Shown: positions 1-64,000 of the stretch, piece by piece
Position numbering within the stretch: position 1 is the first letter of the stretch
Layout of the letters: every line of letters starts with the position of its first letter
Assembly (NCBI RefSeq): GCF_026210795.1
Contig: NC_089431.1
Coordinates: 4,650,001-4,714,000, forward strand
Source of the DNA: Rhizophagus irregularis
Taxonomy: Eukaryota
DNA: 64,000 nucleotides
Direction: 5' to 3'
Notes under the pieces: model-generated
The model's database searches: none
What the model was told of the DNA's origin: nothing
What the model saw: only the letters and a program-made list of their open reading frames with translations
Program-made: the position numbers and the translations under genes

Positions 1-1659
1 AAAAATCCTCGTAATATTTTAGCAATAAAATCTATCAACGACCCCAATGCTAAAAAAATTGTTTACGAGGTGATATATTATAACATAAAGTATATTTCGT
101 CTTTATAATAAATTCATTTTCCAATAAAAAAATTCTTCTTTATTATTTTATAGCTTAAAATTCATCGTGAAGTACATTTTAATGATTATATTATAAAATT
201 CCATGGTGTTACAATAAGTATAAATAATTCTAATATTTGATTTTATATGAAATTTTAATATAATTTATGAAAATTATAAATTAAATATTTTATTTTCTTT
301 TAAAAAGATAATCAAAATTCTGGTTCAAAGAAATGCTATATGTTGGTAATGGAATACGCGGACAGTGGTACACTTCGAAATTATTTAGAAAAAAATATTA
401 ACAATCTCACTTGGAATGATAAATTCAAAATGGCATATCAATTAGCTAGTGGTGTATTATGCCTACATGAAGAGGATATTATTCATTGTGATTTGGTAAT
501 TCATTTGTTTATATTACATTTATTATGTATTTATAATTTTAGTTCAGTTATTTATTTATTATTAATTAATAGCACTCCTGCAACGTGTTAGTCCATCAAA
601 ATACAATCAAATTGGCTGATTTTGGACTATCAAAAATTATTAATGACCCAAGTGCATCACAACAAGGTGGTGTAATTCCTTATACTGACCCGAAAAGGTT
701 CGTAACTGATTCATACTCTCTGAACCAAAAGAGCGATGTTTATAGTATTGGCGTACTTCTATGGGAAATATCAAGCTGTCGGCCACCTTTTAGAGATAAG
801 TCTAATCAGCTTGGATTACCGATTAGGATTTCGCAAGGTCTTAGAGAAACACCTATTTCTAATACACCTAAGGACTATGAAAAACTTTATACCGGTAAAT
901 ATAATTTGAAAGCTTAATTATGGTTTAAAATATTATTATCAATAACATTGATGATATTGTTAATTTATAGATTGTTGGAATCATGAACCAGATGATCGTC
1001 CAATTATCCAAAATGTGGTTGCTAGATTAGAAGCAATTATGACGAAATATAATATAACTGAGAGGTCTGCTTGGACACCTCCTATTAATAGTTTATCACA
1101 TAACAATTTGCCTCGAGGTTTTAATAATAATATGAATAATACAATCAAAGTAGAACCTTTAAAGTCACCGAGTAAAGCACCTCAGACTAACTTTTATAAG
1201 CAAAAATCCGAAAAAGATATAGTCGATGGAATAGCTGCTCTTTCTGATGACATATACGATCGAAATAAAAAGCAGAGAATTCTTAATTACATTAAAGAAC
1301 ATCATAAAACTTCAGGAGAAATTTTTGACTGGCTATCAAATAATCAAAGTGAAGCCAACTCTCTTCTTGTACTTGGAGATTTTTATTATTTAGGAATTGC
1401 AACTTTGGCTGATAATAAAAAAGCTTATAAGTACTATGAGGAAGCAGGAAATAAAGGAAATAGCTTAGCTCAGTACACTCTTGGAATTTTAAGTGAAAAG
1501 GAAGAAAGAGATACTTGTGCAGCAATGTATTGGTTTAACGAATCTGCTAAACAAGGAAACCAAAAAGCTATAAATAATTTCTATAGATTACAAAGTGATA
1601 ATTGCAGATCCTATAAACTTACAAATAAATATAGCATGATGGGTCGAAATCTTGTTTAG
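1..1659 (+). CDS. TKL-family protein kinase with C-terminal Sel1 repeats (5' end outside window; about 5 exons visible)
   Basis: Exon segments give LAIK, LVMEYADSGTL, HCDL|HSCN, KLADFGLSK, KSDVYSIGVLLWEISS, CWNHEPDDRP, then Sel1 motifs (LGDFYYLG, AQYTLG). GT-AG introns at about 70-153, 218-307, 496-572 and 895-970. Confidence 0.85.
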
Positions 1660-2375
1660 TTTTTTTTATTATTTAATATTTTATTATTTCATCAGCTTTA
1701 ATTACCTTTTTAAATTATAATACAAAAAATATTAGTTTGTAAACGTTTTATATAATTTTTGTTATTTTTGTTACAAATATTAAAGAGATTTGATAAATTT
1801 TTAAAAAATTTTTATAAAATCGGTTAATTAGCTGTTTGTAAGATTTTGTGATCTTATTTTCGGAGCGAAGCGTATGTGATTGGTAAATTTTGCGGTCACG
1901 TGGATATTTTCGTTTAAAAAACGTCATGTGATGATATGATTCACATTTCACAAAATTTAACCATGATTAATTTAATTTGTTTTCCGCCCGAACTATAATT
2001 TCCATTTTTTCATTGTATAAATATAAAATTCGGAGTTAAAAAATTTGTATATAATCTCTTCTTTTTTATTCCCGAAAGAGAGGAGGATCGATCTATCTAT
2101 GGTTAGATCCGCTGGAGATTTAGTCCGTTAAGCCGATTCCGATTTTGGCGATAAATAAAAAAAAAAAAAAAAAAAAAGGAAAAGATAAACTAGTAAAACA
2201 TATGCCAATGACAAAATTGTGTAACTTCGGGAGTTATCTCAATGTTATATAATGAAATTGTGTCCTGCTACAAGATAATCGGAATAACAATTCCCCCGAT
2301 TGTAAATAAAGTTTATAAACAATCTTTTTTCGAATTTTTTTTTTCATATTAAGAATTTTTTTTTCGTTCATAATT

Positions 2376-4626
2376 ATGTCTAATAAAACAAAATTCAACG
2401 TTGTTACTCGGGTTGATTGGACTAATTGGATTAAAGAAGGCATATCAAATAAAATTATTAAATATTATGAATATAATAGCTTTTCCAGTGTTAAAGAAAT
2501 TGGCTTCAGAAATTCCAGGAAAGTTTATCGTGCAAACTGGAAAAGTTCTCGTAATCCATTAGCCTTAAAAACTATTAATGAAGATACTGCTGAAAAAATT
2601 ATTTATTGGGTAATTACGTTATAAACATATTTCCGTTTTTTATAATAAAGATTTTTCTAATTGAAAAAATATTTTTTTTATCATTTAGCTTAAATTACAA
2701 CGTGAAAAACATTTTTATGATAATATTATAAAGTTTTATGGTGTCACAATAGGTAAAAAAAATTTTGTTATTATTTGCTTTATTATCATTTATGAAATTG
2801 AAATGAACGATCATATTTCTTTTTAATAAGATTATCGATATGATAGTTCAAGGAAGTATATGTTGGTGATGGAATATGCTGACAGTGGTACTCTTCGAAG
2901 ATATTTAAAAGAAAATTTTAGCAGTCTCACTTGGAATGATAAATCCGTTATAGCATATCAATTAGCATACGCTGTATCATGTTTACATGACGAGAATATT
3001 ATTCATGGTGATTTGGTAATTAATTTTATAATAAATAATATATACTATATATATAATTAAAATTTGTAATTAAATTATTTTTATTTATCATTATATAATA
3101 GCATTCTGATAACGTGTTAGTCCATCAAAATACAATCAAATTGGCTGATTTTGGAGTTAATCCAGAAAGATTTTATTCGGATGAATACTCTTTAATTAAA
3201 GGCGATATTTATAATGTTGGCCTACTTCTATGGGAGATATCAAGTGGACGGCCACCTTTTAATGGTGAGAATAGTTATAGACGACCTATCCCCAATACAC
3301 CTAAGGATTATGTAACAATTTATACTGGTAAATATGGTACAAAGTGCTTGATTATGATTGATTATATAATAATTTTGACATTTTTTGCTAATTTAATTAG
3401 ATTGTTGGAAAGAAGACCCCCCAACTATCTACGATATAGTTGCTAGATTAGAAGCCATTATGGAAAGAAATTTTGAGACTAGTAATGATTATCAGCTATA
3501 TGATTTTAATAGAGAAGTCCAGAATTCTAATTCAAGTTTTGTAGAAGATTTATATTCGTGTAATTCTGACGAAGATATCCAGAAATATATATCAAGTTTA
3601 GAGAGAACTGAAAAAGATTTTCATTTACAAAATTCAAATATCCAGCAATCTAGTTTTGAAAAAACTACTAAGGATTTTCGATCTTATGATTCTAAATCAA
3701 ATATCCAAAAACCTATTTCAAGTTTTGCAAAAGATTTTTATTCGTGTAATTCTGACATAGATATTTCAAGTTTAGGGAGAACCGAAGATTTTCAGTTACA
3801 CGATTCTAATTCAAGTTTCAAGCAACTTGGTTCTGAAAGAACCACTAAAGATTTTCGATCTTGTGATTCTAATTCAAATTCACTTTCAAGCTTTGCAAAA
3901 GATTTTTATACGTGTAATTCTAAAATAAGTACCCAACAGTGTTTTTCAAGTTTAGACAAAGTCGCAGAAGATTCTTATTCATATAACTCTGACGCAGATA
4001 TCCAGCAACCTAGTTTTGTAAGGACTACTACTAAAGATTTTCGACCTTATAACTCTAATTCGAATGTCCAGAAACCCATTTCAAGTTTTACAAAAGATTC
4101 TTATTCATATAACTCTGACGTAGATATCCAGCAACCTAGTTTTGTAAGGACTACTACTAAAGATTTTCGACCTTATAACTCTAATTCGAATGTCCAGAAA
4201 CCCATTTCAAGTTTTACAAAAGATTCTTATTCATATAACTCTGACGTAGATATCCAGCAACCTAGTTTTGTAAGGACTACTACTAAAGATTTTCGACCTT
4301 ATAACTCTAATTCGAATGTCCAGAAACCCATTTCAAGTTTCGCAAAAGATTTTTATTCATATAGTTCTGATACAGATATCCAGCAATGTATATCAAGTTT
4401 CGAAAGAGATTTTCAGTTACATGATTCTAATTCAAATTATGAAAATAATAATTCGTATAATTCTAATGTAAATAATCAGCAGTCTATTTCAGGTTCTAGT
4501 AGGATTAATTCATTACCTTATGATAGTGATATTGAGGACCTTATTGGAAGTATTAATAATGATACATCAAGTTCCCGTAATAATAATAATAAATCACCAT
4601 CTGATTTCTGGAAATACCTCAAGTAA
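2376..4626 (+). CDS. TKL-like pseudokinase with long Ser/Asp/Asn-rich repetitive C-terminal tail
   Basis: Same exon layout as the neighbouring kinases. G-loop degenerate (IGFRNSRKVY) and activation segment collapsed (DFGVNPERF). The last exon from 3401 runs in frame into the 3460..4626 ORF. Confidence 0.75.
3970..4347 (+). repeat. Three near-identical 126-bp (42-aa) coding tandem repeats
   Basis: attcttattcatataactctgac recurs at 3971, 4097 and 4223. Peptide unit KDSYSYNSDVDIQQPSFVRTTTKDFRPYNSNSNVQKPISSFT. Confidence 0.95.
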
Positions 4627-6256
4627 AACTATAATTAGTTAAAATTGATCGTTTCTAAAAGTATAAATTTTTAGATTATATTATTATAATTTATAAGATT
4701 TTTATTATAGTAAACATTTTATTTTTAAATTTAGTAAATACATTTATAACTATCAAATAATTTATCAAAGCTAACAAACCCAATAAACAAAAAAAAAATA
4801 ATGTTCAAAACAAACTTAATTGGATAATATAAAGTCTAAAACGTTTTTTAAGATTTGTCATTGATTGCTAATCATTCTTGAAAGAGTTACAGTATCAAAC
4901 TCAGTTGTCCGTTCTTTGATTTAAGTTCATTATAGCTTACAATGATATAAATACATACATGTGCAATCAATTAACTTGATCGATTAAGGTAGAATCAACC
5001 GTCAATTTTCGTGAGTTACAACTTACAAGTCCGTTTACATACAATTATTACAATATTCCAATCGCATAATCAATTAATCGAGAATAACATATTTGGGGAA
5101 CGTTTAAAGCGGAGTAGTTCACGTGATCATTATAAAAAAAAAAATTTGTCACGTTATGTCGTCTCTACTTTTCATTTTTATTAACAGTTAAATATTCCGG
5201 AGACAATTGTGCAAACCTATTTGTCACCCATTATTTGCCACATCCATAATTTCTTAATGCCATAATGCCGGTGAAAACTACCCGATTTTCGGTTAATGAT
5301 CGATCATATTCGATTAAACCAGTAAGTAATATAATTATTTCTGCAACATAAGAGGATGAAGTAATTGTTGTCAATTATAAGGATTACAAATAATGTGTCG
5401 TACTATTATTCCCAAATTCCCAATTTAGTATGCTGACAATTCTTTTTGTCCCATTTCTCCTGCAAAACAATAATAAAGTTATCATCAAATTGATACTCTA
5501 TAAAAAAAATTGAAGATATGAAGATATGAAATTTGTTCAGAAAACACCTTATTTATCTTTACCAATTCTTTGCCAAAACTAGCAAAATTCAGGAAAATAT
5601 AAAACCAATCAAATTCACGAAACCATAAAGCCAGACGAAATTAAAAATATAAAGCTACCGAACATTTTACATTGATGATCAACCGCCGGCGAACCTTCTT
5701 TTTTAGGGTATGATCGAAATTTTTGCGAGTTTTAATGTTATGAAATTACTGAAGATGGATAAAATTTTCTATGCTTATTTTTCGCTCTTAAATGATGAAT
5801 GACGTAAATGAATGCCCAATAATGATTTCCCTTATATGATTAAGATCCAACTTCGGAAATGTTGATAGTAAAAATGCCGATTGTGATATGTAAGTTGCAT
5901 GAGGCTAATTATTAACGCAAAATAATCATGGCGGAGTGTAATTTTATTATTCCCATATTCTATCTGTGTTATTGTTAATAATCCATATGCAGGAAACAAA
6001 CCTTTCTTTTTTTCTTAAAAAAAGAAAAAACTTTACCACATTGAGAATCATTCAATTTCCCAAATATGAAATAATTGAAAGATATCTTGTTTTATTCCAT
6101 ATTTAACATTATAACAATATTAATTTATTAAAACCATACAAATTATTTAATAGTAAAATGGTAATTTCTTCGGTTGTTAACGTTTTATGACTCATGACTC
6201 TTTTTTTTTTAAAAGAAATTTTTTTCTTCCGCAGTGAGAATACTTCTGTAAGTAAA

Positions 6257-7581
6257 ATGTCTCATATCAAAATACCCAAGTGGATAAATTTAATTGAAGA
6301 ACATATTTCAAAAAAACATATTAAATGTTATGAATACAACAACTTTTCTAATCTTAAAGTAATTGGCACAGGAGGCTTTGGAAAGGTCTATCGTGCGAAC
6401 TGGAAAAGTTCTCATAGTACTTTAGCATTAAAACCTTTCAACGATGCTACAGCTGATAAAATTGTCTATGAGGTAGTTATACAGTATATCCTTATAGTGG
6501 AGCCAGTCAAACCGACAATTAAAAAGACAGATACGCCCATGTTACGTAATAAATATATCTATTGTTATGCGTGTACGTGGTGTGACCATTATAGGTTTCG
6601 GTCTTTTGTTCGTCAGCCTTTTGACCTAGATATATATATATGTCTAGAACCATATTGCAGTACATATTTTCGTCTTTGCAATAAATACATTTTATTAAAA
6701 TTCTTTATTATTATTTAGCTTAAGATCCAGAGGGACATAGAATTTCATAAGTATATCGTTAAATTTTTGGGTATTACAATAGGTATATAATTTAATATTA
6801 CTTAATTTTATATGAAGCATTAAATATAATTTATAGAAATATATATTATATTTTCTTTAATAAGATAATCAACAAAGAAATATATACTGGTGATGGAATA
6901 TGCCGACGGTGGTACTCTTCGAGAATACTTAAATAACAATTTTGACAATCTCACTTGGAACGATAAATTAAAAATGGCACATCAATTAACTTGCGCTGTA
7001 TCATACTTACATGATAAGAATATTATCCATCTTAATTTGGTAATTCACTCATATTTGATTACATTTATTTTACGATTATAATTTATAAATTAATTATTTT
7101 ATTCATAATTAAATAATAGCACTCCCAAAACGTGTTAATCCGTCAAAATACGATCAAATTAACTGGTTTTGGATTATCAGATATTTCATGCCAAAATGGT
7201 ATAATTCCGTATATTGACCCAAAAAAATTTTCTTTAGGTAATTACACTTTAAATAAAAAGAGCGATGTTTATAGTATTGGTGTACTTTTATGGGAAATGT
7301 TAAGTGGTCGGCCACCTTTCGAATATGAAGACCAGTATAATTTAAGAACACTGATATCGCAAGGTCTTAGAGAAACACCTATTCCAAATACGCCTAAGAA
7401 TTATGAAATGATTTATACTGGTAAATTATAATTAAAAAGTTCAATTATGTGTGGTTTAAAATATTATTAATGACATCACTGGTATTGTTAATTTATAGGT
7501 TGCTGGAAACATGAACCATATGATCGTCCAACTATTCAAGAGGTAGTCTCTAGATTAGAAGCAATTATTACGAAAAATTAA
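6257..7581 (+). CDS. Stand-alone TKL-like pseudokinase (5 exons)
   Basis: GTGGFGKVY and ALK are intact, but the catalytic loop reads HLNLHSQN (no Asp) and DFG is GFG. Last exon 7499..7581 reads CWKHEPYDRPTIQEVVSRLEAIITKN*. Confidence 0.75.
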
Positions 7582-9097
7582 TGTAACTACAAATAACTTT
7601 AACTTATCTGATATCATAATATGATAGAGGTTGGCAAATAAAATTAGTAAATATTTTTTGGTCAACATTTAGTGAATTAAAAATTAAATATTCTTTTGTG
7701 AATGTTTTATTTTTAAGGATTCATCATGTATAGTACAAAAAGAGTTTGTTTTGCAGTTTTATTAATAAAAACGATCATATTCCTGACGATGTCTGGTATT
7801 TTTTAGGAAATTAGAGAAATATTGTGACGCAATCACAATTTTTACACCAGATTTTGATGTCGTTCGCAATGGAAAAGAAAACAAAAGTATTATTGGAATA
7901 AGATTTTGCACATTTCATTAAAATATTTATATTACAATATATTATAATTTTTACGTCACGACAAGATTATTAAATTGCTGCGTCGCAAAATCATATGATC
8001 TAACATGACCTGTGCACATGATCCGGATGATTGTATAGTATAGTAAATAACTTTTTTATCATCCTGCACACGGACATTAAGTTGATAGTGATCACCATAT
8101 AAAATAAACTATTTTAGACTTTTGTGTATTGTGACTCTTAATAAGTACCCTCGTGCAATTATTTTTGGTTGGTTACGTAAGGAATTTACTATAATATTAC
8201 ACACTTCCTCAGTTCATTTTGATCAAGCAATAACTAACTAGAAATAAGAAAGAGAATGTTATAAGTTATAACTTGTAAATTGTATATAATCGTTTTTTAT
8301 AAAAATGGATTTTTACATTTGCAATAAAAAAAGTTTTTGATTGAAAAATTATATAATGATTTTATAATATGTATTATTCGTTTCTATATTCAGATGCTTA
8401 TTAATTTTGATCAGAAGTGGTATTATGGCTTTGTAATACAGTAATAATATGATCTTAAATTTGCATCACTTTAATAATAATGACAACACTTTCAGGAATA
8501 TTATGATAATTCTATATTGACAAAAAAAGAAATCAGGTATATTATGAATATTATGATAATTCAAAAAAATTTTATATTGACGATTAAAAAAGATTTAATT
8601 TTTTTTTTTGTCTTATGATTGTGAAATTTTTAATTTCCTTTATATGAATTTTATTATTATCTATCTTTACATTAAACAATAAACTTATATTCTGGTGCAC
8701 TAATAAGAAATGGTACAAGATATTACGTCTTTTCTAATTATAATAAAATAATATTTTTTATGGATAATCATTAGAACGAATCATTAGAGACGCTATTCAT
8801 TTATTAACATACGAACTATATAGCCAAAATTTCAGCAAATTAGACGTGATTTTATAACGATATAACTAGAAATTTTTCTTATAATATTATATCTCGCTCT
8901 ATATATAGATAATGCACAGTAACGCCTGACCAAATTGAACTTCTTGTTACATAACAAATTATACAGTATCCATAACATTTATCTATGACTAATATTTAAC
9001 TATTAATTATTTCTACCCTTTATAGTATAAAAATAAAGTAAAATAATTTACGAAAAAAATCTATAAATTTATATCTGATATACAGTAAAAAATAAAT

Positions 9098-11010
9098 TCA
9101 AGGATTATTAAAATCGATATCAAGTTCAAATTCCAGAGTGACGTAATCTATATTCAATTTAAAAAATAAATGGTTATAACGTATAAAAGCATTACTAAGA
9201 TATTATTAAAAGCACCAATAAACTATTTACCTTTATTATGAGGTTTATGGGATTGATTAAAATTCATATTAATATCAAATTTAATTTCGTTCGTAAGATA
9301 TTCTAAAAAAACATAGAAAAGTATAAATTTTAGTTAAAATTATAAATGAATTCGTTAATTAATAATAATTATTTACCATTAATTTCATTTTCACATAATT
9401 TTTCCTTTTTAATACATTGACCTATAAAGTTTTAATTTATTAGAAGTTTGTTTAGTTAATTACAAAATAAAACAACTGGATAAAATTTAATATTCATAAT
9501 ACCATCATTATTATCTGTAACTAGGTCTTCAATTTTTCTTTTACCTTTTAAGAAAATAATGATTATTAATAGTAACATAAATAAGCAAAATTAAATAATT
9601 TATAGGTAAATCTTAATATCATAAATTGTTTACCAGTTCCTAAATTTATAGACAGACTTCTTGAACTCCTTAAAGACATTGCAGAATTAATCATGCTACT
9701 TAAAGGTCTACTCTTATAAATGGCACCTGGATTATTTGTTGTTACAGATCCAATATCTAATGATTCAATAATTTCAGTTGGATTTTTATTCCGTAGCATA
9801 TTTTGAATTTTTCCAAATAAATCAGTAGCTGTTGGTCTTTTCTCCGGATCAGAATGCCAGCATTCTTTCATTAATTCAATATATCCTTCAGGTGCATTTG
9901 TGACAATTGGTGGTCGTAAACCATCCCAAATATCAATAATAAGTTCTGTATCATGATTTCGATCCCAAAAAGGTCTTCTACCTGTCATAAACTCCCACAT
10001 AATCATTCCAAAACTATATATGTCAGAAGCGTTTGTATATTTTTGTCCTTGAAAAATCTCTGGTGCCATATAAGGAATAATACCATAATTCTCATTATTA
10101 TCTGTAGATTCAGTTGCTGATTTACTTATTCCCAGATCACCTACATATGTACTTTCATTTCCATAGATATTTTTACCAATGAAGATATTTCCACTATGTA
10201 AATCTCGGTGAATAATATCTGAATTATGGATATTTTCAAGTCCAAATATTATGTTACGTAATCTAAACAACTTTGTTTCCCAATTAATATTATAAAAGTC
10301 ATTACTTATGTAACGTATCAAATCACCTGAATTATAATATGCCATGACAATCATAATATCTTTGGTAATAGGATCTTGAGTAATTCCAAAATATTGGCTA
10401 ATGTTACTATTATAAGTTTTTCTATCTGAATAAATCTGATATGAGCTAAATAAAAACCATTAAATCAATTTAACATCATCGTTATATTTAAAGATTTAAA
10501 ATATTACATGTACTATACCTCATTTAGTTCCTTTGTTGTAAAGTTTTTAGAATTGTGAAGTTTTTTGAGAACAACAGTATAATTATTATTACGAGAAATA
10601 TTCGCATCATCACGTATAACATTACACCAATTTATGATTGGACCATCAACCCAAGTAGCTTTATAAATTTTACTAAACCCTCCTTCAGCAATAAATTCTA
10701 TATTTTTGAATTGATCATAGGCAACAAACTCCATTTTTCCATTTTCGGAGACAAAGTTAATTTGTGTATATTTGATAAAATCATCAATAGCCTTGTTTCC
10801 ACTTGATTTAAAAATTATTTTTGATTTGTGACACATGCGACAAATCTGATAATCCTCAGCAGATGGTTTTCTTCTTTTATTGCATTCATTACATTTTTTA
10901 TATGCTTTTCTATTTTGTTTAACCGTAGTTTGTGCTTGTTGACATAATTGCATATTATCCGATAATAAAAAGTCAATTTTATGTTTATAATTTGTTAATT
11001 GTTCTATCAT
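9098..11010 (-). CDS. TKL-family protein kinase with N-terminal CxxC motifs and four short 3' exons
   Basis: ORFs give CNEC/CRMC, IAEGGFSKIY, HRDLHSGN, GDLGIS and PYMAPE. Phase-1 exons 9503-9544, 9377-9421, 9231-9302 and 9098-9147 have GT-AG borders and stay in frame to TGA. Confidence 0.8.
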
Positions 11011-11865
11011 ATATTAATTTGTTTTGAAAAAAAGTTAGATTATTTTTTGAGGCAATTAAGAATGTTGTCCAATTTATAAATTTATTTTCAATAATAAATC
11101 TGTATAAATTCTACAAATAATTCTTTTCGAAAGTTTCTAACCCAAAAAGTTAATAACTAACTTAAAATGTATCTTGGAAAATGAATTTTTTGATAAGAAT
11201 TTCTTCAAAGAATGCCCATATGTATCATGTACAATACGTAGTACAAATATAATTTGGCGTAAGTACAAATTCAGTTGTAATTCCAACGAAACAATGAAAA
11301 AAAATTTTCTCATTATTTTTTCATAATACAGTAAACAATATGAAATTTTTTTCATAGATAGGTATTGTTTATTTGAGAACAATACATGTATAATATCAAC
11401 TTTTTTTGATCAACCTTTATAGCGGTCGTTGAATTTAAACAAATAAGTATAATAAACTGAATGTATAACCTTACACCAATGCTTGTCTTTTCTATATAGA
11501 ATCCTTCATTCTTTTCTAGATGCAGTTCTAGAAAAATTCTACAGAGATTAAGAGATTATGTACTACGTGGATCCGGACGTAAGAACTCCTTGCTTAACAT
11601 GAAAAATAAAAAAAAATGATGTAAACAAAAATAAAAATGTTACATAATTATCCCATAATTATCATTTTATCTTTTACAGTATAATCCACATTATATATTG
11701 AGAAAATTATCTATGATTTTATCAGGAAATCAGAAACCATTAAAAGTCCGTTGCTGTGTTTAAATATTAAAAAAAATATTGGTTACAAAAAAATGTCGAA
11801 CAATGAAAGGGTAAAATCGAAAAAGGAAGGGGATGTATGACCGTACAACAAATAGTCCTATACTT

Positions 11866-12155
11866 TAGAATTTGTATCCGTCCATCCGGATATTCATCTA
11901 ATTTGTCTTCCGGATATCCAATTATTTTATTCCACTTGGTAAGATGATCATTTCCATTTTGGTGATAGCTGTCCCACAAAAATTATTTTTCTAAAAATCA
12001 AAAATTTCCTTTTAAAGGGAAATATTTTAGCATAATTCTGGCCGGCATTATAAAATTGGTCAGAGTTACCCTTAATGGATAATATTCGGATATCAAGAAT
12101 TCTGTATCCGTTCAGCGGATATCTATTTTTTAACGGATAACGGATATAAACTCTA
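11866..12155. mobile_element. Non-autonomous hAT-like MITE (about 290 bp)
   Basis: Imperfect TIRs (tagaatttgtatccg / cggatataaactcta). Identical 8-bp flanks ctatactt at 11858-11865 and 12156-12163. Internal atccg/cggat motifs. Confidence 0.7.
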
Positions 12156-13435
12156 CTATACTTCATCGCTTCGCTCGTCAATTATATTTGTGAGATGCAG
12201 CTGTCATAATAATTCCTAACTGCTGCGCAAAAAAAAATTTTTGTTTCAAAAGCTTTTTTCTCGGTAAAATTAGATTTAATTTTTTTTCGATTTCTACAAT
12301 TACAATTATGTTCTAATGTAGCGTTTTTGGCCGATATTCCAGATTACCATATTAAATGAGAGACAAATTGAATAAAAATGTAATGGTTAAATATTTTATC
12401 TGATTTTTGGAAAACTCAAGGTTATACAAAAAGTTTCCAGTTAGTTCTTTGCAAATTCTATCTACTATGTAAAGGTTATTACTAAGTATATTATTATTAA
12501 AATATAAAAATTTGGTATAGATTTATTATCAATTCATTCGTAAATTTGTTAATATCTGTGTTCATATAACAGATTTTATTAAAAGAAATTTCGAATAATC
12601 TTATCATCGAAACAAATAAACCATCAGATAAAATATGCATTTTATATACGACATAAATAATAAACAAATTATTAAAAAAAAAAGAGGCTATAAAAAGTCT
12701 ATTTAGCACATTTAGCAATAAAAAGTTGAAATAAACTGATTTACAACAAACAGTAAAATAGATATTAATTAATATTCAAACGATTGATTATAACTATCAT
12801 CATTTTCATTTATGTAAGTTTTCTGAAAGTCAGACTTTTTGTTCTTGATTTATTATAAGTTAAAGCATATAATATTAGATGTTTATTTAATAGAAATTAC
12901 AACATCCGAAAACTGGTTTTCTTTTAAATTATTTATGCTAAAAGATTGTAAAATAATCTTGTATATTCTAATCATTTTTCTTTCAAAATAAGTTTGATAT
13001 TAAATTTTTTTGGATATACATTTTTATTCTGATTATTGATTATTAGAAAAATATTTAATGGAAACTGTTTCAATTTTTATATAGGAAACCAATAGAAATT
13101 TTCTAAAAAAAATTTTCTGTAAAATTTTATATTTATTTTATATATTTGATAATGAAATTTTATATCGAGAACTCATAAGTATATTATCTTATATAATACA
13201 AGAGGTTATTGTAAAAAATTAAGAACAAATTTTTTAATATAACATTATCTTGTTATATTTTCATGAGGTCATTTAATAATTTGAATAAATTTATTAAGAT
13301 TATTTAAATTACAAACTAAGAATTTTGTAAAACATTTTACTACTCTATCTAGTCTTAGTGTTTAAATAATCCAAGATAAAAAGATAAATAAATAAATAAA
13401 TGATAATAATTTAAAATATAAAAAAAAAAGATTAT

Positions 13436-15823
13436 TCAAAATCCATCTAAAGATAAAAAAATTAACAAATTGGTAAAATAAATAAGATTTCTTTTTAAAG
13501 CGACTAATTAATTAAGAGCTTACCATCAGGAATTTCCAATTCATCTTGTTCTTTTGAATGAAAGTTTGGATTATTATATACTTCGTCTTCATCTATAAGG
13601 AGAAAAAAATAAATAAAATTAAAAAATAATATAAAAATTAAATTATTTTGTCTTTTCATTTTGTGTTGAATTATTTCTTTTTCATCATCTAAATTTTTAA
13701 ATTAAAGCTACATTAAATATTAAATATATTGTCAAAATAATTTTTATTTTTTTTTGCTTACCATCAATATCAATATCTTTCCTTTTCATTTGTTGTTGAA
13801 TTATTTCTTTTCGTCATATTATTTTTAAAAATAAAAGTCACGTTATTTAATAAATGAAACTGATTCAATGTATATTTTTTATTTCACTTAGTATTTACTT
13901 ACTATTTGAATTTATTTGTAACTTTATAAATTCTTTGGGTAATTTTTCTCTATCACCTAAAATTAAGAATATAGATATAGATTTCAATATTTAATCTATT
14001 ATTTCAAACAAATCACCTTTAAAATATTTATTAATTATACTTGATAATTTCTTACTATACTGCTTATTTGATCCATTAAAATCGTTAACTAAAATAAATA
14101 TCAATTATTAAACATTATTATGCAATAATTCAACGCTATAATGTACTTACTATTGTTAGGAATGTTAAAATCATACAATTTACTATGAAACACTATTAAT
14201 AGTAAAATTAAGTATTTCAAAAACTAAATTATTATAGTAACCAAAAAATGGTAAAAATTATTATTTAGCCAGTTATAGTACCTTCTTGTTCTTCTATTAT
14301 AATAAAAGATAACATTAATAATGTATTGTAAAATAAATACATTCATTAATACACTTATACCTTCTGTTGCATTTCTCGGTTCAGGTAGATTTCCAAAGTT
14401 GTGAATTTTACTTGTAAATAATCTGCTACTCGTATAATTTTCTTCTACTTTATTCACTTTTAAATTATCTATTTCTGATTTAAATAATTCATCTGGCATA
14501 TTTTGATAATCTATATTAATTCTTAACATTTTTTTCCCAAGTGCATAAGTGTCAGGCCTTTTTAATGGATTAGCATCCCAACATTCTTTCATTAAATTTT
14601 TATATTCTAATGGAGTTCCTGGCACAATTTTTGGTCTTATACCGTTAATAACATTCATTACAATATCATTTTCATGTTCATAATTTATAAATGGTGGTTG
14701 TCCAGATGAAATTTCCCACATAAGAATTGCGATACTATAAATATCAGATGCAAAAGTATATTCTCTTCCAACAATAACTTCGGGTGCTATGTAAGGAAGA
14801 TTTCCATATATACTTGTTGAAGATTTATCAGCAGGTCCACAAAATCCAAGATCACTAATAAACCACCGATCATTAAATTTTGAATATAATATATTTCCAG
14901 AATGTAAATCTCTATGAACTGCTTTCTCATCATGAATATAACTAAGTGCAAGAATTATTCTATAAGAAATATTAATTCTATCTTTCCATGTAAGTTGATT
15001 ATGATTTTGTCGTAAATATTTTCTTAAATCTATATCCATTTTATTCATTACAAGCATATAATTTCCATTTGATGGATTTTGTGTTAAACCATAACAATTA
15101 ACAACAACTGCCCATTTATTACTTATAGTTAAATGTGATTTAGCCTAAAAGATAATAATTTGTGAAAATACTCATATTAATATAATGACTGTATAATTTT
15201 ATACAATAAATTTAGAATATAATAATACAAACCTCTTCAAACCAACTTTGATTTGCACTTTCAACATTTTCTAATTTTTTAAGCACTATACCATAATTTT
15301 TGAGTCTCATTAATTGTTTTTTTCCAGAATCCCATTCTTCATACGCTCCGTCAATCCAAACTGCTGTATAGATTTCAGAGAATCCACCTTTTGTTAAATA
15401 ATTAATATTTTTCAAATTGTTATATGGAATCCATTCAACTATTTTATTTGGCATGAGTGATTCCGTTTGACATTTCTGTATTAAATTATCAATATCATCA
15501 TTCCCAGATGTCCAATTTGAAAAATTTTCTTTTAAATAATTTCGGACACAATATTCACAATGTAATGTGGCTAAACATTCTTGGTTACAATTTTCACAAA
15601 TTCTTCTTGTACCATCATTATTCATAACTTTATCTCGATCATAATTTTTAGTTAAATTTCTTATTGCTTCAGTTTTTTCATCATTTGTAAGAATTTTATC
15701 AGCAAGGACTGTTTGTTTTTGAAATTCAAATTGTTTGTGTATATCATTGTAAATATTAGCATCTGTTAATGTTATTGCTCTATTATTTGTTGCATAAATT
15801 AATTCATATCGAAGAGTGGACAT
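13436..15823 (-). CDS. TKL-family protein kinase with multi-micro-exon 3' tail (3' end approximate)
   Basis: CENC..CEYC, WTSGNDDIDNLIQ, KGGFSEIY, HRDLHSGN, SDLGFCGP, LPYIAPE. A series of short GT-AG flanked exons from 14293 to about 13436 includes a 12-bp exon at 14282-14293. Confidence 0.8.
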
Positions 15824-16009
15824 AATGTAATTTATAAATTAAGGGAAGAGAAAGAATTATTTTAAGTTCGTTCATTCAAACCGTAATAAATTAATAAAAT
15901 GCAAATTGTTGATCAAACTTCATGTTGTGCGACATAAATTTTTGACCTTTAGGCGTAGTATTTGACGCCTCATGACCATAAAAAAGAAAAATATACCCGA
16001 TATAATAAC

Positions 16010-16242
16010 AGGACCCAGAAATATATATAAAAGGGTCAGGTTTGAGTTTGCGTATTTTGAACTAAAAAAATCATGAAAATCTTTCCTTTTTTAGATAATT
16101 TTTGATAATTTCAGTCAGAATTTTATTTCCTATTATAGTAACCGACTGACATTATCATAATTCCGGCCCTGAAAAAATGCGTACAGCTCATAGTAAAAAA
16201 TTTTTTCATCACCTGACCCCTATATATATATTTCTGGGTCCT
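16010..16242. mobile_element. MITE (hAT- or Mutator-like), about 233 bp
   Basis: TIRs aggacccagaaatatatata..gggtcaggt / acctgacccctatatatatatttctgggtcct. Direct flanks ataataac (8 bp, or 9 bp tataataac with a shifted boundary). Confidence 0.75.
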
Positions 16243-16368
16243 ATAATAACCATATTATCGTACTTTCTATACTTAGTATGATAATTTAAAATTAATAATT
16301 TGCTTTTTATTATTTTTATTTTTTTTTTTCAGCGAATACAATTTTAACAAATTTGATTGTCATACTTA

Positions 16369-16647
16369 GGCCGTTCCAAATTAATAATTAGTTTAACGTC
16401 CTTTCCGGCCAAAAATTTTGAGGGGGGGGGGGGGATAATTTAAACAAACATGAAAATTAAACATATTAAAAATTTCGGAAATTTTCGGTAAAATCGGAAA
16501 TTCTCGGTACTATTAAATTTTAGTAAAGGAGGGGGTGTTTTAAGCATATTTAAACATATCAAACATATATGTTTAAATCACCCTTGAATTTTTCAAAAAT
16601 AGAGGGGGGGGGGAGGACGTTAAACTAAATATTAAATTGGAACGGCC
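16369..16647. mobile_element. PIF/Harbinger (Tourist-like) MITE, 279 bp
   Basis: About 36-bp TIRs ggccgttccaaattaataattagtttaacgtcct / aggacgttaaactaaatattaaattggaacggcc. TTA on both sides (16366-16368 and 16648-16650). Confidence 0.8.
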
Positions 16648-17779
16648 TTAATGAATTAGATAGTATCTTTATTATTATTCAAATAATTTGATAAAAAAAA
16701 ATTATTAATTTGTTATTATTTTTAAATCTTATTTAAAAAATCAATAAAAACATGATTGATGAAAATTCAATTTTAGTTATTTTCAATTGAATTTATTTTA
16801 AATAAACAAAGTGACGAATAATGAACATGAAAAATTATAAGAAAGCATTCAATTTATTAATTCTACTAAAAAAGTCATATCTAGGAGAAGATGGTGGATC
16901 GCAAATATAGGTTTAAATAAAAATATATGGTTTAATATAAAAAATAAGTTTAACAGTGAATGAAAAGTAATGATTACGTAACGTCGTAACGATTTAGTGT
17001 AATAATAAATAAGGAATAGATCAGACGCAAGTATGTCACGCCTGTCACGGGTTCTCATAGGCACGCAGGCACGGGTTTTCATGTTACACAATTCAAATTA
17101 TTTGTATGGAGACTATTCTAAACGGCAGACTATATTAATTATTTTCATTTTCTTATTTTCTTAGCAACTGATTAATATTCTAGTACATCAATGATACGAA
17201 GCGTGTGACGGTATATGGTTCCTAAGATATTGATTTAAACCCCATATAATTAAAGAAATCTGACATATATAGTTTTTTATCAATTAACAAAGTTATTTAT
17301 GAGTTTATCACCTTTCAAATTTGAAACAAGAAGCGATCATAATTTAATTAATTTACCTCATTAAACATTCTAAATAGTATAAGGGAAAAGCCAAACAGTA
17401 ATACTAAATTTAATAATCTTTATAAAATTTTAACGATAAATTATGTATTTTGATTCGATTATTCTTTTACTGCAAATTATTTATTTAGATGGAATTGTTG
17501 GAGACGTGAGCCAAATGAAAGACCAAAGTAATTAAAGTAATTTCAGAAAAAGTCTCAGTATTGTTCCTGAAATAAATAACAATTCTCGAGTAAGAATTAG
17601 AATGTGATAAACATGATCGTTAGATTATTAGAATATCATATTTCAAATACATTTTATTATTTTATTTTCATTTCTTTTGACGTAATTAATTGAATCAACT
17701 AAAAAATATACAAGTATAATTAAAAATATGAAATTGTTTTAAAAGGATATGGCTCATTTTTTACAATAACTTTGAAATA

Positions 17780-18175
17780 TTGATAAATGTTCGTTCGTTA
17801 CACATGTATTCATACATGCGAAAAAATCAACCGTACAATACATGATGCTTTCTATATACCCCAAGCAGCCATATAAATTTTACTAAATCCTCCCTCAGCA
17901 ATAAATTTTATATTTTTTGAATTGATCATAAGGAACAAACTCCATTTTACTTGTCATAGCAACACCATCACTTTGAGTATACCTAATAAAATCGTCAATG
18001 ACTTTGTTTCCAATTTTTTAGGCTTGAGTATTGTCTTTATATTGTAACAAATGTAACAAATTTGGTGACTTTCGTATAAAATTATTCTTTTCTTAATTAC
18101 ATTCATTACATTTCTTATATTTTTTGTTAACTTTGGTTTGGTTTTGCTGACTTGAGGACATGTCGTCTGATAATA
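17780..18175 (-). pseudogene. Decayed 5' part of a TKL kinase paralogous to the 9098-11010 gene
   Basis: The plus-strand segment tactaaatcctccctcagcaataaattttatatttttgaattgatcataaggaacaaactccatttt matches 10671-10738 (EFVxYDQFKNIxFIAEGGFSKIY). Frameshifts and stops present. Confidence 0.7.
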
Positions 18176-20607
18176 AAGATTCAATTTTATGTAATTTTTT
18201 TTTTTTTGAAAACAAATTAGATTATTTTTATTTTTCGGGGCACTTAAGAATGATATCCCATTTATAAATGTATTTTGAGTAATAAATTCTACACACAATT
18301 TCTCGTAAAATTTTCTAACGGAAAAAATTAAATAACTAACCTGAAACGTGTATTAAAGAATTCTCTCATGCACAATGTAGGATACCTATAATTCCGACAA
18401 GTAAAAAGGTTGTCCTTAATAATATCGTTTTTTTTTGTGAAACAATTGTTTGTTCATTTAAAGAAGTTGCAGTAAAAAATCAATTTTTTTAGAGTAACTA
18501 ACGCCATGCTTATCACTCGTTATAGTAAAAGTGTTAAAAGTGAAGTTATCATTCTTGCTTTAATGTGTCTCATAGCATGTGATTTCTTCTGATGGAAATT
18601 CATTCTTTCCCAAGGTGTAGTGGATTTTTCTGAGTTCGGATAAAAGGCTCCTTGTTAAATAAGTAATTTATCAAAAATTTTTGTACAAATCAACCTTATT
18701 ATTTCGTAAAAAAATTGATCGAGCATACAATACATGTGGGCGTAATTATTTCAGATAACAAGGAACCCAATTCACCCCATGTATACGAACATAGCTTGCA
18801 AAAAAGTGAAAAAATTAAAATTATTTATTATAATAAACTATTAAGGTATTACATTTCGCTATAATAGTTGTCAATATTTTTTAAATAGTTTTACAAATAT
18901 TATTAATATTAACAAGTTTTCGGTATATATACTGTAGGTTCGGCATAACCAGTGGGCGACTGTATTCAATTGATTTTTTCAAGAGATATAAATAAATTAA
19001 TCGAAGGTATATTTGGTGATATTAATGATAAACAAATCTTTATTATCATTTTTAACTCTAAAGATTTATATTATAATTTGCCTTGAGGATATAATTCTTG
19101 AATTATCAAAAATCTTTTATATTGAATTTTGTGTGGGAAATAAATTTTTGAAATATTTTAACCGTAATATTACGCAGGTTTACAGTTTTCCACGAGATGT
19201 ATTGCTGGAATGATCCGAAATTACTTTCCTTGAGCGAATTAGAAAGAAGAGTATAGAATCTGAAAATTTAAAAGCCTTTCATTGGTGTCAAAAAGCAGCA
19301 AAAATTCAGTTTCGAAGATAAATTACAATGTTAATATAATGTAAGTGCTATTTATTTTCTCTCACAAAATATTTGAGAGAAAATAAATTTAAACACGATA
19401 ATTCTTATTATTCTAATTCTTTGAGAATTATTGAACTTTGTAATTGCGCTTCAATTATTCAAACAATTTCGATTCTTATTAATCTAGCGGAATTAAAAAT
19501 TTGTTTTCATAGTTTGTTTAAAATGAAAATAGTGTTGACGTTAATAATTTAAAAGAAATTTATTTACTAAAACTCGAAATTCTTTCTTTACTGAATTTTA
19601 TTACTTTATCACTACCGTTAATTGAATTATATTTTCATACAATTAAAATAACTTGTTCAAATATTAAAGTTTTAACAGTGTGATAGCAACAAAATTTGAT
19701 AATATATTTTACCAAAAAAATTGGCTGTAAATCATCATCCTCCTTATTCATTTAATTGATGAATGGAAAATTTCTAATTTGGAAATTGAAACTTTCTCAA
19801 TATGAAAGAAATGAAAAAAAAATAAATTTTTTTTAAAAAAAGGTAACGTTTATTATATTTATATTATTCTAAACAACAATATAAATATAAACCATGTAAT
19901 GATACTTTTTGATAAATCAGAATACTCTTTCTTTCATCTTATAATAAAAAAAAATTCCAAATATATTGTTGGAATGATTGTGATAGGAATCATTTATTCA
20001 ATTTTATTCAAATAACGTAAAAAAAAATTTATCATGATTTTCTTTCTATGAAAAAAGTTGTATATATTTTAATAATAGAACCGAAAATAATTATGTGACT
20101 TATAATATTTTTAATTGAAAATAATAATACAAATTATAGTATTTTTCAATATACCTTCAGGACTAGGGAGTTTATCTTCGTTATCTTCGAATGGAAGTTG
20201 ACCATCTAAAGAGTTAAAAATAATAAAAAAATTGATTTCAAGTCTAACAAACTTAACTATTTCGTATGTAAGACTAAAGTTAAAAAAAAGAATCATAATT
20301 TTTTTTTTTTTTGATAATCTCTTAACAGATTTATTTTTTTATGGAAAAAAAATTATCTTAAATCTTGCAAATAATAAATTTTAACGATGACGTCTATATG
20401 TAAATTACTGCGGTACTGCTGCGGTACTGCGGTACCATGGCGACTTTTTTGTTTGGTAATACTAAAAATCACGCTGTACGTTGTGCGACTATTCGGAGAA
20501 AAAAAATTAATATAATAGGCATACACAATAAAACTTTAACAATTTTTACTTTCATTTTTTAACTTTCTGTTAGCTTATTATTATTCAATACGTTCGATAA
20601 TATCAAA

Positions 20608-22800
20608 ATGCAAGATACCGAAAATATAAATAATACAAATGAATGGATTAATTGGATTGAGGAAGCTGTTGATAAAGAATATTTAAAATTTTATGAATAT
20701 GAAGAATTTAATAATATTCAACATATTGGTACTGGAGGTTTCGGAAACGTATATCGTGCAAATTGGAAAAATTCAGGAAAACTAGTTGCATTAAAATCAT
20801 TTATTAGTCTTAATAACTTCACCATGAAAGAAATCGTTCGTGAGGTATTTTAATGCAGTATAATACATTTTTTTTCGTCTATGAATTTTTATCTAATATA
20901 TTTATTTCAAATATATATATATATATATATTTTATTCAGTTAAAAATTCAACGCAAAGTTGATTTCCATGATAACATTATTAGTTGCTATGGAGTAACAA
21001 AACTTGAGTTAGGTATTATTAACATCACCTTGATAAATATAATATTCTTTTAATCGCAAAATTTTACAAAAATTTATTTAGTAATTACTTCTTTTATTCA
21101 TTAGAAAATCATAATAATTATCGGTTAGTATTGGAATACGCCGACGGTGGTACTCTTCGAAGTTATTTAAAGAAAAATTTTAACAAGCTTACTTGGGATG
21201 ACAAATATAATATGGCATACCAGTTATCTTGTGCCGTATCATGCTTGCATAATGAAAAAATAGTGCATCGTGATTTGGTAATTTATTTAACATCATTAAT
21301 CATAATGTATTTGTATTATTAATTAAAAAAAAATTGAATATACAGTATATATGTTTTTTTAATAGCACTCCTGTAATATACTAGTCCGTAATAACACAAT
21401 CAAATTAGCAGATTTTGGATTATCTAAAAGAATTGGAGCATCATCTAATCTTCAATCTAAATTATTTGGTGTGGTTCCTTATGTCGATCCAAAAAGCTTT
21501 AGTAGACGAAGAAATAATAATAATCAATCAACACAAATGTTCTCATTAAATGAAAAAAGTGATATTTATAGTATAGGCGTATTATTTTGGGAAATATCTA
21601 GTGGTCAACCTCCTTTCTATGTTGAGGATGAAGAATATGATGTTGGTTTAGCTGTGGAAATTTCGCAAGGTCTTAGAGAAACTGTTGTTCCTGATACTCC
21701 TGAAGAATATATTAAAATTTATACCGGTGAGTAATATTTTAATTTTTAAATTTTATATTCTAAATATTATTAATTCTAAATTATGTTTGGTTTTAGAATG
21801 TTGGGATGGGGAACCAGATAATCGTCCAACTATATATCAAGTAGTTGATTGGCTAAATGCAATAATTACAAAATCAGATGTAATAGTAGATAACCATCAA
21901 ATGTCAAATGAACAAGAAAATGATTTTTTTATAAGTACTAATAATTTAGAATTACGAGATTTATCTCAACTTATTCAAAATTTTGATAAAATGAATACTA
22001 AAGAAATTGATTCTATGGCAATATCAAGTAAACAAGAAAATCTTTCAACTGAAAAAGATTTTAATATTATAGTTGATGAAATAAATGATTTTATTTATAA
22101 ATTAGAAAATAAAGGAATTGGATGGAAATTAGAAAAGCAACAAACTATTGAATATTTAAATAATCATAATTTAAATTCACAAGAATTTTATAATTGGTTA
22201 TTAAATAATCAAAATAGTTCAAATTCTATTTTTATTCTTGGATATTTTAATTTTTATGGAATTATAACAAATGAAAATGATGATAAAGCATTTAATTTGT
22301 TTATTAATGCATCAGAAAAAAATCATACATTAGCACAATTATTTGTTGGTTCGTGTTATGAACGTGGACATGGAACTATAAAAAATGAAAAATTAGCTTA
22401 TAAATATTATGAAAAAGCTGCGAATAATGGAAGTATAGATGCAGTGTATAATCTTAGTATTTTATGTAAAGATGGAATTGGTGTTGAAAAAGATTATAAT
22501 AAAGCTTTTGAATTGTTTAAACAATCAGCTGAAGAAGAACATATAATGGGATTAATGATGTTGGGATATTGTTATGATGAAGGTATTGGAACTAAAATTG
22601 ATAAACAAAAAGCATTTGAATCATATCAAAATGCTGCAAATTTAGGACAAGATGTAGCACAAAATAATCTTGCTGTATTGTATGAAGAAGGAGATGGAAT
22701 TGCAAAAGATATAGATAAAGCGATTTATTGGTATGAAAAATCTGCCAAACAAGGATATGAGTTAGCAAAAAATAATTTAAAAAGACTTCAAAAAAAATAA
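20608..22800 (+). CDS. TKL kinase-Sel1 repeat protein (5 exons)
   Basis: IGTGGFGNVY, VALK, HRDL|HSCN, KLADFGLSK, PYVDPK, CWDGEPDNRP, followed by about five Sel1 repeats. Confidence 0.9.
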
Positions 22801-24569
22801 GTTTTTTAATAAACTTTTCTCATTCAAATTTTAAAATTTTAGATCATTAGTTTACAGTATTTATTTTTATAAAAATTTACAAAATAGTAAATACATTGCC
22901 CTAAAATAATGATAGTTAAAATTTTTACCTATTTTATTATATATACTTTCTTTTATAATTAAACATAATCGTAAGAAGACATTTTCGATCTAACATATCT
23001 ATTAATAATGGAAGTACATTGAGACTTATCGCGAACCTTCTATTTTTCAACGGATTTTCTTTTTATCAACTACAACAAATTATAGCCAATAAAAAAAATG
23101 AATAAATTTGGCAAGAAATTTATTAATCAGAATTTTTTTATTTATAATATAATAATTGAAATACTTTATTTATTATTATCTATAAAATTATCCTGATTTT
23201 CTATTCCATCTATTATAAAATGGTATAGTCTTCTTTTTTTTTAATAGGTCCATTTGATAGTTTTTTTTTTGATAACTGAAGGTCCCATATAAAAAAATGA
23301 ACACTACATTTCTTTAAAACCCTTATAAGTATTATTTTTACTAAGACCTTTTTTAACTAAAATTTTTAATGATCGCTTCTTTTTTTCAAAATTAGAATTT
23401 ACAAAATCATCATAACTCTAAATTAATGCAACTATAACTAATTATAGTGAGATATTGAGAAATTCTTTTACAAAAAGAAGAATAAAGACATGAATATTTG
23501 AATTTATAAAAACACTTTTTAGAGAAAATAAATTAAAAATAGGAAACGATTTCCAATTTTATTTGAATTTTTTCGAGTCAACTTTTTTTTATTATGAAAT
23601 AAATTAAAAATGGTATGTGATTTCATAATGGTGTAGTTAGCCGAAAAACGGAGCCTAATTCCTGATTGCCGATCATCCGGACCCGGTTTAATCGCAAAAA
23701 ATCCCTTGGAATTCCACAACGATCTAGGCCTGAGCCGGGTCCAGATCATGTTGCGGCTAGTTATTTTTCGATTAACTACACTATTATGGTGATAAACCTT
23801 TTCTAACAAAGAAAAAATTTCATCTATACTAATAGCAAGTTGCCTTAGTCCCTGACAGGGCGTTTCTAAACTGTTTAATGTGAGACAATAACTTGAAATG
23901 AACAATACCAATAAATAACTATACATTGTATTAAGAAATGTTAAATTTTGTATTTATAAAATAAATGTTTTGGTGAAATCATATAGTTTGCCAAACCATT
24001 GATAAATCCACCATCTAATCCTTTGGATTTGACTTGACATAATACAGATACTGCTGATGACATTTTTTTTTTCTTTCTTAAAAAAAACATTCTAAAGCAG
24101 AATGAATTGTATTATTTTTTTTAATTACTAGCAGTCACCTGTTGCTTCTCACTGGGACCAATGAGTTTGTTTAAATAGAAAAATTTAGTAAGGGTCATCA
24201 TCACCATCAAATTAAAAGAAATAATTTAATAAAAGTTTATTATTATCCATAAGATTATAATGTTTGTTACTAATCTTACCAACATTTTCAACACTGGAAT
24301 TTTTACAAAATGAATTATTGGTTCCGACCATTCCCTATAAAAATTTTTAATGATCACATGTTCGAGTTTCTTATGAATAAAAACTAGAAAAATGATCATT
24401 CATCGGATTTTTCCCAGAATTTTTTTTATAGAGATTATGTTTAGATGATAGGAACAAAATTATCTTATTTGTAACATAGATTTTAAAAAAGGAATTAAAA
24501 CTAATGTAATATTTTATCCCAACTTAATACGAAATTTCAACTAGGGGTAGTATTACTATCATCATAGTA

Positions 24570-25096
24570 CACAGTGAAATTCGATAAACCGGATCTATCG
24601 GTTCCACTAAAAATATCCGGTTTATCGGGATATCCGGTTTAGCGAAAAAATTTCGATATATTGAAAATCTATTTAATATATTGAATTTTTAAAAAATTTT
24701 CATGCTAATAAAACTAATATACACTATAATTTGATTTTTTCATCTGGTTTTAAGTTATAGAGGTCATGAAAATGAATATAAAATATTTTAATTGAATATA
24801 TAAGTAATACTTAACTTCATCCGGAATTAAGATTTTTATAATTCCGGCCAAATTTAAGATTTACCGAATCACGTTACTTAAATTTTATTGGTTCCCAGTC
24901 ACGTGATCCGGTTTATCGAATCATTTTTACTATAGCTGGTTAGAAAATTGATCCGTTATAGCGAATATCGAGCTTTTACTAGTGAACTCCGGTATATCGA
25001 GCCTATTTTAATATACGTGATTTGGTTCCAGCAAAAAAGTCCGGTTTAGGCCCAAATCCGGTTTATCGAATATCCGGTTTATCGAATTTCACTGTG
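24570..25096. mobile_element. Tc1/mariner (pogo-like) non-autonomous element, 527 bp
   Basis: Perfect TIRs cacagtgaaattcgataaaccggat / atccggtttatcgaatttcactgtg, flanked by TA on both sides. Many internal atccggtttatcg copies. Confidence 0.85.
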
Positions 25097-26740
25097 TAAT
25101 TACTTACATTTTGGGCTTTTCTTTTATTAGGAAAAAAATGATTATTCAAAATCAGAATATTTCAAATTGTTGCTTGCTTCGACACGTGGCGTTAGTAATT
25201 GATCAGCCATTAAGTACTAGAATTAGAGAATCCTAAATGCATTAAATTTACAATAGAGTCAATTTCGGGACGATTCTAGATTTCTAGCCCAAATACCAAT
25301 AATAATATTAATTAATCATTTTTTCTCAGTAGGAAAGTTGTTTGGAATAAAAATATTTTCTGCTAAAGGTAGGAGGATTATCGTAACTTTCATAATGAGC
25401 AGGTATAATTGTTCCAGCAAGCAGCAAGTAGAAAATCAATTTTAGCAAGCTGCGCAATCATGCGTCGATTTCACGCCCGATCATATCAAAAAAAAAATGA
25501 CGTTAAAAAAGGTGCATGTGGAAGGGTAAATTTTCTTCAAAATAATATTATTGTGTGATAACAATTTTTATTCTAAATACTAAATATATATACGTAGGTG
25601 AAATACTAGTGTAATTGGATTATTCTTTATTTAATGTATTTTCTAGATTAGCGAATAAGATTTTAAAAGCTAGAACTTTCATTTATGTTATTTTACAAAG
25701 TATTGAACAATTAATTTCTTTATATCATGCAAAAGTAACCTGGAAATTTTTTTTTAATTAAATAGTTTCCCCTTAAGAGGTTTATATTTGGCTATATTTT
25801 GAAACCCAAAAACCGGACCAGGATCAGAATTCTTTATGTAATTGCGTTTCCACATTTTTATTTTTAAAGTTTTTATTATTTTGATATTTTAATATAGAAT
25901 TCATTATATATTTTTTAGTAAAAATGTTTATATATAATAATCAAATACTAAAATTTTATTATTGTAAAACAAATTTATTTTATCATTATTTTATTAATTT
26001 CGTTGATAAATTAGATTTTCTATAATTTATCATATATTATTAGTATAATTTTCTTATACATATAATAATCATATGTCAAAAATTAATTATGCTTTCGATA
26101 TAAAGATGACTTATTATATTTAATTAATAATATATCAAAACAAAAACAAACTATTAATCATTAATAATATCAGATGAGTCAATTCAAATAACATATGACT
26201 GAAATACAAAACTGTTAATACAGTTAAAAAGAGTAATAATTGGTCGATTAATAAATGACAAAAATTAAATCATTGCTGGCTAATAATGTAATTGTGGCTT
26301 GTAAATTGTAATATGTAGTCAATGTGAAGTCATAATGATATAACTTTAGTAAGTATATATTATGACTAATATGCATACTTTTACTTCATTAGGAAATATT
26401 ACTATGTTATTATAGTATGAGTAAGACCAATTATTCATAAAAACTCATGATTTATAATTTGTAGGCAGTATGACTTGAATTGACATATTGATGTGAATAA
26501 TCTTGAATCAAAAACTGTTATAGCTGCAGTCATAGTTACATTTTTTTTTACATCATTAGACTCATATCACATGATGAGAAAAATAATATAAAAGAGGACT
26601 ATTTTGAATTCCGAATTTTTTAGAATATAAAAATCAAAAATAATTTTAAATCCTCAAGAACGCTTAATTTTTTAATAAATTATTAAAAAAAGAACGCTTA
26701 AATTTACGCTTAATTTTTAAATTTATTAAAAAAAAAAACA

Positions 26741-29700
26741 ATGACCAGACATCATAATAAGAAATCATTTTTAAGTCAAGCAAAATATGATATTCAAATG
26801 CGGGCAAGGGCTATCGAACATAGAAGAAAGATTAGAGAAGCCACTATGTATGGTAAGACTGCAGGGTTCACGATCGGGCTAGTTTCTTCCCAATTGCATC
26901 CAAGGTTACAGCCTGAACGGAATCTTACTTAGTTATTTTTGTAACTAATCTCTTTTTAATTTGTAGGGAACGTTCAAGAAAAAATAAGAAGAAAAGACAC
27001 TATGTATGGTAAGTATGAAGGGATGGTGCGCACTGCAGGGTTCACGATCGGGCTAGTTTCTTCCCAATTGCATCCAAGGTTACAGCCTGAACGGAGTCTT
27101 ACTTAGTTATTTTTGTAACTAATCTCTTTTTAATTCTTTAAAATTTATAGGACACGCTCAAGGAAAAATAATAAGAGAAGATACTATGTATGGTAAGTAT
27201 GAAGGGATGGTGCGCACTGCAGGGTTCACGATCGGGCTAGTTTCTTCCCAATTGCATCCAAGGTTACAGCCTGAACGGAGTCTTACTTAGTTATTTTTGT
27301 AACTAATTCCTTTTTATTTCTTTAAAATTTGTAGGGAACGCTCAAGGAAATTCGATTGGAGAAGATAGAGAAGATGCTATATATGGTAAGTATAAAAGGG
27401 ATGGTGCGCACTGCAGGGTTTACGATCAGGCTAGTTTCTTCCCAATTGCATCCAAGGTTACAGCCTGAACGGAGTCTTACTTAGTTATTTTTGTAACTAA
27501 TTCTTTTTTATTTCTTTAAAATTTGTAGGGAACGCTCAAGGAAATTTGATTGGAGAAGATAGAGAAGGTGCTATATATGGTAAGTATAAAAGGGATGGTG
27601 CGCACTGCAGGGTTCACGAACTGCAGGGTTTACGATCGGGCTAGTTTCTTCCCAATTGCATCCAAGGTTACAGCCTGAACGGAGTCTTACTTAGTTATTT
27701 TTGTAACTAATTCTTTTTTATTTCTTTAAAATTTGTAGGGAACGCTCAAGGAAATTTGATTGGAGAAGATTACTTAGTTATTTTTGTAACTAATCTTTTT
27801 TTTAATTCTTTAAAATTTGTAGGTAATGCTCAAGGAAAAATAAGAAGAAAAGACACTATGTATAGTAAGTATGAAGGGATGGTGCGCACTGCAGGGTTCA
27901 CGATCGGGCTAGTTTCTTCCCAATTGCATCCAAGGTTACAGCCTGAACGGAATCTTACTTAGTTATTTTTGTAACTAATCTCTTTTTAATTTGTAGGGAA
28001 CGTTCAAGAAAAAATAAGAAGAAAAGACACTATGTATGGTAAGTATGAAGGGATGGTGCGCACTGCAGGGTTCACGATCGGGCTAGTTTCTTCCCAATTG
28101 CATCCAAGGTTACAGCCTGAACGGAGTCTTACTTAGTTATTTTTGTAACTAATCTCTTTTTAATTCTTTAAAATTTATAGGACACGCTCAAGGAAAAATA
28201 ATAAGAGAAGATACTATGTATGGTAAGTATGAAGGGATGGTGCGCACTGCAGGGTTCACGATCGGGCTAGTTTCTTCCCAATTGCATCCAAGGTTACAGC
28301 CTGAACGGAGTCTTACTTAGTTATTTTTGTAACTAATTCCTTTTTATTTCTTTAAAATTTGTAGGGAACGCTCAAGGAAATTCGATTGGAGAAGATAGAG
28401 AAGATGCTATATATGGTAAGTATAAAAGGGATGGTGCGCACTGCAGGGTTTACGATCGGGCTAGTTTCTTCCCAATTGCATCCAAGGTTACAGCCTGAAC
28501 GGAGTCTTACTTAGTTATTTTTGTAACTAATTCTTTTTTATTTCTTTAAAATTTGTAGGGAACGCTCAAGGAAATTTGATTGGAGAAGATAGAGAAGGTG
28601 CTATATATGGTAAGTATAAAAGGGATGGTGCGCACTGCAGGGTTCACGATCGGGCTAGTTTCTTCCCAATTGCATCCAAGGTTACAGCCTGAACGGAGTC
28701 TTACTTAGTTATTTTTTGTAACTAACTTTATTTTTTTGAATTTTGTAGGGAACGTTCAAGAAGAAATGATAAGTAGAAGTAGTTCAGGCCATGAAAATTT
28801 AAATAGACTTCATAAATTTACGCCTGAAGTACAAAAACAACAAAATAATTCTAATTTTGATACCCATTATCAAAATTATTGTAGATGTTGCAATTACTCG
28901 TATTGCAACTGTAAGGCCAAAAATCATTCATATTTTTGTTCTGTATGTAAATTTTACAAATGTTATAAAGGAAAAGGAGGTATATATGTTGTGCCTCAGA
29001 TCGATTCTTGCCTCAGATCGCAACTCACGCACCTCAGATTGAAATCGTCATGTGAGGTGCGTGATGTGGATCATTGATAATCTGAGGTGCCTCGGTTTTA
29101 ATCTGAGGCAAATAAAAAATTTTTTTTTAAAAAAAATATCGATTGTTTTCTACTATTTTTTACTATTTTATTAATCTGAAATAGTGTTAGTTTAACTCAT
29201 TAGTAACTACACTAAAAATTACTTTAATTATTATAAAGTTTTTAATAAGAACGGTTCTTTACGGCTAATTGGCTCTTTGAGGTAAGTTCGGAAGCTTTTA
29301 TTTTATTTTTTTTTTTGTTTTTTTCTTTTTCGGAACGGTACTAACCATTCCTACCTTTTCTTTTTTTTGTTAAACATTTTAAGTAGGTTTTTTTTGTTTT
29401 TTTCTTTTTAGGAGCCGTATTTAACCCATTTCTTTTTCTTTTTTTAATAGGAACGGTTAAAATGTTTTAAGGTAGAATTCAATTTTTATTTTATTTTTTC
29501 TTTTTTGAACGGTACTAACCGTTTTTTTTTCTTTTTTTTTTAGCATTTCGGCCTGGGCTCTCTCCCGGTAAATAGGTATGCTATAATGTTTACTATAGTG
29601 TTAGTTTCTTTCTCCTAGAACGGTACTGACCGTTCTTTTTCTTTTTTTTTTTTTAGCAGTTCAGCCTGGACTTTCTCCCGGTAAATATTTGGTGCTATGG

Positions 29701-32700
29701 TGTCTATGGTGTTAGTTTCCTTCTCCTAGAACGGTACTGACCGTTCTTTTTCTTTTTTTTTAGCATTTCGGTCTGGTCTCTCTCCCGGTAAATATTTGGT
29801 GCTATGGTGTCTATGGTGTTAGTTTCTTTCTCCTAGAACGGTACTGACCGTTCTTTTTTCTTTTTTTTTTAGCATTTCGGTCTGGACTTTCTCCCGGTAA
29901 ATATTTGGTGCTATGGTATCTGCGGTGTTATTTTCTTTCTCATATGTTTAAATAATCGGCGTATTTGTAAAGTAGAACGGTACTGACCGTTCTTTTGTCT
30001 TTTTTTTTAGCATTTCGATTTGGACTCTCTCCCGGTAAATAGGTGGTGTTATGGTATCTATAATGTTGGTGTTTTCTTCTAGATATTAGCCATTCTCTTT
30101 TCTTTTTTTAATAGGAATAGATTAATGGTTTTTTGAGAATAGGTAAATAAGATTTTGAGTAAGAAAACATGGATGTTAGAGAAATGAAAATTTATAATAA
30201 GAGGAACGAAAAAAAATTTAATGTAAAATCTGATATTGAATAATATAAAAATTGTGTAATAAATAAAATCAACTTAAAAATTGAGATTATTGTCAGGTGA
30301 TATGTGTGATGCAAATCATTGATAATCTTTACAAAGACACGACATTTTTTTATTACAGTTTTTTTTTATGGAAAACACGTTTTATCGCGTTAACAGATTG
30401 AAAACACATGTTTTATCTCGTTACAGTCTGAAGACACATGCTTTATATCGTTACAGCTTGAAAACACATGTTTGTAGCTATATGTTTTGTCATGGAATAT
30501 ACGTTTATCAGCAGAGATACATTTAATGGAATTATTGAACGTTACATTGGCAACCTCCCTACGTCAAAGCAAGAAAAAGCTTTGATAAATCTTAATTTTT
30601 TAAATAAAATTAAAGAAGTATTGTTAGACCCTAAAAATAATACTATTTCTAATAAAAATACACGTTGAGATCCCCCAATTCCCCCTGTCATCAATTTACA
30701 AGGTTGCCACATCGAACGGGCATTCTCATGGTCGAACGAACGAATGGGCGAACAAACAAACGAACGAACGAGCAATCAAACGAACAAACACGTGATCAAA
30801 ACATAATTAACGAACAACAACATCAGCGAACAATATACAACAACATTCTTGGTTCACAAAATAAATAGCGTTAGTAATATAAAACGTTGAGCGATATAAA
30901 ATAAAATATACTTCTCTTTCCTCAAATTATATCCACTTTCGATTTCAAACTGCGATAGCTCTCGCTACGAATTATTATCTTCCAAAGGTATATATTTAAT
31001 TCATCTTAAATTTTCATTAATTAAAATTAATTAATCAAACATTAATTAAAGTTTAGGGCGAACCTATTACCTTTAATTAATATTAAACTTCATTAATAAT
31101 TAAAAAATAAAACTTATATTTTATTGAGTTCTGTGGATGCGAACTGTGGAATTACTTTGAATTCCGTTCTCTATATATACAATTTTTATGCTACTTTCTA
31201 TTCTATCTATATACTATCTTTTATGTTCTTTACATATTATCTTTGAACTATCTTTCTAATATACTATCTATATTTTAAATACGCTATCTTTTAATATGCT
31301 ATCTTATATATTATTTTATATGTTATCTCTTCTATTATTCAAATATTACATCGTAAAGAAATAATTTATAACCCATCTTTTATGGCTGTGCTATCTTTTC
31401 TTTAAAATAATCTTTCAAATATTATATCGTAAAGATATAATTCATCTTTTGTGGCTGTGTTATCTTTTTATATATGTTCTTTTTAATATGTTGTCTTTTA
31501 TATTCCATCTTTTTACTATCTTTTCATATTATCTTTTATATTATCTTGTGTTCTTTAATCTTTCCGACATTATTTTATATGTTCTTTTAATCCACTTTAT
31601 GTGTTTTGCTTATAATCTATCTTTTGTGGCTTATAATTATTCTTTCTTATCGTTCTTGTTGTTAAAGATCGCCAAGCCGCAATTGATCGACTCTATTTAT
31701 CCTATTGGTTCTTTGTCAATCATTCAATAAATATTACATCATGCAGATCATTACTCTTCTTAAATGTTTATCCTTTTCGGCTAATTATTTATCCATCCAC
31801 ACCAATCCACGATTAATTTGTTCGTTCTTAATACTTGATAATTACATTTGGCGGTGGTGTTTTATCATCTTCTCATGCTTGATATTCGGCCGTTTACATT
31901 ATCCCCCTCTTCGCTATTTGTGACCTCACAAATAACTTTAAAAGAATCGAACTCGGGTCTCATTCATAATAATTTTAATCGAATCGAACTCGGGTCTTAT
32001 CGAATACCTCTTTTCCTTTAATTACTATTTTTGGTGTAAATCCCCTTCGATCATAAAATTTCTTTAACCATTCTCCATTTTGTGGTGTTTTTAGTATTCT
32101 TCCATCCAATTCTTTAAGTTTGTATGCTCCATTCCCAAATTCTTCGTGAATTAAATATGGTCCTTTCCATTTGCTCTGTAATTTTCCAGACCATTGTTTC
32201 TCTCTCCATGCTTCATATAATAATACTTTTTCTCCTATTTCAAATTTAGGTTTTCTAATTCCTCTTTTGTCATGTTGTTGTTTTTGTTTCTCTTGAGCTT
32301 CTTTCACATTTTCTTTTATTTTCCTTCTTATTACCGGTAGCTCTTCAATTAATATTTTTATTCTATCAGTTAATGTTATTTTATTTTCGTCTTTATCTAA
32401 TGGTAGTTTTGCTCTTCTTCCGTATGTTGCATAAAAAGGTTTAATTCTTGTTGATGATTGCTTCTTTGTCCTATATGCAAATAATACAGATGGTATATGT
32501 TTATCCCAATTTTCTTCTCCTAATTTGGCCAATCCTTCGCATAAAGTTTTATTGAATCTTTCGACCAAACCGTTTGTTTGTGGCCTATATGGTGTACTTA
32601 ATCTATGATTTATTCCACATCTTTCTACTAATTCCTCCATCATTTTATTGTTAAAGTGAGTCCCTCTATCGCTAATTATTTTCTTTGGACATCCATGTCT

Positions 32701-35700
32701 ACAAATTATGTCCCTCCAAATAAATTCTACTACTTCTTTTGCTGTAGCTTCTTTTAGTGGTGCGGCCTCGGGCCATTTTGTAAAATAATCCATTGCTACT
32801 ACAATGTACTTATTTCCCTTTTCTGTCTCTTTTAACGGTCCAACTATATCTATCCCAATCATCTCAAATGGTTCATTTATCTTTATTGGCGTTAATTCGT
32901 TCTTTCCTCTTGGTTTTCCTCTCATTTGACAATTCCAACACGTCCTTACATATTCTTCTACATCTTCTTTCATATTTTTCCACCAATAATTTTCTTTTAT
33001 TCTATCTAATGTCGCTTCTATCCCAAAATGTCCTGATAATTCATTATCATGCATCATGTACATCAATCCCTCGTATTCATAATCCCTGATTACTCTAAAT
33101 CTGTTTTGTCCTTTTATTCTATATAAAATTCCTTCTTTCAATTCATATTTATTCTCTTTTTCGATATTGTCAATTATTCTCTTATAATTATTTTCCTCCA
33201 TAATATTTCTTTAATTGATTCTACTTCTGAGTTTGTTATTTTCGTTATGTGTTCTATATTTTTAGTTCTGTGCTCTTCTCCATTTTTCCACCTCTTTAAA
33301 TACTTTTCTCCAACTACTATTGTCATTTTTAACTTTTACTCGACTGTATCTTTTGGTATCTTTATACACACTTTGATTTTCTTCAAACATTTTAACCATG
33401 TCCAAATATTCATCCTTCTTTAATGTTGGATATGATGATTTTTCCGTTTTCTTTGTTTCTCTTCCAATGTAATTTTTCCAACATACGTCACCATCTTTCT
33501 CTAAAAATATCACTATTGATTTATCTATCGTTTCTTTCAGTCTGAATATTTCTTTTTCCATCTCATGATTTCCATGTGGAGTAATTAATCCTCTGTCAAA
33601 ACTTTTCGTCTTTTGATAATAATATTCACAATATGGTGATTTGTCTAAAATTATTATATCTGTATCTTCATCATATTCTAACATTCTTCTATTTATTTGT
33701 TCCACTACTTCTTTTCTAAATTTCCATTCTGTATCCATCTTTGATTCGTGAAATTCATCTTTATCTTTTCTTCTTCTTTTATAAGTATTGAATCTTACTT
33801 TTAATCCTTGTTTTTCCCATTCTTTAATTAAATTTTGTACTATACTTGTTTTTCCCAATCCATCTACCCCGTCAATTATTACTATTTCTGGTTGATCCTC
33901 TACTATCTTTAATAATCTACTTAATGCGTCGGCGTTCGTATTTTCTTTTCCCGACCTATGTATTACTTCAAAATTATATTGCTGTAATTCCATTACCCAT
34001 CTTATTTCGCATCTTTCGCACCAAGTTGTACTCTCATTTATTAATTGTCCATATGTTATATTCGCTCTACAATTTTTCACGTCTCCCTCAATGTCATAAG
34101 GTCGTATTTCATCAGTTAATCTTGGTCCATACTCTCTGGGTTTTGTTGGTCCTCCTGCTTCTCTCCATTTTCTTAGTCCTCCTGTTGGGTCATAATAATC
34201 TTGTCTTTTATTACTCCATTTCATTTTTCGTGGTCCTATCGGTTTATCCCAATTCTGTTCAGTTCGTTCAGGTATATAATTTGGTGTCGTTGTACCACTT
34301 GGTATTTCTCTATCATCCATTCTACTTCCTGCTCCTCTTAATTCTTCTTGTAAATTTCCTTCTTCATTATTATTTTTATATCCCACTGTTGGATTCGTCC
34401 TTCTTGTTTGTCTTCTTGTTTTTACTGCGTTATCTTTTGCATACAATTCACTATGATAATTTAATTCTCCATCTTCATAATCATCGTAATATCCTTGTGT
34501 ATAATATACTCCATCGTATTGTGGTTCCTCATATCCATTTTCATTATAATCACACTTTTCTTGGTCATCATATTCACCTGTCATATTCACTCTTGCATTC
34601 CTTTTTGCTTTTTGATTTTTACTCGAGCCAATTTCGGGTCCTTTTATATCCTCTTCCACTTCATCTTCAAGATTCCATATTGTTAAATATTTCCTCATAA
34701 TTTCATATGTTGTTATTATCTTTGCAGTTACTCCAAATTTTCTTGTTCTTTCAATTTCCGTTATTTCTACATCATATCCCATACTAGTCAATCTTAACAA
34801 TTCTTCTTCAGTTGTTATCGTTCCAATATCTCCAAAAATCTTCTGTAATCTTTTTACCCGATTATCAATTTCATCGATATCCTCTTCTTCACAATCTTTG
34901 CATACGGTTCCTCCTAATCTAAACATATCATTCATCCATCTTATCATTTCTATTTTCAATCTTCTAAGCATTCTTTTATCTTTAAATAGATCGCTTCTTC
35001 CAATCTTTCGATTCCATCTTTCGGTTCTATATATTTACTATGCCATATTTTACTATTAATTTTTACTGCGCCTTAAAATTTCAAAAATTTTTCTAAGTCC
35101 ACAATCTCCTCAGGCTGCGGAGGTTTTTACTGTGCCATCAAATTTATCTTTTATCACCGATCTCCATAATTTCACATGTCACATCTTTTCGTCACTGTGA
35201 TTCATAATTTCACTTATCACATCTTTTTGTCACATCTTTTTGTCACCAAGATCCATAATTTCACATATCACAAACTCCAAAATTTTCATAACTTTTAAAG
35301 TTTGCGAACTTCCAATCTTTCTTATCGTCCACATAAATCCTTCTTACTATATATTCTATATTATATAAATTAATCTATAACACACAAAATGTCGTTCTTT
35401 TCAGATAAATGTCTTTCTTTTCAAATAAATGTTCTTTTTCAAATAAATATTCCTTTTCAAATAAATGTTCTTCTTTTAAATAAATATCCTTCTTTTCGGA
35501 TTTTACTCTATTATTAAATACTGCACGTAATGTTCATTATACGGCTCGTTAATGTGTAAATATCCTTCTATTTTTTCTTCTTTTAACGGAACATTGTAAT
35601 GAAAGCGTGAACTAGGACACTACACCAGGAACCCTCATCTGAAATGTAGCCTAGGACCTGTAACAATACAACATATCCGTCTTTTCCTCCTTCGTTGGCT

Positions 35701-38700
35701 GACTTGTCTCTTAACGGGTGAATCTAACCTTCCAAAATCCAGTTTCAAAAGTCATCAGCTATCCATAAAACTCATCTAAACCAACTTTCTTAAATTGGTG
35801 GACCTATACTGAGCTTATCTCTATCTTTTACCCGCTGGAGATACCCCACATTGAAATAAAAGCACGACAGTTTTCAGGTTTGTCCTATTTTATCCATTCA
35901 ATGTTTCTTGATAGTAGGTGTCTTTACAATCTTCATTCCCCGTCCCCAAAGCAATTCGTACGTTATTGAGCTGGGTATCCAGATTTGACGTAACCCATAC
36001 GTTATAATCTTTAATATCGAAGAATAAAAATTTTCCAATTTTGAGCATTTATCCAAAATCCAAACTCAGAGGTAACCCATACCACACAGATGAACCCCGG
36101 ACAATACATTGGTGTTCTCCCATTATTAATCTTTATTCCAAAATTTATCTTTCACTTCCCCATCTCCTTATGAAATTTCTCAGGTACTTTATTCCCGAAA
36201 GAAACATTCTTGTGCTTTCTATCGATTAAGTGATTACTTGCACAACTTCAAACTCCAATCTTTCGCCTTTTCAAGTTTTTAACTCGTTAAATCCTCGTTG
36301 ATTTATTGGTTCCTTTTGAACTCGTCAAAACCTGAAATCTAAAAATAAATTCTAAAATAAAATATTGATTAATAATACCTATCAGTGACTTACTAACGAA
36401 ATTAAATTTTCATATTCATTATAATAATAATCATGTGATGATGATCATTTCCTTTCTTGCGAGCATGCACCATATGAGATCCCCCAATTCCCCCTGTCAT
36501 CAATTTACAAGGTTGCCACATCGAACGGGCATTCTCATGGTCGAACGAACGAATGGGCGAACAAACAAACGAACGAACGAGCAATCAAACGAACAAACAC
36601 GTGATCAAAACATAATTAACGAACAACAACATCAGCGAACAATATACAACAACATTCTTGGTTCACAAAATAAATAGCGTTAGTAATATAAAACGTTGAG
36701 CGATATAAAATAAAATATACTTCTCTTTCCTCAAATTATATCCACTTTCGATTTCAAACTGCGATAGCTCTCGCTACGAATTATTATCTTCCAAAGGTAT
36801 ATATTTAATTCATCTTAAATTTTCATTAATTAAAATTAATTAATCAAACATTAATTAAAGTTTAGGGCGAACCTATTACCTTTAATTAATATTAAACTTC
36901 ATTAATAATTAAAAAATAAAACTTATATTTTATTGAGTTCTGTGGATGCGAACTGTGGAATTACTTTGAATTCCGTTCTCTATATATACAATTTTTATGC
37001 TACTTTCTATTCTATCTATATACTATCTTTTATGTTCTTTACATATTATCTTTGAACTATCTTTCTAATATACTATCTATATTTTAAATACGCTATCTTT
37101 TAATATGCTATCTTATATATTATTTTATATGTTATCTCTTCTATTATTCAAATATTACATCGTAAAGAAATAATTTATAACCCATCTTTTATGGCTGTGC
37201 TATCTTTTCTTTAAAATAATCTTTCAAATATTATATCGTAAAGATATAATTCATCTTTTGTGGCTGTGTTATCTTTTTATATATGTTCTTTTTAATATGT
37301 TGTCTTTTATATTCCATCTTTTTTACTATCTTTTCATATTATCTTTTATATTATCTTGTGTTCTTTAATCTTTCCGACATTATTTTATATGTTCTTTTAA
37401 TCCACTTTATGTGTTTTGCTTATAATCTATCTTTTGTGGCTTATAATTATTCTTTCTTATCGTTCTTGTTGTTAAAGATCGCCAAGCCGCAATTGATCGA
37501 CTCTATTTATCCTATTGGTTCTTTGTCAATCATTCAATAAATATTACATCATGCAGATCATTACTCTTCTTAAATGTTTATCCTTTTCGGCTAATTATTT
37601 ATCCATCCACACCAATCCACGATTAATTTGTTCGTTCTTAATACTTGATAATTACATTTGGCGGTGGTGTTTTATCATCTTCTCATGCTTGATATTCGGC
37701 CGTTTACAACGTAGTTGGATTAAGAAAAAGTTTAAGCTTGAGGAAATAACACCTGGTGACTATAGGGTAATTGTTGCAGCAAACAACAACCCAGTGTTGG
37801 CTGTAGAAAATATGTACGAAGTTTTATGTCGAACTCATGCAGAAATTACACAGCATGGTGGGCAAAGACAGACATGGAAGTCTATTATAGAAAGGTGGGG
37901 TTGGATTAAACAAGATATTGTAGAACAATTTGTTAATAATTGTACAATATGTGCAGTACGAAAACCATCATTTCACCCTTTAGCAGCAAAGCCTATCATT
38001 GCAAGGAATTTTCTATCTCGTGTGCAAGTAAATATTTAATTTATTTTATATTCTTTTTTTTATTATTATTATATTTAATTTATTTTTTATTTTTTTTTAG
38101 ATGGATCTTATTGATTTATCATTTGACGCAGATGGCGAATATAAATATATTTGCCATGTAAGAGATCACTTTACAAGATTCTCTTGGGCCAGAGCTCTTA
38201 CTTCAAAAAGAGCTATTGAAGTAGCAGCATATCTTTTTGAACTTTTCCATTTTTTAGGCTCTCCTCCAACTATTTTACAGTCTGACAATGGGAAAGAGTT
38301 TTGTGCGGGAGTAATAAAGGAATTAATTGAAATGTGGCCTACAGTAATGATTATAAATGGTCGTCCACGACATCCGCAGTCTCAGGGCCTAGTTGAACGT
38401 GCTAATGGAATTTTACAACAAAAGCTTGGTAAGTGGCGAGAGAATACTGGCCGAACTGATTGGTCTTTTGGTCTTAAATTTGTTATTTCAGCTATGAACA
38501 ATTCATGGTGTCGGTCCCATAAAAAAACACCATATGAACTCGTATATAGTGATAAACCACGTGGAAATTGTACTTTAATTGATGAATTATTTGCAAAAAA
38601 TATCTATAATGAAGAGGATATACCTGATACTATACAAATATATGATAGTATTGAAGATTTGGATAGTGATATAATAGATGATTTGCAAGGTAAGGTTTTT

Positions 38701-40922
38701 AATACTAAAAAAATTATTAATTTCAATAATATTTATTAAATTTAATAAAATGTTTTTTTTAATCTAATTGCCAAATTTTATTATTTATCATACTAATACA
38801 ATTAGAATCAAATATTCCAGTTCAACAATTAGATATTGAAAGAGCAGTGGTCCAAGATCAAGATAATGAAAATAATAGACATATAGTACTTATTGATCCA
38901 GTCCTTTTAGATATTACAAATAATACACAGCACGAAGTATTAAGAAATATGGCTCGTCAAGACCTTCAAGATTATACAAATAAGATGGCCAATCAAATGA
39001 GCAAGGGAAGAAAAAGAATTAAAGAATATCAGATTGGTGATCTGGTAAGGGTTGCTGTTCCTAAAATTGATAGATTTAGTGTTGATCGACCCACTTTGCC
39101 ATGTAAAATTATGGAAAAAACTGAAAATAATAAATATAGTTTGGGATCAAAATTTGGAATAATTGGAGTGTATTATTCTGCTAGTGAATTAGAACCACTT
39201 GGAACAGAAACTTTTCCTGAATTAGAAGTCATTCCCTTAAACAAAATATCAATTAGAGAGGCTGCACGTCTTCAGAGTGCGGGTTTAGTATCAGGGGGTA
39301 TATGTAATTGTAAAGGTGAATGCAATAGTAATAAATGTCGCTGTAAGAAGGCAGGTGGAGACTGTAGCAGTAGATGCCATAGTGGACGTTCATGTCAAAA
39401 TAAATGATGCGGCATTTGTTATATGTAAAAATATATTAATTAGTCAAAAAAATGCATTATTACTGATGTCTTATATGAAAAAATAATAAAGAATTTGAAT
39501 TTAAGTAATTTCATGTATGCTTAAATCATTGATTTTATTTGTTAATAGATTATACACAATTTTATATTATTCAATATCAGATTTTACATTAAATTTTTTT
39601 TCGTTCCTCTTATTATAAATTTTCATTTCTCTAACATCCATGTTTTCTTACTCAAAATCTTATTTACCTATTCTCAAAAAACCATTAATCTATTCCTATT
39701 AAAAAAAGAAAAGAGAATGGCTAATATCTAGAAGAAAACACCAACATTATAGATACCATAACACCACCTATTTACCGGGAGAGAGTCCAAATCGAAATGC
39801 TAAAAAAAAAGACAAAAGAACGGTCAGTACCGTTCTACTTTACAAATACGCCGATTATTTAAACATATGAGAAAGAAAATAACACCGCAGATACCATAGC
39901 ACCAAATATTTACCGGGAGAAAGTCCAGACCGAAATGCTAAAAAAAAAAGAAAAAAGAACGGTCAGTACCGTTCTAGGAGAAAGAAACTAACACCATAGA
40001 CACCATAGCACCAAATATTTACCGGGAGAGAGACCAGACCGAAATGCTAAAAAAAAAGAAAAAAGAACGGTCAGTACCGTTCTAGGAGAAGGAAACTAAC
40101 ACCATAGACACCATAGCACCAAATATTTACCGGGAGAAAGTCCAGGCTGAACTGCTAAAAAAAAAAAGAAAAAAGAACGGTCAGTACCGTTCTAGGAGAA
40201 AGAAACTAACACTATAGTAAACATTATAGCATACCTATTTACCGGGAGAGAGCCCAGGCCGAAATGCTAAAAAAAAAAGAAAAAAAAACGGTTAGTACCG
40301 TTCAAAAAAGAAAAAATAAAATAAAAATTGAATTCTACCTTAAAACATTTTAACCGTTCCTATTAAAAAAAGAAAAAGAAATGGGTTAAATACGGCTCCT
40401 AAAAAGAAAAAAACAAAAAAAACCTACTTAAAATGTTTAACAAAAAAAGAAAAGGTAGGAATGGTTAGTACCGTTCCGAAAAAGAAAAAAACAAAAAAAA
40501 AATAAAATAAAAGCTTCCGAACTTACCTCAAAGAGCCAATTAGCCGTAAAGAACCGTTCTTATTAAAAACTTTATAATAATTAAAGTAATTTTTAGTGTA
40601 GTTACTAATGAGTTAAACTAACACTATTTCAGATTAATAAAATAGTAAAAAATAGTAGAAAACGATCGATATTTTTTTTAAAAAAAAATTTTTTATTTGC
40701 CTCAGATTAAAACCGAGGCACCTCAGATTATCAATGATCCACATCACGCACCTCACATGACGATTTCAATCTGAGGTGCGTGAGTTGCGATCTGAGGCAA
40801 GAATCGATCTGAGGCACAACATATATAGGACTAAAAGTTGCATGTATTGGAGAAAAGATAACAATGGTAATTTTAGAATATTTGATGTTCGTTTTCATCA
40901 AATTAAGTTACCCTGGGAATAA
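26741..40922 (+). CDS. Tandem-exon repeat protein with Cys-rich C-terminus; last exon split by the Ginger-like insertion
   Basis: Exon 1 is 26741-26852. Phase-1 exons of 42 or 51 bp follow (26967-27008, 27151-27192, 27335-27385, 27529-27579, ...-27864, 27997-28038, 28181-28222, 28365-28415, 28559-28609). The terminal exon 28749-28986 joins 40826-40922 in frame once the element and one TATA are removed. Confidence 0.6.
26853..28748 (+). repeat. Tandem array of ten intron+exon units (about 160-210 bp) with a 1030-bp higher-order duplication
   Basis: Core ctgcagggttcacgatcgggctagtttcttcccaattgcatccaaggttacagcctgaacgg occurs ten times. Exon starts 26967/27997, 27151/28181, 27335/28365 and 27529/28559 are each offset by 1030 bp. 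Confidence 0.95.
28987..30257 (+). repeat. Left terminal inverted repeat (about 1.27 kb)
   Basis: Reverse complement of 39554-40821 with few visible mismatches. Clustered cctcagat motifs in the outer 125 bp and five 107-138-bp subrepeats. Confidence 0.92.
30370..30472 (+). repeat. About 3.5 copies of a 30-bp tandem repeat just upstream of the transposase ATG
   Basis: gaaaacacatgttttatctcgttacagtct-like units. Confidence 0.7.
30666..31898 (-). repeat. 3' LTR
   Basis: Direct repeat of 36475-37708. The only difference I noticed is one T in a homopolymer near 31510/37320. Confidence 0.95.
31899..31914 (-). other. Polypurine tract
   Basis: Minus strand reads gcgaagagggggataa immediately before the TG of the 3' LTR. 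Confidence 0.85.
31975..33201 (-). CDS. Gypsy-type integrase (HHCC, DDE, GPY/F) as a separate ORF
   Basis: HDNELSGHFG..CWNC, GIDIVGP, SDRGTHF, PQTNGLVERFN, WKGPY. Confidence 0.92.
   Translation of the reverse strand: MEENNYKRIIDNIEKENKYELKEGILYRIKGQNRFRVIRDYEYEGLMYMMHDNELSGHFGIEATLDRIKENYWWKNMKEDVEEYVRTCWNCQMRGKPRGKNELTPIKINEPFEMIGIDIVGPLKETEKGNKYIVVAMDYFTKWPEAAPLKEATAKEVVEFIWRDIICRHGCPKKIISDRGTHFNNKMMEELVERCGINHRLSTPYRPQTNGLVERFNKTLCEGLAKLGEENWDKHIPSVLFAYRTKKQSSTRIKPFYATYGRRAKLPLDKDENKITLTDRIKILIEELPVIRRKIKENVKEAQEKQKQQHDKRGIRKPKFEIGEKVLLYEAWREKQWSGKLQSKWKGPYLIHEEFGNGAYKLKELDGRILKTPQNGEWLKKFYDRRGFTPKIVIKGKEVFDKTRVRFD
33262..34971 (-). CDS. Fusion ORF: gag-region remnant + RNase H C-terminal tail + P-loop thymidylate/deoxynucleoside-kinase-like domain
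   Basis: RWVMELQQYNFEVIHRSGKENTNADALSR is the Gypsy RNase H end. It is followed by IVIIDGVDGLGKTS (Walker A), IIILDKSPYCEYYYQ and IVIFLE. Confidence 0.75.
   Translation of the reverse strand: MLRRLKIEMIRWMNDMFRLGGTVCKDCEEEDIDEIDNRVKRLQKIFGDIGTITTEEELLRLTSMGYDVEITEIERTRKFGVTAKIITTYEIMRKYLTIWNLEDEVEEDIKGPEIGSSKNQKAKRNARVNMTGEYDDQEKCDYNENGYEEPQYDGVYYTQGYYDDYEDGELNYHSELYAKDNAVKTRRQTRRTNPTVGYKNNNEEGNLQEELRGAGSRMDDREIPSGTTTPNYIPERTEQNWDKPIGPRKMKWSNKRQDYYDPTGGLRKWREAGGPTKPREYGPRLTDEIRPYDIEGDVKNCRANITYGQLINESTTWCERCEIRWVMELQQYNFEVIHRSGKENTNADALSRLLKIVEDQPEIVIIDGVDGLGKTSIVQNLIKEWEKQGLKVRFNTYKRRRKDKDEFHESKMDTEWKFRKEVVEQINRRMLEYDEDTDIIILDKSPYCEYYYQKTKSFDRGLITPHGNHEMEKEIFRLKETIDKSIVIFLEKDGDVCWKNYIGRETKKTEKSSYPTLKKDEYLDMVKMFEENQSVYKDTKRYSRVKVKNDNSSWRKVFKEVEKWRRAQN
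36459..36472 (-). other. Primer-binding site (possibly tRNA-Gly)
   Basis: Minus strand reads CA-ta-TGGTGCATGCTCGC just inside the 5' LTR, complementary to a tRNA 3' end ...GCAUGCACCA. The tRNA identity is inferred. Confidence 0.7.
36475..37708 (-). repeat. 5' LTR
   Basis: Direct repeat of 30666-31898. Confidence 0.95.
39554..40821 (-). repeat. Right terminal inverted repeat (about 1.27 kb)
   Basis: Mirror image of 28987-30257. Confidence 0.92.
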
Positions 40923-42035
40923 ATGAATAAACAAATTAAAGATTAATTTTTTTTTAATGCATTTTCATTATTTATTTATTTATTATAATTCTTTATACAC
41001 AACAAAATATAATAGCATTTTTTTTTAGATTAGAGGATCATGCAGGAACAAGTTTAATTATAAATTTTTTCACACAATATATATATATATATATATTAAT
41101 ATTATATACGATCTTTTAATTTCCGGAATTAAATAAGAAATTTAACAAAAATCTAGAACGGCTCATAAATTACATATTGTAAAATACACTATTTTTTTTT
41201 TTAACATTTTTTAACACTAAACGTCAAATTTTTATAAGATCATTTTTAAAATTTTTAAAGAAATTTATTCTAATAAAAGAAAGAAAAAAATTATTTTATC
41301 GTTATTGACCTTAAAAAAAAAAACTTAACAATTAAAATATGACGCTATCTTAGAATTATTCAAGAAAGGTAAACAGAATAAGGATTAGATAAATAAAGCA
41401 GAAGAAAAAAATAATATAAATTTCTCATGTCATTTCTTTCCTAACTTTTAGCATATTTTTTCACTCATATTAAGAGGTTACTCATATTAAGAGGATGTTT
41501 AATGAAAGTTGTTTCATTCGGTTTAAATGATCGGCTTTTTGCACCGGTCCGCGCTAAGCCACAAAAAAAAAATTTAAAATTTAAATTAATAGATATAATT
41601 CTCCTGTCGAAATTTACTCAGCTTGGAAGTATTCAGATAAAATCGGCACAACCCGTTGTGTATCTTTAACCCTATAATAAAATGTAACAAGTAATACTAA
41701 TAATTCTGAAAAGGAACATTAGTATATAGTGCTCAGAACGAGTGTATAAGAAATTAAGCTAAATATCCAAGACATAACTAAACAAGTATTATTACACGAT
41801 CTACGAAAAACAACTTGATTTACCAAAAAACAATATGCACGCCGTGCATATGAATGAATATTCGGTGTTCTGCATAAATACATCATTGTACACTTTTAGT
41901 AAGAATTTTCCGTAAATCTAATGTAAAAAGTGTTGATCAATTTATACTATTGCGATAATGATGAACCGATTCTGCGCCAAAAAATAACGATATTTATTTA
42001 CTACAATTTTTTTCTTTTTTTATTCTTTTTCAAAA

Positions 42036-43475
42036 ATGGGCTATAATAAGCTATTATCAAAATTGGCAGAAAATATACTCGAAATTTTAGACGATGATGA
42101 ATATTATAATATTACAATTGAAGTTGGCGATGACCCTAACGTGAGAATATTTCGTGCTCACATGGTTATTTTAAAATATCGTTCTCCTTATTTGCGAAAA
42201 ATATTGTCGACCAATAAAAAAATTGACGGAACTTTGACAAGTATTAAATTACCAAACATTTTACCCGAGACTTTTCAAATAGTATTAAGGTAAAAAATAA
42301 AAGATAATGTAAATTAAATATATTTATATTTTTTTTTTTACTTACAATCGTTTTATTTTAGATATATTTATGGGGGGGAAATTTCTTTAGAAGAATATGA
42401 TATTTCAGATATCATTAAAATATTAATTGCCATCAAAGAACTTGGTCTTGAGGAATTAATTCCTTGTATAGAAACCTTTTTGATTAAAAATAAAAAAAAT
42501 TGTATGGTACAGAATTTTGATTTGATATATCGAATAAGTTTTGAAAACAATTCTTTCCAAGAACTTCAAAAATATTGTATCGAATTAATTTCCAAAGAGC
42601 CGAATAAGATATTTAATTCGCCAAAATTTTCTTCAATTCCAGAAAATCTTTTAATTACACTTATTCAAAATGAAAATATTCGAGTGAATGAAGTACAAGT
42701 TTGGGAACATGTGATTAAATGGGGTCTCGCTCAAAATCCCGAACTTTCCTCTGATCCTAAAAGCTGTTCAAAAGAAGATTTCAATACTTTAAAAAATACT
42801 TTACAACATTGTATTCCTTTTATTAGATTTCGTAACTTAACTTCCAAAGAATTTTCAAGCAAAGTATTGCCTTATAAAAAAGTTTTGCCAAAGGAATTAT
42901 ATAAGAAGTTATTGGATTATTTTTTGGGTAATGATAGTAACCAGATTATATCGAAAAATATTGATTCTAAAATTATTACATCTCAACATGCTGAATTAAT
43001 CTCAAGATGGGTCGATAGATTAGAAATTACAAACAAGATACCTCCTTTATACAATTTCGAATTATTATTTCGCGGTTCTCGTGATGGTTTTACGCCAAGT
43101 AAATTTCATGAAATTTGTGATAATAAGTCTCGTACTATCACGATTTTTAAAGTAAGCGGAAGTAGCGAAATTCTTGGAGGATACAATCCAATAAAATGGA
43201 CATCTGGTGGATTTAGTAGTACTAAAAATAGTTTTATATTCTCTTTTAAAAACGGTTATGATACTGAAAATTGTATTATAAGCCGCGTGAAAAATGGAGT
43301 GAAGGCTATATATAATAGTCCTTGTTTTTTACCATCATTTGGTAATGATGACTTATCATCAAATGGTTCAGTGATTTGTTGCAAGAGATCTAAAAAATCT
43401 TCTTATGAAAAACCGATCAGAGAAACAAGTAATGAAGATGAAATAGAAGAATTCGAGGTGTTTAGAATTTTTTAA
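42036..43475 (+). CDS. BTB/POZ-BACK-TLDc protein (2 exons)
   Basis: IEVGDDPNVRIFRAHMVILKYRSPY, intron, YIYGG, EVQVWEHVIKWG, LLFRGSRDGF, ILGGYNPIKW, EFEVFRI. Confidence 0.9.
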
Positions 43476-43885
43476 GATCGATTTTTAATTTTTCCATAAA
43501 GAATTAATGATGGTGTAAATTTCAAGTATAATATTTTTATAAATTAATCTTAAGAACATTTTTTTATTTATTTATGTATTATTTTTTTTTTTAATAAAAA
43601 AATAAAATAAAAAAAAAAAATTTAGTAGTTTTTAAGTCACATATCCTTGTGTTTAATTTTTACTGTCGCGTTCTGCCAAAGGGTAAATTATTTGCCGACG
43701 ATAAATCTTATTGGTAAATTTTATTGTTAATGTGTGCTGTGCAACTTATTTCTTGTGATCTTTGTGGAACTCGGATTCATTAATTTTCCATCCCGTTTAA
43801 TATAAAAGGGTTGACTATCCACAAGTTGGGTTGGAATTTTACATTCTTATTTAAAAAAAAAAAAAATTATATAGACTCGGTAATA

Positions 43886-45388
43886 ATGACTGATAATAAA
43901 CTTTTACCAAAATTATCACAAAATTTACTTGAAATTTTAGATGATGAAGAATATTATGATATTACGATTGAAGTTGGCAATGACCCTAACGTAAAAGTAT
44001 TTCGCGCTCATATGGTTATTTTAAATTATCGTTCTCCTTATTTGCGAAGAATTTTGTCAACTAATAAAAAGAAAAATGATGAAACTTTGACAAGCATCAA
44101 ATTACCAAATATTTTACCCGAAATTTTTCATATAATCTTAAAGTAAGAAATTATTTTAATAATATGATAAACGAACGTTATTTTGTTGTTGTTTTAATAA
44201 TATTATGATTTTAATTTTATAAACGTTTAATTTACTTTTAGATATATTTACGGGGGGAAACTTTCTTTTGAAGAATGTGATATTTCTGATATTATTAAAA
44301 TTTTAATTACCGCCAACGAACTTGGTCTTCAAGAATTAACTCCCTTTTTAGAAACCTTTTTGATAGAAAGCAAAAAAGACTCGATAGATCAGAATTTTGA
44401 TTTGATATATCAAATAAGTTTTGAAAACAATTCTTTTCCAGAACTTCAAAAATATTGTAATAAATTAATTTCCAAAGAACCGAATAAGATATTTAATTCG
44501 CCAAGATTTTCTTCAATTCCAGAAAAACTTTTGGTTACGATTATTCAGAATGATAATCTTCAAATGAACGAAGTTCAAGTTTGGGAACATGTGATTAAAT
44601 GGGGTCTTGCACAAAATCCTGAACTTTCCTCTGATCCGAAAAGCTATTCAAAAGGTGATTTCGATGCTTTAAAGAATACTTTACAACAATGTATTCCTTT
44701 TATTAGATTTCATAATTTTACTTCCAAAGAATTTTCAAAAAATATATTACCTTATAGAGAAATCTTGCCAAAGGAATTGTATGAAAATTTATTGAATGAA
44801 TTTTTGGATAACAACTACAAACCAATTAAAAAGTCGAACCCTCGTATAATTGAAGAGACTAAGGAAACGAATTCAAAGAATATTGATTCCAGAATTATTA
44901 CATTTCAACATACTGAATTAATATCAAAATGGATTGATAGATTAGAAATTACGGACAAGATAAAAAATATTTATGAATTTAAATTACTATATCGTAGTGA
45001 ATTTGATTTTCCAGGAAAATTCCATGAAATTTGTGATAATCAACCCGGTACTGTAACAATTGTTAAATTGAAAGGTAGTAACGAAATTCTTGGAGGGTAT
45101 AATCCAATAGAATGGAAATATGAAGAAAGTTATAGCGTTACTAAAGATAGTTTTATATTTTCGTTTAAGAATAGTGATAGTATTGAAAATCATATTTTAA
45201 GCCGTGTAAAGGATGAAGCAAAAGCTATATATAATGGAAACGATGGACCATCATTTGGTTTTAGGGACTTGCGTATATACGGGAATAAATTGAAATTGTA
45301 CTGCCGAAAAGCTTCTTACGAAAAACCGATCACGGGAGCGGACACTGTTATTGAAAAATATGAAGTATTCAGAATTGTGAAAGCTTGA
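43886..45388 (+). CDS. BTB/POZ-BACK-TLDc protein (2 exons)
   Basis: Same motifs and intron position as the neighbouring copies. Confidence 0.9.
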
Positions 45389-45747
45389 AGTATATTTTTA
45401 AACGCAACCTCTTTATTGTTTATTAAATTTATATATTCTTTTAATAAAAACTTTGATTCTCCATAATATTAATGAGCTACAGAAGTAATTTAATAAATTT
45501 CCATCAATCATTTAATGTGTCAAAGTAACAAAAGTATTTTTATATTGCCAATGATTTTACTAAGTAGAATTTTTAAATTTATTAAGTTATTAAATCGAGT
45601 TTTAAATTCGACCTACATTTTTATGGTAAAGATCTGCATCCTATTTAATAATATAAAAAGGCTTTCGACTATTTAGAATTTTCTAATTTCTTCTGAAAAA
45701 AAAAAAAAAAAAAAAAAATCGAAAAAAAAAATCGATATAAACAGATA

Positions 45748-47237
45748 ATGACTAATAAATTTTTACCAAAATTATCACAAAATTTACTTGAAATTTTAGA
45801 TGATGAAGAATATTATGATATTACAATTGAAGTTGGTAATGACCCTAACGTAAAAGTATTTCGAGCTCATATGGTTATTTTGAATTATCGTTCTCCTTAT
45901 TTACGAAGAATTTTGTCAACTAATAAAAAGAAAAATGATGGAACTTTGACAAGTATTAAATTACCAAATATTTTACCTGAAACTTTTCATATAATTTTGA
46001 GGTAAGATAAACGAACATTATTTTATCATTGTTTAACAAATATAATTTTAATTTTATAATCGTTTAATTTACTTTTAGGTATATTTATGGAGGGAAAATT
46101 TCTTTTGAAGAATGTGATATTTCTGATATTATTAAAATTTTAATTACCGCCAACGAACTTGGTCTTCAGGAATTAACTCCCTTTTTAGAAACCTTTTTGA
46201 TAAAAAGCAGAAAAGACTCGATAGAACAGAATTTTGATTTGATATATCAAATAAGTTTTGAAAACGATTCCTTCCTAGAACTTCAAAAATATTGTAATGA
46301 ATTAATTTCCAAAGAACCGAATAAGATATTTAATTCGCCAAGATTTTCTTCAATTCCAGAAAAACTTTTGGTTACGATTATTCAAAATGATAAACTTCAA
46401 ATGAGCGAAGTACAAATTTGGGAACATGTGATTAAATGGGGTCTTGCTCAAAATCCTGAACTTTCCTCTGATCCAAAAAGCTATTCAAAAGAGGATTTCA
46501 ACACTTTAAAGAATACTTTACAACAATGTATTCCTTTTGTTAGATTCCATGACTTAACTTCCAAAGAATTTTCAAACAACATATTACCTTATAAAAAAAT
46601 CTTACCAAAGGAATTATATGAAAATTTACTAAAAGATTTTTTGGATAATAATTACAAACCAATTAAAAAGTCAAAACCTCGTATAATTGAAGAGATCAAG
46701 GAAATAAATCCAAAAAATATTGATTCTAGAATTATTACATTTCAACATGCTGAATTAATATCAAAATGGATTGATAAATTAGAAATTACGGACAAGATAA
46801 GAAATCATTATGAATTTAAATTACTATATCGCAGTGGATTTGATGCACCTAAAGGATTCCATAAATTTTGTGATAATCAACCTGGTACTGTAACAATTGT
46901 TAAATTGAAAGGTAGTAACGAAATTCTTGGAGGGTATAATCCAATAGAATGGAAATCTGAAGGATGTTATAGCGTTACTAAAGATAGTTTTATATTTTCG
47001 TTTAAGAATATTGATAGTATTGAAAATCATATTTTAAGCCGCGTAAAGGATGAAACAAAAGCTTTATATAATGGAAATTATGGTCCGTCATTTGGTTATT
47101 GTGACTTGCGTATATACTGCTCTGAATATACGGATAAACTGGGAATTTACTGTAAAAAAATTTCTTACGAAGAACCGATCACGGGAGCGAACCCTGTTAT
47201 TGAAAAATATGAAGTATTCAGAATTGTGAAAGCTTGA
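45748..47237 (+). CDS. BTB/POZ-BACK-TLDc protein (2 exons), recent tandem paralog of 43886-45388
   Basis: High similarity including the 3' flank (45389-45747 vs 47238-47615). Confidence 0.9.
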
Positions 47238-47615
47238 AGTATATTTTTAAACGCAACTTCTTTATTGTTTATTTATATATTTTTTTAAATAAAAATAATA
47301 TTAATGAGCTACAGCAGTAATTTAATAAATTTAATAAATTTCCATCGATCATTTAATGAGCATGTCGAAGTAACAAAAGTTTCTTACGCTATTTATATTT
47401 CCAATGACTTTACTATGTAGAATTTTTAAAATTTATTTAGTCAAGTTATTATGCCTGTAAAATCGAGTTTTTCGTGTTGTTTGATTCGGCCTGCATTTTT
47501 ATGGTAACGATCTGCATCCTGTTCAATATAAAAGGCTTTCGACTATTTAGAATTTTCTGAAAAAAAAAAAAAAAAAAAAAAATATTTGAAAAAAAAAAAA
47601 TCGATATAACAGATA

Positions 47616-49117
47616 ATGACTGATAAATTTTTACCAAAATTATCACAAAATTTACTCGAAATTTTAGATGATGAAGAATATCATGATACTAAAATTGAAG
47701 TTGGTAATGATCCTAACGTAAAAATATTTCGTGCTCATATGGTTATTTTGAATTATCGTTCTCCTTATTTGCGAAGAATTTTGTCAACTAATAAAAGTAA
47801 TGACGGAACGTTGACACGTATTGAATTACCAAATATTTTACCCGAAATTTTCCAAATAATCTTAAGGTAATATTATAGAATATTTTGTTTTCATTTCTAT
47901 AGACTAATTTTGATCTTATAAATATTTTTATTTATTTTTTTTTTAGATATATTTATGGAGGAATACTTTCGTTAGAAGATTATGATGCTACAGACATTAT
48001 TAAAATTTTGATTGCCGCAAGTGAACTAAGTCTTCAAGAACTAATTCTTCATTTACAATCCTTTTTGATTAAACACAAAGTGAATTGGATGATGCAAAAT
48101 TTTAGTTTGATATACCAAACGAGCTTTAGAAACAATTCTTTCTTAGAACTTCAAAAGTTTTGTATGGAATTAATTTCTAAAAAACCGGAAAGAATTTTTA
48201 AATCACCTGAATTTACTTCAATTCCAGAAAAATCTTTAATTTCGCTTATTCAAAATAATAATATTCGTATGAGTGTGGCTCAGGTTTGGGAACATGTGCT
48301 TAAATGGGGTATTGCCCAGAATCCTGAACTTTCTTCAGATCCTTCAAACTATTCAAAGGATGATTTTATTGCTTTAAGGAAAACTTTACAACATTGTATT
48401 CCTTTTATTAGGTTTCGTAATCTAACTCCCAAAGAATTTTCTAGCAAAGTGTTACCTTACAAAAAGGTTATACCTAAAGAGTCGTATAAAAATTTAATTA
48501 AATATTTTTTGGATCATGATTATAATCAGATCAACAAGTCAGAACCTTCCAAAAGTATCGATTCAACAATTATTTCAGATCAGCATGTTGAATTGATTTC
48601 GAAATGGATAGACAAATTGGATGATGTTAATGCATCAGATACGGAAACTCTTGCTTCTATGACTTCAAAATCAAATTCGTTATATGAATTCAAGTTATTA
48701 TTTCGTGGACCTCGTGATGGACTAACACCTGATGAATTCTATGAAATTTGCGATAATCAGTCTTTTACTGTAACAGTTATTAAAGTGAAAAATAGTAACG
48801 AAATTCTTGGAGGGTATAATCCAATTTCATGGTATAACAATCCGACATACGGCATCACTAATGATAGTTTTATATTCTCTTTTAAGGATAAGAATGATTA
48901 TATTTTGAGTCGTGTAAAAGATCCAAAGTTTGCTATAGTTAATAGCACTTTTTATGGTCCATCATTTGGTAATGGTGATCTTATATTAAGAGGAAACAAC
49001 TTTTATAATAATAGTTATTGTAGTAAACATTCTTACGAAAGAGCAATCAGGGAAACTGAAGGAATATTTTCGGTAAAAGAGTATGAAGTATTTCAAATTG
49101 TAAAGAATTCATTCTAA
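47616..49117 (+). CDS. BTB/POZ-BACK-TLDc protein (2 exons)
   Basis: FRAHMVILNYRSPY, VWEHVLKWG, ILGGYNPISW, GPSFG, EYEVFQI. Confidence 0.9.
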
Positions 49118-49646
49118 AGAATTATTTTATATTTAACTTTTTAGAAATTTCTCTTATTCGGGAAATTATTGAATTTTTATTACGCTCTGATAGATTTTAT
49201 TAATACTATTTTTTTTAAAAACATTTTTTTTAAATATTTGGTAGCTAAAGTAATTATGAAAATAAAAAAAATAAAAAAAAAATTGATTTATAAATTTAAT
49301 TTATATATTCTTATTTACGTAATTTAATGACTAAACATTGAAAAATAATTAAATTCACGTAATAATTTTAAAATAAAATTGGTTAAATGTTTATGAAAAA
49401 AACTATCACTGAATCTGGATAAATTTACGACTATACTTGTCGGCGATAGAATTTCTTATTAATAGTTATAGTTTTATGAATTAAATTACAGTTCTAAATT
49501 GTTGAGCTTTATTGTAATATTGTACTGTATATATATACCGTAATTTACTTTATTTATAGAATAAATACATTGTGCATCGAACAAACTATCACATGGTGTA
49601 CGCGATATGATTTAGTAATAATGCTTGACAATTTTAACCACATTCT

Positions 49647-52600
49647 TTAGGAATCGATTTCTTTTTCTATACCTTCGTCTTGTTCATATTGTGCAAGAAT
49701 TTTTTTAGCATCGTCATTTCCACCTTCAGCTGATTCTTTAAGTAACATAAAGGCCTTTTCTTTATCAATATCAACTATAATCCCATGAAGAAAATAATAC
49801 CCTAGTTTATATTTCCCGTTTACACATCCTTTATCAGCCGCTTGTTTATAATAATCAAATGCTCTAATGAGATTTTTATTAACACCTTTACCTATTTCAT
49901 AAATATTTCCTAGTTCATATAATACAAAATCATTATCATTTTCTGCGGATTTTTTATACAAATAATTAACTAGATTTAAATCACTTATTATATTTTCTTC
50001 ATTATCATAAATTGATTTAAGAAATTCTATATTTTCTTTTTCAGTTATCTTATCATATAATTCAAATCCTTTTTCTTTATCAATTTCAGTCCCAATTCCT
50101 TTTATATAACAATATCCAAGACTAAGTTTCGCGTTTAAATATCCCTTTTCAACTGATTTTTTATATAATTCAAATGCGTCAGTTTCATTTTTATTTACAC
50201 TTATTCCTAATTCATAACATATACCTAAATTATCATATGCAACTTCATCTCCATTTTCTGTTGCTTTTTGTAACCAATAAACTGCCTTTTCCAAATCTTT
50301 TTCAGCTTTATTACCCCAGAAATATAAGATTCCAAGATTATTTTGTGCATTAATACTTCCCTTATCAGCTGCAATTTTGTATAACTCAAAAGCTTTTGCT
50401 TTATTAATTTCAGTTCCGATTCCTTTATCATAACAATAACCAAGTTGACATTGAGCATTTAAATATCCTTGATCAGCTGATTTATTATAATATTCAAAGG
50501 CTTTGATTTTATCTTTTACAGTACCTTTACCATTTTCATATAAAATTCCAAGATTACTTTGTGCAATACATGATCCTTTATCTGCAGCAATTTTATATAA
50601 TTCAAACGCCTTAAATTTGTCAACTTCAGTACCAATTCCTTTTTCATAACAATAACCAAGTTGACATTGAGCATTTAAAAATCCTTGATCAGCTGATTTT
50701 TTATATAATGTAAAAGCTTTAACTTCATCTTTTTCAATTACTTCACCATTTACATATAAATTTGCAAGATTATATTGGCCAACACTAGAATCTTTTTCAG
50801 CAGCAATAGTGTACAATTCAAATGCTTTTGCAAGATTAACTTCAGTTCCAATTCCTAAAGAATAACAATATCCAAGTTCAAGTTGTGCATTTAAATAATC
50901 TTTATCAGCAGATTTTTTATAATATTCAAATGCTTTAATTTCATCTTTATCTACACCCACTCCTGATTTATAACAATTTCCTAAACTATATTCTGCTACT
51001 TCATATCCACTTTCTGCTGCTTTATTATACCAGTAAATAGTTTGTTCTAAATCTTTTTCTATTCCTTTACCATTTTTATATAAAATTCCAAGATTATATT
51101 GTGCAATAGTATGATTTTTTTCAGCCGCAATTTTATAAATTTCAAATGCTTTTGTTTTATTAGTTTCAGTACCAATTCCACTATCATAACAATATCCAAG
51201 TTCAAATTGAGCATTTAAATAACCTTGATCAGCAGATTTTTTATAATATTCAAATGCTTTAATTTCATCCTTTTCTACACCTTTTCCATATTTATAACAA
51301 CCAGCTAAATTATATACTGCCACTTCATTTCCATCCTGTGCTGCTTTTTTATACCATTTAAAAGCTTCCTCCAAATTCTTTTCAACCCCTTCACCTTTTT
51401 CATATAAACAACCAATACTGTTTTGTGCATTTATATTTCCATTTTCAGCAGCAATTTTATATAATTCTAATGCTTTTATTTGATTAATCTCAGTACCAAT
51501 TCCATTATTATAACAATAACCAAGCTCAAATTGAGCATCTGAAAAATCTTTATCAGCAGATTTTTTATAATATTCAAATGCTTTAACTTCATCTTTTTCA
51601 ACTTCTAATCCAAATTTATAATGATTTCCTAAATAATATTGAGACATTTCACAACCATTTTCTGCTGCTTTATTAAACCAATAAAATGCTTGTTTTAAAT
51701 CTTTTTCTATACCATCACCATATTCATATAAAAGCGCTAAACTATTATATGCAATATTATATTCTTTTTCAGCAGTAATTTTAATTAATTCATATGCTTT
51801 TATTTTATTAATTTCAGTTCCAATTCCATTAATATAACAATAACCAAGTTCAAATTGAGCTTCTAAATATTCTTGATCAGCAGATTTTTTATAATATTCG
51901 AATGCTTTACCTTCATCTTTTTCAACTATAAACCCTAATTGATAATAATTACCTAAATTATATTGTGCTATTTTACATCCATTCTCTGCTGCTTTATTAT
52001 ACCAATAAATAGCTTTATTATATCTTTCATAATTTTTTATAATATCACCATTTTGATATAAAATACCAAGATTACATTGAGCATTAACATGATCTTTTTC
52101 AGCAGCAATTTCATAAAATTCAAATGCTTTTAATTTATTAATTTCAGTTCCAATTCCAAAATCGTAACAATAAGCAAGTTCAAATTGAGCATTTAAAAAT
52201 TCTTGATTAGCAGATTTTTTATAATATTCAAATGCTCTTTTTTCATCTTTTTTTACAAATTCACCACTTTTATAATAATTACCTAAATTATATTGTGCAG
52301 ATTTATTTCCATTTTCAGCTGCTTTACTATACCAATAAATAACTTTATCAAAATCTTTTTCTATTCCAATTTCATTTAAATAACAATTACCCAATATATA
52401 TTGTGCAAGAGGATATTCATTTTCAGAAGATTTTAAATACCATTTAAAAGCATTTTTATAATCTTGATTTATTCCTATTCCATTTTGATAACAAATACCT
52501 AAATTATATTGAGCATGTAAATCACCTTCATTAGCAGCTTTTAAATACCATTCAAAAGCTTTTTTTTCATCTTTAATTATTCCAATACCATTTTGATAAC

Positions 52601-53351
52601 AATAACCTAAATTATTTTGTGCATTAGAATTTCCACCTTTTGCAGATTTTAAATAAAATTCAAATGCTTTAAATTCATCTTTCTTTTTTCCTACACCATG
52701 TTGATAACAATAACCTAAATTATTTAATTCTATTAATTCATTCTTTTCTAATAATAATTGATTTTCATTAAAATCATCTTTATTATCTTGAGATTCAAAA
52801 TATTTTTCCATATTAATTAATTCATCTTTACATATATTAATTTTTAATCCATTAAAATTTTCAAATTGATTATATGACATAACATGATGAACATTTTCTA
52901 AAATTTTAAATTCTTTTGAAATCATAATTTTTTTATCTAAAATAATATCTTTATAATAATAAAATGATAATAAATATTTTGAAATAATAATATTAAGTAA
53001 TTGATAAGTAGATTTTAATTTTTTATTTTCATCATTTTCATAATTTTTAATTGATTTTAAATAATATATTAAAATATCATCATTATCATTATCATCATCA
53101 TCATAACCTATACCATTTTCATAAAAAAATCCTATTAAACTTGAAAACCAATTTTCATTCTCTTCATGTTCTTTCATTATTTTTAAAAAAATCCTTGTAT
53201 CTTTTTCATTATAATTAAAATAATCTTGGATCCATTCCGTTAAAGTATTTTTAAAATTTTTATAATTTTCTATGTTTATGATTTGACGATAAAATTCTTT
53301 TAAAAATTCTTTTAAAAAATTTTCATCATCATTTGAAATATTTGACGTCAT
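49647..53351 (-). CDS. Intronless Sel1-repeat (HCP-like) protein, 1234 aa
   Basis: More than 25 repeats of about 36 aa with the pattern AQxxLGxCYxxGxGxExxxxKAFExYxKxA. Confidence 0.92.
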   Translation of the reverse strand: MTSNISNDDENFLKEFLKEFYRQIINIENYKNFKNTLTEWIQDYFNYNEKDTRIFLKIMKEHEENENWFSSLIGFFYENGIGYDDDDNDNDDILIYYLKSIKNYENDENKKLKSTYQLLNIIISKYLLSFYYYKDIILDKKIMISKEFKILENVHHVMSYNQFENFNGLKINICKDELINMEKYFESQDNKDDFNENQLLLEKNELIELNNLGYCYQHGVGKKKDEFKAFEFYLKSAKGGNSNAQNNLGYCYQNGIGIIKDEKKAFEWYLKAANEGDLHAQYNLGICYQNGIGINQDYKNAFKWYLKSSENEYPLAQYILGNCYLNEIGIEKDFDKVIYWYSKAAENGNKSAQYNLGNYYKSGEFVKKDEKRAFEYYKKSANQEFLNAQFELAYCYDFGIGTEINKLKAFEFYEIAAEKDHVNAQCNLGILYQNGDIIKNYERYNKAIYWYNKAAENGCKIAQYNLGNYYQLGFIVEKDEGKAFEYYKKSADQEYLEAQFELGYCYINGIGTEINKIKAYELIKITAEKEYNIAYNSLALLYEYGDGIEKDLKQAFYWFNKAAENGCEMSQYYLGNHYKFGLEVEKDEVKAFEYYKKSADKDFSDAQFELGYCYNNGIGTEINQIKALELYKIAAENGNINAQNSIGCLYEKGEGVEKNLEEAFKWYKKAAQDGNEVAVYNLAGCYKYGKGVEKDEIKAFEYYKKSADQGYLNAQFELGYCYDSGIGTETNKTKAFEIYKIAAEKNHTIAQYNLGILYKNGKGIEKDLEQTIYWYNKAAESGYEVAEYSLGNCYKSGVGVDKDEIKAFEYYKKSADKDYLNAQLELGYCYSLGIGTEVNLAKAFELYTIAAEKDSSVGQYNLANLYVNGEVIEKDEVKAFTLYKKSADQGFLNAQCQLGYCYEKGIGTEVDKFKAFELYKIAADKGSCIAQSNLGILYENGKGTVKDKIKAFEYYNKSADQGYLNAQCQLGYCYDKGIGTEINKAKAFELYKIAADKGSINAQNNLGILYFWGNKAEKDLEKAVYWLQKATENGDEVAYDNLGICYELGISVNKNETDAFELYKKSVEKGYLNAKLSLGYCYIKGIGTEIDKEKGFELYDKITEKENIEFLKSIYDNEENIISDLNLVNYLYKKSAENDNDFVLYELGNIYEIGKGVNKNLIRAFDYYKQAADKGCVNGKYKLGYYFLHGIIVDIDKEKAFMLLKESAEGGNDDAKKILAQYEQDEGIEKEIDS

Positions 53352-55494
53352 TTTTTTTTTGGGTTTCTATTTTTTTTTGAAAATAAATAAATAAATAAAT
53401 TAATAAGTAGAACAATATTAAAAAAAAAAATTTTTTTTTTATTATACGAAAGATAGTTGTGGTTAACGTTAAAGTAAACACAATCTAATTACTAATCGCT
53501 CAAAATAGAGTAGTAAATAAATAAGTAAAAATAAAAAAAAAATTTCTTTTTCTTTGTTAAAAAAAAAATCCTTTTTTGTTTAAAAAAAAAGCTGAGGGGA
53601 CGCAGTCACGCAGTTATTATTTGGATTGACAAAAACTTGGATGTGTAACTTGTGGTACCAATAATTTTATTGTAAGGGCTTCGGCACGGCATTCTCTATT
53701 TATTTGTGCTACGCACTTTATATTAAAATACACATCATTTTAATGGAAATATGTAAAATAATAATATCCGAAATAATATCCAAAAGAGGTATAAAAAAGG
53801 AGGGATGGGTGTTACACTATTACCAGCGAAATAAAAATAAAATACAATTATAAAATTGAAAACCGTATATGTACCGATTGTATTATATATTGTTGGGATC
53901 TTATAAATTAATAAAGACGTTTAATAAAAGAATTTAAGGTAATATATTATGCAGTACAAGAAAGTTTTAAACTTTGAACGAAATCAAAGACATAATCTAC
54001 CGCAGAATTTGCATAACATTACTGCGGTTACAGTTACGACTGTGTAAAAATATACTGTACCTCATCACACAATTTTTATTTTATATGAGAGGTATAATCC
54101 TCGCCACATCTTTACGTAATGAATGATAGAATGACCTTACGAGGACGTATGGTGGTTATACTGTATATGAATTTAATAATTTACTGTACTATACTTATTT
54201 ATTGTAACCTAATTTTGGTATAATAATATATTATTTAGGGTCATAAAAAAAATATAAATTCTTTCAAACAATTTTATAAAATAATTAAAATAATTTTAAA
54301 TATAAAGTGTTAATGTATAAAAACATTTAACTAAATAACAGATAAATTAAATAATCAATCTAATCCATATTTCACGATTTCACGAGTATTTCACGCATAA
54401 ATTTTATTTTTTATAATACCGTAAAAAAAACATTTTAGCGAAATGAAAGCCGATATTTTTATGAGACATCCAATATTGAAAACGTTATTATAAGTAACAT
54501 TAATTCCTATTGGTCACCGCAGTATTCTTACAGTTATTAGATTGGGGGATATTGGTCTTCGACCGATATCTCTTTCCCCATTCAATAACTATTTATTGTA
54601 ATTAACAATCTCTAAATTTAGAATATCCCGAGTTTAACTAAGCTTAGGAACATTTTAACCATTTTTAAAAACAGAACCGAGGTCGACGAGTCGAGGTATT
54701 CAAAAAATTTTTTTATCGATCAACAATCATGTAACTTTGAGGCTCCCGGCTCCCAAATGAGATTCCTCTTTATAATATTCGGATAAGAGCATTATTTAAA
54801 ATAGGTATCACTCATAAAAATGGGCATATAATTATTAGTTCTGTTGAAATTTGCATAAAAATATTATACACAAAGGCTTTCTAAGCTTTCTAAAAGATGG
54901 ATACTTAAATTTTAGTATAAATTTCGCTTAAACATATAAATGACATGTGAAGACTTCATATTGAATTTGTTTACTTTGTTTATTTAATTTCTCGATCTAT
55001 TCATTTATGGGATATGGAACATCCAATATATGCCTTCGTAGTCTTTACGCCATATAAAGAACGCTATAACATTTCCTGTTAATTATTGTTCTTATAAGTT
55101 ATAACCCCATAAATAATGATACTTTTGATGGAATTATTATACTAACTTTACTTTACTATTATATAATGATAGTAAGCGATGAAGTTAGATTAGAGTTAGG
55201 ATATTTTCTGCCACAACGCACCATTCTTATTTTTTTTGCTTATTCTGGGAAAAAGTTAATCGTAATATTATTATTAGTTAACATAGGAAATAGAAAATCA
55301 ACACGTATCTTACTCGTATCTTATAAAATAATTTTAAATATTAAAAAATGGATATGATTATATAATTTATTATAAATCAACAAAAATAATAAAACACAAA
55401 TTTCTAGTAAAATATTTTTTTCAAAATTTTACATAATTTGAAATACATTATTATGGTTAGTCTTAAACCGATTTGGCCATATTTATTATCGATA

Positions 55495-56944
55495 CCAATT
55501 TTAAATATTTCAAGTTCTAAAGAGTTTGGATAACCAATTTTACTGATCTGTTTTTTATAAGTTGTATAAGTTGTATTTTCACCAAAAATTTGGTATAATC
55601 GTAGGTCACCATTACCAAATGATGGACCCTTACTATATCCAACGTTCTTACTTATAGATTCCTTAGATTCCTTTTCATTCTTTACGCGACTTAAAATGTA
55701 ATTTTCAATATATTTACTATCAAATGAGAATGTAAAATTATCCTTAGTAATACCATAATTGCGTTACTATCTTCAACTTTAACCAATGTTACAGTATGAG
55801 GTTGACCTATATAAATTTCATGGAACTTTTTAAACCTGTTAAACCTCTCATCACGAGAATCACGAAGTAGTCGTTTATCTGTACCGTAATTTCTAATCTA
55901 TCAATCCATTTTGAAATTATTTCAACATGTTGAGATGCAATTATCTTAAAATGTTATTTAATCTTGTTAGTTGAAATCTTTTGCTTATCCAATAAATTAT
56001 TATCATATAATACCTGATGCAAATGATATATATATTCTTGTGACTCGCTATCACTATTTGCAATATCTAATGCAGATTTTTGTTTTGAAATAGATATATA
56101 TATATAGGGTAATGATTCCTTGCTGTCATTATTCAAAAAATAATTTAGTAAATCATTATATAATTCCTTTGGTAAGATTTTTTTATAAGATTTACTTTAT
56201 TCAAAAATTCCCTTGAAGTTAAATTACGAAATCTAATAAAAGGTATACAATGATGTAAAGTATTCTTTAAAACATTAAAATCATCTCTTAAAAACTAAGC
56301 TTGTAGGATCAGAAGAAAGTTCTGGATTTTGAGCGAGTCCTCATTTAATTACGTGTTCCTATACTTCAATTTCTTTCATTTGAAAATTATCATCTTGGAT
56401 AAGCGTGAATAAAAGTCTTTCTGGAATTGTAGAAAAATTTGGAGAATTAAATATCTTTTCTGGCTCTTTAGAAATGAAATCAGTACAATATTTTTAAAGT
56501 TCTGGGAAAGAATCGTTTCTAAAGCTTATCTGATATACTAATTCAAAATTTTGTTCCATCCAGTTTTTTTTTGTTTTTCAATTAGCTAGGTTCATTAGTA
56601 ATAACCAAGATTTTAAATGATATCTGAAATATCATATTCTTCCAAAGAAAGTCTTCCTCATAAATATATCTGAAAAAAAAAATCACTTTGTACCTTAATA
56701 ATATGTGAAAAAAATCGGGTGAAATATTTGGTAATTAATGTGTTAAAATTCAAACATTTGTCTTTTATTAGTTGATAAAATTCTACGCAAATAAGGAGAT
56801 CGATAATTTAAAATAACCATATGGGCACGAAATACTTTCACATAAGGGTCACTACCAACTTCAATTGTAATATCATAATATTCTTCATCATCTAAAATTT
56901 CAAGTAAATTTTGATAATTTCGGCAAAAGTTTATTATCAACCAT
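55495..56944 (-). pseudogene. BTB-BACK-TLDc pseudogene, tandem copy of 57347-58982
   Basis: Colinear similarity to the adjacent gene with multiple frameshifts, stops and deletions. Confidence 0.85.
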
Positions 56945-57346
56945 TATAATCTTGAAAGGTTCACCACGACACCACCGGTTAAAATTACCTCCGTAAATGC
57001 AGATCAGATGTGTAACAAAGATCAGTTCCACAAACAAACTTAGCGTTTAAGTAATTAAATTTATCCTTACGACTTGATAGTTGAGCCAGTACAATTTCCG
57101 ATCATTTAAATAAACCGGTTAGCCTTTAGATTGATTTAATGCTTTATATTCTTCCACTTACGCAATTGATACATGCATTTGACGTGTACTACGTAAATAC
57201 AATTGCTCCATATATAAAAAATAATTATATAATTTTTTTTTATCAGGATAAATATACAGATTTTTTTTTATATCAAGATATTGAAATATAACTTTTTTTT
57301 TTATTAATAAAATATTCGATATTTATTACAAAATCAACAGACCATT

Positions 57347-58982
57347 TTACTCAATTTTAAATATTTCAATTTCTAAAAAGCCTGAATAATCGGCTTTGCT
57401 GATCAGTTTTTCATAAGTTCTAAGTTTACAATTGATTCCTAAATAAGTATAAACTTGGTATAAACTCAGGTCGCCATCACCAAATGATGGACCTATACTA
57501 TATCTATCGATCTTACTTATAGCTTTCTTTTCATTCTTTACGCGACTTAAAATGTAATCTTCAATATCACCATTATTAAATGAGAATATAAAACTATCCT
57601 TAGTAACACCATAATTACCATCAAATTTCCATTCAATAGGATTATATCCTCCAAGAATTTCGTTATTACCTTCAGCTTTAACTAATGTTACAGTATGAGG
57701 TTGATCTACACAAATTTCATGGAACTTTTTAAACCTGTTAAACGCCCCACTAGATCCATCACGAGAATCACGATATAATAATTTGAATTCATAGGAAGTA
57801 GTCGGCTTGTCTGTAATTTCTAGTCTATCAATCCATTTTGAAATTATTCCAGCATGTTGAGGTGTAATTATCTTAGAATCAATATTTTTAATCTTGTTAG
57901 TTGAAACATTTTGCTTATTATTATCATGTCCCATTAATCGTCTCGTAGATGTACCTGATGCCAATGATACATATTTTTGTGACTCTTTATCACTGTTTGT
58001 AACCCTAGCAATATCTAATGTAGATTTTTGTTTTGGAACAGATATACGAGGTAATGATTCCTTGATGTCGTTTTCCAAAAAATGATTTAATAATTCTTTA
58101 TATGATTCCTTTGATAAAATTTTTTTATAAGGCAATACCTTCTTTGAAAATTCTATTGAATTTAAATTATGAAATCTAATGAAAGGAATACATTGTTGTA
58201 AGGTGTTTTTTAAAGTATTGAAATCATCCTTTGAAAAATTTGTAGGATCAGAAGGAAGTCCTGGATTTTGAGCGAGTCCCCATTTAATTACATATTCCCA
58301 TACTTGAATTTCTTTCATTTGAAGATTATCATTTTGGATAAGCGTGATTAGAAGTCTTTCCGGAATTGTAGAAAAATTTGGAGAATTAAATCTCTTTTCT
58401 GGTTCTTTATAAATTAAATCAGTACAATATTTTTGAAGTTCTAAGAAAGAATCGTTTTCAAAACTTGTCTGATATATTAATTCAAAATTTTGTTCCAACC
58501 AGTTTGTTCTGTTTTTAATTAAAAAAGATTCTATATAAGGAATTAACTCTTGAAGGTTAAGTTCGTTAGCAATAACCAAGATTTTAATGATATCTGAAAT
58601 ATCATATTCTTCCAAAGAAAGTTTTCCCCCATAAATATATCTGAAAAAGAATTAGTTGTTTGTAATTAAAAATATATACATACACAAGTTAACGCAAAAA
58701 AGAATAAAATATAAAACTCTTGTACCTTAATAATACATGAAAAAATTCAGGTGAAATATTTGGTAATTTAATATTTGTCAAAATTCCATCATTTTTCTTT
58801 TTATTAGTTGATAAAATTCTACGCAAATAAGGAGAACGATAATTTAAAATAACTATATGGGCACGAAATACTTTAACATAAGGGTCACTGCCAACTTCAA
58901 TTGTAATATCATAAAATTCTTCATCATTTAAAATTTCAAGTAAATTTTGTGATAATTTCGGTAAAAATTTATTATCAGCCAT
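57347..58982 (-). CDS. BTB/POZ-BACK-TLDc protein (2 exons)
   Basis: MADNKFLPKLSQNLLEIL, FRAHIVILNYRSPY, intron about 58641-58724, ILGGYNPIEW, GPSFG. Confidence 0.9.
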
Positions 58983-59270
58983 TATAATCTTGAAAGGAAA
59001 GGGTGAGGAAAAAATTTGTTCAAACTTCCGAGCTTTTTTTTTGAACAAAATTGATCGGTTAAATTACCTCCGTATAGTAACTTAATGTGCAACAGGGATC
59101 ATACGTTCCACAAACTAACTCATAAAGCATTAAATCGCAAATTTAATTCCACTTACGCAATTATTTGCTGATCCTCATGTGATGGGTAGAAATATTGTGT
59201 AACAATTGCGGGGCTATGATTTATAATTAAAATGAAAACGTTCTGAATCTCACGTTCTCAATTTTCAAAA

Positions 59271-60790
59271 ATGTCAAAAGGACACTTTACTCCCGGAAAA
59301 CTTGTTGCTATTGGTAACCTGGTGGCAGAACCTCATTATGGTCTTTTTTCACAAGATTGGTGGTATTATTCTGATTCCCAAATTCAAGATTCTAATACCC
59401 ATGCTATTCCAATAAGACTTGGCTTTCAAGTTGCTTTAAACTCAATCAATAACACTTCATTATTAGAATAGTTTGCAACTTGGAAAATCCAAATACACCA
59501 GGTTTATTTGTGAAGGGAAGGAATTAATAGTGGAGTTTTATCTAGTTCTTCTGCTGCTATTTACACCATTTATGGATGTGTATTTGGTAATAAAAATAAA
59601 ACAAAATATCTGGGAGCAACAATGTTAGGTTTTCATGATTCTTACATGATTCAACAAATGCTCAATAATGTGGATTTCCATCCTTTTACAATTTGTTTAT
59701 ATAATATTACAATTATTATATCATCTATTCCAGATAATAATATTACGAAGGGTTTGCAACTAGTTTTATGTATTAATATAAACAAAAACAAAGTGTAATA
59801 TGACAGAAGATCAAGGAAGGATTATTTTCAATTAGTATTTTTCAAGATGGTTAAATAGTAAACCAATTTCAAGACGTAACAGCTTCTTCAGTTTGGAATC
59901 AAACCCAATTATTGCAGAATTGTAATGGATCAATCTTTTTGGAATTAATCATCCACTTGTGCGATTTAAATTTAAAGAATGTTATGAAAGACTATTTCTA
60001 AGACCTGCACCCTTGATGATTGGAATAATGAAAGAATCATGCAATACATGTTCAAATTATACCTAAAAAAGCATGTACCCAGAAATGATTAACTTTGGTA
60101 TCATACTTTAAGTTGTTCGTATAATCAAAAAAGTACTATTATTGAAATAAAAAGCTTTATTCATGATGTTTATAATGATGATCATGAATTAACATTCATG
60201 AACTTTGGGCATGGAGAGTAATACTTGAAGCAATTGGATTTAAAAATATTACTCCATTTGAAAGGGACGTATCTGATATAAGTATTATTATAAAAAATAT
60301 TACATTATTTATTCACTATCTAATTAAAAAATATCCCATAGATGGAATTTTGGAATCGTGCTAAGGATCCTAAAGGTGATAGTGATTTGTTTTCAAATGG
60401 ATTTTTGAATACTACGCTAAATTCAACAATTAGAAATGATGAATTTGAAAATTAAAAGACACTGCAAATGATTTTTGGTATTCATTATGTGAAAGTCTTG
60501 ATGCCAATCCTAATGGTTCAAATGGAAAAATTCAAATTTTATCATGAAAAATCTACAGGTATGATAAATTATAATTGTATAATACATAATAAATAAAGAA
60601 ATATAACTAAATACAAAATCTCACTTAGGTTTCACCAAAAATAGTTCACACTACTCGTGAACATCACCATAAAAATGGTCCAGGCTGTAAGGTTCTTGAT
60701 AAACCTATTATTGTTTGTAAATGAATGGCTAAATTTAAAGAAAGAGAATTTTAATTATTTTTTGCTGATAAAGAAAATATAAATGTTACG
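59271..60790 (+). pseudogene. Decayed multi-exon gene of unknown, possibly transposon-related, family
   Basis: Protein-like stretches (GKLVAIGNLVAEPHYGLFSQDWW, SPKIVHTTREHHHKNGPGCKVLDKPII) broken by many stops and frameshifts. Two GT-AG intron-like gaps near 60280-60341 and 60559-60629. Confidence 0.5.
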
Positions 60791-61375
60791 ATTATTTTAT
60801 ACACACGAGCAATTCCATGTAATGGTGCGTCTAATATTAATAAAAGAAATATGATTTTAATAATTGAAATGCTATAAATAATAATAAGCGGGAAGATAAA
60901 TAAAATAAATGTAGTAAATATAGTACCCAGTTCTAACAATGAATAAATTGACTCTAGCACTTGAATAATAAAAGGTTATTAAGTTATTTATAAAAGAATT
61001 GCAACAATGTTGTAGCAAATTTACATTTTGAAATAGTAAACATTGTTTGGTTCTAGAATATTCAGGCTCATAATTCCCTTACTGTTGATATTCGGATGAT
61101 ATATTCTTGTTGTAAAGTTAAGCTAATATGAACATAATATAAGTATGTAATAAAATATATCAAAATGTATAAATAAAATGTATTAGTTTTAAAGGTTTAA
61201 CTCATGATCAACAAGAAAGTTGTATTTTTATAATTTAGTGATGAAAATGAAAATTGGTATCTTCATTTTGCATAAATAATATTACACAAACTTCTATATA
61301 TATTCGAATAAAGGGCGTTTAAATGTATTTACCCTATTTTTTTTTTAAAAAGAATTTCAATAAAATTATTTAGTA

Positions 61376-64000
61376 ATGGCTCAAAGTAATGATAAAGGTA
61401 AAAGCATATAATATGAATATAGATATCTAATACAAATTGAAATTGCTCTAAAATTTTTTTCAAACCAAATTTGTAATATAATGAAACTAGTTTCAAAAAT
61501 TGAGAAAGATAAAGGTAAGAAAATTATTAACAGCTTGTAAATTATAAAAATATAATTTAAATTTTTTAAACTATTTCTAAAAATTATTTTACTATATTAG
61601 CTCGTAAGTAATAGGTTATCCTATAATCGGAATGATAATTAAATTACTTCTTTTATTTTATATAACCAAATAATTTATTTTAATATTACTAATATTATTA
61701 TAGTTGGTAGTTATTAGCTATTTTTTTTATTGTATTTTACATGATATTTTAAATAACTAAATTTTCTATTAATATAATTGTTTAATAATTATTAATATTA
61801 TAGAAAGTAAGTATTTAATTTTATATTAATTTAAAAGTATTAAATATAATTTAAATTAATAATATTATTTATTTAAATAATTAGATTGTAAGTTACTGTA
61901 TATACTTAATAATTATAATATTTTTTCTAATTGATTATAATTACTTTACTTTATAATTATTATTAATTAATAATGCTACAGGGTGTAAGTTATTTATTTA
62001 ATCTATTATATTTATACATATAATTTAACTAAATTCTTTATTTAAAAAATTATTTTATATTTCTTTTAGTTGGTAAGTTATAAGTTATTTATTTAATTCT
62101 ATTATATTTATATGATGTTTACGTATAATTTAAACTAACTAAATTCTTTATCTAAAAAATTATTTATTTAATAATATAGCGAGTATGTTATTTTTATATT
62201 TATATAATATTTACGTAAATTTAAACTAACAAATTCTTAACTTAAAAAAATATTCAAATATTTTAGATCGTAAGTAATTTATTATATTATATAATATTTA
62301 CATATAATTTAAACTAACTAAATTCTTTATTTAAATTATTTTGTAATTTCTTTTAGTTAGTAAGTTATAAGTTATTTATTTAATTCTATTATATTTATAT
62401 AATGTATACATATATTTTAAACTAACCAAATTCTTTATTTAAAAAATTATTTATTTAATAATATAGCTAGTATGTCATTTATTTAATTCTATTATATTTA
62501 TATAATATTTACATATAATTTAAACTAACTAAATTCTTTATTTAAAAATTATTCAAATATTTTAGATCGTAAGTGATTTATTATCATATTTATAATATTT
62601 ACATAACATATAATTTAAACTAACTAAATTCTATATCAAATATTTTAGATTGTAGGTAATTTATTATATTTATATAATATTACATATAATTTAAACTAAC
62701 TAAATTCTATATATAAAATTAAATATTTTAGATTGTAAGTAATTTATTATATTTATATAATAGCTTCACATAATTTAAACTACTAATTAAATTCTTTATT
62801 TAAAAAATTATTCAAATATATTAGCTTGTAAGTAATTTATTAGTATATTTATATAATATTTACATATAATTTAAACTGATTAAATTTTTTATTTAAAATA
62901 TTATTCAAATGTTTTATATTGTAAGTAATTTATTATTATATTTATATAATATTTAAATATAATTTAGACTAACTAAATTCTTTATTTAAAAAATTATTTT
63001 GTAATTTCTTTAGTTGGTAAGATATAAGTTATTTATTTAATTCTATTATATCTATATAATATTTACATATAATTTAAACTAACTAAATTCTTTATTTAAA
63101 AAATTATTTATTTAATAATATAGGCAGTATGTTATTTATTTAATTCTATTATATTTGTATTATGTTTACATATAATTTAAACTAACTAAATTCTTTATTT
63201 AAAAAATTATTTATTTAATAATATAGGCAGTATGTCGTTTTTAATTCTATTATATTTATATAATATTTACATATAATATAAACTAACTAAATTCTTTTAT
63301 TTAAAAAATTATTTATTTAATAATATAGGGAGTATGTTATTTATTTAATTCTATTAATATATTTATATAATTATTATAATATTTACATATAATTTAAAAA
63401 TTCATTACAATATTTTAGATTGTAAGTAATTTATTATATTTATATAATATTTAAATATAATTTAAACTAACTAAATTCTTTATTTAAAAAATTATTCAAA
63501 TATTTTAGACTGTAAGTGATTTATTATATTTATATAATGTTTACATATAATTTAAACTAACTAATTCTTTATTTAAAAATTATTCAAATATTTTAGATTG
63601 TAAGTAATTTATTACATTTATATAAAATTTACATATAATTTAAACTAATTAAATTCCTTATTTAAAAAATTATTCAAATATTTTAGATTGTAAGTAATTT
63701 ATTATTTATATAATATTTACATATAATTTAAACTAACTAAATTCCTTATTTAAAAAATTATTTTGTAATTAGTTGGTAAGATATAAGTTATTTATTTAAT
63801 TCTATTATATTTATATAATGTTTACATATAATTTAAACTAACTAAATTCTTTATTTAAAAATTATTCAAATATTTTAGATTGTAAGTAATTTATTATATT
63901 TATATAATATTTACATATAATTTAAACTAACTAAATTCTTTATTTAAAAAATTATTTTGTAATTTCCTTTAGTTGGTAAGTCATGAGTTATTTATTTAAA
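61376..64000 (+). other. Putative gene or spliced transcript made of consecutive 3-nt micro-exons (runs off window)
   Basis: 27 AG|NNN|GT(A) units from 61534 to 63975, spaced about 65-110 bp apart, most preceded by an (A)CTAAY branch-point motif. Confidence 0.6.
61985..64000 (+). repeat. AT-rich tandem array of about 80-110-bp units (each unit = intron + triplet)
   Basis: Recurrent tttacatataatttaaactaactaaattctttatttaaaaaattatt core with three unit subtypes. Confidence 0.92.

Follow-up and report, generated by a model that had tools for sequence, protein, structure and literature searches.

Introduction

Enzymes of nucleotide metabolism have been described inside the pol genes of retroelements. 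According to the accessible parts of the relevant papers, a dUTPase lies between RNase H and integrase in non-primate lentiviruses (PMC4531489), as an earlier note on the DNA studied here had stated for some retroviruses, and between protease and reverse transcriptase (RT) in LTR retrotransposons of rotifers, planarians, and fungi (PMC5408684, PMC6431247). Other enzymes captured by Gypsy elements include, in the portions of the reports available to us, AlkB in orchids (PMC9289625) and DEDDy and GDSL enzymes in rotifers (PMC5408684). Nucleotide kinases are encoded by large DNA viruses and phages. No earlier report of a nucleotide kinase in a retrotransposon was found in the literature open to us; supplements, Repbase, Dfam, AM-fungus transposable element libraries, and subscription journals might hold such an annotation. 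In the available text of PMC11075540, PMC5408684, PMC6431247, PMC8647823, PMC11952901, PMC3248453, and PMC9289625, the word "kinase" was either absent or, in the papers on AM fungi, referred to expanded host gene families. Within these parts of the literature, dUTPase is the captured nucleotide enzyme of retroelements, and no kinase is named.

Here we describe an apparently unreported domain of predicted kinase fold that is strongly conserved throughout a lineage of fungal Gypsy elements. Like dUTPase, it would be a nucleotide-metabolism enzyme inside pol, and the lentiviral dUTPase occupies the same site between RNase H and integrase. However, dUTPase is a hydrolytic enzyme with a different fold, whereas the element domain is by prediction a P-loop kinase with a biosynthetic role. 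With the captured AlkB, DEDDy, and GDSL enzymes it shares the lineage-wide fixation of an extra enzyme; it differs from them in being a kinase, which is either fused to Pol or encoded by an open reading frame (ORF) of its own.

Results

A young Ty3/Gypsy copy with an in-frame kinase-like domain

The window analyzed was a 64,000-nucleotide stretch of the Rhizophagus irregularis genome (contig NC_089431.1, positions 4,650,001 to 4,714,000). Its minus strand contains a Ty3/Gypsy element with the hallmarks of this group, namely, TG...CA LTR ends, a target duplication, a primer-binding site, and a polypurine tract. The two LTRs aligned over 1,233 bases with 0 mismatches and 1 indel. The features are listed below by window position.

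30662-30665 and 37709-37712: target duplication ACGT, 4 bp, flanking both LTRs
30666..31898, minus: 3' LTR, from the LTR alignment
31899..31912, minus: polypurine tract
31975..33201, minus: integrase ORF with H2C2 zinc finger, rve core, and GPY (PF17921, E = 1e-21; PF00665, E = 1e-14)
33262..33900, minus: kinase-like domain (predicted TMPK/dNK fold), 212 aa plus stop
33457-33483, minus: LID
33499-33516, minus: IVIFLE
33613-33645, minus: DKSPYCEYYYQ (DKSPY motif)
33763-33789, minus: N-x-F/Y-KRRR-x-D loop
33847-33870, minus: P-loop GVDGLGKT
33913-33936, minus: NADALSRL, RNase H end motif, in the same frame as the kinase
33913..34002, minus: C-terminal ~30 aa of Ty3/Gypsy RNase H (RWVMELQQ...NADALSRL), matching the RNase H end of full RT-RNase H proteins P0002-P0009
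34003..34028, minus: in-frame deletion junction; protease and RT lost, along with all but the tail of RNase H
34021..34971, minus: gag-derived part of ORF1, internally deleted; 34021-34533 shares 61% identity with the gag end of P0032
36456..36472, minus: primer-binding site, beginning TGG, 2 nt inside the LTR
36475..37708, minus: 5' LTR (TG...CA), from alignment with the other LTR

The primer-binding site is presumably tRNA-Gly-like; no tRNA genes were found within the window.

The kinase-like domain comprises residues 358 to 569 of a 569-aa protein encoded by the minus-strand ORF 33262-35034 (ATG at 34971, stop at 33262-33264), and it begins four residues past NADALSRL. Thus the earlier claim that the frame continues from this motif into about 210 aa with three kinase motifs was confirmed, with 212 aa in frame. 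The domain is not a chance reading, given a match to PHROG thymidylate kinase (TMPK) family 761 and a confidently predicted fold, both described below.

Upstream of the domain, a deletion has put what remains of gag into one frame with the RNase H tail. Contigs of undeleted copies part from the window sequence at 34003 and 34028. The part of ORF1 upstream of the gag-like segment 34021-34533 had no match outside its own subfamily among the fetched proteins. All six members of the window protein's cluster have an identical junction peptide, which points to a small, recently mobile, non-autonomous subfamily. Neither protease nor RT was found in the window copy by a survey of the three minus-strand frames and a Pfam scan. 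The copy is non-autonomous, retaining only the RNase H tail and integrase from the series protease-RT-RNase H-integrase.

The proposed location of the kinase between RNase H and integrase therefore holds for the order of domains, with RNase H reduced in this copy to its final ~30 residues. A link to integrase was not seen here, since the kinase ends in a stop codon and integrase is a separate ORF (31975-33201). The domain is intact in this RT-less copy, as the earlier note had stressed; with LTRs that differ by 1 indel and no substitutions, the copy is very young, and its intactness is no evidence of selection.

The LTR element is itself nested in a DNA transposon (28981-40827) that has long inverted repeats, 99 to 100% complementary, with arms within 28981-30250 and 39560-40827. 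This transposon, which we take to be Ginger-like, contains an intron-split H2C2/rve integrase-like gene at 37497-39407.

The domain recurs across a Rhizophagus lineage

Protein searches returned 39 longer homologues and 57 of similar length, with identities of 46 to 100%. Every homologue with a species name came from Rhizophagus irregularis or R. clarus, and in the named R. irregularis proteins the kinase domain was 96 to 100% identical to that of the window. RT and RNase H domains precede the kinase in many homologues, including intact RT-RNase H polyproteins of R. irregularis. Some metagenome members are already called "thymidylate kinase" by JGI automatic naming; on the whole, the domain marks a retrotransposon clade whose proteins bear uninformative or wrong database names.

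We examined 23 metagenome loci, all retrieved via the kinase, so that kinase-less sister elements fall outside the sample. RNase H was found upstream in 11 and integrase downstream in 15; 21 had either neighbor and 5 had both. The 2 loci with neither had flanks of no more than 300 nt, and no other domain order occurred among the 23. The complete Ty3/Gypsy order is present in locus L002, which reads gag end, protease, RT-RNase H-kinase, integrase.

The kinase is fused directly to RT-RNase H, fused via a linker, encoded by its own ORF (in several members), or, in some predicted proteins, fused to integrase. The last arrangement is represented by P0031 (cluster of 47), and the gene models concerned may be spliced predictions. 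The loci L002, L008, L011, L012, L015, L018, and L021 have pol divided among separate ORFs, with an integrase ATG that either overlaps the stop codon of the kinase or comes shortly after it. This spacing suggests that translational coupling, and not a single polyprotein, may operate in loci with a split pol.

One subfamily has an additional 144-aa ORF between kinase and integrase (L013:655-1086; its start also in L014:930-1127). The N-terminal part of the L013 ORF matches the F-box family PF00646 at 24.6 bits (cutoff, 20.5), and the ORF is possibly a second captured module.

No joint of RNase H straight to integrase was present in the contigs examined, which by their nature do not show absence, and three low-depth contig joints delete parts of the kinase. 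A single run on record as RNA covered gag only, and run X18, whose status as RNA is a guess, gave low-depth coverage of RNase H and kinase.

The kinase is under purifying selection

Under a GY codon model, the maximum-likelihood omega was 0.040 in a set of 20 kinase sequences, compared with 0.035 in 13 integrase and 0.042 in 8 RNase H sequences. The sets consisted of stop-free matches above a length cutoff among the 23 loci, with the window sequence added for kinase and integrase. Fixing omega at 1 for the kinase cost 785 lnL units. These values show that the kinase is under purifying selection on par with integrase and RNase H. Median pairwise Nei-Gojobori ratios were higher, 0.26 for the kinase (101 of 190 pairs) and 0.33 for integrase (44 of 70 pairs), being inflated by saturation; the ratio between the window and L001 was 0.069. 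The domain is thus neither confined to this copy nor evolving neutrally, the outcome that would have spoken against a functional enzyme.

Distances in the kinase correlated with those in RT (rho = 0.61, P = 0.001, 16 sequences) and integrase (rho = 0.42, P = 0.007), and weakly with those in RNase H (rho = 0.18, P = 0.041). The weak last correlation suggests recombination, and together the distances fit long co-inheritance plus some recombination.

The predicted fold lies between TMPK and deoxynucleoside kinases

An AlphaFold2 model of the kinase, built from a 36-row alignment, had a pLDDT of 90.2 and a pTM of 0.88. The P-loop, Walker-B strand, and LID of the P-loop kinase superfamily are all present in the predicted model, which matched known kinases with Z scores above 16 over 179 to 197 residues. 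VIA-align tied Staphylococcus aureus TMK, at a Z of 16.6 and an rmsd of 2.9 over 179 aligned residues, with human dCK, at a Z of 16.4 and an rmsd of 3.3 over 197; identity to solved kinases was only 10 to 16%. Likewise, a wide fold search gave Z scores of 16.3 for dGK and 16.2 for TMK, as opposed to 12.9 for adenylate kinase and 11.7 for PPK2. The best structural matches were thus TMPK and deoxynucleoside kinase (dNK) enzymes and not an unrelated ATPase, and the resemblance to both families that had been read from the motifs extends to the predicted fold. Because of the tie, structure does not fix the acceptor.

FtsY led the sequence searches of PDB through its P-loop alone and was ruled out by fold.

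AM fungi hold large polyphosphate stores, and a PPK2-like, polyphosphate-driven kinase could tap them. PDB-type sequence searches did return weak matches to PPK2 P-loops (E = 0.03), and the basic cluster of the element domain could bind polyphosphate. However, the PPK2 fold match falls 4 to 5 Z units under those of TMPK and dNK, with an rmsd of 4.2, and no PPK2 Pfam match was listed for the window protein. We consider a polyphosphate-driven enzyme very unlikely.

Sequence profiles gave a similar picture. Residues 6 to 207 matched phrog_761 with an E value of 5.7e-14, and 33 of 36 family members also matched phrog_761; this is a broad TMPK profile with matches in all 14 control genomes. The curated cutoffs were missed, with 19.4 bits against 27 for PF02223 and 19.4 against 83.25 for TIGR00041, and no dNK Pfam match was listed for the window protein. 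In profile comparisons by hhalign, a set of 10 TMPK-like proteins scored 98.5% and a set of 7 phage dNKs scored 93.9%. Atlas feature matches of the window domain (0.95 to 0.96) were to viral, archaeal, and bacterial clusters that are TMPK-like or unnamed, and serve as a lead only. Since no curated family cutoff was passed, the domain appears to represent a new, uncharacterized kinase family within the TMPK/dNK clade, between the two and neither TMPK nor dNK proper.

Active-site residues favor a monophosphate acceptor

Residues were counted in 122 proteins with an aligned length of 150 residues or more, a redundant set in which gaps were scored as misses. The TMPK P-loop pattern GxDGxGK[ST] is present in the family, with D13 in 109, K17 in 112, and T/S18 in 112 of the rows. 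In the central motif, D86 was found in 118 rows and K87 in 119, and arginine in none; the corresponding D-R arginine was invariant in 10 TMPK-like controls. Thus, the D-R-to-D-K change pointed out earlier is the fixed state of the family, which has D-K-S in place of the TMPK D-R arginine and the D/E-R-S motif of dNKs. The LID contains a single arginine, R147, in all 122 rows and lacks the dNK pattern R-x-R-x-x-E. Other positions were similarly constant: R44 (116 rows), R62 (121), E92 (116), Y95 (119), and Y165 (121). Position 38 was Asn in 110 rows, Asp in 5, and Glu in none, and a conserved basic KRRR loop, or arginine cluster, follows it. This position after strand 2 is, we presume, the site of the dNK catalytic Glu, as mapped by sequence register and without superposed coordinates.

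Compared with TMPKs (PF02223, TIGR00041, phrog_761), the element domain is alike in its predicted fold, its GxDGxGK[TS] P-loop, its D-x-x-x-x-[SC]-x-x-x-Y-Q register, and the lack of a general base; it is unlike them in having D-K for D-R, in scoring below the Pfam cutoff, in its low sequence identity, and in being encoded by a retrotransposon. With dNKs (dCK, dGK, dAK, Dm-dNK; PF01712) and NDUFA10 it shares the predicted fold and D/E-x-S-x-Y-x-D/E followed by helix-Gly-helix, whereas it has no catalytic Glu after strand 2, a TMPK-type P-loop, and one LID arginine.

The dNK-like features could indicate a salvage enzyme that phosphorylates the 5'-OH of deoxynucleosides, the first step to dNTPs. 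The top Foldseek match was Giardia deoxyadenosine kinase, dCK and dGK tie with TMK, and the hhalign score to phage dNKs is 93.9%. Similarity to dNK-family stretches is also seen in the central motif and in the helices after it, where DKSPY[SC]E and FDRGxI resemble ERSPYSD/FRQGYLS and DRSIYED. Nevertheless, the P-loop is that of TMPKs, the hhalign score to TMPK-like proteins is higher, and Asn occupies the position at which dNKs would have their catalytic Glu. A salvage kinase is therefore unlikely. With the general-base position taken by Asn and an arginine cluster behind it, a phosphorylated acceptor (dNMP) seems the better candidate. Nucleoside-monophosphate kinases do without a proton acceptor and rely on Arg or Lys fingers of the LID, according to a preprint (10.1101/2022.06.23.497301). 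The TMPK-type P-loop, the D-K motif, the absent dNK Glu, and the arginine cluster would all fit a kinase of this type.

The lysine in place of the D/E-R arginine, together with only one LID arginine, means that activity may be altered or lost. NDUFA10 is a dNK-derived subunit of complex I, and its presence among the fold matches (Z = 13.6) raises the idea of a module that is non-catalytic or binds nucleic acid, acting as a nucleotide sensor, an RNA binder, or a nuclear-import helper via KRRR. The conserved basic KRRR loop and the two changes just named agree with such a role. However, the P-loop, the Walker-B Asp, the LID Arg, and the pocket residues are nearly invariant, also in the Nudix fusions of ~35% identity described below, a pattern typical of an enzyme. 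We rate a non-catalytic module as quite improbable.

Divergent relatives carry a Nudix domain

HMMER searches of 1.84 billion proteins yielded 71 matches, which form a compact family; the weakest (E of ~1e-4) include P-loops of TMPK, dNK, and FtsY. Nudix-kinase fusions, mostly on short metagenome contigs, are among the most divergent relatives. An N-terminal Nudix domain scored above the Pfam cutoff in P0033, P0115 (cluster of 71), P0116, and P0138. P0191 was also counted among the Nudix-kinase fusion proteins. In the model of P0033, a MutT-like domain at ~44-189 precedes the same kinase fold; the MutT-like fold match spans 46-188 (Z = 13.0).

Many element-borne kinases have an extension before the kinase that resembles the final strand and helix of the P0033 Nudix domain, a weak match (6.3 bits) whose score was reached by 0 of 200 shuffles. 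The same extension matched the segment that precedes the kinase in P0124, a protein lacking a Nudix match (1 of 200 shuffles), and marginally P0116 (12 of 197 shuffles). In the same shuffle test, no significant match was obtained to P0115, P0191, or P0152. No Nudix box was seen in the element-borne copies examined. The sequence similarities suggest that the element kinase may descend from a Nudix-kinase ancestor.

One could suppose that the domain, coming from such a module, serves as a pool-cleaning or counter-defense enzyme acting on damaged, modified, or signaling nucleotides and not on bulk dNMPs. The Nudix domains of the divergent relatives, the match of the extension to the Nudix end of P0033, and specificity positions unlike those of both TMPK and dNK are in line with this. 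On the other hand, the extension match is weak and fails for three of the proteins compared, and the element-borne copies examined lack a Nudix box, which makes a pool-cleaning enzyme doubtful.

A tentative possibility for the origin, which we hold to be less probable than the monophosphate kinase assignment itself, is that the AM-fungus element clade acquired a Nudix-kinase module, lost the Nudix part of it, and at present carries out a dNTP-building step of its own next to RT. The kinase chemistry would then be new (D-K, Asn, arginine cluster), and its substrate might be non-canonical. If this capture took place, retrotransposons would have their first biosynthetic enzyme of nucleotide metabolism.

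As for a donor, tblastn gave no match in 50,697 phage records. IMG/VR yielded no relative to queries with P0033, P0115, P0191, or the family profile, and the family profile found none among GTDB genomes either. The Nudix-kinase profile had weak matches only, generic TMPK-like proteins where examined. In a phylogeny with other kinases, of the kind the earlier note had called for, 50 family rows grouped together (SH-aLRT 97); this tree, from a quick search and with long branches, named no sister group.

A possible role in dNTP supply

On balance, the conserved kinase-fold domain between RNase H and integrase of this Rhizophagus Ty3/Gypsy lineage is likely an ATP-dependent nucleoside-monophosphate kinase that would raise dNTP supply for reverse transcription. 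It would be made with or beside Pol, and the retained P-loop Lys and Thr, Walker-B Asp, and LID Arg suggest that it is catalytic. Using ATP, it would convert dNMP to dNDP, with a monophosphate as the probable acceptor. Members with an RT-RNase H-kinase fusion may deliver it into the particle together with RT; packaging with RT would not be general, since the kinase is a separate ORF in several members. The added dNTP supply would support reverse transcription and may be of benefit where dNTP pools are low. The window copy, a young non-autonomous derivative, would need intact partners. That a kinase next to RT is kept at an omega of 0.04 suggests that retrotransposition in these fungal symbionts is limited by the supply of nucleotides. 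The protein is small (212 aa) and apparently well folded, as predicted, which makes the idea directly testable.

Other features of the window

Several protein-kinase-like gene fragments were recognized by eye at 964-22797. At 41988-49114 and 56298-58985, a ~1.85-kb gene is repeated in tandem and in inverted orientation; it is BTB/POZ-like by eye and typical of expanded Rhizophagus families. An open frame of 1,239 codons with 108-nt repeats (49650-53366) is likely Sel1-like. Two imperfect tandem-repeat arrays, at 26858-28773 and 61943-63996, consist of units of ~184 to 210 nt and AT-rich units of ~90 nt, respectively.

Follow-up and report, generated by a model that had tools for sequence, protein, structure and literature searches.

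Is an AT-rich tandem repeat at the edge of a genome segment satellite DNA, or is it part of a gene built one codon per exon? The question is raised by positions 61376-64000 of a 64,000-nt stretch of the Rhizophagus irregularis genome (hereafter the window). This region is called as a tandem repeat with a period of ~90 bp, its last 2 kb have a GC content of 11%, and an earlier note, made from the letters alone, had proposed that it holds a chain of about 27 single-codon micro-exons. Our analysis indicates that it is probably the 5′ end of an expressed type of gene, likely encoding a kinase. Two short exons open this gene, and behind them stands a series of three-base exons, of which five are spliced in order in close copies and 21 are predicted to be.

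A Strand-Specific Chain of Three-Base Units

All 27 triplets of that proposal are present where it placed them, and 26 of them fit AG-NNN-GT; the exception, at 62918, has the acceptor AT instead of AG, as had been recognized. The triplet at 61534 was dropped on RNA evidence (see below), and the corrected array, which begins at 61601, consists of 26 three-base units with AG in 25 and GT in all 26 (Table 1). On the forward strand of 61500-64000, the pattern YAG-N3-GT[AG][AT]G has 23 matches, whereas any other spacing from 0 to 30 bases gives zero or one match per spacing, and the reverse strand of the same interval gives none at any spacing from 0 to 30. A pattern of three consecutive units matched six times in the window compared with zero times in 100 shuffled sequences. 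The branch-like motif that had been ascribed to every unit is less regular: CTRAY lies 10-45 nt before the acceptor in only 20 of 27 introns, those lacking it being introns 1, 2, 4-7, and 21. The repeat-unit motif had no matches in viral and prokaryote sequence collections, and the X1 contigs have a depth of 56,674 on the repeat unit, a value that suggests numerous copies without counting them.

Table 1. Features of the gene's 5′ end and of the micro-exon array (window positions)
Feature	Position	Strand	Remarks
Exon 1, coding part	61376..61397	+	ATG; 22 nt; ends in phase 1; RNA depth ~20-30 in X22 and X23
Intron 1	61398..61490	+	93 nt, GT..AG; joint in 11 (X22), 16 (X23), and 13 (X24) reads; low intron depth
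Exon 2	61491..61514	+	24 nt; phase 1 to phase 1; RNA joints and depth; missed by the earlier note
Intron 2	61515..61600	+	86 nt, GT..AG; cut out precisely in one X2 contig; encloses rejected triplet 61534
Micro-exon 1	61601..61603	+	letters 1-3 of RNA loose ends behind 61514; X2 junction
Micro-exon 2	61704..61706	+	letters 4-6 of RNA loose ends
Micro-exon 3	61804..61806	+	letters 7-9 of RNA loose ends
Micro-exon 4	61885..61887	+	letters 10-12 of RNA loose ends
Micro-exon 5	61982..61984	+	letters 13-15 of RNA loose ends
Homogenized part, 21 candidate micro-exons	62070..63975	+	three cassette classes; 80-107-nt introns with shared core; splicing predicted from the sequence
Starts in homogenized part	62070, 62180, 62267, 62357, 62467, 62566, 62649, 62732, 62825, 62918, 63014	+	
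Starts in homogenized part, continued	63124, 63227, 63329, 63419, 63509, 63597, 63687, 63773, 63879, 63973	+	
Unit with acceptor AT for AG	62916..62920	+	predicted to be skipped, frame unchanged
Start of next intron	63976..64000	+	array and gene extend past the window end; kinase exons predicted downstream

Splicing at the 5′ End

RNA data were taken from three poly(A) runs (X22, X23, and X24) covering two samples of one study, with about a quarter of each run used, and from contigs of two further studies, X3 and X2, whose status as RNA is a guess. Reads were aligned to the window no further than position 62100, and unaligned read tails were analyzed over 61230-61640. The donor at 61398, which had been thought to lead to the triplet at 61534, is joined in RNA to 61491 instead. 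Triplet 61534 was rejected as an exon: it would sit behind a 19-nt intron and is absent from the reads. Intron 1 is retained in a minority of reads and contains an in-frame ATG at 61481. The upstream stretch 59200-60750 was likewise rejected as part of the gene, having little RNA and no joint to exon 1. Two further features of the RNA map lie in this vicinity: a small CT..AG joint at 60509-60599 occurs in a few reads, and a 50-nt stretch at 61070-61119 is matched by 58-98 reads per run from another transcript.

In close copies of the gene, splicing joins the first five triplets in their genomic order. Behind 61514, the first 15 letters of the unaligned tails are units 1-5 in genomic order in 32 reads, 11 from X22 (agreement 0.96) and 21 from X23 (agreement 0.82). 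Because most of the reads carry an A>G change at 61505 (10/11 and 17/25 reads), they were assigned to another allele or a close paralogue. The 15 letters that follow unit five in the tails are unlike units 6-10 and are mostly one triplet that none of the window's 26 units has. Over 61550-62005, the RNA depth does not exceed 1, and no read matched units 6-26 of the window's own allele among reads aligned up to 62100; we infer the splicing of these units in that allele. A search of RNA for consecutive triplets, suggested in the earlier note as a check, therefore bore out the one-codon-per-exon architecture for units 1-5, joined in phase 1 in close copies, and left the window's later units unmatched. 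The X3 contig represents a paralogue with a shorter leader and the identical five triplets, and two other RNA loose ends represent further paralogues, so several paralogues are expressed. One X2 contig lacks exactly the intron 61515-61600 while keeping both neighboring introns, as expected of an intermediate of one-at-a-time intron removal or of a precise intron loss in DNA. Two simpler accounts were rejected: recursive splicing through zero-length exons, since the triplets are kept in the reads, and plain satellite DNA, since the splice architecture is strand specific and the triplets are spliced in the RNA of close copies.

Reading Frame and Predicted Product

Counted from the ATG at 61376, exons of 22 and 24 nt place the triplets in phase 1, so that every codon is split by a junction, with one base before it and two after it. 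The phase-1 joining proposed from the sequence is thus the one set by the RNA junctions, and the frame stays open through all 26 units, although an open frame is weak evidence by itself, since phase 1 stays open in 57% of cases when the order of the triplets is shuffled. A stronger signal comes from pooling the window with eight AT-rich metagenome arrays (see below): phase-1 stops occur at 0 of 100 adjacent junctions compared with 6.5 expected from random pairing, these arrays being mutually related and chosen by pattern. In the same pool, phase 2 has stops at 15 junctions, and phase 0 has stops in 2 of 115 triplets. The commonest of the 100 pooled phase-1 residues are Asp (11), Tyr (10), Trp (9), Asn (9), Lys (8), and Phe (8), and by inspection, the phase-1 N terminus is polar and charged. 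The predicted product is a soluble kinase in which a conserved short leader is followed by a hypervariable segment in which Tyr, Trp, Phe, Asp, and Asn are abundant.

The triplets had also been read in phase 0 as a transmembrane segment. That the triplets encode such a segment, or a signal segment, is consistent with phase 0 being open and hydrophobic and with the Gly/Ile/Leu/Met-rich N termini of some database models, but with the ATG as start codon, as opposed to some other start, the RNA junctions set phase 1, and L032 and L066, both metagenome loci at which the exit from the array is visible, need phase 1. We regard a phase-0 product as most improbable. The N termini in question, found in the kinase-family models P0029, P0068, P0082, P0091, P0012, P0103, and P0143, resemble a phase-0 reading of an array and are possibly off-frame predictions.

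Probable Link to Kinase Genes

The window ends inside the array, before any kinase exon, and its gene was assigned to a likely family, the Rhizophagus tyrosine-kinase-like kinases, through related loci. Metagenome contigs were scanned for three consecutive units, which matched at least 105 loci, most of them microsatellites; a filter kept at least 18 runs of units, and the statistics use eight AT-rich loci, with six GC-rich arrays and L010, L016, L057, and L074 left out as not comparable. The GC-rich arrays (L015, L042, L046, L056, L058, and L077; 55-58% GC) resemble chains of 3-nt exons at a spacing of ~90-95 nt with up to 27 units and apparently come from another eukaryote; that of L058 lies downstream of a 436-aa frame that is kinase-like by eye.

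The L032 array leads in phase 1 into exons that encode PF07714 and PF00069, and that of L066 passes through a 1-nt exon into PF07714/PF00069 exons (kinase E value 6e-32); neither of these loci, the ones with a visible array exit, showed NACHT or ankyrin domains. The 1-nt exon of L066 is a candidate, AG-T-GTAAGT, near position 1258 on the reverse strand between the array and the kinase exon, and would turn phase 1 into phase 2, as the kinase frame requires. Compared with the window's units, the L066 introns have a median score of 114, against 44 for shuffled sequences and 138 within the window, and on this sequence comparison, we consider them homologous to the window's introns. Only three of the eight AT-rich arrays, L066, L038, and L052, are clearly above shuffles in such comparisons, L038 and L052 moderately so, and the other five are at or near the shuffle level. 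The intron family of the array is accordingly tied to kinase exons elsewhere at one locus, L066, which carries a stop within its first kinase exon; from this stop, some array copies are probably dead. At L075, the first exon is likewise 22 nt long and similar to that of the window, and two more exons come before the triplets.

Protein searches point the same way. The window's leader, of the form M-A-x-x-N-D-K-V-S, agrees in 9 of 9 residues with the annotated Rhizophagus kinases P0020 (POG73983.1), P0121, P0139, and P0141, and the translation of one RNA loose end corresponds to the second exon of P0139. A search that used the kinase exon of L066 as query found 1049 proteins, and the leader motif starts 9 of the best 120. 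The joined window peptide has a weak match to P0020 (E value 0.005 among 120 proteins). A profile of the leader gave 13 matches beyond its input, of which 5 have a kinase Pfam domain, 2 have kinase-exon sequence, and 6 are without kinase. The named homologues of the related loci are all from Rhizophagus, and the exon-1 motif had no match in the metagenome contigs.

The leader-bearing database models without a kinase, one of them with DUF8211, together with the position of the downstream DNA beyond the view of the window, would suit a chain that belongs to a small orphan protein or to some other domain. We think this quite improbable: the orphan models end in what looks like read-through into the next intron, and leader, intron family, and phase all indicate the kinase subfamily.

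A further possibility is that only the five old units are real, the part from 62070 being a satellite-like expansion that is removed as one intron, or the window's copy being a pseudogene allele. Such an expansion would carry any motif along passively, no read fits units 6-26 of this allele, the acceptor at 62918 is lost, and the L066 array leads into an interrupted frame. Against this, the close-copy reads do not end at unit five but go on for a median of ~80 letters, of which the 15 shown are further open codons; arrays with homologous introns exit in phase into kinase exons; phase-1 stops are missing from the pooled junctions; and AG and GT are kept almost without exception although the introns differ by 6-35%. 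Taken together, these observations make the satellite or pseudogene account improbable, and they favor a spliced chain at the head of a kinase gene.

Related Gene Models in Databases

Leader, kinase-exon, and profile searches found no database protein with the full micro-exon segment. A wider profile search gave 11 matches, 7 of which are hypothetical orphan proteins of 51-68 aa that look like exons 1 and 2 read through into the following intron, and of the 75 homologues that contain the WIPY exon, 47 begin within 25 residues of it. The expectation that gene finders would miss such genes is supported, since database models skip, truncate, or split at the array, and annotation would appear to divide or shorten these kinase genes there.

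How the Array Changes

Introns 1-6 share 62-70% mutual identity, a value to be read against the AT-rich composition of this DNA, whereas later introns are up to 94% alike. From 62070 onward, the units fall into three flank classes, which were assigned by visual inspection of the sequences compared here. The intron end before a triplet and the intron start after it belong to one class in each of the 21 units; for the start and end of one and the same intron, this is so in only 9 of 20. Because the flanks are locked across the triplet and mixed within the intron, the moving unit is likely an exon-centered cassette that is swapped in the shared intron core. This pattern points to a likely shuffling of one-codon cassettes at the DNA level, and the sequence also suggests that some multi-unit blocks in the array were likely copied. 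Gain, loss, or exchange of one unit keeps the frame and in phase 1 changes two neighboring residues.

Variety could instead arise in RNA, with the array spliced but its units skipped in different combinations, as described for the Tuber nank genes. All units are 3 nt and exon 2 is 24 nt, so each is frame preserving, and none of the 300 possible unit skips in the window creates a stop in phase 1; the Tuber precedent and the lower agreement of the X23 tails are also compatible with skipping as the main source. However, skipping was not seen in the X22 consensus tails, which keep their high agreement over ten triplet lengths (30 letters), paralogues, which the variant table of X23 shows, would account for the mixture in that run, and the cassette mosaics are changes in DNA. 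We therefore find it rather unlikely that alternative splicing supplies most of the variety; the two sources are not exclusive.

Whether the variety serves a function is a separate matter. In classes A and C, the triplets are more variable than the sequence beside them, which is not the case in class B; given this exception and the constraint on the flanks themselves, positive selection for variety is no more than a possibility. The chain might be spliced and translated with no adaptive role, its introns multiplying by slippage and its peptide being a tolerated low-complexity linker. The small number of triplet types (8 ATT and 5 TTG among 26 units), the block duplications in class order, the low expression, and the lack of a successful selection test would all fit such a linker. 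On the other side, paralogues share a motif that spans units 1-5 and differ completely in the residues that follow it, a costly chain of more than 26 introns recurs at many loci, and similar arrays are found on non-self recognition genes in Tuber. We regard a peptide free of adaptive role as possible, though doubtful.

Surroundings of the Array

The domains encoded by neighboring genes are BTB, BACK, TLDc, and Sel1, a combination known from expanded gene families in arbuscular mycorrhizal fungi (PMC8647823). They include a tandem BTB-BACK-TLDc gene cluster at 42035-59063, in which some genes are broken, and a 1239-aa Sel1-repeat frame at 49647-53366. A second exon-cassette array lies at 26741-28960 on the forward strand and consists of about ten candidate exons of 42 or 51 nt with near-identical introns and GTAAGT donors, preceded by a phase-1 first exon (ATG 26741) and followed by a Cys-rich last exon from 28749. 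Next to it, 1.28-kb inverted repeats that are 99.4% identical (28981-30262 and 39550-40827) enclose ~9.3 kb with an internal 1.23-kb direct repeat (30666-31898 and 36475-37708); judged by this repeat structure, the element at 28981-40827 is probably a large transposon with long terminal inverted repeats.

Discussion

The introns of the array, 78-107 nt long, are likely defined and cut out one at a time, so that each triplet would become the end of a growing upstream exon; the X2 contig may represent one such intermediate. Variety would likely be generated as cassettes, each comprising an intron end, a triplet, and the start of the following intron, are duplicated, lost, and exchanged by recombination in the shared intron core, with point changes adding to it and every change being frame neutral. 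By analogy with Tuber, the hypervariable stretch may set a binding specificity, for example in sensing non-self or a partner, a suggestion that we offer tentatively. More speculatively, and with somewhat less confidence, arbuscular mycorrhizal fungi could possess a range of so far hidden kinase receptors in which the recognition segment is assembled from one-codon exons and altered as nearly identical introns recombine. Such a cassette system at the level of codons would give an aromatic-rich variety like that of binding sites, would serve the recognition of non-self or partners, and would have arisen in parallel to the Tuber arrays.

If this kinase subfamily does have an unannotated hypervariable N-terminal segment, many of its gene models would be truncated or split, some DNA filed as unclassified repeat would be coding, and strain-specific recognition would have a concrete candidate, one open to comparison between genomes. 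The array is also a natural test of a spliceosome that has to deal with dozens of introns separated by three bases.

The architecture as such has a precedent. No account of codon-sized micro-exons in Glomeromycotina or in kinases came up in the main texts of the openly available literature; the main text of a long-read annotation preprint (10.1101/2022.10.19.511543) contains no match for "micro" or "kinase", and the parts of PMC6123716, PMC8647823, and PMC11121469 that were accessible report no such micro-exons. In the expanded genes of the model mycorrhizal fungus, the motif that occurs most often is that of the PF07714 kinases (PMC6123716). The expanded PF07714 family of R. irregularis (PMC6123716, PMC8647823) is similar to the window's gene in that the same leader residues are present and homologous arrays lead into PF07714 exons; in the accessible parts of both accounts, micro-exons go unmentioned.

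Schistosome micro-exon genes, with which the earlier note compared the array, resemble it in their runs of short, frame-preserving exons. As far as the excerpt of 10.1101/2023.06.21.545858 shows, they have exons of 3-81 bp, introns of up to 5 kb, and secreted products, whereas the exons in the window are uniformly 3 nt, the introns are 78-107 nt, and the used frame has no hydrophobic leader. Closer are the codon-sized micro-exons of the Tuber NACHT-ankyrin (nank) genes (Iotti et al. 2012, Fungal Biol 116:261, as cited in PMC4986451, PMC3689799, PMC10197012, and PMC13449251), for which the citing papers describe extensive alternative splicing. On these second-hand descriptions, the two systems differ in that the window's array belongs to Glomeromycotina and would form the N-terminal part of a likely kinase, neither NACHT nor ankyrin domains having been seen, and in that alternative splicing was not seen in the consensus read tails and there are signs of DNA-level cassette shuffling. 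The retention of many consecutive 3-nt exons in mRNA, a trait of the nank genes, is seen here for five exons in close copies among 26 candidates. The likeness, so far as those papers convey it, is that in each case tens of 3-bp exons diversify a protein segment in an expanded fungal gene family.
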